Position numbers and translations under genes: made by a program. A DNA stretch of 64,000 bases from Heteronotia binoei. Taxonomy: Eukaryota. Shown piece by piece: positions 1 through 64,000 of the stretch. Under the pieces are notes generated by a model. The model saw nothing but the letters and a program-made list of their open reading frames with translations. It had not been told where the DNA came from and ran no database searches. Position 1 is the stretch's first letter; the number at the start of each line of letters is the position of its first letter. Location of the stretch: positions 122,760,001 to 122,824,000 of the forward strand of contig NC_083224.1 in the NCBI RefSeq assembly GCF_032191835.1, in the 5' to 3' direction.

Positions 1-665
1 TCCTAAACAAATCTAAACCCTTCCTCCCGGCACCACTTTCTCATCCAAGCATTCAGACTTCTGATCTGTGCCTGTCTAGCTGGCCCTGTGCATGGAACTG
101 GAAGCACTTCTGAGAATGCTATCTTTGAGGTCCTGGCATTTAACTTTCTGCCTGGTAAACTGATTTTTTCCTCCAGGACCACATGACCACATTTCCCAAT
201 GTCATGTGCACTATGATTGCTGACTCCTCCCCAGCACCATCTATCTAGAATGTGTGTGATGTCTGCAATCTTCACACCAGGCAGGCATGTCACCATGCAG
301 TCAAAATGCCTGTCACAAACCCCACTCTCTACATTCCTCATGATCAAATCATCCACTACCAGAAGTCCCTCTCCCCACAGATATCCTTGGTAGGAAAGGA
401 TATCTGTTTGTTGCCCAAGGAAGGGATCTCTTCTAAGGGACCACATCCCTCCTCCTCAGGCTGATGCCCTCCAACCTTGGGACTCTCACTTTTCACAACA
501 GCAGGACTATCAGCATAGGAGTGGGACTGTTCTGGAAAGTCTCTGAGGGTCTCTTCCCTAAACCTCACTCTCTGCCTTAAGCTTCTCCAGGTCAGCAATC
601 CTAGCATCAAGGAAACAAACCTGTTCCCTAAGAGTATGGGCTCCATGCAGGGAGAATTAATAATC
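1..665 (-). mobile_element. CR1 LINE 5' portion (ORF1, SGNH/esterase-like domain), degraded, runs off the window start
   Basis: ORF 3..446 reads LLVVDDLIMRNVE...VTCLPGVKIADI...HDIGK...KIAFSEVLPVP...IRSLNAWMRKWCREEGFRFV, typical of the CR1 ORF1 esterase. Upstream coiled-coil remnant LRQRVRFREETLRD is in another frame. Confidence 0.8.
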
Positions 666-1402
666 AAATAAATAAACTTGAGTCAGATCTCCGTTGTTCA
701 GATGCATATTCCATAGATTATTCTGTGAAGTCTCCCACTATAACATGAAATGAAAATTTCAGAAAAATATTTACAACCACAATCATGGGTGGGGGCAGAG
801 TGGTGAGAAGAGGAGGAGCAGCAGCACATGAAGTTTTGTAGTTTATCATTCTATATTATTCAACATGCAAGAGACTAGAATGGATGGGGCTGTGATGTGG
901 TTGTTATGCTTAATTAATAATGAGAGTGAGCTAGCCTCTCATGGGACTGAGCTAGACAGAGAAGAAGTTGCCCTAGATAAACCAAAAGTCTACAGAGAAA
1001 TTGCTTCCAGGAAGGTTGGTCTTAAATATGCCACAATTTGTTTTACTTTTCTACAACAGACTAACATTTTTGAAAGTTCAGTTTTAAAGCCTTACATGGT
1101 CTGGAACCACACAGAAGACGACCATTTCTTCCTATATGAGCCTGTACATCAGCACTACTTTTCATGCTGACTCCTCCTTTCTGTCCCTTCCGTTAGGAGG
1201 GTGAGGACTATGATGGTCCATTCCAGGATCTTTTAAGTGTTAATCCTGGAGAATTAGGAGGTCATTTATTAGCTAACAGGAGATTTGGTCTGCATCATCT
1301 TTTTCTGCCTTGGAGAGACTATGTAACGTGGATTTGTTTAAAAGAGCTTTTTAGGGTGATTGTTTTTATGGTGTTGAGGTTTTAAAATAGTTGTATTTAT
1401 TC

Positions 1403-1610
1403 AGGTAGCCAGCTCCAAGTTGACTCAGCCTTCCATCCGTCTGAGGTCAGTAAAATGAGTACCCAGCTTGCTGGGGGGAAAGTGTAGATGGTTGGGGAAG
1501 GCAATGGCAAACCACCCTGTAAAAAAGTCTGCCGTGAAAATGTTAAGAAAGCAATGTCACCCCAGAGTCGAAAACGACTGGTGCTTGCACAGGGCTACCT
1601 TTACTTTTTA
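1403..1610 (+). mobile_element. Sauria-type SINE (5'-truncated)
   Basis: Core GTTGACTCAGCCTTCCATCC...GTAAAATGAGTACCCAGCTTGCTGGGGGG...GGGGAAGGCAATGGCAAACCAC; near-identical copies at about 43.9 kb and 56.2 kb. Confidence 0.75.
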
Positions 1611-3184
1611 TTTATTTTTGGAAACCTGCCTTGAGTTTGGTATCTATGAATAAAGACAGTATATAAACATTTTAACAAACAAACTGCATCCTCAAACACT
1701 TCCATACCCAAGTACCTATGGTAGACATTCATGGAGACAAGAAATAAGAACTTCCAAGTAAGGAGGCTCCCAGACCCACTGAAGTGCTTCTTGGACACAC
1801 ACATAGGCATGAGCAGGATGGTGAAACAGGACAGTATTAGAGCAGTTTTTTTTAAAAAAAAATCTGCATGACAGAAGTGTGATATAAGGATGGTGTGTGA
1901 CATGTAGTATTTATGCACTGGAGGGGGGCAGAATCTCCTGAACTACATTCAGATTTGAATTTGACTTCTTAAACATTTCTGTGAAGAATGGCAGCAAGGG
2001 GCATTCCACAAAACTTCATGAAGCAGCTCATTTATTTAACCTGATCATAAGCTTGTACAATGAATATATCTGTTTTCAAATATATGTCTACCTCTTCACG
2101 TGGACCCCAAATTAGAAAAGAGGTGAACTCAATGGCACAGCTTGCACTCTTAATGCAAAGCATGTTCTTAAGTATCTTACTGAAATGGGACTTTATAAAG
2201 TAGAGATCATATGTCTTTGGGATGTGGCAAGGCTGTATTCATAAATGTTTGTAAAGTGCTCTCAGCTCCTCCAGTGATAGACACTGGAGAAATATTATTA
2301 TCATTATTAAAGCCTTGAGATGCATCAAGGCTTTACTGTTCACTCAAAGACCTGAACTTAAGACAAGATGACATGGGTAAGGAGGAAAAGTTAAAGATAG
2401 AGAAGGAGGCAGCACAGAACCACAGAATTAAATTTTCCTTTCCACATTATAAGGTATTTACAAGATGATGCCAAGAACAGCTCCATCTACCACTGTGTCC
2501 AGTTACAGATGGTTAAGTCCATGCTGAGATCAGGTAGTTAAATATACATACATTTCTGAATACAAAACTGCAATTTTAATTCTGTTAAATGGGATCTGAG
2601 TAATAATCAAAGCTTAAATCTGTATTAAATGTTGAGCCCTTGACCATGCAAATAATAAAGGAGAGAACAGAGTATATGTAGAGTGCATTCCCTTCATCAC
2701 TGACAACATATATGCAGCAGAATCACATTTGCTCACTTTGTCTTCCTGACAGGTGTACCAATAGCAATATAGGTATGAATGTGTCACATATTATGGTGCT
2801 CACCTGAAACAGAAGTGACATTTGTGCAGTAAAATAGCCTTTTACTGAGCAGCTGTAATTATAGATACTCAGAACATGCATGTCTACGATTACTGGGCAT
2901 GGCTTCCTCCCACATCTTTAAAAGAAAATAAATTCACCAAGGCTAATCTGTAGTAAGACATGTGACATTTCTACTTCTTGCTATAATAAAAAATTAACCC
3001 CCTCAGAAGATAGCTGCCATATTGAGGGTTGGGTTTTTTTACAGGATTATGTATGTTAGCAGAAAACAGAATGCACATAACGTGGGGATAGCAAGGCCTC
3101 TCTTACATGCCAGTCAAAACCAGTACATACCCTTTTTAGTCATCCTCAAATAATTTGTATTAAACTACTTCAAATGCTGCAACA

Positions 3185-4030
3185 AGCGTGAGGAAGTTAG
3201 AGCTGGAAAAGTAAAAAAAATCAGAGCAAAGACTGGAAGAAGGAATATCAACAATCTTCAATATGCTGATGACACAACCTTCCTCACAGAAACTAAAGAA
3301 GGTCTGGAATACCTAATCAAGAAATCAAAGAAGAAAGTAAGAAGTTTGGCCTCTTCCTAAACATCAAAAAGACAAAGATCATGTTCACTAAGAAGAATAG
3401 AAACATCAAAATAACAGTTGACAATGAAGAGACTGAATATGTGGAAAAATTCACTTTCTTAGGATCAGCCAAAGCAGTGAATGCAGTCCATAAATAAAAT
3501 GTTGAAGCATGCTGGGTTGCACAGCAATGATGAGCATGAATCGAATATGGAAGAGCAAGAACATCAGCCTAGTAACGAACTGTAGATTACTCTGTCCTAT
3601 TGTGTTTCCCATAGCAACATGGCTGCAAAAGTTGGACCATGAAAAAACAGGACAGGAGGAAAACTGACTCATTTGAGCTGTGATGCTGGAGCAGGCTTCT
3701 GCACATTCCTTGGATAGCAAAGGTGTCAAACCAGCAAGTACTGGAGTGCATAAAACCAGGCATGCCATTGGAAGGAAAAATCACAAAAATTACTGACATT
3801 TTGGCCATGTCATGTGGAAGAACTCACTAGAAAAAGCAATTATGCTTGGATTGGTTAGTGGCAAAAGGAAACCAGGCCACCAAAGGATACAGTGGCTAGA
3901 CAGCATAAAATTCTACACCAGCCTGCACAAAGAACAACTCAAAGAAATAGTACAAGATCGAAAAATGTGGAGAGCTGGCTCATAGCATTGCCAAGATTCA
4001 AACATGACTGAATGGTTAACAACAACATAG
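3185..4030 (+). mobile_element. RTE-clade (BovB-like) LINE 3' fragment, old and degraded
   Basis: RT core remnant AATATCAACAATCTTCAATATGCTGATGACACAACC (NINNLQYADDT), later GHVM..NSLEKAIMLG..SGKRKPG motif, and an (AAC)n tail at about 4018-4028. Confidence 0.75.
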
Positions 4031-4987
4031 TGAAACAGTTCTGTTCTAAAAAACTGCTAAATTATTTGTGGAAACTAGGTGAGTGGCACCTTTTGAAAGA
4101 CAAATGCTGAAAAACTTGTTCCATGAAAGAAGAACAAACATCCTGCTGTGTGCAGTAGAAAGCCTCAGTGTGAATGCAAATTCTTTGATGCACTTAATCT
4201 GGCAAAGTTCTATGCCCCCAATGAATATTAGTTACATGCACATAAGAGTCAGCAGTGTTAAGGATGTAAAACAGGAGGCCACACAGCAGTTGAAGACACT
4301 GCGTACCAAAAGGGACTTCACTGGTTATTGTAAAGAAGCAAGGTCCAAACTACACATGACGGTGGGAACCACATTCATATCCCCATATATGTAACTGAGC
4401 TGCATAAAGCATAGTGACCCCCAAAGTCACATGGTCTTTTCTGGGTAAGAAATGGGCCCGTTGGGTTGCTATAAGCTCTGAAAAGGGGGAAAGACAGGTA
4501 AAATATGGGTATGTCTCCCTCCCCTTGGGGCTTAAAGTAGTCTGGGAATGGAGAAGGGAATTTCAAACTGAGGTCGAGCATTAAATCTCCATAGTTTCTG
4601 GCCCCATGGCCCTCATCCATGTTCCACCTCTCCACCCAGTAACTGCTTTCTGCAGTTTGGTATCTGTGTGAGGATACAAATACAGATCCCCAGAAGGATA
4701 AATGTTTTGCCTCTAGAAAGATGTAACTTCCACGTTTTCATGAGTGAATGCCTCTGAGTTGGGTCTGTCATGTTTGTTAAATCCTAGATCATGAAGGAAG
4801 GGATCGTATCACTGTATAAACTGCAGATCACACTTTGGAAGTCAGTGCTAGTAATAAGGACTAGGGACATGCTTCAAGTAAAAAAACCCTGACTAACTCT
4901 AGTCCTTGGTGCTTAAAAAATGTAATACATGTTCATCAATAAACCACAGAGTTACTGCCAATATCACATGAGCTACTGCCAGAGGAC

Positions 4988-5190
4988 AGTCTGATGTAGT
5001 GGTTAGGGAGCTGCACTAAAAACTCGAGAGACACCAGTTCAAATCCTCACATTATTACAAAGCTCACCAGGTAACCTTGGGCCAGTCTTTCACCCTGACC
5101 AGCCTTACAAGGTTCTTGTGAGGCTAAAAGGGGATGAAGGAGAACCTTGTATGCTTCCCTGAGCTCTTTGAAGGATAGGTTGGATTTTTA
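4988..5190 (+). mobile_element. tRNA-derived SINE (MIR/Squam-like), degraded
   Basis: A-box-like GATGTAGTGGTTAG, B-box-like GTTCAAATCC, core CTTGGGCCAGTC...GGTTCTTGTGAGG; related minus-strand copies near 8.15-8.28, 45.1-45.3 and 46.5-46.74 kb. Confidence 0.5.
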
Positions 5191-5438
5191 AAAAGTTATA
5201 TTGACAGAAACAGATACACATCTACAGTATTCACACTTTTGCCAGGTTTTCATGTTAAGCAAACAGCCCAAGTATCATATAATCAAAAAGGGGGGGGGGG
5301 GGGAGGGTTGATTTAGTTTGGTTGCAATGAAAGCAAATCTGATGTGGTCTTTCATAAAACAGTGTTTCAGGCGTTTCAGAAGTAACTCAATAAACAGAAT
5401 CCTTTCATAACTACCCATCATTTTTTAAAGAAAAGTAC

Positions 5439-5498
5439 CTTGGGCAGGAAGACCTCCATGGCTTCTTCTCAACCACTTAAGTTTTCTTACTTGTTCCA
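5439..5498 (-). CDS. ITGB3BP: ITGB3BP (CENP-R) coding exon 7, 60 nt, (M)EQVRKLKWLRRSHGGLPAQ
   Basis: AG/GT boundaries, phase 1 to phase 1, continues exon 6; resembles recalled human TKVNKQKLFEKSTGLPHK. Confidence 0.8.
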
Positions 5499-6781
5499 CT
5501 AATAAACAAAATAAATTCAGAGATTATGAAAACTTTACTCATATGATTTTAATATGCAAAAACAATAAAAATATGTTAGCTCTCCTTTACTCCTCAACAC
5601 AACAGATTCTATTTAAAACTATTATATGCATAAGTAGGCTTCAGCACTGTAGCATCTAGGCCAAAAATGATAATATTACTACCCCTACTCAGATGTTCAG
5701 GATCTCGAAGCTCTAAATTACCATCTTGTTATTCCTGGTGGTTTGTCAAACACCTGCACTCACCAAATTATTTCAAATGTTATTGGAATCTGAAGGTATA
5801 GGGGGAGAAGATTCCCTGTTCAATTCCTAGTACCTCCAGTGAAAAAGAACAGATTTGAAAGACTGAGACCCCAGAGAGCTGCTGCTGGTCAGAACAGATA
5901 ATACTGACTTGTGATCTGATTCAGTGTAAGGCGGTTTCAAGTATTCCAAGTAATTTCTAGAATTGTGAGACACTGCTTGGTGGTCAAAGGGAATACAGGC
6001 AATTGTTTTTTCTCATTTTCAAATAAAGGGGACATTATTTTTATGTGACCAGCTGGTATAGCCATTCCTGAATTTTTGTGAATGTCATAATAAGATCTCA
6101 TACAATGGTTATCTAACTCCAGATACATTCAAGAGTCTATATAAAGCTGAATGGTGGCAAAACTAATACTAAAATTGTTCATTATAAACATGTGTGTATG
6201 CAAACTAGCATGTGCACAGACACAATTTATGGTGGCCATAAAGGAAATCAACATTAATTAATAGAAAACATTCATGCCATTCCTGAAGCTGCTTGCTGGA
6301 ATCTTAAATTTCCATTTGTGTATGAATGGCTTAACATACTATAGATTATAGTTAAGATCATTCTTATCCATTTCATACAAGAACTAACACATTAAATTCA
6401 ATATGTCCATGCATTACACTCAGGACACAAAGTTATAATATAAATCACCTTGATTTATATCTGAAGTAATCTTTAGTAAAACAAATTACATGTTAAACTA
6501 TTTTGTTTAATGTATCCTTAGCATTTTGTGGGTTGGGTGATGACATCGGCATTGGGTAGGATGTTGGAGTTCACTGAGTCCAACTCAGTGACCTCCAACA
6601 TCCCTTTAACTCTTAAAATCTGTGATTCTGTATTGCTGAATCAATGCTTTCAAAGCTTTCTGTATTGGTATATATAGTATTTCCCATAATATGCTTATGC
6701 ACTGTATTAACTTTAAATACATGAAAAAGATTTTAATTCTATAACAAAATGCGAGTTACTTTTTAAAAAGGTCTTTCTTAC

Positions 6782-6875
6782 TCAGCTTTTTGTTTTTTCT
6801 CACTTCACTTTTTAAGTTGCAGGAGTTGTTTGAAACACCTACAATATTTTCAGGCTCTCTGATGCCCTCTAAAGC
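6782..6875 (-). CDS. ITGB3BP: ITGB3BP coding exon 6, 94 nt, ALEGIREPENIVGVSNNSCNLKSEVRKNKKL
   Basis: tttcag|GCT...CTGA|gtaag; matches recalled human ALEGSRELENLIGISCASHFLKREMQKTKEL in length and motif. Confidence 0.92.
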
Positions 6876-8477
6876 CTGAAAGAAGAATTAAAAATTAAAT
6901 TCGAAAGAACGTAATCCCAAAATACCCCACACTTTGTTTTAGACAGACAAAAATGTAATTAAAAAGTGCTTATATATGCCCAAACACCCAATAACTACTG
7001 TGGAAAGACTAGCCTGAGGGAAACCACCCTGCCATTTTCTTTACCTGCCACCCTGTTCCCTTTCGCTTCCCACACCTGCTCTCGTCTCACAATCCTGACC
7101 TGTCCAGTCCTTACCCAAGCCTCTGTATCACGCTGGAACCTTCAAATAAACTGTGCTACTGGTTTAAGCTTCCAGTCTGGGCCAAAATTCTTTCCCAGTC
7201 CTCTTATGGCAACCAGCAGTCTGCCTAGCTGTTGGAACCTGACCCTGCCAACACCAACAGTTAAGTAGAGTGCCTAATAAACCTTTGCTACCTGGATTAT
7301 AAAATGCTATGTGCAGAAGGCAGAAGTGAACAAAGCAAGCCTGTGAGTGCATTAGGAGCAACCACTTCCCTAACCCCATTTACTTATTTTTAATTTAATT
7401 CATTTATAGCCCACCCCTCATACTGAGACACACTGAGACAAGGGGTGCAATTGTCTTTCACGGTGTAAGACAATACATTAAAAATAGCAAGAGACAACCA
7501 AAAAACAATGAAATAGGATTAGGATTACAAAAATTAGAAACAAACATTAGTGGCTGAGTATTTGGCTATTGTACTGTATAAGGGTTACTCTATAGCTAGG
7601 AAAAGGTAATGAATATTTGATTAATTCTGATTTTAGTATTTTTCCCCCCTCAGTGACATTGTCTTAATTGCTTCTTTCATTTTAGATCCTGTTTGTATTT
7701 TTAATTTATTATTTTATTATGCCATTAAAGGTCTCGAACTCGACTTGAAACAAACACAGGAAAAGGAAAATTCCTTCTGCCCTTGCCCCAGCTCTATTCG
7801 TCCATGAGGTGTGTGTGTGTGGGGGGATTCCCCCTTCAAAAATGCAGTTCCAGCACCACAGTCAATGCCGTTTTTCAGAGGTTCACTGACTCTCATGAGC
7901 AGCTTTTCAAGGGAGCAAGAAGCTGCAGAAAGAAAGGGAAGAAAGCATAGATCCTTCCTACAAGCTTCACCTAGACTTCAGTCTTCTTTTAAATACAAAG
8001 ATACAGCAGCATTTTATGAGGATTCCACTAAGTGGCATACACCATATTCTAAAAAAGCACACACCATATTCTACACAGCACACTAAATTTTGGCTTATTT
8101 ATGTATTACATTGTGTATCTTCTTCCAAGGACTCAAAGAAGTATGAATTTTCCTGTGTTCCTGTATTATCCCTGTAACAACTCTGTGAGGCTAAAAGAGA
8201 ATGACTAGCTCAAGGTCACCCAGCCAACTCCATGGCAAAGCAGACACTGAAATCCAAATGCCCCCAGCCCAAGTCCAACATTCTTTCCCTCAAGATTTAC
8301 AGTTGCAGTCTTGAAGCATTGGCTATCAGGAAAAGTGCAGTCCTAAGCACAAAGCAAAACAACAGTGAACTCACCTGAATTTACTTCTGGTGATAAGTAA
8401 TGAAAGGGTAAAGACCAAAATGCAATAAAAGAAAAAAATCCATTTTACCAAAAGGAAAAAAATGCTGGACAACATAC

Positions 8478-8556
8478 CTGTAAATGGATCAATTTCTGCC
8501 TCAGTTGCAGAAATTTTTCCACTGAATCCTCAACTGTGGGTTGTGCCATTAAGAAT
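8478..8556 (-). CDS. ITGB3BP: ITGB3BP coding exon 5, 79 nt, FLMAQPTVEDSVEKFLQLRQKLIHLQ
   Basis: ctttag|A...CAG|gtatg; phase 2 to phase 0 fits both neighbours; coiled-coil-like, same length as the recalled human exon. Confidence 0.85.
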
Positions 8557-9401
8557 CTAAAGAAGTGAGAAGACACACAAAATTAATCCAAGTACAATAA
8601 TATAATTTCTGAAACTGGAATAACACAAAGAAAGGGATTTGCAAGTAATATAGTCCTTCCTAATTCCTCACCACCACCAGAAATGGGTTAAATGTGACAT
8701 TTGTACAAGACTATAACTGATCAGCCACGATTGCTTGTGCTGTGGTACAAACCTAGGAAACCTCTCTGGATCTCAACTTGTTTCTCTCTTGTACTTATTA
8801 ACCACCAAGGAAACACACAGGATTAAAACCTACAAGGAATCATTCTGTGGGTTTTTTTTACAGCAACTGAAACATTGTAGAATCATAATGATAAAAAGGC
8901 CACTATAAGATAATAGAATATGGCCACATGCAAAGCTAAGTTCCTATACCAGTCAAGTATACTACATATTTTGCCTTCAGAATGTACTGAGCCTGGAAAT
9001 ACAAACAGAGTATTAGTATACAGGTGTTTGTTTATATGTATTTTCTTGGCAGCTAACTATCTGCTGCTTTTCTGAACACTGGAACTGCAGTATTTGTTCT
9101 CCTTTGAGACAGCTCCCAGCTGACCCCAAGCATTGCACTGAAGGAAAAAAAAACCTTATCTGTGCAGAAGCACCATCAGCATACAAGCCGGAGAAAGTTT
9201 GGTGTGCCTAAATCCTACTGAAAAGTTAGCTGTTTGTCCAAAGTACCACCCCACCAAAGCAATTGGCTTTCTTCTCAGAAGGTGAAATTAAGAAGGGGCA
9301 GGTGATCTGCCCCACCACTGTTGAGCACCTGGTTTGCTTCAACAACAGAAGCAAACCCCAAGATTGTTGAAATGCCTCTGCCCAAATTGGCAAAATACTA
9401 C

Positions 9402-9403
<2 letters not shown>

Positions 9404-9450
<47 letters not shown>

Positions 9451-10792
9451 GAATTTATTGTCATTGTTCTCAACAAAAAGAGAGCAACGAAATGAGGTGC
9501 TCTTCCACAAACATACCAACACATCAAACACACATATTCATAAACCATTTAAATACATCTAAAACCATTAAACCATTTAAACCATTAAAACCATTTAAAT
9601 ACATCTAAAACGGATAAACATTCATAAAACCATTAAAACAATTTAAACCATTAAATAAACATTCATAAAACCATTAAACATTCATAAAACCATTAAAACC
9701 ATTTAAACCATTAAATACATCTAAAACAGATAATCCTTCATAACCCTGCATTTAACCTAACCACAGCACTTGGATAGAAACTGTCCTTAAATCTGTTTGT
9801 CCTAGCCTTCAACACTCTATATCGTCTACCTGACGGTAAGATCTCAAAAAGCAAATGGCCCAGATGTGTATGGTCCCTTAGGATCATTTGTATCTTCCTT
9901 TTACATGCCATATTATACAGATCCACCAATGAGGGGAGAGAACATCCACAAATCTTTTGTGCTCTTCTCGTCACTCTTTGGAGCACCCTTCTCTCTGCTT
10001 CCGTGCAGCTCCCAAACCACGCGCAGAGGCAATAAGATAAAATGCTCTCAATGGAACTACGATAAAAGGCAACCAGCAGACTCCCTGACAGTTGTAGTGA
10101 TCTTAAGAGTCTTAAGTAGTATAGTAGTTGCTGGGCCTTTTTCTCTAGAGCTAAAGTATTTGCCCCCCATGTTAGATCCTGTTTCATGGTAATTCCCAGA
10201 AACTTCCATTCTGTCACCTGTTCTACCATAACACCATCAATAAACAACGGCTGGGTGTCCAAACTACTCTTCCTGTAATCCACTATAATTTCCTTCGTCT
10301 TATTTATATTTAAAATAAGATTATTTACTTTACACCAAAGGGACAGCTGTTGAACTTCCCTCCTGTACGCAGACTCATCATCCTCAGAGATGAGCCCTAC
10401 CAACGTTGTATCATCTGCATACTTAATGATTTTGTTACTCAGACTGCTAGAAACACAATCAGACGTGTAAATAGTGAAAAGAAGTGGACTCAAGACACAT
10501 CCCTGAGGGGTGCCAGTATTTAAGATCTTCACGGAGGAAATATATCCATCCATTTTAACCCTTTGTGAACGACCTGACAAAAAATTCAAAATCCACTCAC
10601 ATATAGAGTCCGACAGCTTCAAATCTTTAAGCTTAAACAACAATCTATGGGGTGATATTGTATTAAAAGCAGAACTAAAATCTGCAAACAACATTCTAAC
10701 ATACGTCCCCTTTTTATCCAAATGCGATAAAGCAGTATAAAGAACAGTATTAACAGCATCCTCAGTAGATCTATTTTTCCTGTAAGCAAAAA
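9404..10792 (-). mobile_element. Rex1/Babar-clade LINE, 5'-truncated, open RT C-terminal frame, (CTAT)n tail
   Basis: ORF 9738..10862 contains FAYRKNRSTEDAV..LSHLDKKGTYVRMLFADFSSAFNTI..PQGCVLSPLLF..KYADDTTLVGLISEDDESAYRREV..NKTKEIIVDYRK, the Rex1/Babar RT signature. 3' UTR has AAACCATT-type repeats (9540-9730) and a GATA microsatellite at 9404-9450. Confidence 0.85.
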
Positions 10793-10878
10793 TAACAAGA
10801 AGAGATATGTACAAGAAGAGATAAACAAGAAGAGATATGTACATTCTTATTATCATTACCACTGTTAGCTAAGCTTAC

Positions 10879-10954
10879 TTGTCATTCTTTTCTATTTGAG
10901 GTTGTCCCTGTTTGGATGAGCTCTTTGGCAAGTCATGGACTTCATTTCTGCTTC
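10879..10954 (-). CDS. ITGB3BP: ITGB3BP coding exon 4, 76 nt, (G)SRNEVHDLPKSSSKQGQPQIEKND(K)
   Basis: ttcctag|GA...AA|gtaag; phase 1 to phase 2 fits exons 3 and 5; ends in KND like recalled human KDNDE. Confidence 0.82.
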
Positions 10955-13509
10955 CTAGGAATAAAGATATTACAGAAGTGGGAATAAATGTTATTTTCCT
11001 TATACACTAATTGCAGGAGGGAAAAGCCCCTTGGGAAATACTGATTGTCCTATAAAAATGCTTACCATAATCTGCACAAACCAGATATACCGCCTTCTCT
11101 GAAATGCCATTTTAACAGGTGCCTTTTCCCATTAACATAACTTGATTAGAGTTCTCATTTTTTTAAAAAAAAAGTTTAAAAGGTTGAAGAGAAACAGAAC
11201 TGCTAAAAGAAAAATGCAATACTAATGCAAAGCAGATATAAGGTGATGCAAGGGATCCACTTAGAAGTCTACAGTGATGGAAACAGGAAACAAACAAACA
11301 AAAACACCAGAGAGCAAGCAGTACAGATATAAGATACTACATTATAGACATGCAAAAAATTGAAAGTCTGGAGAACAGACAATGCTGGAAGAAAAAAGGA
11401 TAATGAAAATTCAAAATGCACCCAAATTGCACAAAAATATGCACGAATAATTTATCACAAATTCAGAAAAACAGAGCAGGGCAGAGACCAATATGGAAAG
11501 GGGGGGGGGAGAGATATTCAGGGTTTTTAAAATTAAACTTGAAAATTTGAACAGATTTCGAGGAAAAAATAACAAAATGCAAAAACATGAAATGAGCTGA
11601 TATAAAAGAGAAGAAACAGAGCTATTAATCCTGAACTGGAAGTGAAGGAAAGATCATCCCAAAGAAGGCATGGTTGCAAAACAGACACAAGATTGTTGTT
11701 GAGTCCAAGGACATTTAATGTATCTTTGAGATGGCATCGTAACTATGTATACCGTACATCTTCACAAAACAGCATTTTCACATTACTAATTCCTCCACTT
11801 AGTTAAGGAAGGATTGCATTTCCAGATGTTTCACATTCTGTAATAGTTATAATGGATGTTCACACGGCTACAACTGTTCACAGAGAAATGAGTGTTCATG
11901 ATATACTATGAAAACACATGAAAGAACAGAATGAGTAAGCATTATCACTATTAATATATGTCATAATAGATTTTTATTTAAATTTGCATTCAGTCATGAA
12001 AGCACAGTGCCAAGCAACACGTTACAACCATAGACAAAAGCAGAACCTAAATAGAAAAGCATTGAAGATTGAAAAGGTATTAATTTTAGAGCTTACTGTC
12101 ATTCAGTTACCTCAATTAAACTTGCCATTATGCTAATATGTATATCAACAACAAAGTAATTTTAACAAAAATGTTAAAATATTAACAAAAATGTTAAAAT
12201 GTATAGGAGAAAAGGAAAGGTTTTTAAGTGACAGATTAGAATCTGTGTTCTTGCCACCATTTTGCAGTCTGGAAAAACTAGAAAGAGGAAGCTATTGCTA
12301 CTTTGCTGAATAATTATCCATCTAAATGTCAGCAGTGAACACGTGATCCATCTTTTTATGTGCAAAAGAACTGTTCCCCTATGCCCATATTTAATTACAA
12401 TATGGAAATATAGCACACACTCACCTTTGCCTTTGACATCCCAATACACAGACATTTCATTCCTTCAGGCATTTTTTCTGGTTTTTTGTCAGAAATAAAG
12501 CATGTGCAAAATCCAACAGATCACTTACATATGTAAAAATGTAAAACTGCTTGTGAATAGTGAAAAAAGAGAGATGCATATTTATTAACTGCAGCATTCA
12601 GGGTTTTAAAATTGTATACTGCATTGTTTTAGATGTCAAATATACATGTATCAGCTTTCATTTAATAGGACAGGATCAACTGGCAAAGGTAAATACATTG
12701 CCAACTGGCCATATTGTCTATCTCCCCACAGTATTAGCTGTATTCTGTAATAGGAATACAGACGCTAATACTTGTGAAAGTGACACTGTCAGTGCCATCC
12801 AGCACAGAGTTGACTTCAGTGGACATAGAAGAGTATAATTCTGCTTACAATTGCCCTGCAAGATATTTGATTGGTAGACCAGGTAAATGACTGAAAGACC
12901 GGAAATATCTACATGCAGCCAAGAGGTAGGTTTTTCTTGTCTTTCACTTCAGTACCTGATCCACATACATAACTTTTAAAGCCAGTTTAGTTTCTTGAAA
13001 ACTCCATTGAGTCCATTCAGCCAAATGAAATAGAAACTATCTCTTCCTAAGAAAGGAAGGTGGTCTTCAGTCTTCCTTGGAGACTGTCCAACTGGGCTCA
13101 AGAATGATAACAAAGTGCATTTAGTTTAGGTCCCAGCTACACAATGAGATTTAGAACGATCTTCAATGGAACACATTAGTCATGACTTAAATCTATGGAT
13201 TTATACTTGGATTAGATGAATTTAACTTTCTCTGTATTGACTCTGAGTATATACACTAATTCTGCTCACACCATACCCTGGAACATATGGGCTGAATACA
13301 AGTATTTATTTTATCAGTGTATGTGTGTTGAAATGTGTGTACACTTTTCCTTACATGTTATAGAGTGCATACTAACTTGTAACATTTGAACTGGCCTGCA
13401 AAGCCCCTCTATGCACAAAAGACCTACAAGAGCACATCAACTCTTATGTAAGAAACAGCACAGCTTTCTCCTACCCTCTGAAGGCCAAGTCAGGTCCCCT
13501 CTTCCTCTT

Positions 13510-14220
13510 CCTCATGCAACGGTCACCTCGAGACTGGATTACTGTAATGCCCTCTACATGGGGCTGCCTCTGTACCGAACCCGGAAGCTGCAGCTGGTGC
13601 AGAATGCGGCGGCTAGACTGTTGCTGGGGCTTCCTAAATGGGAGCACATACAGCCTGGACTGCGCGAGCTGCACTGGCTGCCAGTTACATACCGGGTTCG
13701 TTACAAAGTGCTGGTCATTACCTTTAAAGCCCTATATGGTCGAGGACCTGTCTACCTTAGGGACCGTCTCTCCCCATATGAACCCCAGAGAGCACTGAGG
13801 TCAGCCGGAAAAAACTTGTTGACTACTCCCGGACCGAGAGAGGTGAAGCTGCAATGTACCCGTAACCGGGCCTTCTCCTCTGTAGCCCCGAGCCTATGGA
13901 ATCAACTTCCAGAGGAAATGCGGGCCCTGCGGGACCTTGAACAATTCCGCAGGGCCTGCAAGACCTTCCTCTTCCGACTAGCTTTCGCTGACGAAGGAAG
14001 AAATTGTTAATGATAACCGCCATCCTAAAGAACAGTATTAGCACTTTTATTAACTTAATTAACTAATTTTAAACCTAATCAGAATTTTAATGCTTAAATG
14101 TAATTTTGTGTTTTTTGCTTTTTGTATAATTGAAATTTGTATGATGTTGTTAGCCGCCCTGAGCCTGCCTCGGCGGGGAGGGCGGGATACAAATAAAATT
14201 ATCTATCTATCTATCTATCT
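13510..14220 (+). mobile_element. L2-clade LINE 3' fragment, relatively young
   Basis: ORF 13411..14010 has HATVTSRLDYCNALYMGLP..LQLVQNAAARLL..LHWLP..FKALYG..RAFS..APSLWNQLP..FKTFLF-like C-terminus; 3' UTR ends AATAAAATT + (ATCT)n. Confidence 0.85.
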
Positions 14221-14686
14221 TCCTTCAGTGGGGCTCTGTTTATATAAGAGGCACTCTCTTCCCCGTTCTCACTGCAGCTCCTGACCTGTGTGGCTTTGGC
14301 TTCATACAGGTCCAAAACTCTGGGAATGGCTCAGGTGGGGGGGCAGGTTATGGGGAAGCCAGGAATATAGGCATAATGGATCCAATCCTCTATATTCTCA
14401 GTTTAGCCATTTCACTTAATACCTGAGTGCTAAGCCAAAAAGCAGAATTCCTTTTCCATACTTCATTGCTGAAACTAGTAGTGTAGGAAGTTTGAAATTA
14501 CATAATAGGATTCACAGCCTGATGCATTCAGTGTCTATATGTATTTACAGGACAAGAAAGGTAGACATTCTGAAGAATTTTGCAGCACCACTAGTTGTTT
14601 TAAGGTAAAATCAATTGTGCACAAGTAGACAATGAGGCAGGAGATGCCAGTTTTTGCCTCATACTGATCCAGACAATGAGCTAGAA

Positions 14687-15677
14687 CAGGCTCATAGCTA
14701 TGAGGGGGCCTCATGGGGCACAGCCCCCTGACTTATTTGTGAGGCCCCCTAACTTTCCAGCCCTATCTGGTCTCCTGACTTGCCCCCTGACTCTCCACGA
14801 TTCCAATCACACGTGGGAAGACCGGCAGAAGCAGTCGGTGGCTTCCCTGCCATTTAAAGGCCCCGCCGATCAGCTAATTGGCGGGCCCTTTAAATTGCAC
14901 TAGAGGCTGGAGGCTGCCTTAGCCATCCCTCTGGTGTGCAATATGAATGGTGCGCCGGGGGTGGGGGATGGAGGCAGTGGCAGGTGGCAACAGCAACAAG
15001 AAGGGAAGGGAAGCAAATCATGCTGGGTGTGCAATTTGAGTGGCCGGGAAAGCAGGAGGAGGCAGCGAGGGCAACAAGAAGGGAAGGGAATTGCGTTGGG
15101 TGTGCAATTTGAGTGATGGAGGAGGAGGGAAGGAGGAGGAGACTGTGACGGCAACGAGAAAGGAAAGGAAGGGAATCATGCCGGGTGTGCAATTTGAGTG
15201 GTGGAGGAGGTAGCGGCAGCAAAGAGAAGGAAAGGAAATCGTGCCAGAGGCTGTCTCAGCTGCCCCTCTGGTGTGCAATTTGAGTGCCAGAGGGAGGGAG
15301 GAAGAAGCAGCCGCAGCGATGACAAGACTCAGAAGGAACTTAGGAAGGGAAGGGAATTGCGTCAGAGGCTGCCTCAGCTGCCCCTCCAGTGGGCTATTTG
15401 AGTGGCGGAGAGGGAGGGAGGAGGAGGCAGTGGTGACAAGACTCAGAAGGAACTTAGGAAGGGAAGGGAATTGCGCCGGAGGCTGCCTCAACCACCCTTC
15501 CAGCACACAATTTCAGTGTCAGGGGAGAGGGAGGGAGGGGGCAGCGGGCAGGAAAGGAATGGAAGGGTGGTAAGGAAGGAATGCGGGATGGAAGGTGAAG
15601 GGAGTGAGGCCACTGAGTATGAAAATATTTGAGTCCTCCCCCAACCCCCCACTTCCCAAATCTTGGCTATGGGCCCG
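14687..15677. mobile_element. Non-autonomous hAT-type DNA transposon (991 bp) with internal repeats
   Basis: TIRs CAGGCTCATAGC / GCTATGGGCCCG; exact 8-bp TSD AGCTAGAA at 14679-14686 and 15678-15685; internal repeated motif GGTGTGCAATTTGAGTG. Confidence 0.8.
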
Positions 15678-15825
15678 AGCTAGAAACTCAAAGGTATAGG
15701 ACAATGTGAGATCTAAATTCTACTACACTGATCACATGGATCACCTTAGTCTTTCACCTAGTTATCATCCAATGTCACTTTGCCTGAAGAGAAAAGATCA
15801 CCACTCCCCTCACTGGACCCTAACC

Positions 15826-16040
15826 TGGATGGGCCAGACTAGCTGGATTCTGTTGGATACTGGAAGCTAAGCACAGTTGGTCCTGGTTAGTATTTGGACG
15901 GAAGATCAACAAAGAAGTCCATGGCTGCTACACAGAAGTAGGCCATGGCAAACCACTTCTGGTTGTCTCCTGCCTTGAAAACCCCATGACTGGACCACCA
16001 TAAGTCAGCTGTGACTTGATGGAACTTTCCACCACCACCA
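15826..16040 (+). mobile_element. 5S rRNA-derived SINE with BovB/Sauria-type tail, degraded
   Basis: Head GGAAGCTAAGCACAGTTGGTCCTGGTTAGTATTTGGACGG resembles the 5S internal promoter region; tail GGCAAACCAC...CCTTGAAAACCCCATG...CATAAGTC. Confidence 0.55.
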
Positions 16041-17641
16041 TCATCACCCCTCATTGGAACAAGAAAGTACTTTCAAAAGAGTTCAAATCCATTTACATGG
16101 ATATTACCAGTCATTAATACAGAGTTGAAAAGGGCAAAAACATCCTCCTTTTTGTGTGCACAGCCATTTTTATTTTGGCTCAACTACAGACATGTTTTCC
16201 CCCCACAGATCTGTCTTGTCTATATACAAAGTGTTACAGGCTCTATAGGGATTAGGCTTTTACTTGACTAGCAAAAATTAATATGGAAGAAAGGTACACA
16301 ACACTATACCATCCTTTCAGTTCAGTGCTCCAGACATTCTCTCTCCCCCTCAGAACCAGGAAGGGAGTGAAGTGCATGGAGAAAGCAACTGCAGGAAGAC
16401 AAGGAATGGAAGGGAGAGAAGTTTGACCCAGATGCTTTGTAAATGACTTGGGCAGATATATGAGTGATGGCCTTGTCACATCTTGTTCTTTCCTAAGGCA
16501 GCAGTAGGATTGATTAATGAGCCTTTCCTATGAGCTCTCATGCCTATGAGGGTCTGTCCAACAGGCAGTATCAGTGCCCTTCACTGAAAATACACTAAAA
16601 TGTCTTAAATAAATGACCCACATTTAGCTGTAAAGTACAATGATAGAAGAAATAGTTCCTTGTCATTCTAGAGTATTTCTGAAGCTCTGGGAGTATGTGT
16701 GCACGTATGTATGATATTATGCCATGTGATGTCTCTAGAAAGCTCAAGGATATAGCTGTCTCTAGAAAGCTCAAGGATAACTAAGAAAATCTAATTGAAA
16801 GGAAGAATGCTATCCAAGTCTTTCTGACTAGATGAAAAATACTCCAGTCAATTCCGCATAGCTGTGGAATGAAGTTAAGTTGCAAAACCTGAATATATAA
16901 ACTTTTGAATCCACAAAAACCACAGTACTTCTAAAAAAGAGTAATCTTTAGAACTCCAATATTATTCAACACTCAGCTAAGGCCCCTGAAAATGCATGAT
17001 TTCTTTTGTGTGGAAATACTTCATTATCAAAACCTTTAACATGTTTTCTATGAAATAGTCAGATAATTATTCAGAGACAGAGATAAGAGATTGAAAATAT
17101 AATTATTATGAAGTTGAAGACTGAGGTAATTAATGAAAGACAGCAGTAAAACAACTTGTATTCCAGACACACTGCGCAAATGTATATTGCAAGTTTTCGC
17201 TGTTAATTCTATACACTGCCAGATCGTCTGTAAAAAAGTTAGATGGTTTACACAAGATCAGTACCAGAGGTGCAGATAATACAGTATTTGAAATTATTAA
17301 AATAAAATTCTACAGCATTACAGGACAGTATAGCTCCTTTAACATACCAAATATTTGGAAATGGTATTAAATATGATAAATTACAAGTGCTAGATCACAA
17401 GATTACATTCCAGCACAACTCATTTCTCTTCTTTTTAGTAAGCAAAAGAAAATAAAATAAGCTAAAGGAAAATCATCTACATATATTTGTGAAAGATGTA
17501 AAAAAGATGGATCCATGAAGATCCAAATTTACTGAGAGAAAAAAACCATACCATGTAAGACATAAATTAATAAATCAAGAATTTTACTTGGCCAACAACC
17601 AGAAAAATTCTGCAGTAACTAGAAAAGAATGTTCAACTAAC

Positions 17642-17777
17642 CATTTGATAGACCATGTCTGTGCTCTTGTACATTATTGCTTCTGGGAGTTGAAAATGGA
17701 CTGATTAGGCGTGTTCCTGTAGTTGGTGAATAAGACTTGCAATTTTTCTTTCTCCTCTGCAGTGGAGTTGTGGGTTC
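17642..17777 (-). CDS. ITGB3BP: ITGB3BP coding exon 3, 136 nt, EPTTPLQRRKKNCKSYSPTTGTRLISPFSTPRSNNVQEHRHGLSN(G)
   Basis: ttttag|GAA...G|gttag; contains the conserved CENP-R motif RKK..YSPTTGT and HRxGLSN. Confidence 0.95.
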
Positions 17778-19513
17778 CTAAAACAACAATAAAAGTGGCA
17801 TGAGGAAAATGCAGTGAAAGGCACATTTTCCCTTTCAGATTTAATCACCTACATTGCAGCCTTTCTATGTTAATCTGAAGGAAAGTGCTATAATTCTCTC
17901 TAGAATAAGGGAGGGCATCATGCATCTCTTGCTGCATTTCAGGTGACCCACAGACTCTGGATTAAGTCCCAAGAACTCCAGTTTTCACAAAGTAAACTAT
18001 GTTTCCAGTCTTCATGGGAAAAAATATGGGTCTGAGGCTTAGGCATAGTAGCCAAACTTTTTTTTAAAATGCAGATTTTCAAGGATGTGTGGTTAAATGG
18101 TTGTAATTTTTTTGGGGGGGAGGGGGGGGGTTGAATAAAACATTTGGCATTTAGCAATTCCTGACTTTAAAAAGCAGAAGGGTGTAACACCTATGGCTGT
18201 CGATTACATTATTGAACATTATGGAAAAATCAAAATAAATGAATTATTTTCAGTTCTTTAGTTCTAGTATCTTTTTAAAATAACCTGTGAGGTAAACAAT
18301 GAAGCGTAAACAAATTCTAAACCAACATTAATGAGGTATAGTTTGGGTAAATTTTCAGCTATCTTAATTATACTTCACATTTCTATGTGGAATAAATTTT
18401 GCAAACTGCATTTGTAGTCACTCCAATTTGCAAGTTTACAATACATTTTCATTCATTTCAGCAGTGTGTGGCAAAAGTGGGCTGCAATCCACAAAGAAAG
18501 GCCTAATATAGACATTATTAGTAGAGCATTTCCACTGCTTCCACTGGATTAAGGAATCACATCCAAAGGAACCATGTTGACACCACACGCCCCCTTGGGA
18601 CACATACTATTTATGTATGTTCCTCAATTAGATTTTTTTCAGCTGTATAATTTGGATTAAGTCTAAGTGGTATGCAAATCAAGTTCAAGACCTTTAATGG
18701 CATAATAAAATAATAAATAAAAATACAAACAGGAACTAAAATGAAAGAAGCAATTAAGACAATGTCACTGAGAAAGAAAAAAGAGATTTTTTTTCAGCTG
18801 TATAATTTGGTTCAAGTCTAAGTGGTATGCAGATCAGAAAGCTACACAGTCATGAGTTCATATATTTAGAAGACTTCTGTTTGCAGAAGACTATGTACTG
18901 AGAAAATACTTTGTGTATTCCAAGTATGAAAGCAAATCAGCTCATTTCAGATTAAATAATATTTTTGTGCCCCTTCTGAACACTTCCCACTTAAAAAAAA
19001 CATTATTCTCCCAGAACTCTTATTTTTACATGGCAGCTACTTCCCATAAAAAGATGTGTTATTCTCTAGGTTTATGTGGAAGCACTATTCTTAAATCCCA
19101 GATGTATACATTTGTAAACTGCTGTTCTGACAGCTCAAGCAGATTAATTATATATTATCTAATAAAATAAAGAATATCCACAAATACATGGAAAACTGAC
19201 ATTCTTTGCACAATCTCCTACAATCTCATCTGATTAACAGCAGACTCCTATAAATTTTCCATTTTAATTTATTTACAAAAGTCTTACAGCACTTTTAAAA
19301 AGGCAGACATCATCCCTGTCTTATTAAAGGCAACTATACAGGTGAAAACTCTCTGCAATACCTTTACCTACTCTGTTTGTGTCTCCCCTACATGCATCCT
19401 CAGAATTGCACATATAAACTGTTTCTGGGAAACCTGTAACACTATTCAGCTTTATATTTTCTTTCCTTTTTGCTATTTAACAATTGCATTAATCTTGAGA
19501 AAAAAGTATTTAC

Positions 19514-19911
19514 TGTCGGAGCGGGAGTAGCAGAGTGAGGGAGATGACTTGCCCGACACAGGGCTTCAGGAAAGAAAATCAGGCAGACACGTGCAACTAG
19601 TGCCAAAAGGTGTATTAACATATATACACAACAAGTGCTCTCTTGTGCAGTCTATACAATATCACCTCCACGGACAAAGTGCTTCGCCTAACCACCATCT
19701 CACAGGGAGAGACCTGTGTGATGCACACACAGATCATATATAGTCCAAGCAGCCAATCCTGGCCATGCTGACTCAGCAGATTGCATCACTTGGCTTCTGC
19801 CGGCTCAAGCCGGTCTGCTGATCAGGTCACTGTGACCTAGCCTGGCAGCTAGATCGCCAGCTGTCATACTGTGGCTGTCAGACTGGGTTTATGTAGATTC
19901 TTGCTCCAACA
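19514..19911 (-). repeat. 3' LTR of the copia element
   Basis: Direct repeat of 22836-23233, TG...CA ends, preceded on the minus strand by a polypurine tract (19912-19928). Confidence 0.95.
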
Positions 19912-19997
19912 CACCTCCTAATCTATTTAAACCCAGTATACCCAAAACACTTTACACAGTTTACATACATGTCCACCAGCAACATTACAGTTCATAT

Positions 19998-22658
19998 TTA
20001 CGTAGCTCGGAACCCTTTCCGGAATTCGTTCAGGAACTCATCATGATTGTAAAACACATCATCGTGTTCCTGTTCAGCCAGCTCTTTCAGACGCTTGGCT
20101 TCAGCCTCCTTCTCCCTTGCCTCGCACTCTGCCACCCAGGCTTTCCATTTCTTAGCCTTTTCTTTTAACATTTCCTCTAATCCGGGTGGGTCTGGATTGA
20201 CAGTCAGAGTGACATAGGGACACTTGTACCTAGCGGGACGTTGGCCTTTGGTGGACCTGGCAGACACCCGTGGCCCTGTGCTTGGACCAGCTTTGTCTTC
20301 TTCGGGTTGCTCTGTTCCCACCTCCTGGGCTGGTTGCTCTGCCCCTGTAATTGGGTGTTGAACCTCCTGACTCTCACACTTTACCTCCAGTTCCTGCATT
20401 TGAGGCTCTGCCTCCTGACTCTGCTCGTCGGGCTCTGTGCCAGCATTCGGCTCACCTTCTCCAGCCCCACTGGGTGCCACCTCCTGGGCTGGAGTTCTGG
20501 GCTGCGCTCCAACATCGTTATCGCTACTTGGCAGCAGGACAAATTGTTTCTGCAAGGAGTGCAACCTTGGCCAGCTGCTCTCTTCATTGAACTGGGCACT
20601 CTGACTAAGTGTTATCTTGCTTTTGCTATTGCAGAAACGATAACACCTGGCCCTTGGCTTGTAGCCCAGAAAAATTAGGCTCTCTGCCCGGACATCCCCC
20701 TCCCCGCTACTCGTGGAGTGGATGCCAACCCGAGCCCGTGACCCAAAGACTTTTAAAGAACTCAAATCTGGGGTCTTGTTCAACAGTAACCTGTAAGGCA
20801 CATTTTTCACAGTATTACACCAAACCCTATTTTGCAAAAAAACAGCTGCATGTATGGTTTCTGCCCAATAGGTCATTGGCAGTTGTGCATCCTCTAACAT
20901 GCAATACATCACATTCTGCAATACAGCCCCATGCCCATTTTCTCGGGGCGTTGCCGGGTTCGTCAGACGGTGGGCAATGCCCTTGTTCTCCAGCCAACGT
21001 TTCATCTGGTTAGATAAGAATTCCCCCCCTCTGTCGGTTTGTACAGCTAGGAGATTAACCCCTAATTGTCTCTCCACTGCTTTGACCCACTTGGTGAATG
21101 TCTTATACACCTCAGACTTATGCACCATGGTGAAAACCCACGCGTACCTCGTGTGGTCGTCGGTGGCCACCAAGCAGTATCTCCTCCCCGACAGACTCTT
21201 TGGCAATGGGCCAATAACGTCTAAATGGACTAGTTCCAGGGCTCGTGTGCTTTCCCTTGAGCTTTCTTTAGCAACAGCACACGCCTTGCTTTTGGTCTTC
21301 TTGCAGACCTGGCAATCCAAGTAACATTTGCAAGGATTTACTTTCAAACTAGGCACAAGCTCCAGGGTTTTCTTTAACGCCCTAAATCCGCAGTGCCCAA
21401 GTCTCCTATGGAGCAAATGTATACAATTATTGTGCACAGGCTCATTCGACACCTGAGCCACCTGGGCACAATCACTCTGGACCACATACAGTTTACCTTC
21501 CCTCTTTCCTGTCACAAGCAACTTTCCCCCACCTCCCAGGATTTTGCAGCAGGTTTTCTCAAATCTCACCTGGTATCCCTGGTCAAACAGTGTGCTAACA
21601 CTCAACAGGTTAGACTGCAGTGAGGGTACATACAACACATTTTGCAACATACATTTCAGTGCAGGAAATTCCACATTGCCTGAGCAAACAGAATTGGCAG
21701 TGGTCCCATCAGCCAATCTCACATACTTATGCTCAGGACTGTCAATGTTTTTCAACAACTCCTTCTCGCAGCAGAGATGGCTCGTTGCCCCGGAGTCTAA
21801 AATCCAAGCAGACCCTGTGCTCTCTACTGCAGACGTGACCAGCCGGGTTGCTTCCTCACACGGGCTGGCGGTCCTCCGCTCTCGCCGCACACGCCCCCGC
21901 CTCTTCTCCCTCTCAGGGCAAGCTCGGAGCAGGTGCTGCGACGACCCGCATCCATAGCAGCGACGGACTGCAAACGCAGTCGGCTCCACTTCCTCCACCT
22001 TCGGACGCCTGCCAGCAGCAGAAGCTGGCTCATTCTTGGCTGTCTTCCCGGACACACCGATAACAGCACGCTGCCCGGCCGACACCCCCGGACAGCTCAC
22101 GGCCGCAATTCTCTCTTGGAAGTCAAGCAGGTGGGCACAGACGTATTCCATGGTCAGGGTCGCTACGTCCACCGTCTCCAGAGAAGTTATCAGGGGAGTG
22201 TACTCAGGTGGCAACGACGACAGCAAAATGTACACTCTGTCGTCTGGAGCTACAGTCTTGCCTCTTGCCTCCAGCTCAACGAAACAGTCCGTTAGCCGTT
22301 TGATGTGATCTTTCACACACCCTCCAGCCGGCATAACGGTGCGGAACATCCTCCTTGTCAAGGCCATGAGGGAACCAGCAGTGGTGCTAACATGCACCGC
22401 ACTCAACGCGTCCCAGGCAGCCTTGGGAGTGTCCTTCCCTCGCACATAAACCAGCTGGTCATCTCCTATAGATAGCACTATGTTGGCCAGTGCCTTATCC
22501 GATAACACAGTCTCGGCAGGAGATAAGTCAGCAGGGGGGTTACTCACGAACAGCCATTGCCCTTCACGCTTGAGGTAGTGTTGCATTCTCAGGCTCCACA
22601 CCGCGTAGTTGGCTGAGGTGAGCTTCTCAACGGCTACTCCAAGCTGTTGCTGAGCCAT
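19998..22658 (-). CDS. Copia Gag-protease-integrase polyprotein (886 aa), no RT/RNase H
   Basis: Gag N-terminus (KLTSANYAVWSLRMQHYL), UBN2-like capsid region, CCHC knuckle CYGCGSSQHLLRAC, protease WILDSGATSHL, HHCC region LHRRLGH..CQVC, integrase HLDVIGP/QTDRGGEF, SH3-like FLGY; no YVDD motif or RNase H. Confidence 0.9.
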   Translation of the reverse strand: MAQQQLGVAVEKLTSANYAVWSLRMQHYLKREGQWLFVSNPPADLSPAETVLSDKALANIVLSIGDDQLVYVRGKDTPKAAWDALSAVHVSTTAGSLMALTRRMFRTVMPAGGCVKDHIKRLTDCFVELEARGKTVAPDDRVYILLSSLPPEYTPLITSLETVDVATLTMEYVCAHLLDFQERIAAVSCPGVSAGQRAVIGVSGKTAKNEPASAAGRRPKVEEVEPTAFAVRRCYGCGSSQHLLRACPEREKRRGRVRRERRTASPCEEATRLVTSAVESTGSAWILDSGATSHLCCEKELLKNIDSPEHKYVRLADGTTANSVCSGNVEFPALKCMLQNVLYVPSLQSNLLSVSTLFDQGYQVRFEKTCCKILGGGGKLLVTGKREGKLYVVQSDCAQVAQVSNEPVHNNCIHLLHRRLGHCGFRALKKTLELVPSLKVNPCKCYLDCQVCKKTKSKACAVAKESSRESTRALELVHLDVIGPLPKSLSGRRYCLVATDDHTRYAWVFTMVHKSEVYKTFTKWVKAVERQLGVNLLAVQTDRGGEFLSNQMKRWLENKGIAHRLTNPATPRENGHGAVLQNVMYCMLEDAQLPMTYWAETIHAAVFLQNRVWCNTVKNVPYRLLLNKTPDLSSLKVFGSRARVGIHSTSSGEGDVRAESLIFLGYKPRARCYRFCNSKSKITLSQSAQFNEESSWPRLHSLQKQFVLLPSSDNDVGAQPRTPAQEVAPSGAGEGEPNAGTEPDEQSQEAEPQMQELEVKCESQEVQHPITGAEQPAQEVGTEQPEEDKAGPSTGPRVSARSTKGQRPARYKCPYVTLTVNPDPPGLEEMLKEKAKKWKAWVAECEAREKEAEAKRLKELAEQEHDDVFYNHDEFLNEFRKGFRAT

Positions 22659-22821
22659 CGTGCCGACTCCTCCTCACAGCTGGCTGCCGACGTCCCTCTG
22701 GCTCTCAAACAGAGAACGGTGGTGCTTCTGTGTCCTTCACCGGCGTTCCTCGCCTCCGGCTCTTTCCAAACTCACAGTCAGCTCAACTCTCAACTCTCTC
22801 CTCCGCGCAGCGGAACCGCCC

Positions 22822-22835
22822 TGGGCCCATAACCC
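22822..22835 (-). promoter_or_regulatory. Primer-binding site of the copia element (half-tRNA-iMet type)
   Basis: Minus strand reads GGTTATGGGCCCAG immediately after the 5' LTR, the PBS sequence known from Drosophila copia. Confidence 0.85.
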
Positions 22836-23233
22836 TGTCGGAGCGGGAGTAGCAGAGTGAGGGAGATGACTTGCCCGACACAGGGCTTCAGGAAAGAAAA
22901 TCAGGCAGACACGTGCAACTAGTGCCAAAAGGTGTATTAACATATATACACAACAAGTGCTCTCTTGTGCAGTCTATACAATATCACCTCCACGGACAAA
23001 GTGCTTCGCCTAACCACCATCTCACAGGGAGAGACCTGTGTGATGCACACACAGATCATATATAGTCCAAGCAGCCAATCCTGGCCATGCTGACTCAGCA
23101 GATTGCATCACTTGGCTTCTGCCGGCTCAAGCCGGTCTGCTGATCAGGTCACTGTGACCTAGCCTGGCAGCTAGATCGCCAGCTGTCATACTGTGGCTGT
23201 CAGACTGGGTTTATGTAGATTCTTGCTCCAACA
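22836..23233 (-). repeat. 5' LTR of the copia element
   Basis: Direct repeat of 19514-19911; contains TGCTGAGTCAGCA, ATTGG and TATATA in that order on the minus strand. Confidence 0.95.
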
Positions 23234-24508
23234 TTTACACCAATAAGGGAAGGAACAATCCATGTTTATCAACAGCTATACTGATTAATTCCAGCTCTAA
23301 TATTTAGAAGAAAAAATCTCAATCTTCCAACACAGAGATTTTAACACTGCAAGCATCCCACACAGTTCCTCTCTCTCAAAAAAATATATTTTTCTACTTT
23401 CATTTTGGGGGGGGGGGGAACAGCTTTAGGGTGGAACAGAATAATTTCAAGCTGAACCGCTTGCCTCTAAAAATGTTACTCTGACCAATGAAGCAGATGC
23501 AAAATTACAGTCACAGCTGTATTCAGAGCACAACAAGGTGGGTAATGGAAAACTAAATTGCTAATTAAATTGCTAATGATTTTTGTTAGTGCCTCTACTG
23601 TATTTTGTCATTTTTAAAACATAAAAAGTATGCAGAAGATATTTTAACACTGCCAAGTTTCTGATTTTGCTAAGTACCACAGAGACCTCTAAAGACTGCC
23701 ACCTATAAAAGAAGCGTGGATGTGGGCACATGAAACAGCAGGCTTGCTTTACTGACCAGCCATTTAGGTACATCAATGCTTCCTCCTCAATTTTGCATCC
23801 TTTAAGGCTACCTGCCTCATGAACTCCTCTGCATTAGGGCTTGGAGCAGCACCCACAGTTGGTATTTGAAGGTAATAAACTGGAATATGTCGTGACATAA
23901 TAGCTCTGGAAATAGACACTGGCCACATTTTACCAAAAAGAAAGAAAGAAAAGAAAAGCAGAGCAACAGTACAATTTTATTTTTATTGTGATAACTGTAG
24001 GGGAAATTTATTGCAGTGTTAGTATTTTATTGTTTCATTATGTTAGATTAGCTGAGAGAGGTAGTTACATTCTCAACATAAAAATGTCTTTAATGTTTTC
24101 ATTTCAATTTTGCAGTTTATAATATGCAGATTACAGCATTATCATAATCCCATATTGTTATATGTACAGTGAGATGACAGTGCGTTTTCTCCTCCAATTA
24201 CAGAGCTAATTTCTAATAAATGATTTCCACAAGATCCCTAGTTCATCTGGCATTTGAAAGGTGTATACATAAAAAATTATCCTGCAATTCCTTGTTAAAG
24301 TCAATTTCCTCATGCAAGTTAGATTATTGTATAAGAATACAATACAATGTCTTCTCCCAAAGACATCTAGCAGTCACTTCTTCTTCATACTCAAAAATGC
24401 TTTATGATGGATTGCCAAGTAATTTATCATAGTCTCAGTGAACTGCCAATCATTTATGTTTATTCCAGAAAATAAATTTAATCCCAGGAACAGAAATGCA
24501 AAACTTAC

Positions 24509-24551
24509 TTTTTCTGTGGTAAAGCTGTCCAACTTCAAAACTCTCTTAACG
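24509..24551 (-). CDS. ITGB3BP: ITGB3BP coding exon 2, 43 nt, (P)VKRVLKLDSFTTEK
   Basis: ttacag|C...AAA|gtaag; matches recalled human PVKRSLKLDGLLEENS; phase 2 to phase 0. Confidence 0.92.
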
Positions 24552-26454
24552 CTGTAAGAGAAAGGGAGGAAAGCAAGTTGTTTTATCCTTCATAAGCAAA
24601 TTTTCTACTCAAAAAATTCATACATGGAGGCTATCAAATGATAAAGATCATCTTGTTTTTACACTACAGAAACTAACCTTATATAAAGCAAAAAAATAAA
24701 TCAGCTAGTGAACAATGCAACCTGTAGTAGCTTTATAACATTTTGTTTGTGTGCTCTCTGAAAACCCACCTCTTCAGTTACACAAATGGGAACAACTCTG
24801 TTCAAATTGGGTACTGATGTCATACGGTCCAAAATAATTAAATTAAAACCTATAAGCTTCCTATAAAATACTAATAAGAAATAAAAAGTGCACATAACTT
24901 ACCTTCCATGTAAATATCACAATTATTTTGCTATTCAGAAAAATAATGTATCAGGCATTTACACCCCAGTACATTCAAGGTGAAAGAAGTAGTTCTTCAC
25001 ATCATTTTAGCTCTTAACATGATTCAGTGCTACTAGACTATGACTTAACTAGGGAACAGATGCTCTATGTCTTTACAGGTCCCCAAACCATAAGAAACTA
25101 TTTTCTCGTCTTCTTCACTATACTGATTCAGGAACATGCCAAGCTTTCTCTGTAAAATCTGTTCTGCTGAACTGGATGCCCAGCTGTTAATGGCAACACG
25201 AGGAATGGAAAGCTGAATATTTATAATACTTTACATCGTACAGCTGTCTTCTAAAGAGCAGTCATCAAAATTTTATTGAATGCAGACTAAATACTCAAAG
25301 GAAAGAAAGGTCAACATAAATTAAGACTATTTTTCCCAGAGACAACTCCAACTTTTAAAGTACATTCTTAAATCTTAAACAACAGTTAAAGGCTTTTTTA
25401 TATAAAGCAACTAAAACCCTTTAAAATCATCCAATAAAAGCTTCAGAAGATTATTTTAGATTAAACAAGCTTTGTAGAAGCATTTCATTTCATAAGAGAA
25501 TGGAACAGGCACCATATTGGAAATAAGCCATTTTGACTTAGTAACCAAGAGTTGAATGCAGAAAATGCTAACATGGTATTACAGACTCCAGTTTCTATTC
25601 ACTATGGTCTCTGTAAATGGTCAGGATTCCAACAGGACAGAGTCTGAATGAAACGTCCCCAAATAACATCTTTTTTTTTTAATGTGCCATCCTTTAAGGT
25701 GAACCTTGGGAAGAAAGTTTAAAGGTATTATAAGAATATGACTGTATTATACTAGTTCAGATTAATGTTGATAAGGGGTCACTCCAAAAGCATTTTTTGT
25801 CTTAAAAACAAGAACCATACAATAAAAGATTTACATTTTACATTTTAATTTTAATGTTAAAAAGCCACCCACATTCTTGCCAAAGGAAAATGCAAGCTGA
25901 AACAGTTTCACAGAATTCTTAAGAGCATGTTTTTTCTGAAATATAGTGGCCCATATTGTTTAAGAAATGCAGACTCCATTTCATCTTCTACCCCAGTGGC
26001 AGCAAAGAAACATTTTATACATTAATACATTCACTCTGCAAAGGTGCTCTAGGGGACCATGTATTTGCATGCTATGCTAAGGCATGTTATGATGGAAGTT
26101 TTTATGACGGACTTTAAAGGAAGCTGGAAGCCAAAGTACAGTTGAATCCGGACTCAAGGTAACTTTATGATTAGGATGAATGAAAAACTACATGAAAATC
26201 CCATTAAATTATAGCAACCTGGAAAAAAAATCTTGACAAAAAAGTGGCAGAATGGTCAAGCACCATGCTATTTAAAATCTGTCATTGACTTAAACAGTAC
26301 TAGAGTTACAATGTTCCCAAGTTCCAATCATTTGCCTGTGGAGACATTGTAAATAATTCAGCAGGACAGCCATCCTCAATCCATGAAAGAGCTATTTTCA
26401 TGAGATCTTGGTTATACCCTTTAGTGGTCTTAGGGATGCTAGACTTAAGTATTC

Positions 26455-26860
26455 AGGTAGCTTATGCATGAGTGTGAAAGTTGAACAATGAAGGAAGCTG
26501 ACAGGAAGAAAGTTAATTCATTTGAAATGTAAAGTTGGAGCAGAGTTGTACAGGTACCAAAGACTAAAAAGAAGACATGTAAGTAGGTTTTTGATCGTCA
26601 AGCCTGAACTCTCCCTAGAAGTTAACATATGAGGCTATGGTACTTTGGTCACATGATAAGACAAGAATCACTGGAAAAGACAATAATGCTAGAAAAAGTT
26701 GAAGTCAGTAGAAAAAGAGGAAGACCCAACATGAGATGGATTGATCCAATCAAGGAAGCCACAGCCTCAGTTTTCAAGATCTGAGCAAGGCTGTTAAAGT
26801 TTGGAGGTTTTGAAGGTAATTAATTAATAAGATTACCATAAATTGGAAGCCGCATGATAG
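26455..26860 (+). mobile_element. RTE-clade LINE 3' fragment, degraded
   Basis: Remnant YxCESWT.KKADRKK...FEM, YFGHMIR..SLEKTIML.KVE..RKRGRP.MRWID. Confidence 0.6.
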
Positions 26861-27334
26861 CACTTAACACATATACACACATTCTAGATTTTAAGGGAGG
26901 AGGTAGAGGAAATAACAGAAAAGATGGAGGCCAGTTCTTACATGCATTCAAAGTTCAAATGTGTCGGGGGGGGGGCAGAAATAGTCTATTTGCAGAGCAT
27001 ATGTTGTATTTATTTTGTTGTGACGTGTTCTTCCACAAAATGCAATTTGATTTTCTAGCAACCCAAAGACTGCTATATAATATACCACTATCATGACCTT
27101 GTTTGTCTGCATCAGTCAGAACTAAGCTACCAACAAGCAGCAACAGCTGGGTTCTCCTGCCTACTAGCTCTATAAAGCTGTCTGGCAGTCGTGCCCAAGA
27201 GGAGAACTGTTTCCTTCCTTCCTCTGCTCCATCACTTCTATGTGATTGCTAGTGATATCACCTGTCCACAGCTCTGAGTACTTGTTCAGAGCACTTGTAG
27301 CAGATAGCTTACTCATGATACACATCAGTAACTT

Positions 27335-28230
27335 CTTATGAACATAAGAAAAATAAGAACCACTCTGCTGGATCAGACCAATGGTGCATCTAGTCTCACA
27401 CAGGGGCTAACCAGCTCCTCTGAAGAGCCAACCACAGTGCATAGAGGCTGAGGCCTTCCCCAGTGTTGTCTACTGGCACTGGGATTCAGAGGTTGACTGC
27501 CTCTGAATGTGGAAGTTCCATTTGGTCACCATGGCTAGTAGCCACTGATAGAGCTATCCTCCATGAATCTATTTAATTCCCTTTTAAAGTTGTTTATTCC
27601 TGTGGTCATCACTACATCCTCTGGGAAGGGATTCCACATTTTAATCACCTGCAATTAACATAGCAAGAAGTGTTTCCTTTTGTCCATCCTGAATCTACTG
27701 TCCAACAGCTTCATTGGGTGCCCTAAAGTTCCAGTATTTGGGGAGAGGGAGAAAAAGTTCTCTTTGTCAGCTCTCTCCACCCTGTGCATAATTTTATAAA
27801 CCTCTATCATGCCCCCCTCTTTTTTTCTAAATAGAAAAGTTACAGACTCTTCAGCCTTTCCTCAAAGGGAAAGAGCTCAAACGCCCTAATTATCTTAGTT
27901 GCCCTCTTCTGTACTTTTTTGAGGTCTGCAATGTCCTTTTTGAGATACAGTGACCAGAACTGTACACAGTATTCCAAATTAGACTGCACCATATATCTAC
28001 TCATGGGCATTATAATATTGGCCATTTACCATTTTATTTTCAAACCCTTTCCTAATAATTCTAATAAACATAGAGTTTGCCATTTTCACTGTTGCAGCAC
28101 ACTGGGTTGATGCTTTCATTGAGTTATCTACTATGACCCCAATATCCTTTCCTCTCTAAGACTAAGCAAATTCAGACTCTATTAGCATATACTTGAAGGG
28201 GGGGGGGGGTTGTCCCAATGTCCATTACTT
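27335..28230 (-). mobile_element. CR1 LINE 3' fragment, degraded
   Basis: ORF 27840..28025: IIMP..MVQSNLEYCVQFWS..LKKDI..KVQKRATK; CR1-type 3' tail (CATAAGAA) at about 27340. Confidence 0.8.
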
Positions 28231-29275
28231 TACACTTACCAACATCTTCTTAAAAGTCCTCTCAGGGTTTCCAATATAATATTTCCAACCACTTTCCCCC
28301 TGCTTTACCACAATCAAGTTCCAGATCCTTCTGAAGGAACTGGATGGTTGTATCACCACTGTAGGAGATGCCAGGCCTTCTTCCTAACATAATATTTAAA
28401 GGCTAATTGTTTTCTGTGAGTCATTAGCAGTCCTGAAAAATCTATGGGACACTCTTAAAGGTTATTTTCTATCCTTCCATTTACATCCATCACCAACATC
28501 ACACTTCAAGTGTTATATCTCAGTCTCACCATTCATCAACTGCCCACTTCCTTAGTAATTGTTCTGTAAAGATACTTTATTTATCCTCAACTGCAGCCCC
28601 CTTGCTGCTCAGATGCTCCTCATTATGAAGAACATCTACAATGGATTTTTAAAAGCAGTTGCACTTCTTGTTCCATAGTTTAGCAAATACTTTTTGCTTC
28701 AAAGCTACCAAGCTACCAAAGTACTTGGACAGAATATAGGACTTTGCTCTGATGTAAGCATTGTTGTTAAAGACAGACATGAGATGTATCATGAGGTTAG
28801 TTCTATGAAATAAGATTGGCACCAGTGTTCATCAATTATATTTGTTGAGATAATGCTGTGTGCTCGCAAGATATGTATTTTGTTTGGCTCCATGCAGCTT
28901 TTCTGCTGCTGAAGAAAGGAGAAGGCTGTTTTTGATTAGCAAAAAGCCTATACTGGGGGTCATGGAAGCTTCATGGATAAAAGCCACAGATGCGAATTGA
29001 GGGAAGGTGGGTTGGGAGGAACACTGCTGCCAGCTGCAACGTATTAGCTGTGCTTTTCTTTGTGCTTCCTTTCTCAGGTATATATCTTGAGTGTGGCTAG
29101 GAGGTATGAGCCAAAGAGCTTTTATCCTGTGGCCTTTGACAACTGGCCTGGTTCTAAGATACAGGTTGTTCTTGCCTTTTTTATATAAATGCAATTTCTT
29201 TTAATGTTTTTAATTATATTTTTTATTTGTTGTAAGCTGCTTTGGTCCTGCTCATGCAAAAAGCAACCATATATA

Positions 29276-29500
29276 TTGTTGTTCAGTCGCACAGTTGAGT
29301 CCGACTCTTTGTGACCCCATGGACAAAGTCATGCCAGGCCCTCCTGTCTTCCACCATCCTCCGAAGTCTGCTCAAATTCATGTTTGTTACATCAGTAACA
29401 CTGTCCAGACATCTCATCTTTTGCCGTCCCCTTCTTCTTTTGCCTTCTGTCTTTCCTAGCATAAGCATCTTCTCCAGGGAGTGCTCCCGTCTCATTTGGT
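29276..29500 (-). mobile_element. BovB (RTE) LINE 3' end
   Basis: ORF 29283..29495: SLEKMLMLGKTEGKRRRGRQKMR.LDSVTD..NMNLSRLR..VEDRRAW...VHGVTKSRTQL; (CAA)n tail. Confidence 0.85.
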
Positions 29501-30273
29501 GGCCAAACCATATATACTGGCTATTATACTGACTAATATACTTACCAACTAACTGAATACAAAAGTAGGCAATGGCAAAGCACCTCTGAGTGTATCTTGC
29601 CTTGAAAACCCTATGGGGTCACTGTAAGGACTGCAACTTGACAGTATTTTCCACCAACAACAACTAACTAATATTGTAGTAGGGAGAGAACTTAGGTGTG
29701 ACTGACTGAGAAAGCTATCTGGATCCAGCTCATTGTTGTCTGGCTGCACAGAGTGCAAATACATTGGCCCAGAACAATATGGCACTTGGGCCGTTATGGT
29801 AAAACCACTGCCAGACTTACAAGGGCCTCCACTGTGGTCCCTGTAAATGCCGTGGTGCCTGACACCTTTCTTGGTGCCCCCAACTATTGTAATAAAATTG
29901 GCAGAGCCAGTTGGGGCTTTTGCCCAGGAGAACTTCTAATTGGCCACTGAAGATCTTTGGCAGCAGCTACCACCACAGCAAAGGGATCTTCACTGTATGA
30001 TTGAAACTGTGTATGCAAGAAAACATGTTAAAACAGTGTTCATTTTAAATGCATCCTTGTTAAACAGGATGGCGTTGTCTCTCCTATTGTGGTGGCAGAA
30101 TTTCAAAGGGGCCCCCACAATCTCAAAACACACCCAAGCTGCTTTCTTTCATAAGTACATAACAAATAAGGATATCCATTTTAAGAAGATTTCTACAGAA
30201 GCCAGAACATTTGTGGCTGCTTCACATTTTATATGGCAGTGATTACATAGATATTCCAGGTATACATGCTACA

Positions 30274-30470
30274 TTTGAGTCCAACAGCACCTTAGAGTCC
30301 AACAAGACTTTCAGAGTATAAATTGTTGAAAGTCAAACCTTCCTTCATCAGATATGACAAAGGGAGCTTTCATTCTTGCAAGCTTTTATCATGAAAATCT
30401 TGTTGGTCCCTAAGGCACTCTTGGACTCAAATTTAGCTGTTCTACTGCAGACCAACACAGCTACCCTCTG
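30274..30470. mobile_element. Probable Penelope-like terminal-repeat remnant with an internal inverted repeat
   Basis: 30274-30314 is the inverted repeat of 30392-30431; the motif GTAGCCGTGTTGGTCTG..GAGTCCA..GCACCTT..GACCAAC recurs near 31930 and 41245-41340. Family assignment is from memory only. Confidence 0.4.
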
Positions 30471-30837
30471 AAATTATCTCCATGTATACATGCTGACCTG
30501 ATAAGAAAGGCATGTTTTAAAACTCTCAACATTGTATATTCCTAAGTGTTTGGGAAAACATGCATTCACTTTGTACTTCCTATGTACCAAACACTGGTGA
30601 AATACAGAGCAATCCAGCTGCAAGGATTCTTCTGATTGATAGCAAGCACAAATAGTTCAATAGCCAGTTTCAAGCACTAATAGTTCAATAGCCAGTTTCA
30701 AGCACAGGATACTGCTATCCTGTGAATAACAATTCCTACAGTAGCTTCCCAGATTACATATATTTGACAAGTGCCGTAGGTCATACTCTGCAAGTTACAC
30801 GTTTTTCTCAAGAATCTATGAAGAAAAGGGGGGGGAG

Positions 30838-31040
30838 GGGCTGTGAGCTAATGGTAGAATACATGCTTTGCATGCCATAGTTCTTAGGTTCAAACCCTAG
30901 TATCACCACTTAAAAAAGGATTTTAGGTAGTAGTGCTAGGAAAGTCCTTTCTTTGCCTAATACTGTGGAGAAGTGCAGCCAGTCAGAATAAACAATACCG
31001 AGCTAGATGAATCCATGAGATGATTCTGTATAAACCAGCT
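30838..31040 (+). mobile_element. tRNA-derived SINE (Squam-like), degraded
   Basis: GGGGCTGTG.GCT.ATGGTAGA..GGTTCAAACCC head; related copies at 38130-38340 (-) and 61165-61380 (+). Confidence 0.55.
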
Positions 31041-31219
31041 TTTAAAATGCATCAAGATATATCTGCAATATAAAATGCATCAAAATATATCTGCAATCCT
31101 GTCTGTACCATTATAATTCAACTTTGTAGAGCAAACTTACTGATGTTTATCACTCCCTCGAGTGGATTCCCACCCACCCCGCCCCCGGCAGCACTCTCCC
31201 GCACCTCTCAGCTACTTAC

Positions 31220-31224
31220 GGCAT
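31220..31224 (-). CDS. ITGB3BP: ITGB3BP coding exon 1 (ATG CC, 5 coding nt)
   Basis: Minus strand ATCATGCC|gtaagtag with a consensus donor; phase 2 joins exon 2 to give MPVKR, as recalled for the human protein. Confidence 0.88.
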
Positions 31225-31329
31225 GATCAGGCGTGAACAGCTTCGCCTTCCCCGCCCTTCGATCGCAAAACTGAGACTCCCGCCCGGAACCAATGTGGTG
31301 CACCGGTCAAAGTCCGCCGGCTAGAAACA

Positions 31330-31505
31330 GGCACTACTAGACTGGATAGAAAAAGCTTCAGGACTCTACCTCCCTGACCCGGCGAGGTGGTTGACTGGGC
31401 AACGATAATAAAGGCAACCTTGACGAGCCGGAGCGACAGAAGAAGGGCCCAAGACATCCGTATGCCCAGGTCCGAACGCTCTCATTTGTTGCCCCGCTGT
31501 GTCAG
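31330..31505 (+). other. EFCAB7: Putative non-coding exon 1 of EFCAB7 (start approximate)
   Basis: Donor-like CAG|GTGCGT at 31505 in the CpG-rich region; the first coding exon at 47028 has an acceptor, so an upstream exon is required. Confidence 0.45.
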
Positions 31506-32477
31506 GTGCGTTTTCCTCTGTTCCCTTTTCGATTGTGCTTTTTATCATAATCATTGCTATTATTTGAACAACCAAGTCTTGTGGCATTTTTTAAAACGAG
31601 CAGATTTATTGTGGCATAAACTTTTGAGGATTCGTTAAGAGACCACAACTAGAGACTGATCCCCGAACACACTCATGCCACCTGCGAGTTTGAGGTGCCA
31701 CAAGAGACTAACAGAGCTTCCTCTCTGGAATCAGTGGCATTACGGCCGTTTATTGATATAAAATTGTTTGTAATGCTTGCTTGTTGAAAAAGGAGAAGGC
31801 TTCGAGGGATTCCTGAAAAGGATGAGAAGGTCGGATAAAGGTAAACAGTGTACTTAATTTTCAGCGAGGGGGGTGCTGGAACTCAGGTTTGATATTTATC
31901 GGAACCCCCATTGCAGTACAGAGACTGATGGGTAGCCGTGTTGGTCTGAAACAACAGAATAAAATTAGAGTAAAGCCAACAAAGTTGTATTCAAGGTATA
32001 ACCTTTCCTGTGTATACACACACACACTTCAGTAGCTTTAGGTGTTTTGAGGATTAATGTAGTTACTTTTAAGACGGAAGAGGCTTTCTGTATATACCAG
32101 AGGTTTGCTCTCGTCCCACCCTCCACTATACAGGTTACAAGCCACTGGAACTGAACTCTTGTACAGATTAAGTCCTGATTCTCCTAGGACCAGGCCTCAG
32201 CTGCAGTGGGAGCTCATAGGAGCACAGCTCCTGCACCTTTCTGAGAGTTCCACCTCCTCCTTCTGCGAGTTCCACCTCATTGTCCATTGAACAGTATGTG
32301 CAGCTGCATAACAATTCCTGGATGAGCTCCCCCACCTATTTTTCTTCAAAACGATCCCTGTCTAGGACGAAGGTTGTAATACCTTAGACACAATCTGTTT
32401 TATTTTAATATCATACTATTGTCTGATGAAGTCTGCTTTTAGCACAGGAAAACTTACATTCTCAATAAAATTTATTT

Positions 32478-33570
32478 ATTTATTTTTGTTAATTTGCATT
32501 CCGCCCTTTCCCGCAAGCAGGCTCAGGGCGGATCACAACAAAAAACAATTAAAAACTACAAGCTAAAGCCATAAAATACAATAAAACAAATAACACATAT
32601 ATCAAAGGCAATGGTTACCATTGGGCACATTCTATATATCTGTACAGCTGGAGGCCCAGAGATGAAATAATAAATTAAGATAAAATAATATAGCATCATG
32701 GCAGGCAAGGGAGGCCAAGCAGATGGAAATAAGAATGTCCGCTGCCTCAACCAAAGGCCCGGTGGAACAGCTCCATCTTGCAGTCCCTACAAAATGGCAT
32801 CAAATCAGGTAGGGCCTGAATCTCCACAGGGAGCTGATTCCACCAGGCTGGGGCCAAGGCCAAAAAGGCCCTGGCCCTGGTCAAGGCAAACTGAACATCC
32901 TTTAGGCCAGGGACAGTCAACGCAGCTATCTCTGGGGCACATATGGGGAGAGGCAGTCCCACAGGTATGTTGGTCCCAGGCTGCATAAGGCTTTAAATGT
33001 TAAAACCAAAAGCTTGACGCGAATCCGGTACACTATTGGTAGCCAGTGCAATTGGTGCAGCATTGGCTGGATGCTTGCCTGTAGAGGCAATGCAGTTACC
33101 AGCCGTGCTGCTGCATTTTGCACCAGCCGAGTCAGCCGCAAGGGCAAGCCTGCGTAGGGCGAGTTACAGTAGTCCAATCTGGAAGTTACTGTCGCATGGA
33201 TCGCTGTAGCGAAGTCCTGGGAGGACAGGTAGGGTGCTAGTTGTCTAATCTGCCGAAGATAGCAAAAGGCAGATGGAGCAACTGCTGTGATCTGGGCCTC
33301 CATGGAAAGTGAGGCATCCAGTATCACTTCTGGGCTGGCACAAGACATGCACAAGACAGTGTTGGTAGCCAGATACCCGACTCTAACCCCCCACGGCTCA
33401 AGCATAGGTCCTCCATTTTAGCTGGATTAAGCTTCAGCCAACTTAACTGCAGCCATCCAGCCACAGCTTCTAAGGCCCTAGTCAGATGATCTGGGGTAGA
33501 GTCTGAATGGCTGTCCATTAACAGATAGAGCTGGGTGTCATCTGCATACAGGTGACAACTTTTCTAAATC
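32478..33570 (-). mobile_element. L2-clade LINE 3' fragment, degraded
   Basis: ORFs 32926..33405 (HATVTSRLDYCN..VQNAAARL..LHWLP..FKAL) and 32747..32986 (RAFLALAPAWWNQLP); (TTTA)n tail near 32480. Confidence 0.8.
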
Positions 33571-34099
33571 TAAAGGTGCATGCTACTGGACTCCAACTTT
33601 GTTGAATTCAACATTTGTGGTTAACTGACATCTCACTGGCAGTATTTTCAGGTCATGGATCTTTGTCCTGTGTATATATTACATAGATGTAAATTCCATT
33701 GTGAATCTGACAAGTATAAAATTCAGTTTTATAAAGGTTATTTTTATTTATGTTATTTATAGTCTGTCTTTCTCACTTGATTTCAAGGCAAATTACACAG
33801 AATGATTGAATGCAGTCAACAGGATGGGACATTCAATAAAAATTTAGATAGGATTTGGGTTGTAGAACCAACTAGAAGTTTAAAAACAAAACTGAAGCAA
33901 GGCATGAATGTTAACATGACATATAAAATAATGCAAAATTACACAGTAGGATCCAATGTATAGCAAACTGTATACAATAGTACAGATCATAGTCTCTAAT
34001 AATTTATTCAATGCTACCGTATTGCCTGCATAGAAAAGCCCTCTTGAATAATTCAGTTTTTAGTAATTTATGGAAAGTCGGGAAAGTGGAAGCTTTCCT

Positions 34100-34345
34100 G
34101 ATTTCCTCAGGCAAGCCATTGGGGGCCATCTATCTAAGGGACTGCCTTTCCACATATATACCCCAGAGAGCACTGCGTTCAGGAAGTCAACATCTGTTAT
34201 CCATCTTCGGATCAAGGGAGGCCAGATTATGCTCTACACAGGCGAGGGCCTTCTCTGTGGCAGCCCCTAATTTATGGAACGCACTTCCAGAGGCCATGAG
34301 AGCCCTACAGGATCTCTCCCAATTTCGCAGGGCCTGGTTGTGCAC
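34100..34345 (+). mobile_element. L2 LINE fragment
   Basis: YLRDCLSTYIPQRALRSG..RAFSVAAPNLWNALP in ORF 34011..34448. Confidence 0.7.
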
Positions 34346-35349
34346 CATTCCCTTAGCTCAGTTTGGGTCTTTTTTCCCTTTCATTTTAGTGGTCATGCAC
34401 ATATGTGCTCAAGCGCTCATGCACTTGATGGCTGTTTTTTTACAATAAAAAAAATACTGGAAGTAGGTTGGGATGGCCTGGTGGGTTCACACCGCCAATC
34501 CGCCTTGCTTGCGTGCTCCTGCGTTCAGACACTTGGGAAGATGGATGGGGTGCGGAAGACAGATTTGCTATCACTTTTGAAATGGTAACTTTTTGAGCTG
34601 CCTCAGAGACGCCAAAGGACGAGGTGAGTGCAGGAGTAGGACAGGAGACAGATGTATGCATCTGAACTTGATTTTTTAATCTGTCTGGTTGCCATACCTA
34701 TGTCAGCTTAAACTGAGCATCTGAACCTAGCCTTAGACTTTGATGGGAGGACACCAAGGAAGATGGGGATCGTTGTGCAGAGGAAGGCAGTGGTAATCTA
34801 CCTCTGCTTATCTCTTGCCTTCCAAAGCACATGGCCCTGGGGCACATGGACATGATTCAGTTCTGACTTGACTGCACATAATTGTTATTATTTTTTAATT
34901 ATTATTAAATACAAAGGCAAGCAATACTGACATGACTTATCAAATAAATGAAAAATCTATCATAAATGACTATCACAGTGATAGACATCTGCATAACAAA
35001 ACCATCCAATATGTTGTTGTTGTTAATTACATTTAATTAATCACCCATCCTGGCTCCCGCTGGGCTCTGGGTGATATACATCATATATAGTAAAACAATA
35101 TAAAAGCTAAAAACAACAATTCAAGTTTCAGTTTATTAAACGACTTTTAAAAACCCAGATGGTGTCCTATTTCTTCTATATTCTTCTATATGCAGGGGGC
35201 CCTGATTTGGGGTGGGGGGAAAGGGAGCTGACAATGTGTTGGGGTGGGGAGTGGAAAATAGAGGTAATATAATTATGACCTAAATAATAGAATTAGTATC
35301 ATTTAATCAATGAATAAGGGGAAAAAGCATAAATAACAAGGGAAAAGCT

Positions 35350-37361
35350 GTAATGGAAGCTGTAAAAGGTAAGAAGGAATCCTTTAAGCGGTGGAAAACC
35401 AGTCCAAGTGAGATTAGTAAAAGGGAACACAGGCTGTGGCAAATCAAATGCAAGACTGTGATCAGGCAGGCAAAAAGGGACTTTGAGGAGCATATTGCAA
35501 AAAACATAAAGACCAACAATAAAACTTTCTTCAAATATATTAGAAGTAGGAAACCAGCCAGGGAGGCAGTGGGGCCTTTGGATGACCATGGGGTAAAAGG
35601 ATTACTGAAGGAGGATAGGGAAATGGCTGAGAAGCTAAATGAATTTTTTGCCTCCGTCTTCATTGTGGAAGATGAGAACTTTTTGCCCGCCCCAGAACCA
35701 CTAATTTTGGAAGGGGTATTGAAAGACCTGAGTCAGATTGAGGTGACAAAAGAGGAGGTCCTACAACTGATAGACAAATTAAAAACTAATAAGTCACCGG
35801 GTCCGGATGGCATACATCCGAGAGTTCTGAAAGAACTCAGTTGAACTTGTGGATCTTCTAACAAAAATCTGTAATCTTTCATTGAAATCTGCCTCCGTTC
35901 CTGAGGACTGGAAGGTAGCAAATGTCACCCCCATCTTTAAAAAAGGTTCCAGAGGAGACACGGGAAATTACAGGCCAGTCAGTCTGACTTCAATACCGGG
36001 AAAGTTGGTAGAAACCATTATCAAGGACAGAATGAGTAGGCACACTGATGAACACGGGTTATTGAGGAAGACTCCGCATGGGTTCTGCAAGGGAAGATCT
36101 TGCCTCACTAACCTGTTACATTTCTTTGAGGGGGTGAACAAACATGTGGACAAAGGAGACCCAATAGATGTTGTTTACCTTGACTTCCAGAAAGCTTTTG
36201 ATAAAGTTCCTCATCAAAGGCTCCTTAGAAAGCTTGAGAGTCATGGAGTAAAAGGACAGGTCCTCTTGTGGATCAAAAACTGGCTGAGTAATAGGAAGCA
36301 GAGAGTGAGTATAAATGGGCAGTCTTCACAGTGGAGGACGGTAAGCAGTGGGGTGCCGCAGGGCTCGGTACTGGGTCCCATGCTCTTTAACTTGTTCATA
36401 AATGATTTAGAGTTGGGAGTGAGCAGTGAAGTGGCCAAGTTTGCGGATGACACTAAAGTGTTCAGGGTGGTGAGAACCAGAGAGGATTGTGAGGAACTCC
36501 AAAGGGATCTGTTGAGGCTGGGTGAGTGGGCGTCAACGTGGCAGATGCGGTTCAATGTGGCCAAGTGCAAAGTAATGCACATTGGGGCCAAGAATCCCAG
36601 CTACAAATACAAGTTGATGGGGTGTGAACTGGCAGAGACTGACCAAGAGAGAGATCTTGGGGTCGTGGTAGATAACTCACTGAAAATGTCAAGACAGTGT
36701 GCATTTGCAATAAAAAAGGCCAACTCCATGCTGGGAATTATTAGGAAGGGAATTGAAAACAAATCAGCCAGTATCATAATGCCCCTGTATAAATCGATGG
36801 TGCGTTCTCATTTGGAGTACTGTGTGCAGTTCTGGTCGCCGCACCTCAAAAAGGATATTATAGCATTGGAGAAAGTCCAGAGAAGGGCAACTAGAATGAT
36901 TAAAGGGCTGGAGCACTTTCCCTATGAAAAAAGGTTGAAACGCTTGGGACTCTTTAGCTTGGAGAAACGTCGACTGCGGGGTGACATGATAGAGGTTTAC
37001 AAGATAATGCATGGGATGGAGAAAGTAGAGAAAGAAGTACTTTTCTCCCTTTCTCACAATACAAGAACTCGTGGGCATTCGATGAAATTGCTGAGCAGAC
37101 AGGTTAAAACGGATAAAAGGAAGTACTTCTTCACCCAAAGGGTGATTAACATGTGGAATTCACTGCCACAGGAGGTGGTGGCGGCCACAAGTATAGCCAC
37201 CTTCAAGAAAGGTTTAGATAAAAATATGGAGCACAGGTCCATCAGTGGCTATTAGCCACAGTGTATGTGTGTATATAAATTTTTTTGCCACTGTGTGACA
37301 CAGAGTGTTGGACTTGATGGGCCGTTGGCCTGATCCAACATGGCTTCTCTTATGTTCTTAT
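35350..37361 (+). mobile_element. CR1 LINE, 5'-truncated, ORF2 RT with one frameshift near 35845
   Basis: ORFs 35353..35844 and 35849..37255: KSPGPDGIHPRVLKEL, NYRPVSLTS, YLDFQKAFDKVPH, GVPQGSVLGP, KFADDTK, LEYCVQFWSP; tail CTTATGTTCTTATG. Confidence 0.95.
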
Positions 37362-37852
37362 GTAAAATAATATAGATGAAAAATAACCATAAAATATAGC
37401 AGACACCATACCAGGTATAACATCTACAGATTTTTGTTCCACCTAAACTAAGAGGTTAGAAGAATTTTTTTTCAAAATGGCTGTTACTCAGTAAATGCCA
37501 TATTAGTTTTGGAAGGAGTTATTGATGCTACACATCAATCAATGTGATATTTATGTTACACAATTTTTACAAAGATTTTTTTCATTTATTTGGTTATAAT
37601 CATATCAGTATTGCTTTTCTTTCTGTTTATTACTATTTTTTATTTTTTATTATATTTATATCCCACCTTTCCCAAATGGGTTTAGAGTTTATGCTCCCAG
37701 TGTACCTATAAGCTACCAGTACTAGTGGTATCTTACCACAGGTGAAACTTAGTTTTCAAACCTTGAAGAAAATAACTTGGTCCAGTACATCTTATCCAAA
37801 AGTTGTATATTCCAACAGCTAACAGTGTCAACAGGCTACACTGATTTACACA

Positions 37853-37936
37853 CATAAGAACATAAGAGAAGCCATGTTAGATCAGGCCAATGGCCCATTT
37901 AGTCCAACACTCTGTGTCACACAGTAGCAAAAATTT

Positions 37937-37969
<33 letters not shown>

Positions 37970-38127
37970 TGTGGCTAATAGCCACTGATGGACCACTGCT
38001 CCATATTTTTATCTAAACCCCTCTTGAAGGTGGCTATGCTTGTGGCCGCCACCACCTCCTGTGGCAGTGAATTCCACATGTTAATCACCCTTTGGGTGAA
38101 GAAGTACTTCCTTTTATCCGTTTTAAC
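37853..38127 (-). mobile_element. Short CR1 3' end of the same family as 35350-37361, opposite orientation
   Basis: Reverse complement of about 37100-37361 with few substitutions; includes an expanded (TA)n(CA)n tract. Confidence 0.9.
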
Positions 38128-39051
38128 ACACACAACTGCCTTACACTGAACTAGACCCTTGGTCAGTCAAGGTCCAGATTGTCTGCTTAGGCTGGCAGTG
38201 TCTCTCCAGGGTCTCAGCCAGAGGTCTTTCATAACACTTACTGCCTGGTCCTTTTAACTGGAGATGCCAGGGACATTGAACCTAGGACCTCCTGCATACA
38301 AGCAGATGCTCTGTCACTGAGTTACAGCCCTTCCCAAGGCACTGTCTAGTCCAGACCACTCGGACAAGCCACAAGAGCATTGAGGTTTTAGTTTTTTGCC
38401 TAGCAGTTTAGTTTCATTTACAAGTAGTTTGCATGGCAAACTAATGAATTATGAGATCTGCACCAATGACAGTGTTCTCTTGGCTAGTAGCTCATAGCTC
38501 AATTCTGTACATTTTCTCAGAAGTGAATCTTACTGAGTTTAGTGGGACTTACTCTCAGGTAAGTGTATATAGGATTGGGGCCTCGGTCTTTTCAAAATGA
38601 TGTCGTTTTTTTCACGGGGAATGCATCAAGTTACTAATATGAACATTGCTAGCTCTGTATAATGCTAGATCTGTAAATTCATAGCAAGATCTGATCTTAT
38701 ACATGAGGAACAGGCAGACTTGGCTTGCTTGACTGAAACTTGGCTGGATGACTCTGATGTGGTCACTTTGATATGCCTGACACCACATATAAAGTCCTTC
38801 AACCTCAAACAGGAGGATGAAGGGGTAGTATTTCTTTTTTTGTGAATTTTTTTTCCCATCACTAAGTATCCAGAACAGATAGAGCCTTTGACTATGTGTA
38901 TCAATACTCCCTCTAAGCTGTGGAGTCTTGTGAGCACAAATTCTACTTCATGAACTACTGGCATTAAAGTTGTGAGTGAGCAATTCGGCTACTGCATAGA
39001 TTAGTTTGCTGTGGGGCCACCCTTCCTGAGCTAAGATAAAAATGTATGAGT

Positions 39052-40409
39052 TTACCAAAGCCTTCGATACCGTTAGCAGGAAAGGCCTGTGGCAAATCTT
39101 GGAACGTTTAGGATGTCCCCCAAGGTTCCTCAGCATGATCATCCAGCTACATGAAGACCAGCGAGGCCAAGTCAGACACTGCAACGACCTCTCGGAGCCC
39201 TTCCCAATAGGCACAGGTGTAAAGCAAGGCTGCGTTCTCGCGCCAACTCTCTTTACGATCTTCTTTAGCATGATGCTTCAAAGAGCCGCAGTAGATCTAG
39301 ATGATGACGATGGTGTCTACATCCGCTATCGCACCGATGGCAGCCTGTTCAACCTGAGGCGACTAAAGGCCCACTCCAAGACGATGGAAAAACTCATCCG
39401 AGAACTACTGTTTGCTGATGATGCTGCACTCGTCTCCCACTCGGTATCAGCTCTGCAGCATATGACGTCCTGCTTTGCAGAGGCTGCCAAGCTATTCGGC
39501 CTAGAAGTTAGTCTGAAGAAGACAGAAGTTCTCCACCAGCCTGCACCCCAGGAAGATTATCACCCTCCCTGCATCACTGTGGGTGAATTAGTTCTGAAGA
39601 CAGTCCAGCAGTTCAGCTACCTGGGGTGCATCATCTCCTCAGCTGCCAAGATCGACAAGGAGATTGACAACAGGCTGGCAAAGGCAAACCGTGCATTTGG
39701 CCGACTGCACAAAAGAGTGTGGAGCAACAAGCATCTGAAAAAAGGCACAAAGATCAATGTTTACAAAGCGGTTGTGATGACAACCCTCATCTACGGCTCC
39801 GAATCGTGGGTTTTATACCGTCATCACCTGCGACTCCTCGAGCGCTTTCATCAGCGCTGCCTTCGCTCCATCCTCAACATCCACTGGAGTGACTTTGTGA
39901 CCAACACTGAAGTCCTCAAGCGGGCGGAGGTTACCAGTATCGAGGCACTGCTGCTGAAGACGCAGCTGCGCTGGGCAGGGCATATTTCTAGGATGGAAAA
40001 CCACCGCCTTCCCAAGATTGCCCTGTATGGCGAACTCTCCACCGGCCATCGAAATAGAGGGGCACCAAAGAAGAGGTACAAGGACTCCTTGAAGAAATCC
40101 CTTGGCACCTGTCGCATCAACCATCACCAGTGGTCTGACCTAGCCTCAGATCGCAAAGCATGGAGACACACCATCCACCAGGCTGTCTCTTCCTTTGAGA
40201 ACGCATGCATAGCTGGTCTTGAGGACAAAAGGAGATTGAGGAAGAATCGCACTGCTACAGCACCAACCCTAAATCAGACTTTTCCCTGCAGCCACTGTGG
40301 CCGGACCTGCCTGTCCCGCATTGGTCTTGTCAGCCACCAGCGAGCCTGCAGCAGACGTGGACTATTGCACCCTTCTTAAATCTTCGTTCGCGAAGCCAAG
40401 CCGAGAGAG
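39052..40409 (+). mobile_element. RTE-clade LINE (AviRTE-like), 5'-truncated, open RT C-terminal frame
   Basis: ORF 39042..40379: TKAFDTVSR, GVKQGCVLAPTLF, YRTDGSLFNLRRL, LLFADDAAL, QLRWAGH, C-terminal CSHC..H..C; 3' end AAATCTTCGTTCGCGAAGCCAAGCC + (GA)n; candidate TSD ATGAGT (39046-39051, 40410-40415). Confidence 0.9.
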
Positions 40410-42737
40410 ATGAGTAGGAGGCTAAAAAGCTGCGAGCAAGCTTACACTAATTCAGCTTAGAGGGAATGTTGATGTGTACCCTGTTTTGGGCACCAGGATA
40501 GATTAGGGATCTAATTTGCCTTGGCAGCCATGTTAGTAACTAGCAATGCCTTGGTTTGGAGATGCTGAGGTCAAGGCTTTCCTCAGGCTTTTCTATTGAG
40601 TGGCCAAAATATTGTACAGGAGATTGATTCACTGATGGGACATCTGCATGACTACCCTTTGTCACAGGGACTTACAAAGCCAGGCTCTCACCTGAAAGTA
40701 ATTTCATTAGCAAATACAAGTCTATATGGGTCCAAAATCTAGCTACTATCAAACAGACAGGTGAGTCAGATTACCTTTTGCTAATCTTCCCTGACTGTCT
40801 CCTAGCCTACCAGTCTGCTCTAGGCATGGGGAATGCCTTCACCCTGCCAGTCCATTTGTCTACTTTGCCTGATGCAATTTTTTCTCCTTTTGTCATGCTT
40901 TTGTCTCCTTTTGTCATGCCACAGAGGCATGGGGAAAAGCATTCAACTTGCCAGCCCTTTAATCTATTCTGCCTAAATGCAATCCCTTTTTGTCAGCTTT
41001 CTGAGAACCTCCTCTTCCCTTTAACTCAGTCAGAGCAAGAATATCCATAGATTCTCTTCCTGGATTCACCCTGAATTCCTGGGCCTTATTTCTTAGAAAT
41101 TCTCTTGGGCTGCTTTGCCAGCCAAAACTGTGCAGTCTCATCCTCTCCACTTCAACAGAGGCTGCCAACTCCAGTTTCCTTATGTGGGATTTTGAGGCAT
41201 TTACTTGCCACACAGAAGCACCCCTCCATTCCCTTACCTTATTTGTCTTAGAACAAAGTTTGAGTCCAGTGGCACCTTTAAGACCAAGAAGGTTTTATTC
41301 ATGGTATATGCTTTCGTGTGTATGCACACTTCTTCAGATATTTTTCAGAGGTCTTCTCTTTCTTGGACAGATTCAGACTATTATGAGTGATTCCCCCCCC
41401 CCCTCCACCAAATCACATGATTAATTGTTAACAGCATATTTTTTGAAATATATATAATGTCATATTAAAATAATTTTAATATGGACTACTGTGTGGGCCT
41501 GGACCAGAGTCATCCCCATGCTCCCCCTGGCAAAATGAGAAATCTCTGCCTGTGTTGCAGATAGCCAGTATTTTTCTTCACTGGAATCAGATGTGCTGAA
41601 TTACTCTGTTCAAGCCCCAGCAAGAATTTCATGTAAATTTGCTTTTGAGGAAAGTACATTCAGTTTAGATTGAAACTTAACTTTAATGTGTATTTACAGC
41701 TGAGAGATCCCAATCTGCACTGCAGTGGCTCAGAGGTACGATTGAAAAGGGAAGTAATTTTAAAGGTCATATAATGAAGGTACGTGAATTGAGCTTGAGA
41801 TTTTTAATTGTATCTATTTTATGCTGAAATAGTAGACATTAGTGTTGAGAAACTCAATCAGGTCATCTAAATGTAACCCAATTTAGATCCTGAAAAATTG
41901 TTCCCTACTCTGTGTTCTTGTAGCGCACTATCAGTGCAGTTCATATTTTAATAACCTTAGGAAGAGAGCTTTTCTCTACTAAATAACTCTTGCATGCTAT
42001 GCTTTGAATAACACATTGGAAACATCCTCTGCACAGCTGCCCAGATAAGATATGGATAAGTAATGAAAGGATTGTGGAGCATAAACAAGTATTCATATTT
42101 GATAAAACTGGTTCCTGGAAAATTAACATTTATTCTCTGTTCCCTCATTGGCTAGAACTCACTTTCCTTTGTGTGTGCTAACAGTGGTGCTTAATTATTA
42201 TAGTGACACCAGTTTGCAGTAACTGGACTGTGTCCCTGTGGGGTCCTTCTTATGCCACTGTAATATGAAACTGTCAGGCAAGGCGGTCTGTGTATTATAA
42301 ATAGGGTACTTCATCCATGATAAGTGATTATTATCTTTCTTTCCCAAGTGTAAAAGGCCTATATAACTCAAGAAGGTGCGAGTGATTTAGGCCTCCTGAG
42401 TAAAGCTCCAATGAGTCCTGAAGGGGACCCTACCTCTGTTGTTGTCTTGTTATTGAACTTGAAATATTCAATTTATTATACTGGAATATATTTTCAGAAG
42501 TCAGCACTGGATAAAATAATGTTGCAGGCTGTTAGACCAACAGTACAACACGATTTAGTGCTCCTCTGTGATGGCCTTCTAAAAAACCCTCATCACCTTT
42601 GGTAAAGAAAAAATGATGACAGTTGGCATTTACTAACCATATGTGAGGAAAAGGCAGTGTGGAATAATTTCAATTATTTAAAAAGAAAATTTTCTTTCTT
42701 TTGGCAACTACTGCTTATAATCTACAGTAGCAGTAGT

Positions 42738-42871
42738 AGGGGTGGCCAACAGTAGCTGTCCAGATTTTTTGCCTACAACTCCCATCAGCCCCAGTCAGCA
42801 TGGCCAATGGCTGAGGCTGATGGGAGTTGTAGGCAAAAAACATCTGGAGAGCTACCGTTGGCCACCCCTGA
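42738..42871. mobile_element. Palindromic hAT-like MITE (~135 bp)
   Basis: TIRs AGGGGTGGCCAACAGTAGC / GCTACCGTTGGCCACCCCT plus inner inverted repeat TTTTTGCCTACAACTCCCATCAGCCCCA / GGCTGATGGGAGTTGTAGGCAAAAA. Confidence 0.75.
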
Positions 42872-43881
42872 TCTACAAGCCCATTATGTCCAAGCAAGTG
42901 GATTTAAATGTACTGGGTCCTGCTGAAATAGTTGTAGGAAGCAATCCTCAGTAGGTCTACTCAGAAGTAAGTCCTGTGTTATTCGATGTTGCTTACTCTT
43001 GGAAAACTGGGAAAGTGTCCTTAGGACTGCACTTGTAGTCACACACCCAGACTGTCACCCTATGTCAGAACACATTTATTTGGAAGAAAGGTTGCTTACA
43101 GGGGAGGTTGCTTTTATGCATAGGATATGTAGTCTATTACCTAGACTACTAAGTAGTCTACTATATATAGAAAAGCACTACTACCCCTTCAATTGTGGAA
43201 AAGTACAAGTTGTTACATAAGGGCTGGAATCCTAAGTACACTTACTTGAAAGTGAATTCCCTTGAATTTCATAGGACAATTCCAATAAACACAAATAAGA
43301 TCAGGCTGGAAGTTAGCATGTGAAGTTTGGCTCAAACACGTGAATGTGACAGTTCTTGCAAGAACCTCTTGACTCCAAATGCTGTGTTGGTGGAGCAGGC
43401 AAAAAATGACTGTACATCCTCCTTTACATGGCAGTACAGGATCCTTGCAGCCCACAGGAACACCAACTTCAGAAATTCAACTTCTTTTTTTTAAAATTGT
43501 TGCTGTACATTTTAAATTTGTCTTAGAAGCTGCTTGAGGTCTCCCCTTAGGCGCTATAAAAAAGGACATGCTTTACCTTTTCAGAACTCTTGCCCTGATG
43601 CCTGGAAGTTCAAGCACAACTCACAATTGTTATCATTTATTGCAGTTTCTTCAGTGTCCCTGTAAAATAAAGTTGGTAGAGGTTTTTAGAGCATTAGTCC
43701 CAGCTCATGTTGGATTGTGTCTAATTGTAAAAATACAAAGAGTTGTGGCCCATTAAAGACTAACAGATTTATTAAAACATAAGCTTTTGGAAGCAACTGA
43801 TGATCTGACATCATCAGATGTATTAGTGGCTCTAGTCCACAAAAATGTATGTTTCAATAAACCCATTAGTCTTAAGGAAAG

Positions 43882-44172
43882 GAAAGGTCCCCTGTGCAAG
43901 CGCCAGTCATTTCTGACTCTGGGGTGACATTGCTTTCACAACATTTTCACTTTTTATGGGGTAGTTTGCCATTGCCTTCCCCAGTCTTTTACACTTTCCC
44001 CCCAGCAAGCTGGGTACTCATTTTACCGACCTCGGAAGGATGGAAGGCTGAGTCAACCTTGGGCCGGCTACCTAAATCTAGTTTCCGCTGGAATAGAATT
44101 CAGGTCATGAGCAGAGAGTTCAGACCACCGTACTGCAGTACTGCTGCTTTACCACTCTGCACCATGGGGCCC
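43882..44172 (-). mobile_element. Sauria-type SINE, near full length
   Basis: Reverse complement of the 56235-56525 copy, including the tRNA-like head. Confidence 0.8.
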
Positions 44173-47028
44173 ACTAAATTCCATTTCCCTGCACTGCAGC
44201 AGACTAACAGCCCAGTGGAATTTGTGTTTAATTCTATATTCCTACATCTGCCAGAATGTGTCTCAATCTACTATAGTACCCAGGTTTCTGTGATTCAGGG
44301 GTTCATGAGCACACAAATTGATGTGGAATTTACTGAAGGCTTAGAAACAAGTGCATAATATTGATTTATGAATCAAATGTGTATCTTAAGGCAAAATTTG
44401 CATTGGTTTTGGTGATTTCAAAAATTCAAGTAAATTTCATCAAAATCCAAATTTCAGTTTAGTCAAATTCATTTCAAAAGATAAATCTTCACGACTGGCA
44501 TGTGCTTGCTCCTTACCTATGGTCATATGCATTTACCAGTCATGTGCAAAATTTGTCTTTCAGACTTTAGTAGATAATTTTGAAATTGTCCTTTTCAGTG
44601 ATATGCCAAATGCTAAAGCTGGCGGGATGCAACCAGCAGCATAGATTCAGTGTGAGGCGCTGCCCATAGAATGAGTAGGACCGGGTGCCGACTAGCAAAT
44701 GAACTTCTATGAAATTGGTGGAGAAATGCACAGTGATGTGCAGTGCAACTCGTGACTGAGGAAGGCATGGCCGAAACCGGTCTCCTGTTATTCCTTCTCC
44801 GAGGATTTATTTCCATGAAAAACAGTATTCTAAGTACTGGAGTCTGGACTGTATCAGAGAATTTTGTACACTGGGACTTTTTGCATTCTTTATGTAATTT
44901 TGTTGCATTGTGTCTTTAAATAATATTTCTTTAAGAATCTTGTAGGTGCTACTCGGATACATTGTAATTTTTGGCCAAAGCTGGTAGCTGGCATCAGATA
45001 TCCACAACTGATCACTAGAAGAAAACTGATATGTGCAAGATTTGCAGGTCTTTTTCATACAACAGTCATGTACCCAATAGTCAGTTCAAATGTTTATTTA
45101 GTGTGTTTTTATCCCTTCCTCCAAGGAACTCATGGTGGCATACTTGGTTCTGGACTGCTACATTTCATATTCATAACAACCCTGTAATGCATGTTAAACT
45201 GAAAGAGAATGACTGTTCCAAGCCTCATGACAGAGTAAGAATTTAAACTTGGGTCTCTCAGATTGAGACCCAATACTCTGACCATTACATCACATTGCAT
45301 GATGTATAGTCATACCGCAGTGGTTTGTGCCACTCTTAAAAGTGGTAAAACCAAGGAATCTGCAGACAGAGTCGAGCTTTCTACATGAAAAATACGATTT
45401 TATAAGTTAAGAAAAGAATATTTTAGAGGTCTGATAAGGAATGAACGCACTTCAGGAAACTTGGCATGTTAAGAGAGTCATTTAAAAAGTGGAAGATGGG
45501 ACGTAACACATTTGGCCAACTTGAGCCCTCAGAACTTATGAAATCTGGAGGGTTGGGGCAGGCGTAATTTTGAAATTATTTTATTTCTCCTATCCATGAT
45601 ACCTCAGATCCATTCTTCCCTCTAAGGGTTCAAGTAAATGTGACAAATATCATACATCTCCATCATCTATAAAATGTAAATTGCAGACTCTCACAGCTTT
45701 AATATGCTTTGGAGACCTGTGGGGAAGAAAGAAGTGGTTAACCCTTTATCTAGTGCTCAGTTTCAATTTTTGCAACCAGCTCTCCACTCTGCTTTAGCCT
45801 GTTTAAAAGAGCTGTCTTTTAAAAAAAATCTTTCCCCTGTTCAAACTGCTAATAAAGTGGGGGAGTCCTGTTTTGATGAGTGACTCTGAGTGGATATAGA
45901 TATAACTTCTTCTCCCTTCTCTATATGGCCCCCAATTAGCATACCTGTTTTTTGCCTCAACAGTAGACTTCATGGTCAACTGGTTATTATGAAAACAGAA
46001 AAGGGGACCCACCTGAAGACAAGGTTGAAGTGCCTGGATATTCAGGGGCCTCCTTAAATATTCAGAGTGATTGTCAGTTAGATGAAAGAAGATCTGTTAC
46101 TATAAAACAGCCTGATGAGGACTAAGCATGCTGTTTCCCTTTTGCATATTGAGTAATGTTGAGAGTCAGAAAAAGGGGTAAAAAAATAACAGGTGCCATG
46201 AGGAAATTGACCTGCTGGAGCTTCTGAGAGCTTGTCATATCCTTGAGGGACATTTGGGGGATTTCATAATGCTTTAATATGCTACCTCCTGTGATTCCTT
46301 GCAGGTTCCCAACTTATATTGCATAGCTTTTGTGCTGGCCTCTTCTAGAACTGCTACAATATGCTACAAAATAGTATTGTGAACTTACAAGAGGAGAAGA
46401 AGAGGACGACTTCTTGGGTTTTGGCCACTGTGTAGCACTGAGTGTTGGACTAGATGGGCCATTGGCTTGATTCAAATGGCTTTTCTTATGTTTTTAAGAA
46501 TTGTTGGTTTTTATACTCTACTTTTATCTACCTTAAGGAGTCTCAAAGCAGCTTAGAATGCCTTCCCTTTCTCTCTCCACAACAAACACTTTGTGAGGTA
46601 GATGAAGCTGAGAGAGTTCTGAGAGAACTGTGACTGGTCCAGTGTCACCCAGCAGGCTTCATGGGGAGGAGTGAGGAATCAAACCCAGTTCTCCAGATCT
46701 GAGTCAAGCACTCTTGGCTACTACACCATTCTGGCTTTGACTAGATGATTCTCAACATTTTCTTGATGACATAAACAGCTTTTCACTCATGAATTTGAGA
46801 TTACAATAAAATTGATACCTATGTCACTTAGTGGTTAATAGACATGTTAGAAAATTTCAGTCATGGACGTGGAAAAAACATTCCCAAAAATTTGTTTTAG
46901 AGTAGCAGAAGCATAGCAAAAACTCAGTGAACATTTTGTCAGATGGTACATTTGGACAGATGGTAATGAGATACTGAACTATGCAAATAAAAGAACCAGG
47001 TCCTAAATATGTTTGCATTATTCACAGA

Positions 47029-47215
47029 ATGGCCAGTGGTCAGGAGAGCAATGCATCCTTTTCTGGTGAACAGACAGCTGCTTCAGACAGTTCTCAAGTG
47101 AAAAAGTCTCATAATTATGAAGAGGAAATATTTTATAGGAACTGCAGAGCAGCCTACTTAGCTATCTTTAAAAGCAGTTTAGAAAACATTAAATCAAAAG
47201 AACAACTGTGTTTAG
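47029..47215 (+). CDS. EFCAB7: EFCAB7 first coding exon, 187 coding nt, MASGQESNASFSGEQ...EEEIFYRNCRAAYLAIFKSSLENIKSKEQLCL
   Basis: cacag|A ATG ... TTA G|gtaag; EEIFY.NCRAAYL..FKSSLENI.SKEQL is the recalled EFCAB7 N-terminus. Confidence 0.93.
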
Positions 47216-48869
47216 GTAAGTGCTTTTGTTTAAAATGTATTAATTTTTTAAAAACATTTTACCTAGTCTTTCTTATCATTCCATGGTGATTTTGGCTGGC
47301 TTTTTAAAACATTAAAACCAGTATAACAACTTACCACAGATAATAACATCAACACAAAATTCTAATATCCACCAAAAGCATGTCTTGCCACTAATTTTTA
47401 TTTACATTGAGGACCCATCTACATAAGACTGCTTACATTGTTTGTGAAGAAATGAAACAGAGTATAGGCCCTTCTTGGGAGGCTCTTCCAATGAACTAGG
47501 GCCACTACCAAAAAGGAGCAAGCCTGGATGGACAGACACCTAATAAACAAATTTAAATGAAGGCTCTAGCAAACGCCAAGAAGAATGGAGATGATCAGTT
47601 TAGGAAAATATGCTAGGACTATAGTGGTAGATTACTACATTTGTGTTTGTGTGTGTGTGTATACACACAGTTTTTCCTTACTGTAATAGCAGTTTCATGG
47701 AGGGAAATTCAGTCAGGAAGACAACATAAGAGATGGGATTAATAACCCGTGGCACAGTATTACACTTTTGACCTCAGGCTTCTTGTTCCCAAAGACATTA
47801 AAACTAGTATAACAACTTCCCACAGATAATAACATCAGTCTCTGGGAATGCTGGAGGCTGAAGAGTCCACTCAGGGTTCCTAGATCCCTGTTCTATGGGA
47901 TCTTCAACAGGAACCTACTGTTGGAGAGGAGGCAGGGAAGAGGCACCCCCCTTTGAAGAGCATGAAGTCTTGGGTGTAGTGGGGACCACTGGGGCCTCTC
48001 CTCACCTCAAGAATTTTTCTCTCCTTCTGTAGAGTCTTCCTCCCAGGGCTGTGCTAGGGCAAGTCTTGAGATTATCTACCATGTTGTGTACTCTACAGTG
48101 TCCTGTTTGTGTGGGACAGACTATTCACTATGGGACAGTGCTGCATCATAAGTTCTCTTAGAGCTTCCTTTTGCCAGAGGTCTTTCTTAAATCTGTTTTT
48201 TTTTTTAATCACCACTCAGCCTTACTTATTAAGGGGTGAGGGTGTAGTTTCCACTGAGGATTAGCCAGAGTAAGAGCCATTTTGCACATCTTTAATGCAT
48301 TCACAAAGGGTGTAATTCAAGAGCAGAATCCAACTCATCCTTCATAGAGGAACTGCCAAAAAGAGTAAGCTCAAATAATGACTGGGTTTCAGGAGAAGGA
48401 AACTGGGATGCAGTGCTGGCCCATAAGAGCCAGTGTAGTCTGAGCCACATGCATTAGCTCCTGCAGCATGTACAACATAATGACTGTACTGCTCATTCCA
48501 AGGAAAGGTCCCACCATGCCTATCGCAGCACCATCAAGCATCCTGTTCTTCCCCATGCTTTTGGTATGCAAGCTGTTGTTATTCTCACTAATGTTATCAG
48601 CAAATTAACTGCCTACATGTAATTCTCATGAACATGTTCTTTTGGTACTTTGATAATTTCAGAATCAAAATTCCTTCAAAATATTCTACAGTTTATAAAA
48701 CCTGTGTTCACATCAACTAATCTGGATTTTTAAAACAACTTGTGTGAACAGATGTTATCTGTCTTGTATGTGCTGTTCTTTCATCTTTGTCTCTAGGCTT
48801 ATGGCAAATTGGCCATGCTGGCTGGGGCTGATAGGAGTTGTAGGCAAAAAACATCTGGAGAGCTACTGT

Positions 48870-49272
48870 TGTCAGCATGTACAAATGCTCAATAAGGCAT
48901 TAGGCTAGTGACTCCTGAGATTATGCTGATCTAACTGACAGTCAGTGTCAATATGACTTCAGTGTTTATCAGGTCTCAACAAGGTGAAACCAGTTCTGAC
49001 TGGCATTTGGTAATGAGTGCAAAGGCTGAGTGTCTAGTGCACAATGACTCAGCACTTGTAACCCATTGGTGCATATCCTTTGTAAAATATGTATATAAGC
49101 AGTGATGTACTGTTCACTCTATCCTTCTCTAGATGGTTTGCTTGGAGAAGCACTTTTACGGTGGATGTAAATTATGTAAATAAATTGTATATAGTTAAGC
49201 ACAGAGTGTCGTTGGACTGTTGCTTGCTATACTGACTCACCTATCAGGGCTAACAATAACAATAAAACGACA
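48870..49272 (+). mobile_element. Solo LTR (403 bp, copia-like) nested in a hAT MITE
   Basis: TGTCAG...CGACA ends, 5-bp TSD ACTGT (48865-48869, 49273-49277); removing it rejoins GAGAGCTACTGTTGGCCACCCCT, the end of the MITE family seen at 42738-42871. Confidence 0.85.
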
Positions 49273-50465
49273 ACTGTTGGCCACCCCTATATACTTATAG
49301 GTGTCTGTGGTTTTTTTAATCATGTTTTTGTTTTTAGTACAGGTCTATGTCAAAGCTTAAAGTTCAGCTCTAGCAAGGAATTAAATAACTAAAGAGTCAT
49401 TACTTTTAGGTTGTTTGATTAAAAACACAAACTGCTCTGTAATTTATAACCTGGTCCTTCACACTCTTGTTTACATGAGTTGTATGTAACAACAGTGTTC
49501 TAAACTAACATGTCTCCATAGGTACTTAACAGAATTCTCATCTTTTAAAAGGAACATTTACAGTGTAAGGTAAAGGAACCTCTTTCAAAACTAGTCCGAA
49601 GAGACTAGTTAGTGTTCCCAGCAAGTACTGATTTCCCAGCAAGTATAAATAATACATCAAATGGGAGAATTTTGTAATAAAGTTCTACAGTTTTTTTCTC
49701 TTTAAAAAAATGAATAATGTGTTCAAGAAGGATGCTAGAATGCCTGCCCAGAAAGCTAAACTACCTTTTAGCAAAAAAAATACCTTACAGGCAGTTTCCA
49801 CAATCCAGTCATCCACATAGCTAGATTCACATGCCCATCAGGGCTTTTACCCTTAACTATTTGAAAAGAAGCCTTCTGGCAAACCATTTTGAGAACCTGG
49901 AACAGAGTTTAAAAAGTAGTTAGTGCTTCAGCATTGGAGTTACTATTAAAAGGAAGATGTCAGAAATTCCCATAGTGCTCTGCAAGCCTTACACATGCCA
50001 GAAGGAGATTTCTGCATATTGTGACCACTATTTTCATAGTTGAGTTTGAAATACAGATAGCCACAATATTGGGATGCTGCAACACATTTTTCATGTTCTT
50101 TAGCCAGCATTATTCCACTTTGTCCTGAAAGAACATCTGCTAGAGATTAGAAGTTAAAAGTGTCCACAATAACCTGCTTTCTGACATCCTCGGATCAGGT
50201 TTTCCTACTGAAATATCTGTGTACTAAGGATTTATTCTGGTTTAAGATTATAAATTTAGCCTGAGATGTATGGGGCATAGCTAAGTGCAAATCCAGGCAA
50301 AAAAGAATAGGAGACTAGACAAGGCAGTGGAAGACCCATCAACTAATCTCCAGAGCAGTTCTCTGCCATTCTTACAGTCAAAATAGAAGTGGGAAAATGT
50401 ACCAATTGGATATATGTGCATTCTGTCAGTGCCAGTAACTGCTAATATTTTATTTTACTCCACAG

Positions 50466-50677
50466 TACTTCAGCAAGCAGGAAGAAATCCTTCTTGGCAG
50501 ACAGTTAATAAATACTGGACACACCAAACTACCTCACTGAATTTTGATGATTTTTGTTTCATCTTGAAAAAAGAACCCCCTGTTCAAAAAACAGAGCTAC
50601 TCAAAACCTTTGCAAAAATGGATGCAAATAATGATGGCTATATCTTGCATAGTGAACTTCATAATGTTCTTACAACA
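50466..50677 (+). CDS. EFCAB7: EFCAB7 coding exon, 212 nt, (V)LQQAGRNPSWQTVNKYW...FAKMDANNDGYILHSELHNVLTT (EF-hand 1)
   Basis: cacag|TA...ACA|gtaagt; phase 1 to phase 0; canonical EF loop DANNDGYILHSE. Confidence 0.95.
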
Positions 50678-50731
50678 GTAAGTGTTCCACTGGAAAGTTA
50701 AAAACTTCAGTTTGTATAATTTGCTGATACC

Positions 50732-51255
50732 CAGGCCCTTAGCTACAGTGGGACCTGGAAGGGGCCAGGCCCATCCTTTCAACCGCCCTTTCTAACTATA
50801 TGGCACCTCCATTGGAGGGCCCCTGATCTGTCCCCTTTGCTCACCGCCATTCTGAACAAGTAGTAACACTGCTGCAGACCTTTTCATTTTTTCCTTTCCC
50901 CTTCCCTAACACAGCATGCAGAGCAAAGGGGAGGAGAGTCAAGAGGTCTCTGTTTCTCTGAGAGAGGGGCACATAAGAAAGGGGTGGGGGAGTCAAGAGG
51001 TCTCTGTTTCTCTGAGAGAGGGGCACATAAGAAAGGGGTGGGGGAGTCAAGAGGTCTCTGTTTCTCTGAGAGAGGGGCACATAAGAAAGGGGTGGGGGAG
51101 TCAAGCTGCTGTGACTGCCCAGGCAAAGGGGTTAGCTTCTGGAACTCAAGGCAGCTTATAGTGCGGAGAGTCCAGGGCTGCCAAACTGGGTGCCCCCCCC
51201 CAAAAAAAATCCTGCTGTGGGCCCCACCAAACATGAAATCCTGGCTACAGCCCAG
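50732..51255. mobile_element. hAT-type MITE containing a 54-bp tandem repeat
   Basis: Degenerate TIRs CAGGCCCTTAGC / GCTACAGCCCAG; 8-bp TSD CTGATACC (50724-50731, 51256-51263). Confidence 0.7.
50936..51105. repeat. Minisatellite, 3 perfect 54-bp units plus a partial unit
   Basis: Unit GAGTCAAGAGGTCTCTGTTTCTCTGAGAGAGGGGCACATAAGAAAGGGGTGGGG. Confidence 0.95.
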
Positions 51256-51419
51256 CTGATACCTATGAAATTTGAAGAGTGAGGCCTTTACATTTCATAG
51301 TACATTATTAACAGTAGTAGTAATCATGCTCCATCAAGGTTGTTTAATATGTTACATCTGTGTTAGAACTTCAGAACAATTCATATACCCTACAAATCGA
51401 AGTGATGTTGGTAGCTATA

Positions 51420-54400
51420 TCAACAACCTGGCAGGCTATAAAAACCTGCTGCTAAAGCAGATCAGTCACAGGAAAAACAGCAGCCATCTAGTATTTAATC
51501 CTGGATGAGAGGGCTGACCTGGCATGTATCACTGAGACTTGGCTAGGAGAGGAGGGAGGGGTTAACTTCACTCAGTTGCGCCCTTCAGGGTACTCAGTAA
51601 TACATCAGCATAGATCTGGTGGGTGAGGAGGCAGTGCTGCTGTAACCCATAAGGATTTTATCGTTTTAGCACGGTGCGTCATCCAGTACACTACTGGTTT
51701 TGAGGCTGTGTACCTAATGTTGGGATTGAGAGATGACTGGAATTCTATTTGTGTACCTCCCACATTGCTGCCTAACAGTCTCCCTACCTGACCTGACAGA
51801 GCTGGTCTCAGGGATGGTGTTGAGAACCCCTAGGCTGGTTGTCCTTGGGACTTAAACATTCATGCAGAGGTTATCTTGTCAGAAGCTGCTCTGGTCTTTA
51901 CAGCCTTCATGACAGCAGTAGGCCTGTCTCAGGTAATAATTGGTTCTACACATTGTGCAGGTACACTCTTGATCTGGAATTTTGTTCTGGGCAGGAGACT
52001 GTGATCTGAGGTTGCAGGAATTGACAGCAGTTCCTTTGTTGTGGACAAATTGCTACCTGCTTGGTTTTAGACTTACAGGGATACCAAGACTCTGCAGGGG
52101 TGAGGGATCTATTAAGTTGATCTGTCCCCAGAGTCAGATGAATCCAAATGGCTTTTTAATGGCTCTGCGGGATTTTTATGTTGATATGGTTGGTGCTCCT
52201 GTTGATAACCTAGCTGACCTCTAGAATGAGGAAATGATTTGGGGAGTTGACACTGTTGCTCCCAGGTGCCCTCTCTCAGGTGTTAAAGCCCAGGTAGCCC
52301 CTTGGTATACTGAGGGGATGCGGGTGATGAAGATACAAGGGAGATGGCTAGAGTGACAGTGGAGGAAGAGTCAGGCACAATCAGATAGGATATGGGCAAA
52401 AGCCAAGATAGGATGTGGGCAACTGCTCTGGCAACAAAAAAACCCCATCACTTTTCTGCCACCACTCAGATAGGATATGGGCAAAAGCCAAGATAGGATG
52501 TGGGCAACTGCTCTGGCAACAAAAAAACCCCATCACTTTTCTGCCACCACTGCATCATCATAGTATTTGCCTGTGGAACTGTTCTAGTTGGTCAGAGGCC
52601 CGCAGGAGGAGGTGGACCACTTGGTGGCCCACTGTGATCATTTTGCTCATTTTACAGATAAAATCTCTCCCATGTGACTTGGATGTTAGCAGTAACATCT
52701 GACATAGAGATGTTAGTAGTAACAGGGATGGATGGTGCCAGGGTGCCTTCTTGTCCAGTTGTGTAGGATACTTTTTGGTTATTCAGTCTGAGAATGTGGA
52801 CAGAATCATTGGAATTTTGAGGCCAGTTGCTTGATTGTATGACCCATGTCCTTCCTGGCTCCTTAAATCTTTCCAGGGTGGGGGCTGACTTACTGGGTTT
52901 GAGGGATAGTTAATGCTTCCTTAAGAGAGGGGGTGGTCACTCCATTCTTTAAACAGGTTGTGGTGCATCCACTTCTAAAGAAGCCTACCCCTGACCCAGT
53001 ATATTTTAGTAATTATTGACCAATCTCCAATGTTCCATTCTTGACTAAGGTGATTGAACAGGTGGTGGCTGGACAACTTCAAGCTTTCTTGCATGAAACA
53101 AATTGTTTCAACCCCTTCTAGTCTGTATTTAGGCCTTGTTATGGACTAAAACAGCCTTGGTTGTCCCAGAGGATGATTTGTGCCAGAGAAAGTGCAACTA
53201 TTGATTCTTCTGGACCTCTCAGCAGCTTTTGATACCATTGATCGTGGTAACTTTCAGGACCGCCTATCTGGAGGCACCATTCTGTGGTGGTTCCTATCCT
53301 ACCTGGAGGGTAGATTTCAGAAGGTGGTGCTAAAGACTACTGCTCAGCTCCTTTGCCTTTAGCCTGTGGGCCTCAGTTCCATCTTGTCCTCTATGCTTTT
53401 TAACATCTACATGAAATCACTGGATGAGGTCATCTGGAGATCTAGGCTGTTTTGTCACCAATATGCGGTGACACTTGGCTCTATCTCACATGTCTAGCTG
53501 ATCCCAGGGAGACTGTAAAAACTCTGAACCAGTGACTGTAGGCAGTTTTGGAGTGGGTGTGAGCTAATTAACTGAAACATAATCCCAACAAGACAGAAAT
53601 GCTACTGGTGGTCTGACCCAGGATTTAAGATGTCACCCATTCTAGATTGAGCCTGTTCAGACGGATGGACGGACAGACAGACAGACAGATAGATAGATGA
53701 GTTCTACTCTTCTTGAAGAAACAGATCCATAACGTGGGAGTGCTCTTGGACCCAAGCCTGCTGCTGCGTAAGCAGGTGGCTGCTGTGGTCATGAGTACCT
53801 TTTACCAGCTTCGACTAATTAGCCATCAGTGGCCTTTCCTGAGAGAGTCAGATCCTGCTGCAGTGGTGCATGCCCTGGTGACATCTAGATTAGATTACTG
53901 CAATGTGCTGGACATGGGGTTGCCCTTGAAAAATGTTTGGAAACTTCAGTTGGTGCAGAATGCTACAGCCAGGATGCTGACTGGAGTGAGCCATAGGGAC
54001 CATATGACTCCAGTCTTGGCCCATCTACACTGGTTTCCAGTTTGTTTCCAGGCACAATTCAAGGTGGTCTTAACCTTCAAAGTCCTGTATGATTTGGAAT
54101 TAATCTGTTCTAAACCCTCCCTGCTTTGGGTGCTCCAGACTTCTGAGATCTTTTGGATGGCAACCCAGGAGAGGGCCTTCTTGGTCATAGCAATAAAACT
54201 CTGGAACTCTCTCCCCATAGATATGTGTCTGTCCTTTTTTGTTGCTGTCTTTTGGCCAACTGGTAAAGACTTTTTTCAGTAATCCCTCCTTACTAACCAA
54301 TGTTTTTATGTTTTGTTATTTTATATATGTATTTTAACTCTGGTTTTTAAAAACTCTTTTAGATTGTTTTAATGAAGAGTGTTGGGGGGGGGGGTTGATT

Positions 54401-54500
54401 TAATGTTTTTTTTATATATATAATATAATATGTGTATGTTTTAAATAGTTGGCTGCTCTTGTAAGGGCAGAAGGCAGGATATAAATTCCGTAAATAATTA
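51420..54500 (+). mobile_element. L2-clade LINE ORF2 (endonuclease + RT), heavily degraded
   Basis: APE motif DLACITETWL at about 51500, LLDLSAAFDTID (53180..53362), VTSRLDYCN..LQLVQNA..LHWFP (53713..54282); many frameshifts; internal 85-bp tandem duplication (52381-52550) and GACG/GACA/GATA microsatellite (53660-53700). Confidence 0.85.
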
Positions 54501-54781
54501 TTTATAAATTAAATACACAAGAGGATTTTCAGGGGGATGATATCTACCCCCTCCCCCCGCACTAGTCCTTTCCCCAATGCCATCTCCAGTTTCCCTCCTC
54601 CTCATAGCCCTGGTGTGTTTTCCCCTTTCCCTGCTTCTAGCCCATTTCCCCTCACTTCTGCTCCTTCATATGTACTCTGGGGCCAGAATTAGAACGAATA
54701 GTAATGACTTTTTAATATTGTTTAATTAAATAATATGATGCTGTTCCTTTATCAACAACTAAAACTAGCATTGTTTTGCAG

Positions 54782-54868
54782 AAAGGTGAAAAAATGACTC
54801 TTGATGAAGTTAATGCAATCACTGAGTTGACTGAAGTGAACGATGATGGCAAGTTTTACTATTACAAG
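54782..54868 (+). CDS. EFCAB7: EFCAB7 coding exon, 87 nt, KGEKMTLDEVNAITELTEVNDDGKFYYYK
   Basis: ttttgcag|AAA...AAG|gtatag; matches recalled human RGEKMTREEVNAIINLADVNADGKFDYIK. Confidence 0.93.
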
Positions 54869-56232
54869 GTATAGCAAACAAAATGACTGTTTTCCTTTAT
54901 ACTGGTCTAGTCAATTAAAATGCATGGTTTCTGTTTACATAGATGGATTGGCAGAGACTCACTACTGATGTTTTTCAGTCGATGGTTACTAATCCATGAA
55001 GGAGACAGAAGAGTCACAATACTTGTGTTTTTCAGGAGTCAAGTGGTGAGACAGAATGAATGAGAATAATTTGGCTCTTAAAGGCCTAATAAAATAGAAC
55101 CATTTCCATGCTGTCAGAGTTCATTGGTAATCTTCTGAGTAATCTTTACACAAAGGGCAGTTTAGAATGGTGTAGTAGTGAAAAGATCTGATAATCACTT
55201 GGTGCAGGGGTGGCATGCATTCAGCAATGAGAGAGTGGAATGGTTAAGTTGTAACTATGAAGTTTATGCTAACTATCCATACTTTGGTTTCTGAACCAGT
55301 ATTTGTGTCTCATACACAGCAAAGCATATTTTGTGGTTCTTGCCTCCTCATGCACCAGAATTCTAAACTGGACAATCTCGCTCGATTTGCTTAACTAGCT
55401 TTGTCCTTCTATTTAACTGCATGGCATAATAAATGTGCTTGTGTGTGTGTATATACATACATATATATATTACCAATGAACAAATCTCCCAGCTGTGCTT
55501 TGCAAACTAATTTCAAATCAGAGATTCTGATTTGACATGCATGGTCAAATTGTAATTTGATGCTTCAGGCATAAAGAAAAACCATGTTTCAACCAAACCG
55601 TGGATTGCAAACCATGGCTTGTTGCGCCATTATGTCAGCCACTAACAGGCACGTCTTGAATAAGACTGTCTAATCAGGTTCTGACAAAGTAAAGATTATA
55701 ATCTAGAGGTATTAAATATTTTAGTATATGCTTAGTAACATTCAGTATGTTATCATTAGACTGCAGTCCTGCAGGGACTAGTGCAGAGTACTGTCCCCAA
55801 AGAAGCAGTATCCCATCAAGCCTATCATGAATTTTTGAAGCCAAGCTTGGTGATAGTACAAATATAAGAATGTGCTTTATAAACAAACAGCCATGAGAAT
55901 GGTATAGAGTGTTCAGTCTCAGTGCTTATGTCTGTTTCTTACAGGGGTTTTTTTGTGTACTGCCAGTGCAATCTTATGCAGTCACATCCTTCTAAGACCC
56001 TTGAAGTCTTAAGAGGGTATAACTCTGTTTACGACTATAAAGTCAGTTCAGTGTCAAGATACTGGGTTGGATCTAGTCAATTTTTTTGTTCAGTCTTGAC
56101 TGATCAGGTTGATTGAATCCAACACACTATCTCTGGGTGTAGATACCAGAGGCACAGTATTATGTTTGAATTTTAAAAGATGATCAGTTTTACTTTAACC
56201 TAGTTTTCTCCTAGTGTTATCAATGATTAAGA

Positions 56233-56527
56233 AGCCCCGTGGCGCAAAGTGTTAAAACTGCAGTACTGCAGTCCTAAGCTCTGCTCACGACCTGAGTTCG
56301 ATCCCCGGTGGAAGCTGGATTTTCAGGTAGCTGGCTAGTTGACTCAGCCTTCCATCCTTCCGAGGTCGGTAAAATGAGTACTCAGCTTGCTGGGGGGAAA
56401 GCGTAGATGACTGGGGAAGGCATTGGCAAACCACCACATAAAAAGTCTGCCATGAAAACGTTGTGAAAGCAACGTCACCTCAGAGTCGGAAACGATTGGT
56501 GCTTGCACAGGGAAGCTTTCCTTTCCT
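56233..56527 (+). mobile_element. Sauria-type SINE, near full length
   Basis: tRNA-like head GCCCCGTGGCGCAAAGTGTTAAA..GAGTTCGATCCC plus the Sauria core and tail. Confidence 0.8.
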
Positions 56528-57030
56528 ATCAATGATTACATTAGTAATTAAAGATTCCCAACTTAATTAATAGAAAATAATAACATTCAGTTGAAATCAG
56601 ACATTAAAAAACCACTAGGATCTTCTTCGTGGTCTCTGTGCTTCACACTCATGGGATAGTGCGCCTGCGCCAATCCCCGAATTGGTACCTGAAAAGCCCG
56701 GGATTTTTCCGCGCTCGGCGCCAATGGGCATGCACAGGCGTCCCATTGCGCATGCTCATCGGCGCCAGCGCGGGGATCCCACCAGTTCCTTTCTGACCGC
56801 CGCGCTGAGAGAATTCCCTTTCGTGTGTCCCCGGTCAGTAAGGTAGTTGTTGGATTGCCTTTATCTCTTGTTGTATATAGCCCATTTGTTATTTTTCTTA
56901 GTGCAGTTAGTTGTTAGTTACTTAGTAAAAAAAAAAGTGTGTTGTTGTTGGACTTGCCCTTCAGGGCTTTGCTTTTCCCCCCTGTTTTTCCCCTCAGAAA
57001 CTTTCCTGAGCGGGTTTTTTCCTTGCGTCT

Positions 57031-58240
57031 ATGGAAAGGCGCTGGGGTTTTTTCAAGAGGTGCCGATCTTGTGGGAAGAAGATTGTCCCCCCGATGGCCA
57101 TCCCCTTTGTCTCCTTTGCCTGGGTGAAGGGCACCATGTGGACTCTTGTGTGCATTGCTTAAGCTTCTCGAAGCAGACGCGCAAGAATCGAGCAGTGAGA
57201 CTTTCGGCTGCATTGGTCGAATCGGCACTTTGGCTGCAGAAGATGGCATCGGGCCTGTCGGTACCGATGGGAGAGTCCACGGCCCCTCCGGTCGCATCGG
57301 CCGATACATCGCCGATCGAGACTGAGATGCCCATCGAGCGTGGGCGATCCACAAAGCATCCCTCTGAAGGGTCGGTGGACACCCCAGCGAAGCGGCATTG
57401 GGATGAGTCAGGGACCCGATCATCCGCGCCAAAGAAGGCTAAGTCTAAGGAGAAGCTGAAGAAGAGGTTGTCCCGCACTCCTTCGCCCTCTCGAGATGCC
57501 TCGGCGTCGACGGCTCCACCGCAAAAAATCCTGGCATCCCCTTGTCTCAGCCCTTCGGTGTCGAGAGGCAGCGCTTCACAGCAACTCCCTCTCTCGGCAT
57601 CGGAGCAAGAGATCGATCTCACCCAGCGATCCCATTCCTCTGGATCGAGGCGGCGTAGTGAGAGTGACTCGGTCTCGGAAGTTGAGATATCAGCACCGAT
57701 ACAATTGGCGGAGCCGATGGACCAGGTGAAAGGTCAAAGAGAAGTGGAACCATCATCAGCTCTTCGGCGCTTCCCACCACCACCACCTTGGGAGCAGTGT
57801 CACTGGCCTTCGCCTTACTCGTACCCCTATCCACTGTACCAATGGTACCCCCCGTGGGACTATGCAGAGTGGGACCGACAATCTGAGGCATCCCAGATGT
57901 CGAGACTCTCCCAACACTCTGGACGTCGCCCTTCGGCAGCGATCTCCGTCCCACCTGAGAGGCACGCTGTGGCGGTAGAGGAGGCCCGCTCACGCTCATT
58001 GGTAGCGATTCGATCACCCATCGGAATCGACACCGATGCTTTCGGAGCATTCACTGCGAAGAGAGTCCTCATCGTCGGAATCAGATGGTACCGACGATCC
58101 GGACAGAGCCCCAGAACCTTCGCCAGTGTCGCATACGGCTGAGGATCTTCCTATTTCACCATCGGGGGATCTGAAGTCGTATGAAGACCTGGTCAAGAGG
58201 ATGGCGACTTCTCTTTCCCTTCCAATAACACAGCGTGACA
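57031..58240 (+). pseudogene. DIRS gag-like ORF, frameshifted
   Basis: MERRWGFFKRCRSCGKKIVP then a shift to DGHPLCLLCLGEGHHVDSCVHC..KNR; the C-terminal SPSGDLKSYEDLVKRMA lies in a further frame (58036..58377). Confidence 0.75.
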
Positions 58241-58299
58241 CATCGACTGCGATTGCATTGCCTGTGCCTCATCTTGCAGGCAGACTCTCAGCAGGGGCG

Positions 58300-58766
58300 C
58301 GGCTTCCCTGTGCGAGTGGGAACTGCAGTGGCGCTTCCTCCAACCTGTTTTCCAGCTTTGGGGGTATCCTCAGGTGAATGTCTTTGCCACAGCCAAGAAC
58401 AGGAAGTGTCCTCTGTTTTGTTCCAGAGGGGGTGCGGATCCAGAGTCGTTGGGAGACGGTCTGCTGTTTCCGTGGGAAGGTCGGTTCTTCTATCTGTTTC
58501 CGCCTCTGCCGTTGTTGACGAAGGTCAACAAAATCGCAAGAGAGAGACCATGCTGCATCCTGGTGACTCCCTGGTGGCCTCGCCAGAACTGGTTTCCAAT
58601 CCTGCTCCAGCTGGTGAGGGGGGTCGTCTACCAGTTTCCGGCAAAACTGGACCTTCTGTTAGCTCAGGGAGGTCATGTCCTCCATCACAACGTGCCCCAC
58701 CTGAAGTTGACAGCATGGTTCATCGACCCTGTGGGTTCTCTAGTAGAGTCCAGCATGTCTTCATAA
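58300..58766 (+). pseudogene. DIRS RNase H C-terminal remnant + methyltransferase-like domain
   Basis: LS....EWELQ..FQLWGYPQVNVFATAKNRKCPLFCS..DG....W...YLFPPLPL..VNKI....ILVTPWWPRQNWF. Confidence 0.8.
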
Positions 58767-59742
58767 ATAGCAGGAAACTTTCCACTCGCGCTTCCTATGA
58801 GAGGAAGTGGCAGAAGTTCCTTCAGTTCCTAGTTGATCCTTCAGTTCCTCCCCAGAGGGTGGGATTGTCAGTAATTTTTGAGTTTTTGCTATCCCTGGTG
58901 GATGCTGGCCTTGTTTTTTCCTCCGTTAAGGTTTATCTGGCAGCAATATCTGCGTTCCATGAACCAGTGGAGGGACATTCTGTTTTTGCACACCCTCACT
59001 CTAAGAGGTTTTTGAAGGGTCTGCTTAGGCTTCATCCCCCATCTAGATCTCCCCCACAGTTGTGGGATTTGACTCTGGTGCTGGACAGACTGACTCGTCG
59101 TCCCTTTGAGCCGATGGCCACGTGTTCATTACAGCTCCTTTCATGAAAGACTGTGTTTTTGGTAGCCATCACTTCAGCACGTTGTGCACAGCGATGCGCT
59201 GTGACTACCCGTATCTCGTTTTTCAGGAAGCTGGAGTTTCGTAAGCTCCTGGTATTTCTTTTCTCCCAAAGGTGGTTTCTCAGTTCCACCTCAATTTAGA
59301 AGTTTGGTTGCCCACTTTTCACCCTACGCCTTCCTCGGATGAGGAACGTAGGTTGCATGCTTTAGATGTAAAGTGTGCTTTATTGTTTTGTTTAAGTCAT
59401 TCCAAAAGCTTTCGCAAGGACAAGCAGCTTTTTGTTTCGTATGCTGCCCCTAAGTTAGGTTCCAGGATTTCATCTCAGAGACTGTCAAAATGGCTCACTG
59501 AGACTATTAAATTGTGTTATTTGTTGGCTAAGAAGCCGTTACCTGGACCTATTTGCGGCCACTCTACAAGAGTGATGGCGACGTCGGTGGCGTTCCTGAA
59601 AGGCGTGTCCCTGACGGATGTTTGCAAGGCTGCCAACTGGTCCTCTCCGCATGCCTTTATGAAGCACTACGCACTGGACATGCATGCTCAACAGAGGACT
59701 TGTTTGGGAACTGCGGTGCTGCAAGCTGTTTCTTCTGGTTGA
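58700..59742 (+). pseudogene. DIRS tyrosine recombinase, disrupted
   Basis: STRASYERKWQKF, SSVKVYLAAISAFH, FLVAITSAR, LPKVVSQFHLN, GHSTR, W.S...FMKHY; premature TGA at 59144-59146 and frameshifts. Confidence 0.85.
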
Positions 59743-60350
59743 CCATCTTCCCGCCTCCAGGTATGTCTTGCTTGCTAATCTCCCATGAGTGTGAAGCACA
59801 GAGACCATGAAGAAGATAGACAGGTTGCTTACCTGTAACTGTAGATCTTCGAGTGGTCATCTGTGCATTCATACTACCCGCTCTCCTTCCCCACTGCGGA
59901 CGGTCTCCCTCCAGTAGGGGCTTCCAGCGCTCAGGAAGGAACTGGCGGGATCCCCGCGCTGGCGCCGGTGAGCATGCGCAATGGGACGCCTGCGCATGCC
60001 CATTGGCGCCGAGCGCGGAAAAATCCCGGGCTTTTCAGGTCCAAGTTCGGGGATCGGCGCAGGCGCACTATCCCATGAGTGTGAATGCACAGATGACCAC
60101 TCAAAGATCTACAGTTACAGGTAAGCAACCTGTCTTTTTTTCATTTTAAAAAAATTTCTCTCAGTTCTGCGAATCATAGCTCCATTTTATTGTGTCACTT
60201 GAGAGTGGTCAGTGTGATTTATGAAAATAAAGAATTGTTTTTCTGGGGAAATATTCTTTACCTATTGATCTTTTCTTGCTTAGAACTGCATGTGTTTATT
60301 TTTCTTCCAAAATACTCGAGAAACCTAGAGGGGTTTTTTATTGTTTACAG

Positions 60351-60540
60351 TTTTGTAAATTGTATATGACAATCAATGAACAATGTCTGAAGAATGCAAT
60401 GGAGAAACTGGAGGTTGACAGTAAACTGAAGCGTCAGCAGCTTGGAAATCAAATTGAGATCTTTTCAGAAATGGCAAAATCAACAGATTCAAAACCAAAA
60501 ACTGAAAGAAAAACAGACCCTACACCAGCACAAAAAAGAG
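60351..60540 (+). CDS. EFCAB7: EFCAB7 coding exon, 190 nt, FCKLYMTINEQCLKNAMEKLEVDSKLKRQQLGNQIE...PAQKR(G)
   Basis: tttacag|TTT...AGA G|gtattt; FCKLYMT.NEQCLK..EKLEVDSKL matches recalled EFCAB7. Confidence 0.93.
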
Positions 60541-61164
60541 GTATTTATTTTTCTAGCAGGGAAGCCCTACTCCTTGAGTTTCTGACACCACCCTTCATAA
60601 TGCTTTAGAAACAGTAGCTTTTTTCCTTCTTGAAACATGCACATCTGTTTCATTGGAGATTTGTACTTCATCCATGCTAGAAATGTCCCTCAGTATTTCC
60701 AGCAGATTGGCTCTCTCATCCAGTTTTGTTTTTACATTAATATTAATGGATTTATGCATGACCATATCCAGTGGCAAAAGAGGTAAGTAAGCATACAGTA
60801 TAGCATATCACCAACCTTTCTACCCAGAGCCAAAGATGTTTTTGGTCATGATGCAGCTAGTGTAAAATATTTTTAAATCCCATTGATCTCAGAGGGAGAG
60901 GTTTAAATGTGTGCTTGACACAATGAAATCAAAGGATTTCAAAACTGTTTCATTTTGGCTAGATAGTGGCTGCTCTTTGCATGGTAGTGTTGCTCATCTA
61001 CTTCAGCAGTGTAACTGCAACTAGGATGAGCTTATGTGGTGTGGAAGCGTGGAAGCAGACAGTTTGGATTACTTATTCTAAAACAAATATAATTATGGCA
61101 TGGAAACGTATTAAGAAAAGGAATTTAAAATAGTATGGATTATCTTTTGGGTGTCAGTTGGAAA

Positions 61165-61380
61165 GCAGGATTGTGGCTCAGTGGTAGAGCATTTGCTTGG
61201 CATGCAGAAGGTCCATGGTTTAATGCTGGCATCTCCAGTTAAAAAAGGATCAGGTAGTAGTGCTGTGAAGGACCTCTCTGCCTGAAACTCTGGAGAGTTG
61301 CTGCCATTCCGGGTGGACAATACTGGACTTTGATGGAGCAAGGGTCTGATTCAGTATAAGGTAGCTTCATGTGTGTTCAA
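61165..61380 (+). mobile_element. tRNA-derived SINE (Squam-like)
   Basis: GTGGCTCAGTGGTAGAGCAT..GCATGCAGAAGGTCC head; shares its body with 30838-31040 and 38130-38340. Confidence 0.6.
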
Positions 61381-61727
61381 GAGGAGTTTCAGAAAGGCTA
61401 GAAGAATGTATCTTGAAAAGAGTATACAGGTAACATTTTGAGTCATGTCTTGAGGGCCCTAGTTAAATCACCTTACATGAAAGTTCTGTAGAATATGAAC
61501 ATTTTCATATTATTTCAGAAGATAACTCCGCTGTATTATATTTCTGTATCAGATTTGGAACAGAAACTTTGGTCCTAAGTAGTGAATGGATGCTTTACTT
61601 TATCTGAAAACATGCAGAAGGCATGTTGGAATATAGTGGATGAATTGCTTGCTGGTCCTGTGGTTTTTGTTTTATTCCATTCCTCCCAATTTCTAAAATT
61701 TCTCAAAGATCTGTAGTAATCAGTCAT

Positions 61728-61925
61728 CAGGGCTTTTTTTGAACAGAAACGCACAGGAATGCAGTTCCAGCTGGCTTGGCCCCAGGGGGTGTGACCTAAT
61801 ATGCAAATGAGTTCCTGCCAGGCCTTTTTCTATAAGAAAGCCCTGTGCAAAACAATGGTGATGTCAGGAGTGTGGCCTAATATGCAAATGAGTTCTTACT
61901 GGGCCTTTTCTACAAAAAAGCCCTG
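61728..61925. mobile_element. MITE with CAGGGCTTTTTT TIRs and an internal duplication
   Basis: CAGGGCTTTTTTT ... AAAAAAGCCCTG; duplicated block with ATGCAAATGAGTTC at 61801 and 61882; no clear TSD. Confidence 0.65.
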
Positions 61926-62628
61926 GTTGTTGTGATACCATCTGCACAATTTGGACACAGTGAAAAGTAACGGCACATGTGGCAGGAACTGAAATGGTAC
62001 CTGGTTATCATAAAACTTGGGCAGAATCCAGGAAAAAATTTTGAAGTGAAAATCCTTCATCTTAATATAACTTAGCACAGTATCAGATAAAACTGCATTG
62101 ATTGGGTTGCCAATTCTGGAAATTCCTGGAGAGTTGGGGGTGAAGCCTGGGAAGAGTGGGGAGGGGAAGGATCTCAGCAGATTATGATCTTGCAGAGTCC
62201 ACCCTCAAAAAGAGTTACTTCCTCTGGGGGAACTGAACTCTGTTGCCTGGTGATCAGTTGTAATTCCAGGAGCTCTCCAGTCACCACCTGGAAGTTGTCA
62301 ACCACATCTATTGAGCTGGTGTGGCTTCTTTTCTGTTTGAGATTTTTTAGGTCAGATGGGTTCTCTGATGAATGGGTGCAAATGCCTCAGGAACTGCAGG
62401 CCAGGGTTTCATTACAAGTGGACTTGACAGGTCTAGTACAAACAAGAATAGGATTTAAAATTTTAACCTGCACTATTGAAGAGACAAATTTATTCTCTGG
62501 CCTCTCTTAATTCTTTTACCAGTTTGAATAACCAGTGGTCTGAAGGCATTTAGTCTTCTCTCTGTACTGTTAATGAACAAATATTAATAAATTAATACCA
62601 AGTGGTGCAAATAAAACTTGTATTATAG

Positions 62629-62753
62629 GTCACTGCAAGCCCTCTTTGCAGCCTTCCTCAGCCCCAAGTTGCAAAATCTCTGTGACGTCCACTATCAGTA
62701 TGGGTGCCAGCAGCAACAAAAAATCCAAGCTAATTGAACCAAATGCAGTAAAG
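62629..62753 (+). CDS. EFCAB7: EFCAB7 coding exon, 125 nt, (G)HCKPSLQPSSAPSCKISVTSTISMGASSNKKSKLIEPNAVK
   Basis: ttatag|GT...AAG|gtacat; phase 1 to phase 0; resembles recalled human KTSVSFTVTMGANGNRNSKLMEPNLIK. Confidence 0.85.
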
Positions 62754-64000
62754 GTACATGTATTTTTTTTTTTAAAAAAAAAATCAATTAACTTGTGCTT
62801 CTTGCTTTCAAGTACACACATTGCATTTTAAATACAAAACTATTTCTCTCCCTTTTATAGCTTATGTTTTATTAACTGCTTGTCAAGAGCAACAGTGTAG
62901 CATACAGAGATTTCTGGCTGCAAAATATTATAATAATAAACATTTGTATATAATGTTGGTTTTGCTGACATTCTGTTACTTAGGTTCATTTTTCAGGTGT
63001 GAATGTTTGCTCAAACGTAGCATGTTTTTCCATAAAGGAAAGCACTCTTGGATAAAATTGTTAATGACTGCTTGAAAAATGAAAAATTGAATAATTTATT
63101 AGTACTTTAAATGCTTAAGTAGCCTGAAAGATTATGTATCACAATCCTCTATAAGAAAGGTAATTGGAAATAAATATCTTCACACCTACTCCGATCAGAA
63201 GACATTAATTGGTAAATATACACTGTAGCCTGAAAATATTGACTTAGGAAAAGACTAATAAGTTTTACAAGTAATTTCTTTTAAATAAGTCATTCATTCA
63301 ATATCCCTTCCTGTGGGAGAAAGACAACAAAGTCACTTTGCTAAGTCAATATTTGTAGAGTGTTAATATTGATCTTTTCCTCTTTGTTTTCCCTTTCCTG
63401 ATCCAACCTTTACTAGTTTTCTTTCAACAGAAAATAATAGCCAGAGGAATATAAAACATTAACTGAAAACTGCTAAGATACATTAAAAATGTGCACCTTG
63501 AGACTTCTGTGCAATGGGAAAAAATGGTTATGACCACATAATATAACTGCAGCTAGAAGACTGAACTGATTGTTCTCTGGAGTTACATTTTTGTTTCAAA
63601 TAACAACTCTGTATTTGTTATTGAACTCTGAAGTCCTTTATATCTTTTACGTTGCTGGACAGTGACATTTGTTCTATATTAAAATTTTAAAACATCCTCT
63701 CCAATGATTTTTTTCCGTGTGTTTAGGTATTGGTACCCTTATGCAATTTAGGCTGTAATTCCAGCACGTTCAAAGATGATATGTAGTGTGTGAAGACACA
63801 GTTTTCTACTAGTAGTAACAATGCATTTCAACAGCCTAATAGAGTAGTAATGAAAACTACCGTAGCTTTCCAAGTGTTTATGACTAGCGAATGATTACAA
63901 GTCAAAGCTTTTGTAATTAATTAGTTATGTTCCCAAATATTAGTTCAGGGTTGTGTGCAGATTTGCTGCAGTTTTTTATTAATAATTTTTTGGTTTTGGT

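What the first reader, a model, noticed from the sequence alone, without database searches (positions are those of the whole stretch)
19514..23233. Recently inserted copia element that keeps an open Gag-PR-IN ORF but has no reverse transcriptase or RNase H
Seen: LTRs with no difference found over 398 bp, intact TSD, PBS and PPT, and an uninterrupted 886-aa ORF; total length only 3,720 bp, with no YVDD motif or RNase H anywhere. Known: each copia insertion requires reverse transcription, which makes the two LTRs identical, so this RT-less structure was itself retrotransposed using RT supplied in trans unless the deletion happened after insertion. Inference: an active non-autonomous family that makes its own capsid and protease (probably packaging its own RNA in cis) and borrows RT and IN from a helper. 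Such coding parasites are known as gag-only elements in plants; a Gag-PR-IN form in an amniote would be unusual.
Basis: partly seen in the sequence, partly recalled or inferred. Interest (0 to 1): 0.8.

Follow-up and report, generated by a model that had tools for sequence, protein, structure and literature searches.

The report
Young copia retrotransposon lacking reverse transcriptase
A recently inserted copia-type jumping gene in a reptile-like genome keeps one open gene for its capsid, protease and integrase but has no reverse transcriptase, and its integrase has lost a catalytic residue, so it must depend on a related element to move; whether it belongs to a multiplying family could not be tested here.

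Summary
Window 19514-23233 (minus strand) is a 3,720-bp Ty1/copia element. It has two identical 398-bp LTRs, a 5-bp target-site duplication (TTTAC), a primer-binding site, a polypurine tract and one 886-aa Gag-protease-integrase ORF. No reverse transcriptase or RNase H is present in any frame.

New points:
- Homology to full-length copia polyproteins stops about aa 846, at the conserved helix just before RT. The last 40 aa match nothing.
- The integrase lacks four residues that include the catalytic Glu of the D,D,E triad. Every relative examined keeps it.
- The primer-binding site is complementary to the anticodon arm of initiator tRNA-Met, as in Drosophila copia.

The element is therefore non-autonomous. 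Two separate lesions in so young a copy favour a template that was already defective and was moved in trans.

"Active family" remains untested. No close relative exists in any searchable library (best 44% identity, a Podarcis copia), and the source genome cannot be searched.

A precedent does exist. An invertebrate-like assembly holds at least four copies of a 3,050-bp RT-less Gag-PR-IN copia with one shared deletion junction, different target duplications and dN/dS of about 0.2. A second RT-less lineage was also seen.

Verdict: a real feature, a new variant of a known kind, of moderate interest.

The parts
19509..19513 (.). Target-site duplication, left copy (TTTAC)
   Evidence: Same 5 bases directly flank both LTRs
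19514..19911 (-). 3' LTR of the element (398 bp; in element orientation TGTTGG...CGACA)
   Evidence: 398/398 identical to 22836-23233; two TATATA boxes; no A[AT]TAAA motif found
19912..19924 (-). Polypurine tract AGATTAGGAGGTG abutting the 3' LTR
   Evidence: Read directly; resembles the PPT of the Podarcis copia L001 (..AGGAGGAGTG)
19925..19997 (-). Short 3' untranslated stretch between the stop codon and the PPT
   Evidence: no similarity to RNase H C-termini in any frame
19998..20120 (-). Last 40 codons plus stop (aa 847-886, REKEAEAKRL...GFRAT): sequence after the point where homology to copia polyproteins ends; origin unexplained
   Evidence: No match to RT, RNase H or copia C-termini; profile of 90 copia C-termini scores -0.1 bits, within 200 shuffles
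20121..20570 (-). Acidic linker and the conserved pre-RT block (R-x-S-x-R..P-x-R-Y, then P..E.....W..) that normally leads into RT; homology stops at about aa 846
   Evidence: Alignments A2: R801, P824, E829, W838 aligned with full-length polyproteins; RVT_2 begins right after this block in relatives
20571..21491 (-). Integrase: HHCC zinc finger (H417, H422, C449, C452), core with D480 and D542, SH3-like C-terminal domain
   Evidence: Pfam gag_pre-integrs 390-456, rve 472-571, SH3_retrovirus 627-696; conserved columns
20931..20936 (-). Site in the IN core (between G575 and H576) where 4 residues, including the catalytic Glu, are absent relative to all relatives
   Evidence: Window ENG----HGAVLQ against ENGVAE[SC]RGGVLQ (Podarcis) and NGVAER elsewhere; the Glu is 100% conserved in 90 full-length copia polyproteins; no hidden frame
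21573..21806 (-). Aspartic protease (beta-barrel), active-site D288-S-G
   Evidence: Pfam Pol_BBD 285-362, E=1e-19; all conserved columns met
21879..22658 (-). Gag, with CCHC zinc knuckle C234-X2-C-X4-H-X4-C247 (window 21918-21959); start codon at 22656-22658
   Evidence: Pfam Retrotran_gag_2 27-183 (E=3e-23) and DUF4219; conserved columns
22659..22835 (-). 5' untranslated leader; its first 15 nt (22821-22835) are the primer-binding site GGGTTATGGGCCCAG, with weaker complementarity continuing to about 22805
   Evidence: Complement CTGGGCCCATAACCC is an anticodon arm with anticodon CAT; the same 14-15-mer follows the 5' LTR in L001, L003 and L004
22836..23233 (-). 5' LTR of the element (398 bp)
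23234..23238 (.). Target-site duplication, right copy (TTTAC)

Best explanation
This is a young insertion of a non-autonomous Ty1/copia element, a deletion derivative that has lost RT and RNase H. It probably works as follows.

1. The 5' LTR drives a genomic RNA that keeps all the cis signals: R-U5, a primer-binding site for the 5' half of initiator tRNA-Met, a polypurine tract and U3-R.
2. That RNA is translated into an 886-aa Gag-protease-integrase polyprotein. Its Gag and protease look functional. Its integrase has the zinc finger and both Asp residues but lacks the catalytic Glu.
3. Reverse transcription and integration of this RNA need RT/RNase H, and very probably active integrase, from an autonomous copia of the same clade. 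These would be supplied inside shared virus-like particles.
4. The copy in the window was made that way, from a template that was already defective.

Shown: the anatomy, the absence of RT/RNase H, the integrase lesion, and the youth of the insertion.

Inferred: mobilisation in trans, that the lesions predate the insertion, and which proteins are functional.

Not shown: other copies, a helper, or expression.
For: Anatomy and youth:
- Identical 398-bp LTRs, the 5-bp duplication, PBS and PPT.
- CpG observed/expected is 0.51 in the element against 0.11-0.18 in the flanks, so little methylation decay has occurred.

Non-autonomy:
- No RT or RNase H in six frames.
- Homology ends at the pre-RT block.
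- The catalytic Glu of IN is absent, while it is invariant in 90 full-length relatives and present in the closest lizard copies.

Lesions probably older than the insertion:
- There are two independent deletions in a copy with no substitution in 796 LTR bases.

Selective preservation:
- Gag, PR and the zinc finger deviate at 2 of 31 highly conserved columns, which is ordinary (36 of 90 full-length sequences deviate as much).
- The IN core and C-terminal domain deviate at 11 of 38. However, 6 of these are shared with the intact relative P0094.

Helper compatibility is plausible:
- LTR ends TGTTGG..CGACA, the 15-nt PBS and the PPT are shared with a full-length RT-bearing copia of Podarcis lilfordi (L001), although the proteins are only 39-48% identical.

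Precedent that this architecture replicates:
- Assembly ERZ26858995 holds at least four 3,050-bp RT-less Gag-PR-IN copias (L004-L007).
- They share the same junction.
- The three copies whose two LTRs are both on the contig have no LTR mismatch and different duplications (AGATT, CTTGT, GAACC); the fourth (L007) is cut at its 5' end by the contig end.
- Copies are 96.8-97.5% identical to L004.
- dN/dS is 0.14-0.23 overall and 0.11-0.18 in IN.
- No autonomous relative is closer than 77% aa.
- A second RT-less lineage is in L003.
Against: - Only one copy is known. No member of the family, RT-less or full-length, was found in the window, in 5.8 and 1.8 billion-protein libraries (best 44%), by exact look-up, or in metagenome and viral contigs.
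- Identical LTRs and a duplication are equally expected if the deletion arose during the reverse transcription that made this copy, or shortly after insertion.
- The analogue's junction has 7/8-nt microhomology, which shows that such deletions arise by template switching.
- Most IN deviations are clade traits. The case for a dead IN therefore rests mainly on one 12-nt deletion, and a nearby Glu (E573) cannot be excluded as a substitute.
- The analogue keeps its catalytic triad and the window element does not, so the two are not the same solution.
Confidence: 0.6

Rival explanations
1. One-off defective copy. A full-length RNA from an autonomous copia was reverse-transcribed by its own enzymes. 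RT jumped between short homologies and skipped RT/RNase H, so the copy was dead on arrival and no RT-less family exists.
For: Template-switch deletions are a known product of retroelement replication (established knowledge). The analogue family's junction lies in a 7/8-nt microhomology with no splice signals, so every RT-less lineage must begin this way. No second copy of the window element is known.
Against: It needs a second independent lesion, the 12-nt loss of the IN catalytic stretch, either in the same replication cycle or already in the parent. If it was already in the parent, that parent was itself dependent on a helper. The 40-aa tail shows no relation to a copia C-terminus, unlike the simple in-frame junction of the analogue.
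Confidence: 0.22
2. Deletion in the chromosome after a full-length element had inserted, by replication slippage or repair.
For: It cannot be excluded from one copy. Internal deletions of LTR elements do occur.
Against: Two separate deletions (RT/RNase H and 12 nt in IN) would have to fall within a period too short for a single substitution in 796 bp of LTR. Both would also have to leave the reading frame open.
Confidence: 0.08
3. Retrotransposed spliced RNA. The RT/RNase H region was removed as an intron from a subgenomic RNA, which was then copied and inserted.
For: Copia elements do make spliced subgenomic RNAs (PMC5580714; the 2-kb RNA of Drosophila copia, from my own knowledge). Several AG|G contexts lie near the breakpoint.
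Against: Known copia splicing yields Gag-only RNA (or Gag-PR RNA in Drosophila copia, from my own knowledge), not Gag-PR-IN. In plants it is coupled to premature termination, which removes the 3' LTR signals (PMC5580714). The one junction that could be compared with a parent (the analogue) has no GT..AG.
Confidence: 0.05
4. Assembly artefact: a collapse or mis-join inside a full-length element.
For: It cannot be tested without reads.
Against: The join leaves an open frame and a coherent element. There are no N runs in the window, and similar natural structures exist elsewhere.
Confidence: 0.03

Closest known systems
Autonomous Ty1/copia (Pseudoviridae) elements of lizards, e.g. the 4.6-kb element in Podarcis lilfordi OX395139.1 (locus L001, protein CAI5791960)
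   Same: Gag-PR-IN domain order and 5-bp duplication. Same LTR ends (TGTTGG..CGACA), the same 15-nt PBS against the anticodon arm of initiator tRNA-Met, and a similar PPT. It is the best protein match (44% reported by the library search; 39-48% by tblastn).
   Different: The Podarcis element carries RT (RVT_2, E=4e-56), and its IN keeps the catalytic Glu. The window element has neither. The proteins are far apart, so it is a different family.
RT-less copia family of ENA assembly ERZ26858995 (loci L004-L007, protein cluster P0003), found here
   Same: An LTR-flanked copia with one Gag-PR-IN ORF (841-842 aa) and RT/RNase H removed from the IN/RT border to near the 3' end. LTRs are identical within each copy where both can be compared, and the PBS is of the same type.
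   Different: It is about 30% identical in protein and the host is probably an invertebrate; the only named relative among the best 120 matches listed is a cephalopod protein at 52%. Its IN triad is intact and under purifying selection. Its tail is the parental C-terminus joined in frame. At least four copies are documented, against one here.
IAP 1-delta-1 elements of mouse (non-autonomous, coding deletion form of an endogenous retrovirus)
   Same: An internal deletion leaves an open reading frame. Movement needs proteins in trans from full-length relatives. The encoded protein helps its own RNA in cis. The host is an amniote (PMC6466679).
   Different: It is a class II endogenous retrovirus, not copia. 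The deletion removes part of gag and pol and creates a fusion protein, rather than removing RT/RNase H cleanly.
Gag-only non-autonomous LTR retrotransposons of plants (RLG_Quinta, RLG_Sabrina; TR-GAG type)
   Same: They are non-autonomous partners that still encode a structural protein and share PBS and LTR termini with an autonomous helper (PMC11302176).
   Different: The named examples, Quinta and Sabrina, are Gypsy-superfamily plant elements. They encode Gag only, lacking PR, IN and RT.
Drosophila copia
   Same: Priming by the 5' half of initiator tRNA-Met rather than by a tRNA 3' end (PMC10275265, citing Kikuchi 1986). The polyprotein is a single ORF.
   Different: Drosophila copia is autonomous.

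Membership tests
Ty1/copia LTR retrotransposon (Pseudoviridae) | Two LTRs with TG..CA ends flanked by a short (usually 5-bp) target-site duplication | tested here: met
   398-bp identical LTRs, TG..CA ends, TTTAC duplication
Ty1/copia LTR retrotransposon (Pseudoviridae) | Copia-type Gag, aspartic protease and integrase, with integrase placed before RT | tested here: met
   Pfam Retrotran_gag_2, Pol_BBD, gag_pre-integrs, rve and SH3_retrovirus in that order. The pre-RT block follows IN.
Ty1/copia LTR retrotransposon (Pseudoviridae) | Copia-type reverse transcriptase (RVT_2) and RNase H | tested here: not met
   Absent in all six frames. The element is therefore a derivative of the family, not a complete member.
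Ty1/copia LTR retrotransposon (Pseudoviridae) | Primer-binding site next to the 5' LTR and polypurine tract next to the 3' LTR | tested here: met
   GGGTTATGGGCCCAG and AGATTAGGAGGTG. That the PBS matches initiator tRNA-Met rests on the CAT anticodon arm read from the sequence and on recalled tRNA sequence. Rfam did not call a half tRNA.
Non-autonomous LTR retrotransposon family with an autonomous helper | Lacks at least one enzyme needed for its own replication | tested here: met
   No RT or RNase H. IN lacks the catalytic Glu.
Non-autonomous LTR retrotransposon family with an autonomous helper | Several copies with the same internal structure at different duplication-flanked sites | not testable with these tools
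   The source genome is not searchable. There is no other copy in the window or in any library. This feature is met for the analogue family only.
Non-autonomous LTR retrotransposon family with an autonomous helper | An autonomous partner in the same genome sharing PBS, PPT and LTR termini | not testable with these tools
   Only a cross-species hint: the Podarcis element L001 shares these signals.
Non-autonomous LTR retrotransposon family with an autonomous helper | Purifying selection on the retained ORF across copies | not testable with these tools
   This needs at least two copies. In the analogue family dN/dS is 0.14-0.23.
Domesticated (host-co-opted) Gag/IN gene | Loss of LTRs and other mobility signals; single orthologous locus | tested here: not met
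   Intact identical LTRs, duplication, PBS and PPT

The most novel reading that the evidence does not exclude
RT-less Gag-protease-integrase copia elements are a recurrent and so far undescribed kind of semi-autonomous retrotransposon. They persist as lineages of their own for long periods, under purifying selection on their three retained proteins, and take only RT/RNase H from distant helpers. On this reading the window element is a reptilian member that has gone one step further and also given up integrase catalysis.
Probability: 0.3. Interest if true: 0.65.

Novelty: new variant of a known kind. Interest (0 to 1): 0.45.

Why it matters
Non-autonomous LTR retrotransposons are usually described as non-coding (LARD, TRIM) or Gag-only, and mostly in plants.

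A copia that keeps Gag, protease and integrase but drops only RT/RNase H would show which functions a parasite of a retrotransposon gains by encoding itself (capsid, processing, perhaps integrase as a structural or targeting partner) and which it can safely borrow.

The analogue family found here shows purifying selection on integrase in an RT-less lineage. That makes the question testable.

For the reptile genome, a zero-divergence insertion implies that a working copia RT was present very recently. Such insertions are likely to be polymorphic markers.

Tried and rejected
Searches for other copies (all negative):
- LTR 30-mer, blastn and tblastn against the rest of the window: none.
- The search for homologous proteins, best 32%.
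- Exhaustive phmmer against 1.84 billion representatives, best 44%.
- Exact-protein look-up: not on record.
- The search for related loci in metagenome and viral contigs: nothing.

PBS: Rfam on the PBS region gave no partial tRNA call, and ARAGORN found no tRNA gene in the window.

Broad decay of IN, rejected: of 11 deviations at conserved IN columns, 6 are shared with the intact full-length relative P0094. Only the 4-residue deletion and three substitutions are specific to the window element.

Double frameshift hiding the catalytic motif, rejected: the other frames hold stops and no such motif.

The 40-aa tail as the parental C-terminus, not supported: it gave no BLAST hit of note and a profile score within shuffles.

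The many ~800-aa RVT_2-less copia proteins in the libraries as RT-less elements, rejected as a general reading: P0439 and P0518 are followed at once by an RT ORF in another frame. Only L004-L007 and L003 were verified at the DNA level.

TARE1 of tomato, checked as a possible analogue: it is autonomous.

Host identity: the CR1 RT ORF at 35849-37255 is 70-74% identical to turtle CR1 and about 52% to bird CR1. This indicates a non-avian reptile-like genome but names no species.
Full report
**1. What is there**

Window 19514-23233 is a complete LTR retrotransposon on the minus strand, 3,720 bp long.
- The two LTRs (19514-19911 and 22836-23233) are identical over all 398 bp and have TG..CA ends.
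- The first 30 bases of the LTR occur nowhere else in the window, and none is expected by chance.
- TTTAC flanks both ends as a 5-bp target-site duplication.
- In element orientation the 5' LTR is followed at once by GGGTTATGGGCCCAG.
- The 3' LTR is preceded by AGATTAGGAGGTG.
- One ORF of 886 aa (19998-22658, minus) fills the interior.

Pfam places the following domains in order:

| Domain | Residues | E-value |
|---|---|---|
| DUF4219 and copia Gag | 13-183 | 3e-23 (Gag, 27-183); 4e-6 (DUF4219, 13-35) |
| Pol beta-barrel (protease) | 285-362 | 1e-19 |
| gag_pre-integrs | 390-456 | 1.3e-6 |
| Integrase core (rve) | 472-571 | 1e-12 |
| SH3-like integrase C-terminal domain | 627-696 | 3.6e-13 |

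There is no RVT_2 or RNase H match. tblastn of 11 full-length copia polyproteins against the element gives one alignment from Gag to IN and nothing for their RT/RNase H halves in any frame (best E=0.45).

**2. Where the coding region ends, and a second lesion**

Aligned with full-length polyproteins, the ORF follows them through the acidic linker after IN. It then follows the conserved block that precedes RT (R-x-S-x-R..P-x-R-Y, then P..E.....W; ORF residues R801, P824, E829, W838). Homology ends at about aa 846, within a few residues of where RVT_2 starts in relatives.

The last 40 residues (REKEAEAKRL...GFRAT) match nothing: not RT, not RNase H, not copia C-termini. A profile of 90 copia C-termini scores them at -0.1 bits, inside the range of 200 shuffles. 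Their origin is unexplained.

The integrase is not intact.
- Where every relative reads N-G-V-[AS]-E-R (the closest lizard copies read E-N-G-V-A-E-[SC]-R-G-G-V-L-Q), the window ORF reads E-N-G-H-G-A-V-L-Q.
- Four residues are missing, including the Glu of the D,D,E catalytic triad.
- That Glu is invariant in 90 full-length copia polyproteins.
- The other frames hide no such motif.
- D480 and D542, the HHCC finger, the protease D-S-G and the Gag CCHC knuckle are all present.

I first read the IN as broadly decayed, because it deviates at 11 of 38 highly conserved columns against 2 of 31 in Gag, PR and the zinc finger (Fisher p=0.03). However, 6 of the 11 deviations are shared with P0094, an intact 1,303-aa relative with RT. 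They are clade traits. What is specific to the window element is the 4-residue deletion plus three substitutions.

**3. Youth**

- Zero differences in 398 bp gives only an upper bound on age. The 95% bound is about 3/(2 x 398 x rate), which is a few million years at 1e-9 per site per year (my calculation; the rate is assumed).
- Independently, CpG observed/expected is 0.51 in the element against 0.11-0.18 in the flanks. This fits DNA that has spent little time under germline methylation decay.

**4. Priming**

The complement of the PBS, CTGGGCCCATAACCC, is an anticodon arm with anticodon CAT and a run of G:C pairs. These are features of eukaryotic initiator tRNA-Met (established knowledge; the tRNA sequence itself is recalled, not tool-derived). 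Weaker complementarity continues for about 31 nt.

The same 14-15-mer follows the 5' LTR in the Podarcis copia L001, in L003 and in L004. This is the internal, half-tRNA priming known from Drosophila copia (PMC10275265, citing Kikuchi 1986). Rfam did not call a partial tRNA here.

**5. Relatives**

Nothing close exists in the libraries. The best match of 1.84 billion representatives is 44% identical: P0093, protein CAI5791960 of Podarcis lilfordi (the assembly was identified through). Its locus L001 is a 4.6-kb copia with 265-bp LTRs that are 99% identical, an RT domain (E=4e-56), and an ORF broken in a few places.

L001 shares with the window element:
- the LTR ends TGTTGG..CGACA,
- the PBS (15 of 15),
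- a similar PPT.

The cis signals are therefore conserved across this lizard-type clade although the proteins are only 39-48% identical. The best intact full-length relative, P0094, is 36% identical and comes from a metagenome contig.

The window looks like a non-avian reptile genome.
- It holds several LINE-type RT ORFs.
- One is a CR1 RT, 70-74% identical to turtle CR1 and about 52% to bird CR1.
- Copia is reported as present in reptiles but lost from birds and mammals (PMC4350176).

**6. The key test could not be run**

No further copy is present:
- in the window,
- in the protein collections,
- on record by exact sequence,
- in metagenome or viral contigs.

The source genome is not searchable with these tools.

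**7. What can still be argued from one copy**

The element as it stands cannot replicate alone. The open question is whether the template RNA was already defective. Two independent deletions (about 1.4 kb of RT/RNase H, and 12 nt in IN) sit in a copy that has not gained one substitution in 796 LTR bases.

- Origin after insertion would need two rare events in a very short time.
- Origin in the final reverse transcription would need two errors in one cycle.
- If either lesion was already in the parent, the parent itself depended on a helper.

I therefore favour a template that was already non-autonomous, at about 0.6. A one-off template-switch product is at about 0.2.

**8. A precedent found on the way**

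Some hits were about 840-aa copia proteins without RVT_2, and I checked them at the DNA level.

In ENA assembly ERZ26858995 the P0003 cluster has 25 members. None of the 15 listed exceeds 842 aa. It corresponds to a 3,050-bp element with these properties:
- 253-bp LTRs, an 841-842-aa Gag-PR-IN ORF and no RT.
- The four loci L004-L007 are colinear over the whole element, and L005-L007 are 96.8-97.5% identical to L004.
- The three copies that carry both LTRs (L004-L006) have no mismatch between them and different 5-bp duplications (AGATT, CTTGT, GAACC). The fourth, L007, is cut at its 5' end by the contig end.
- Between copies dS is 0.07-0.10 and dN/dS is 0.14-0.23. IN is the most constrained part at 0.11-0.18 (Nei-Gojobori, my script).
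- Its catalytic triad is intact.

The closest autonomous relative in the 5.8-billion-protein library is only 77% identical, and it lies in another assembly. Aligned with that relative:
- about 1.35 kb of RT/RNase H is missing,
- the junction lies in a 7-of-8-nt microhomology (CCAATTGGA / GCAGTTGGA),
- it is in frame, and the missing piece has no GT..AG at its edges.

This is a template-switch type deletion, not a splice. The 15-aa tail is the parental C-terminus.

A second RT-less lineage is the Logan contig L003.
- It is circularly permuted, with a 31-nt overlap of its ends.
- It has the same PBS type and an 845-aa ORF.
- An RNase H C-terminal remnant lies after the stop.

In all three lineages the 5' break falls within about 60 residues of the IN/RT border.

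A caution: most RVT_2-less copia proteins of about 800 aa in the libraries are not of this kind. P0439 and P0518 are followed immediately by an RT ORF in another frame.

**9. Comparison with what is known**

Non-autonomous LTR elements that still code for something are known:
- Gag-only partners such as Quinta and Sabrina in grasses (PMC11302176).
- In an amniote, the mouse IAP 1-delta-1 form. Its deletion leaves an open gag-pol fusion that acts in cis, while the other proteins come in trans (PMC6466679).

Known copia subgenomic RNAs are Gag-only, or Gag-PR in Drosophila copia (the latter from my own knowledge), and in plants they lose the 3' end (PMC5580714). A retrotransposed spliced RNA is therefore an unlikely source.

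I found no paper describing an RT-less Gag-PR-IN copia. That search covers open-access text only.

**10. Verdict**

The feature is real and correctly described. It is a non-autonomous copia derivative and a new variant of a known kind.
- The claim of an active family is plausible but untested.
- The claim of rarity in amniotes is weakened by IAP 1-delta-1.
- The integrase defect and the recurrence of the same architecture in unrelated lineages are the points most worth following up.

Interest is 0.45.

Conservation was counted column by column, and a profile of C-termini was used only to score the tails.

Noticed in passing
L004:4724-7773, L005:1224-4273, L006:1224-4270, L007:1-2938 (ENA ERZ26858995): A 3,050-bp RT-less copia family with a Gag-PR-IN ORF. 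All copies share one microhomology deletion junction. LTRs are identical within each copy where both are present, and target duplications differ. dN/dS is about 0.2, and the nearest autonomous relative is only 77% identical. The host was not identified; the only named relative among the best 120 matches listed is a cephalopod protein at 52%.
   Followed up: partly
L003:1-3766 (Logan ERR14657514): A circularly permuted contig (its ends overlap by 31 nt) carrying an 845-aa Gag-PR-IN copia ORF, a half-tRNA-iMet PBS, no RT, and an RNase H C-terminal remnant (PADMLTKVV) about 220 nt after the stop. It is either a collapsed LTR element or a one-LTR circle.
   Followed up: partly
L009:555-4455 (ENA ERZ25069711) and the P0439 locus (ERZ25068966): Copia elements in which a roughly 800-aa Gag-PR-IN ORF overlaps by a few dozen bases an RT ORF in another frame. 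One such cluster has 48 members. This could be a shared frameshift mutation or a programmed frameshift between IN and RT.
   Followed up: no
L001:5578-10195 (Podarcis lilfordi OX395139.1): A full-length 4.6-kb copia with 99% identical LTRs and CCCTC duplication, annotated as a 584-aa gene with introns. Its first LTR base pair reads TA where the 3' LTR reads TG.
   Followed up: partly
window 35353-37255 (+), 39042-40379 (+), 9738-10862 (-): Three long LINE-type reverse-transcriptase ORFs (RVT_1). The 468-aa one is CR1-like, 70-74% identical to turtle CR1 proteins. The ORFs are long enough to suggest fairly recent LINE activity.
   Followed up: partly
window 56847-59742 (+): A G+C-rich block (about 51%) with ORFs of 431, 303 and 156 aa that have no Pfam match. 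By eye the last ORFs resemble a tyrosine recombinase of DIRS/Ngaro type. This was not tested.
   Followed up: no
window 61167-61237 (+): A tRNA-like sequence that passes the Rfam tRNA threshold (33.6 bits) but is not called by ARAGORN. It is probably the head of a tRNA-derived SINE.
   Followed up: no
window 13411-14010 (+), 32926-33405 (-), 53713-54282 (+): Three ORFs share a motif (..VTSRLDYCN..GLP....KLQLVQNAAAR..). They are probably C-terminal parts of one LINE family scattered through the window.
   Followed up: no
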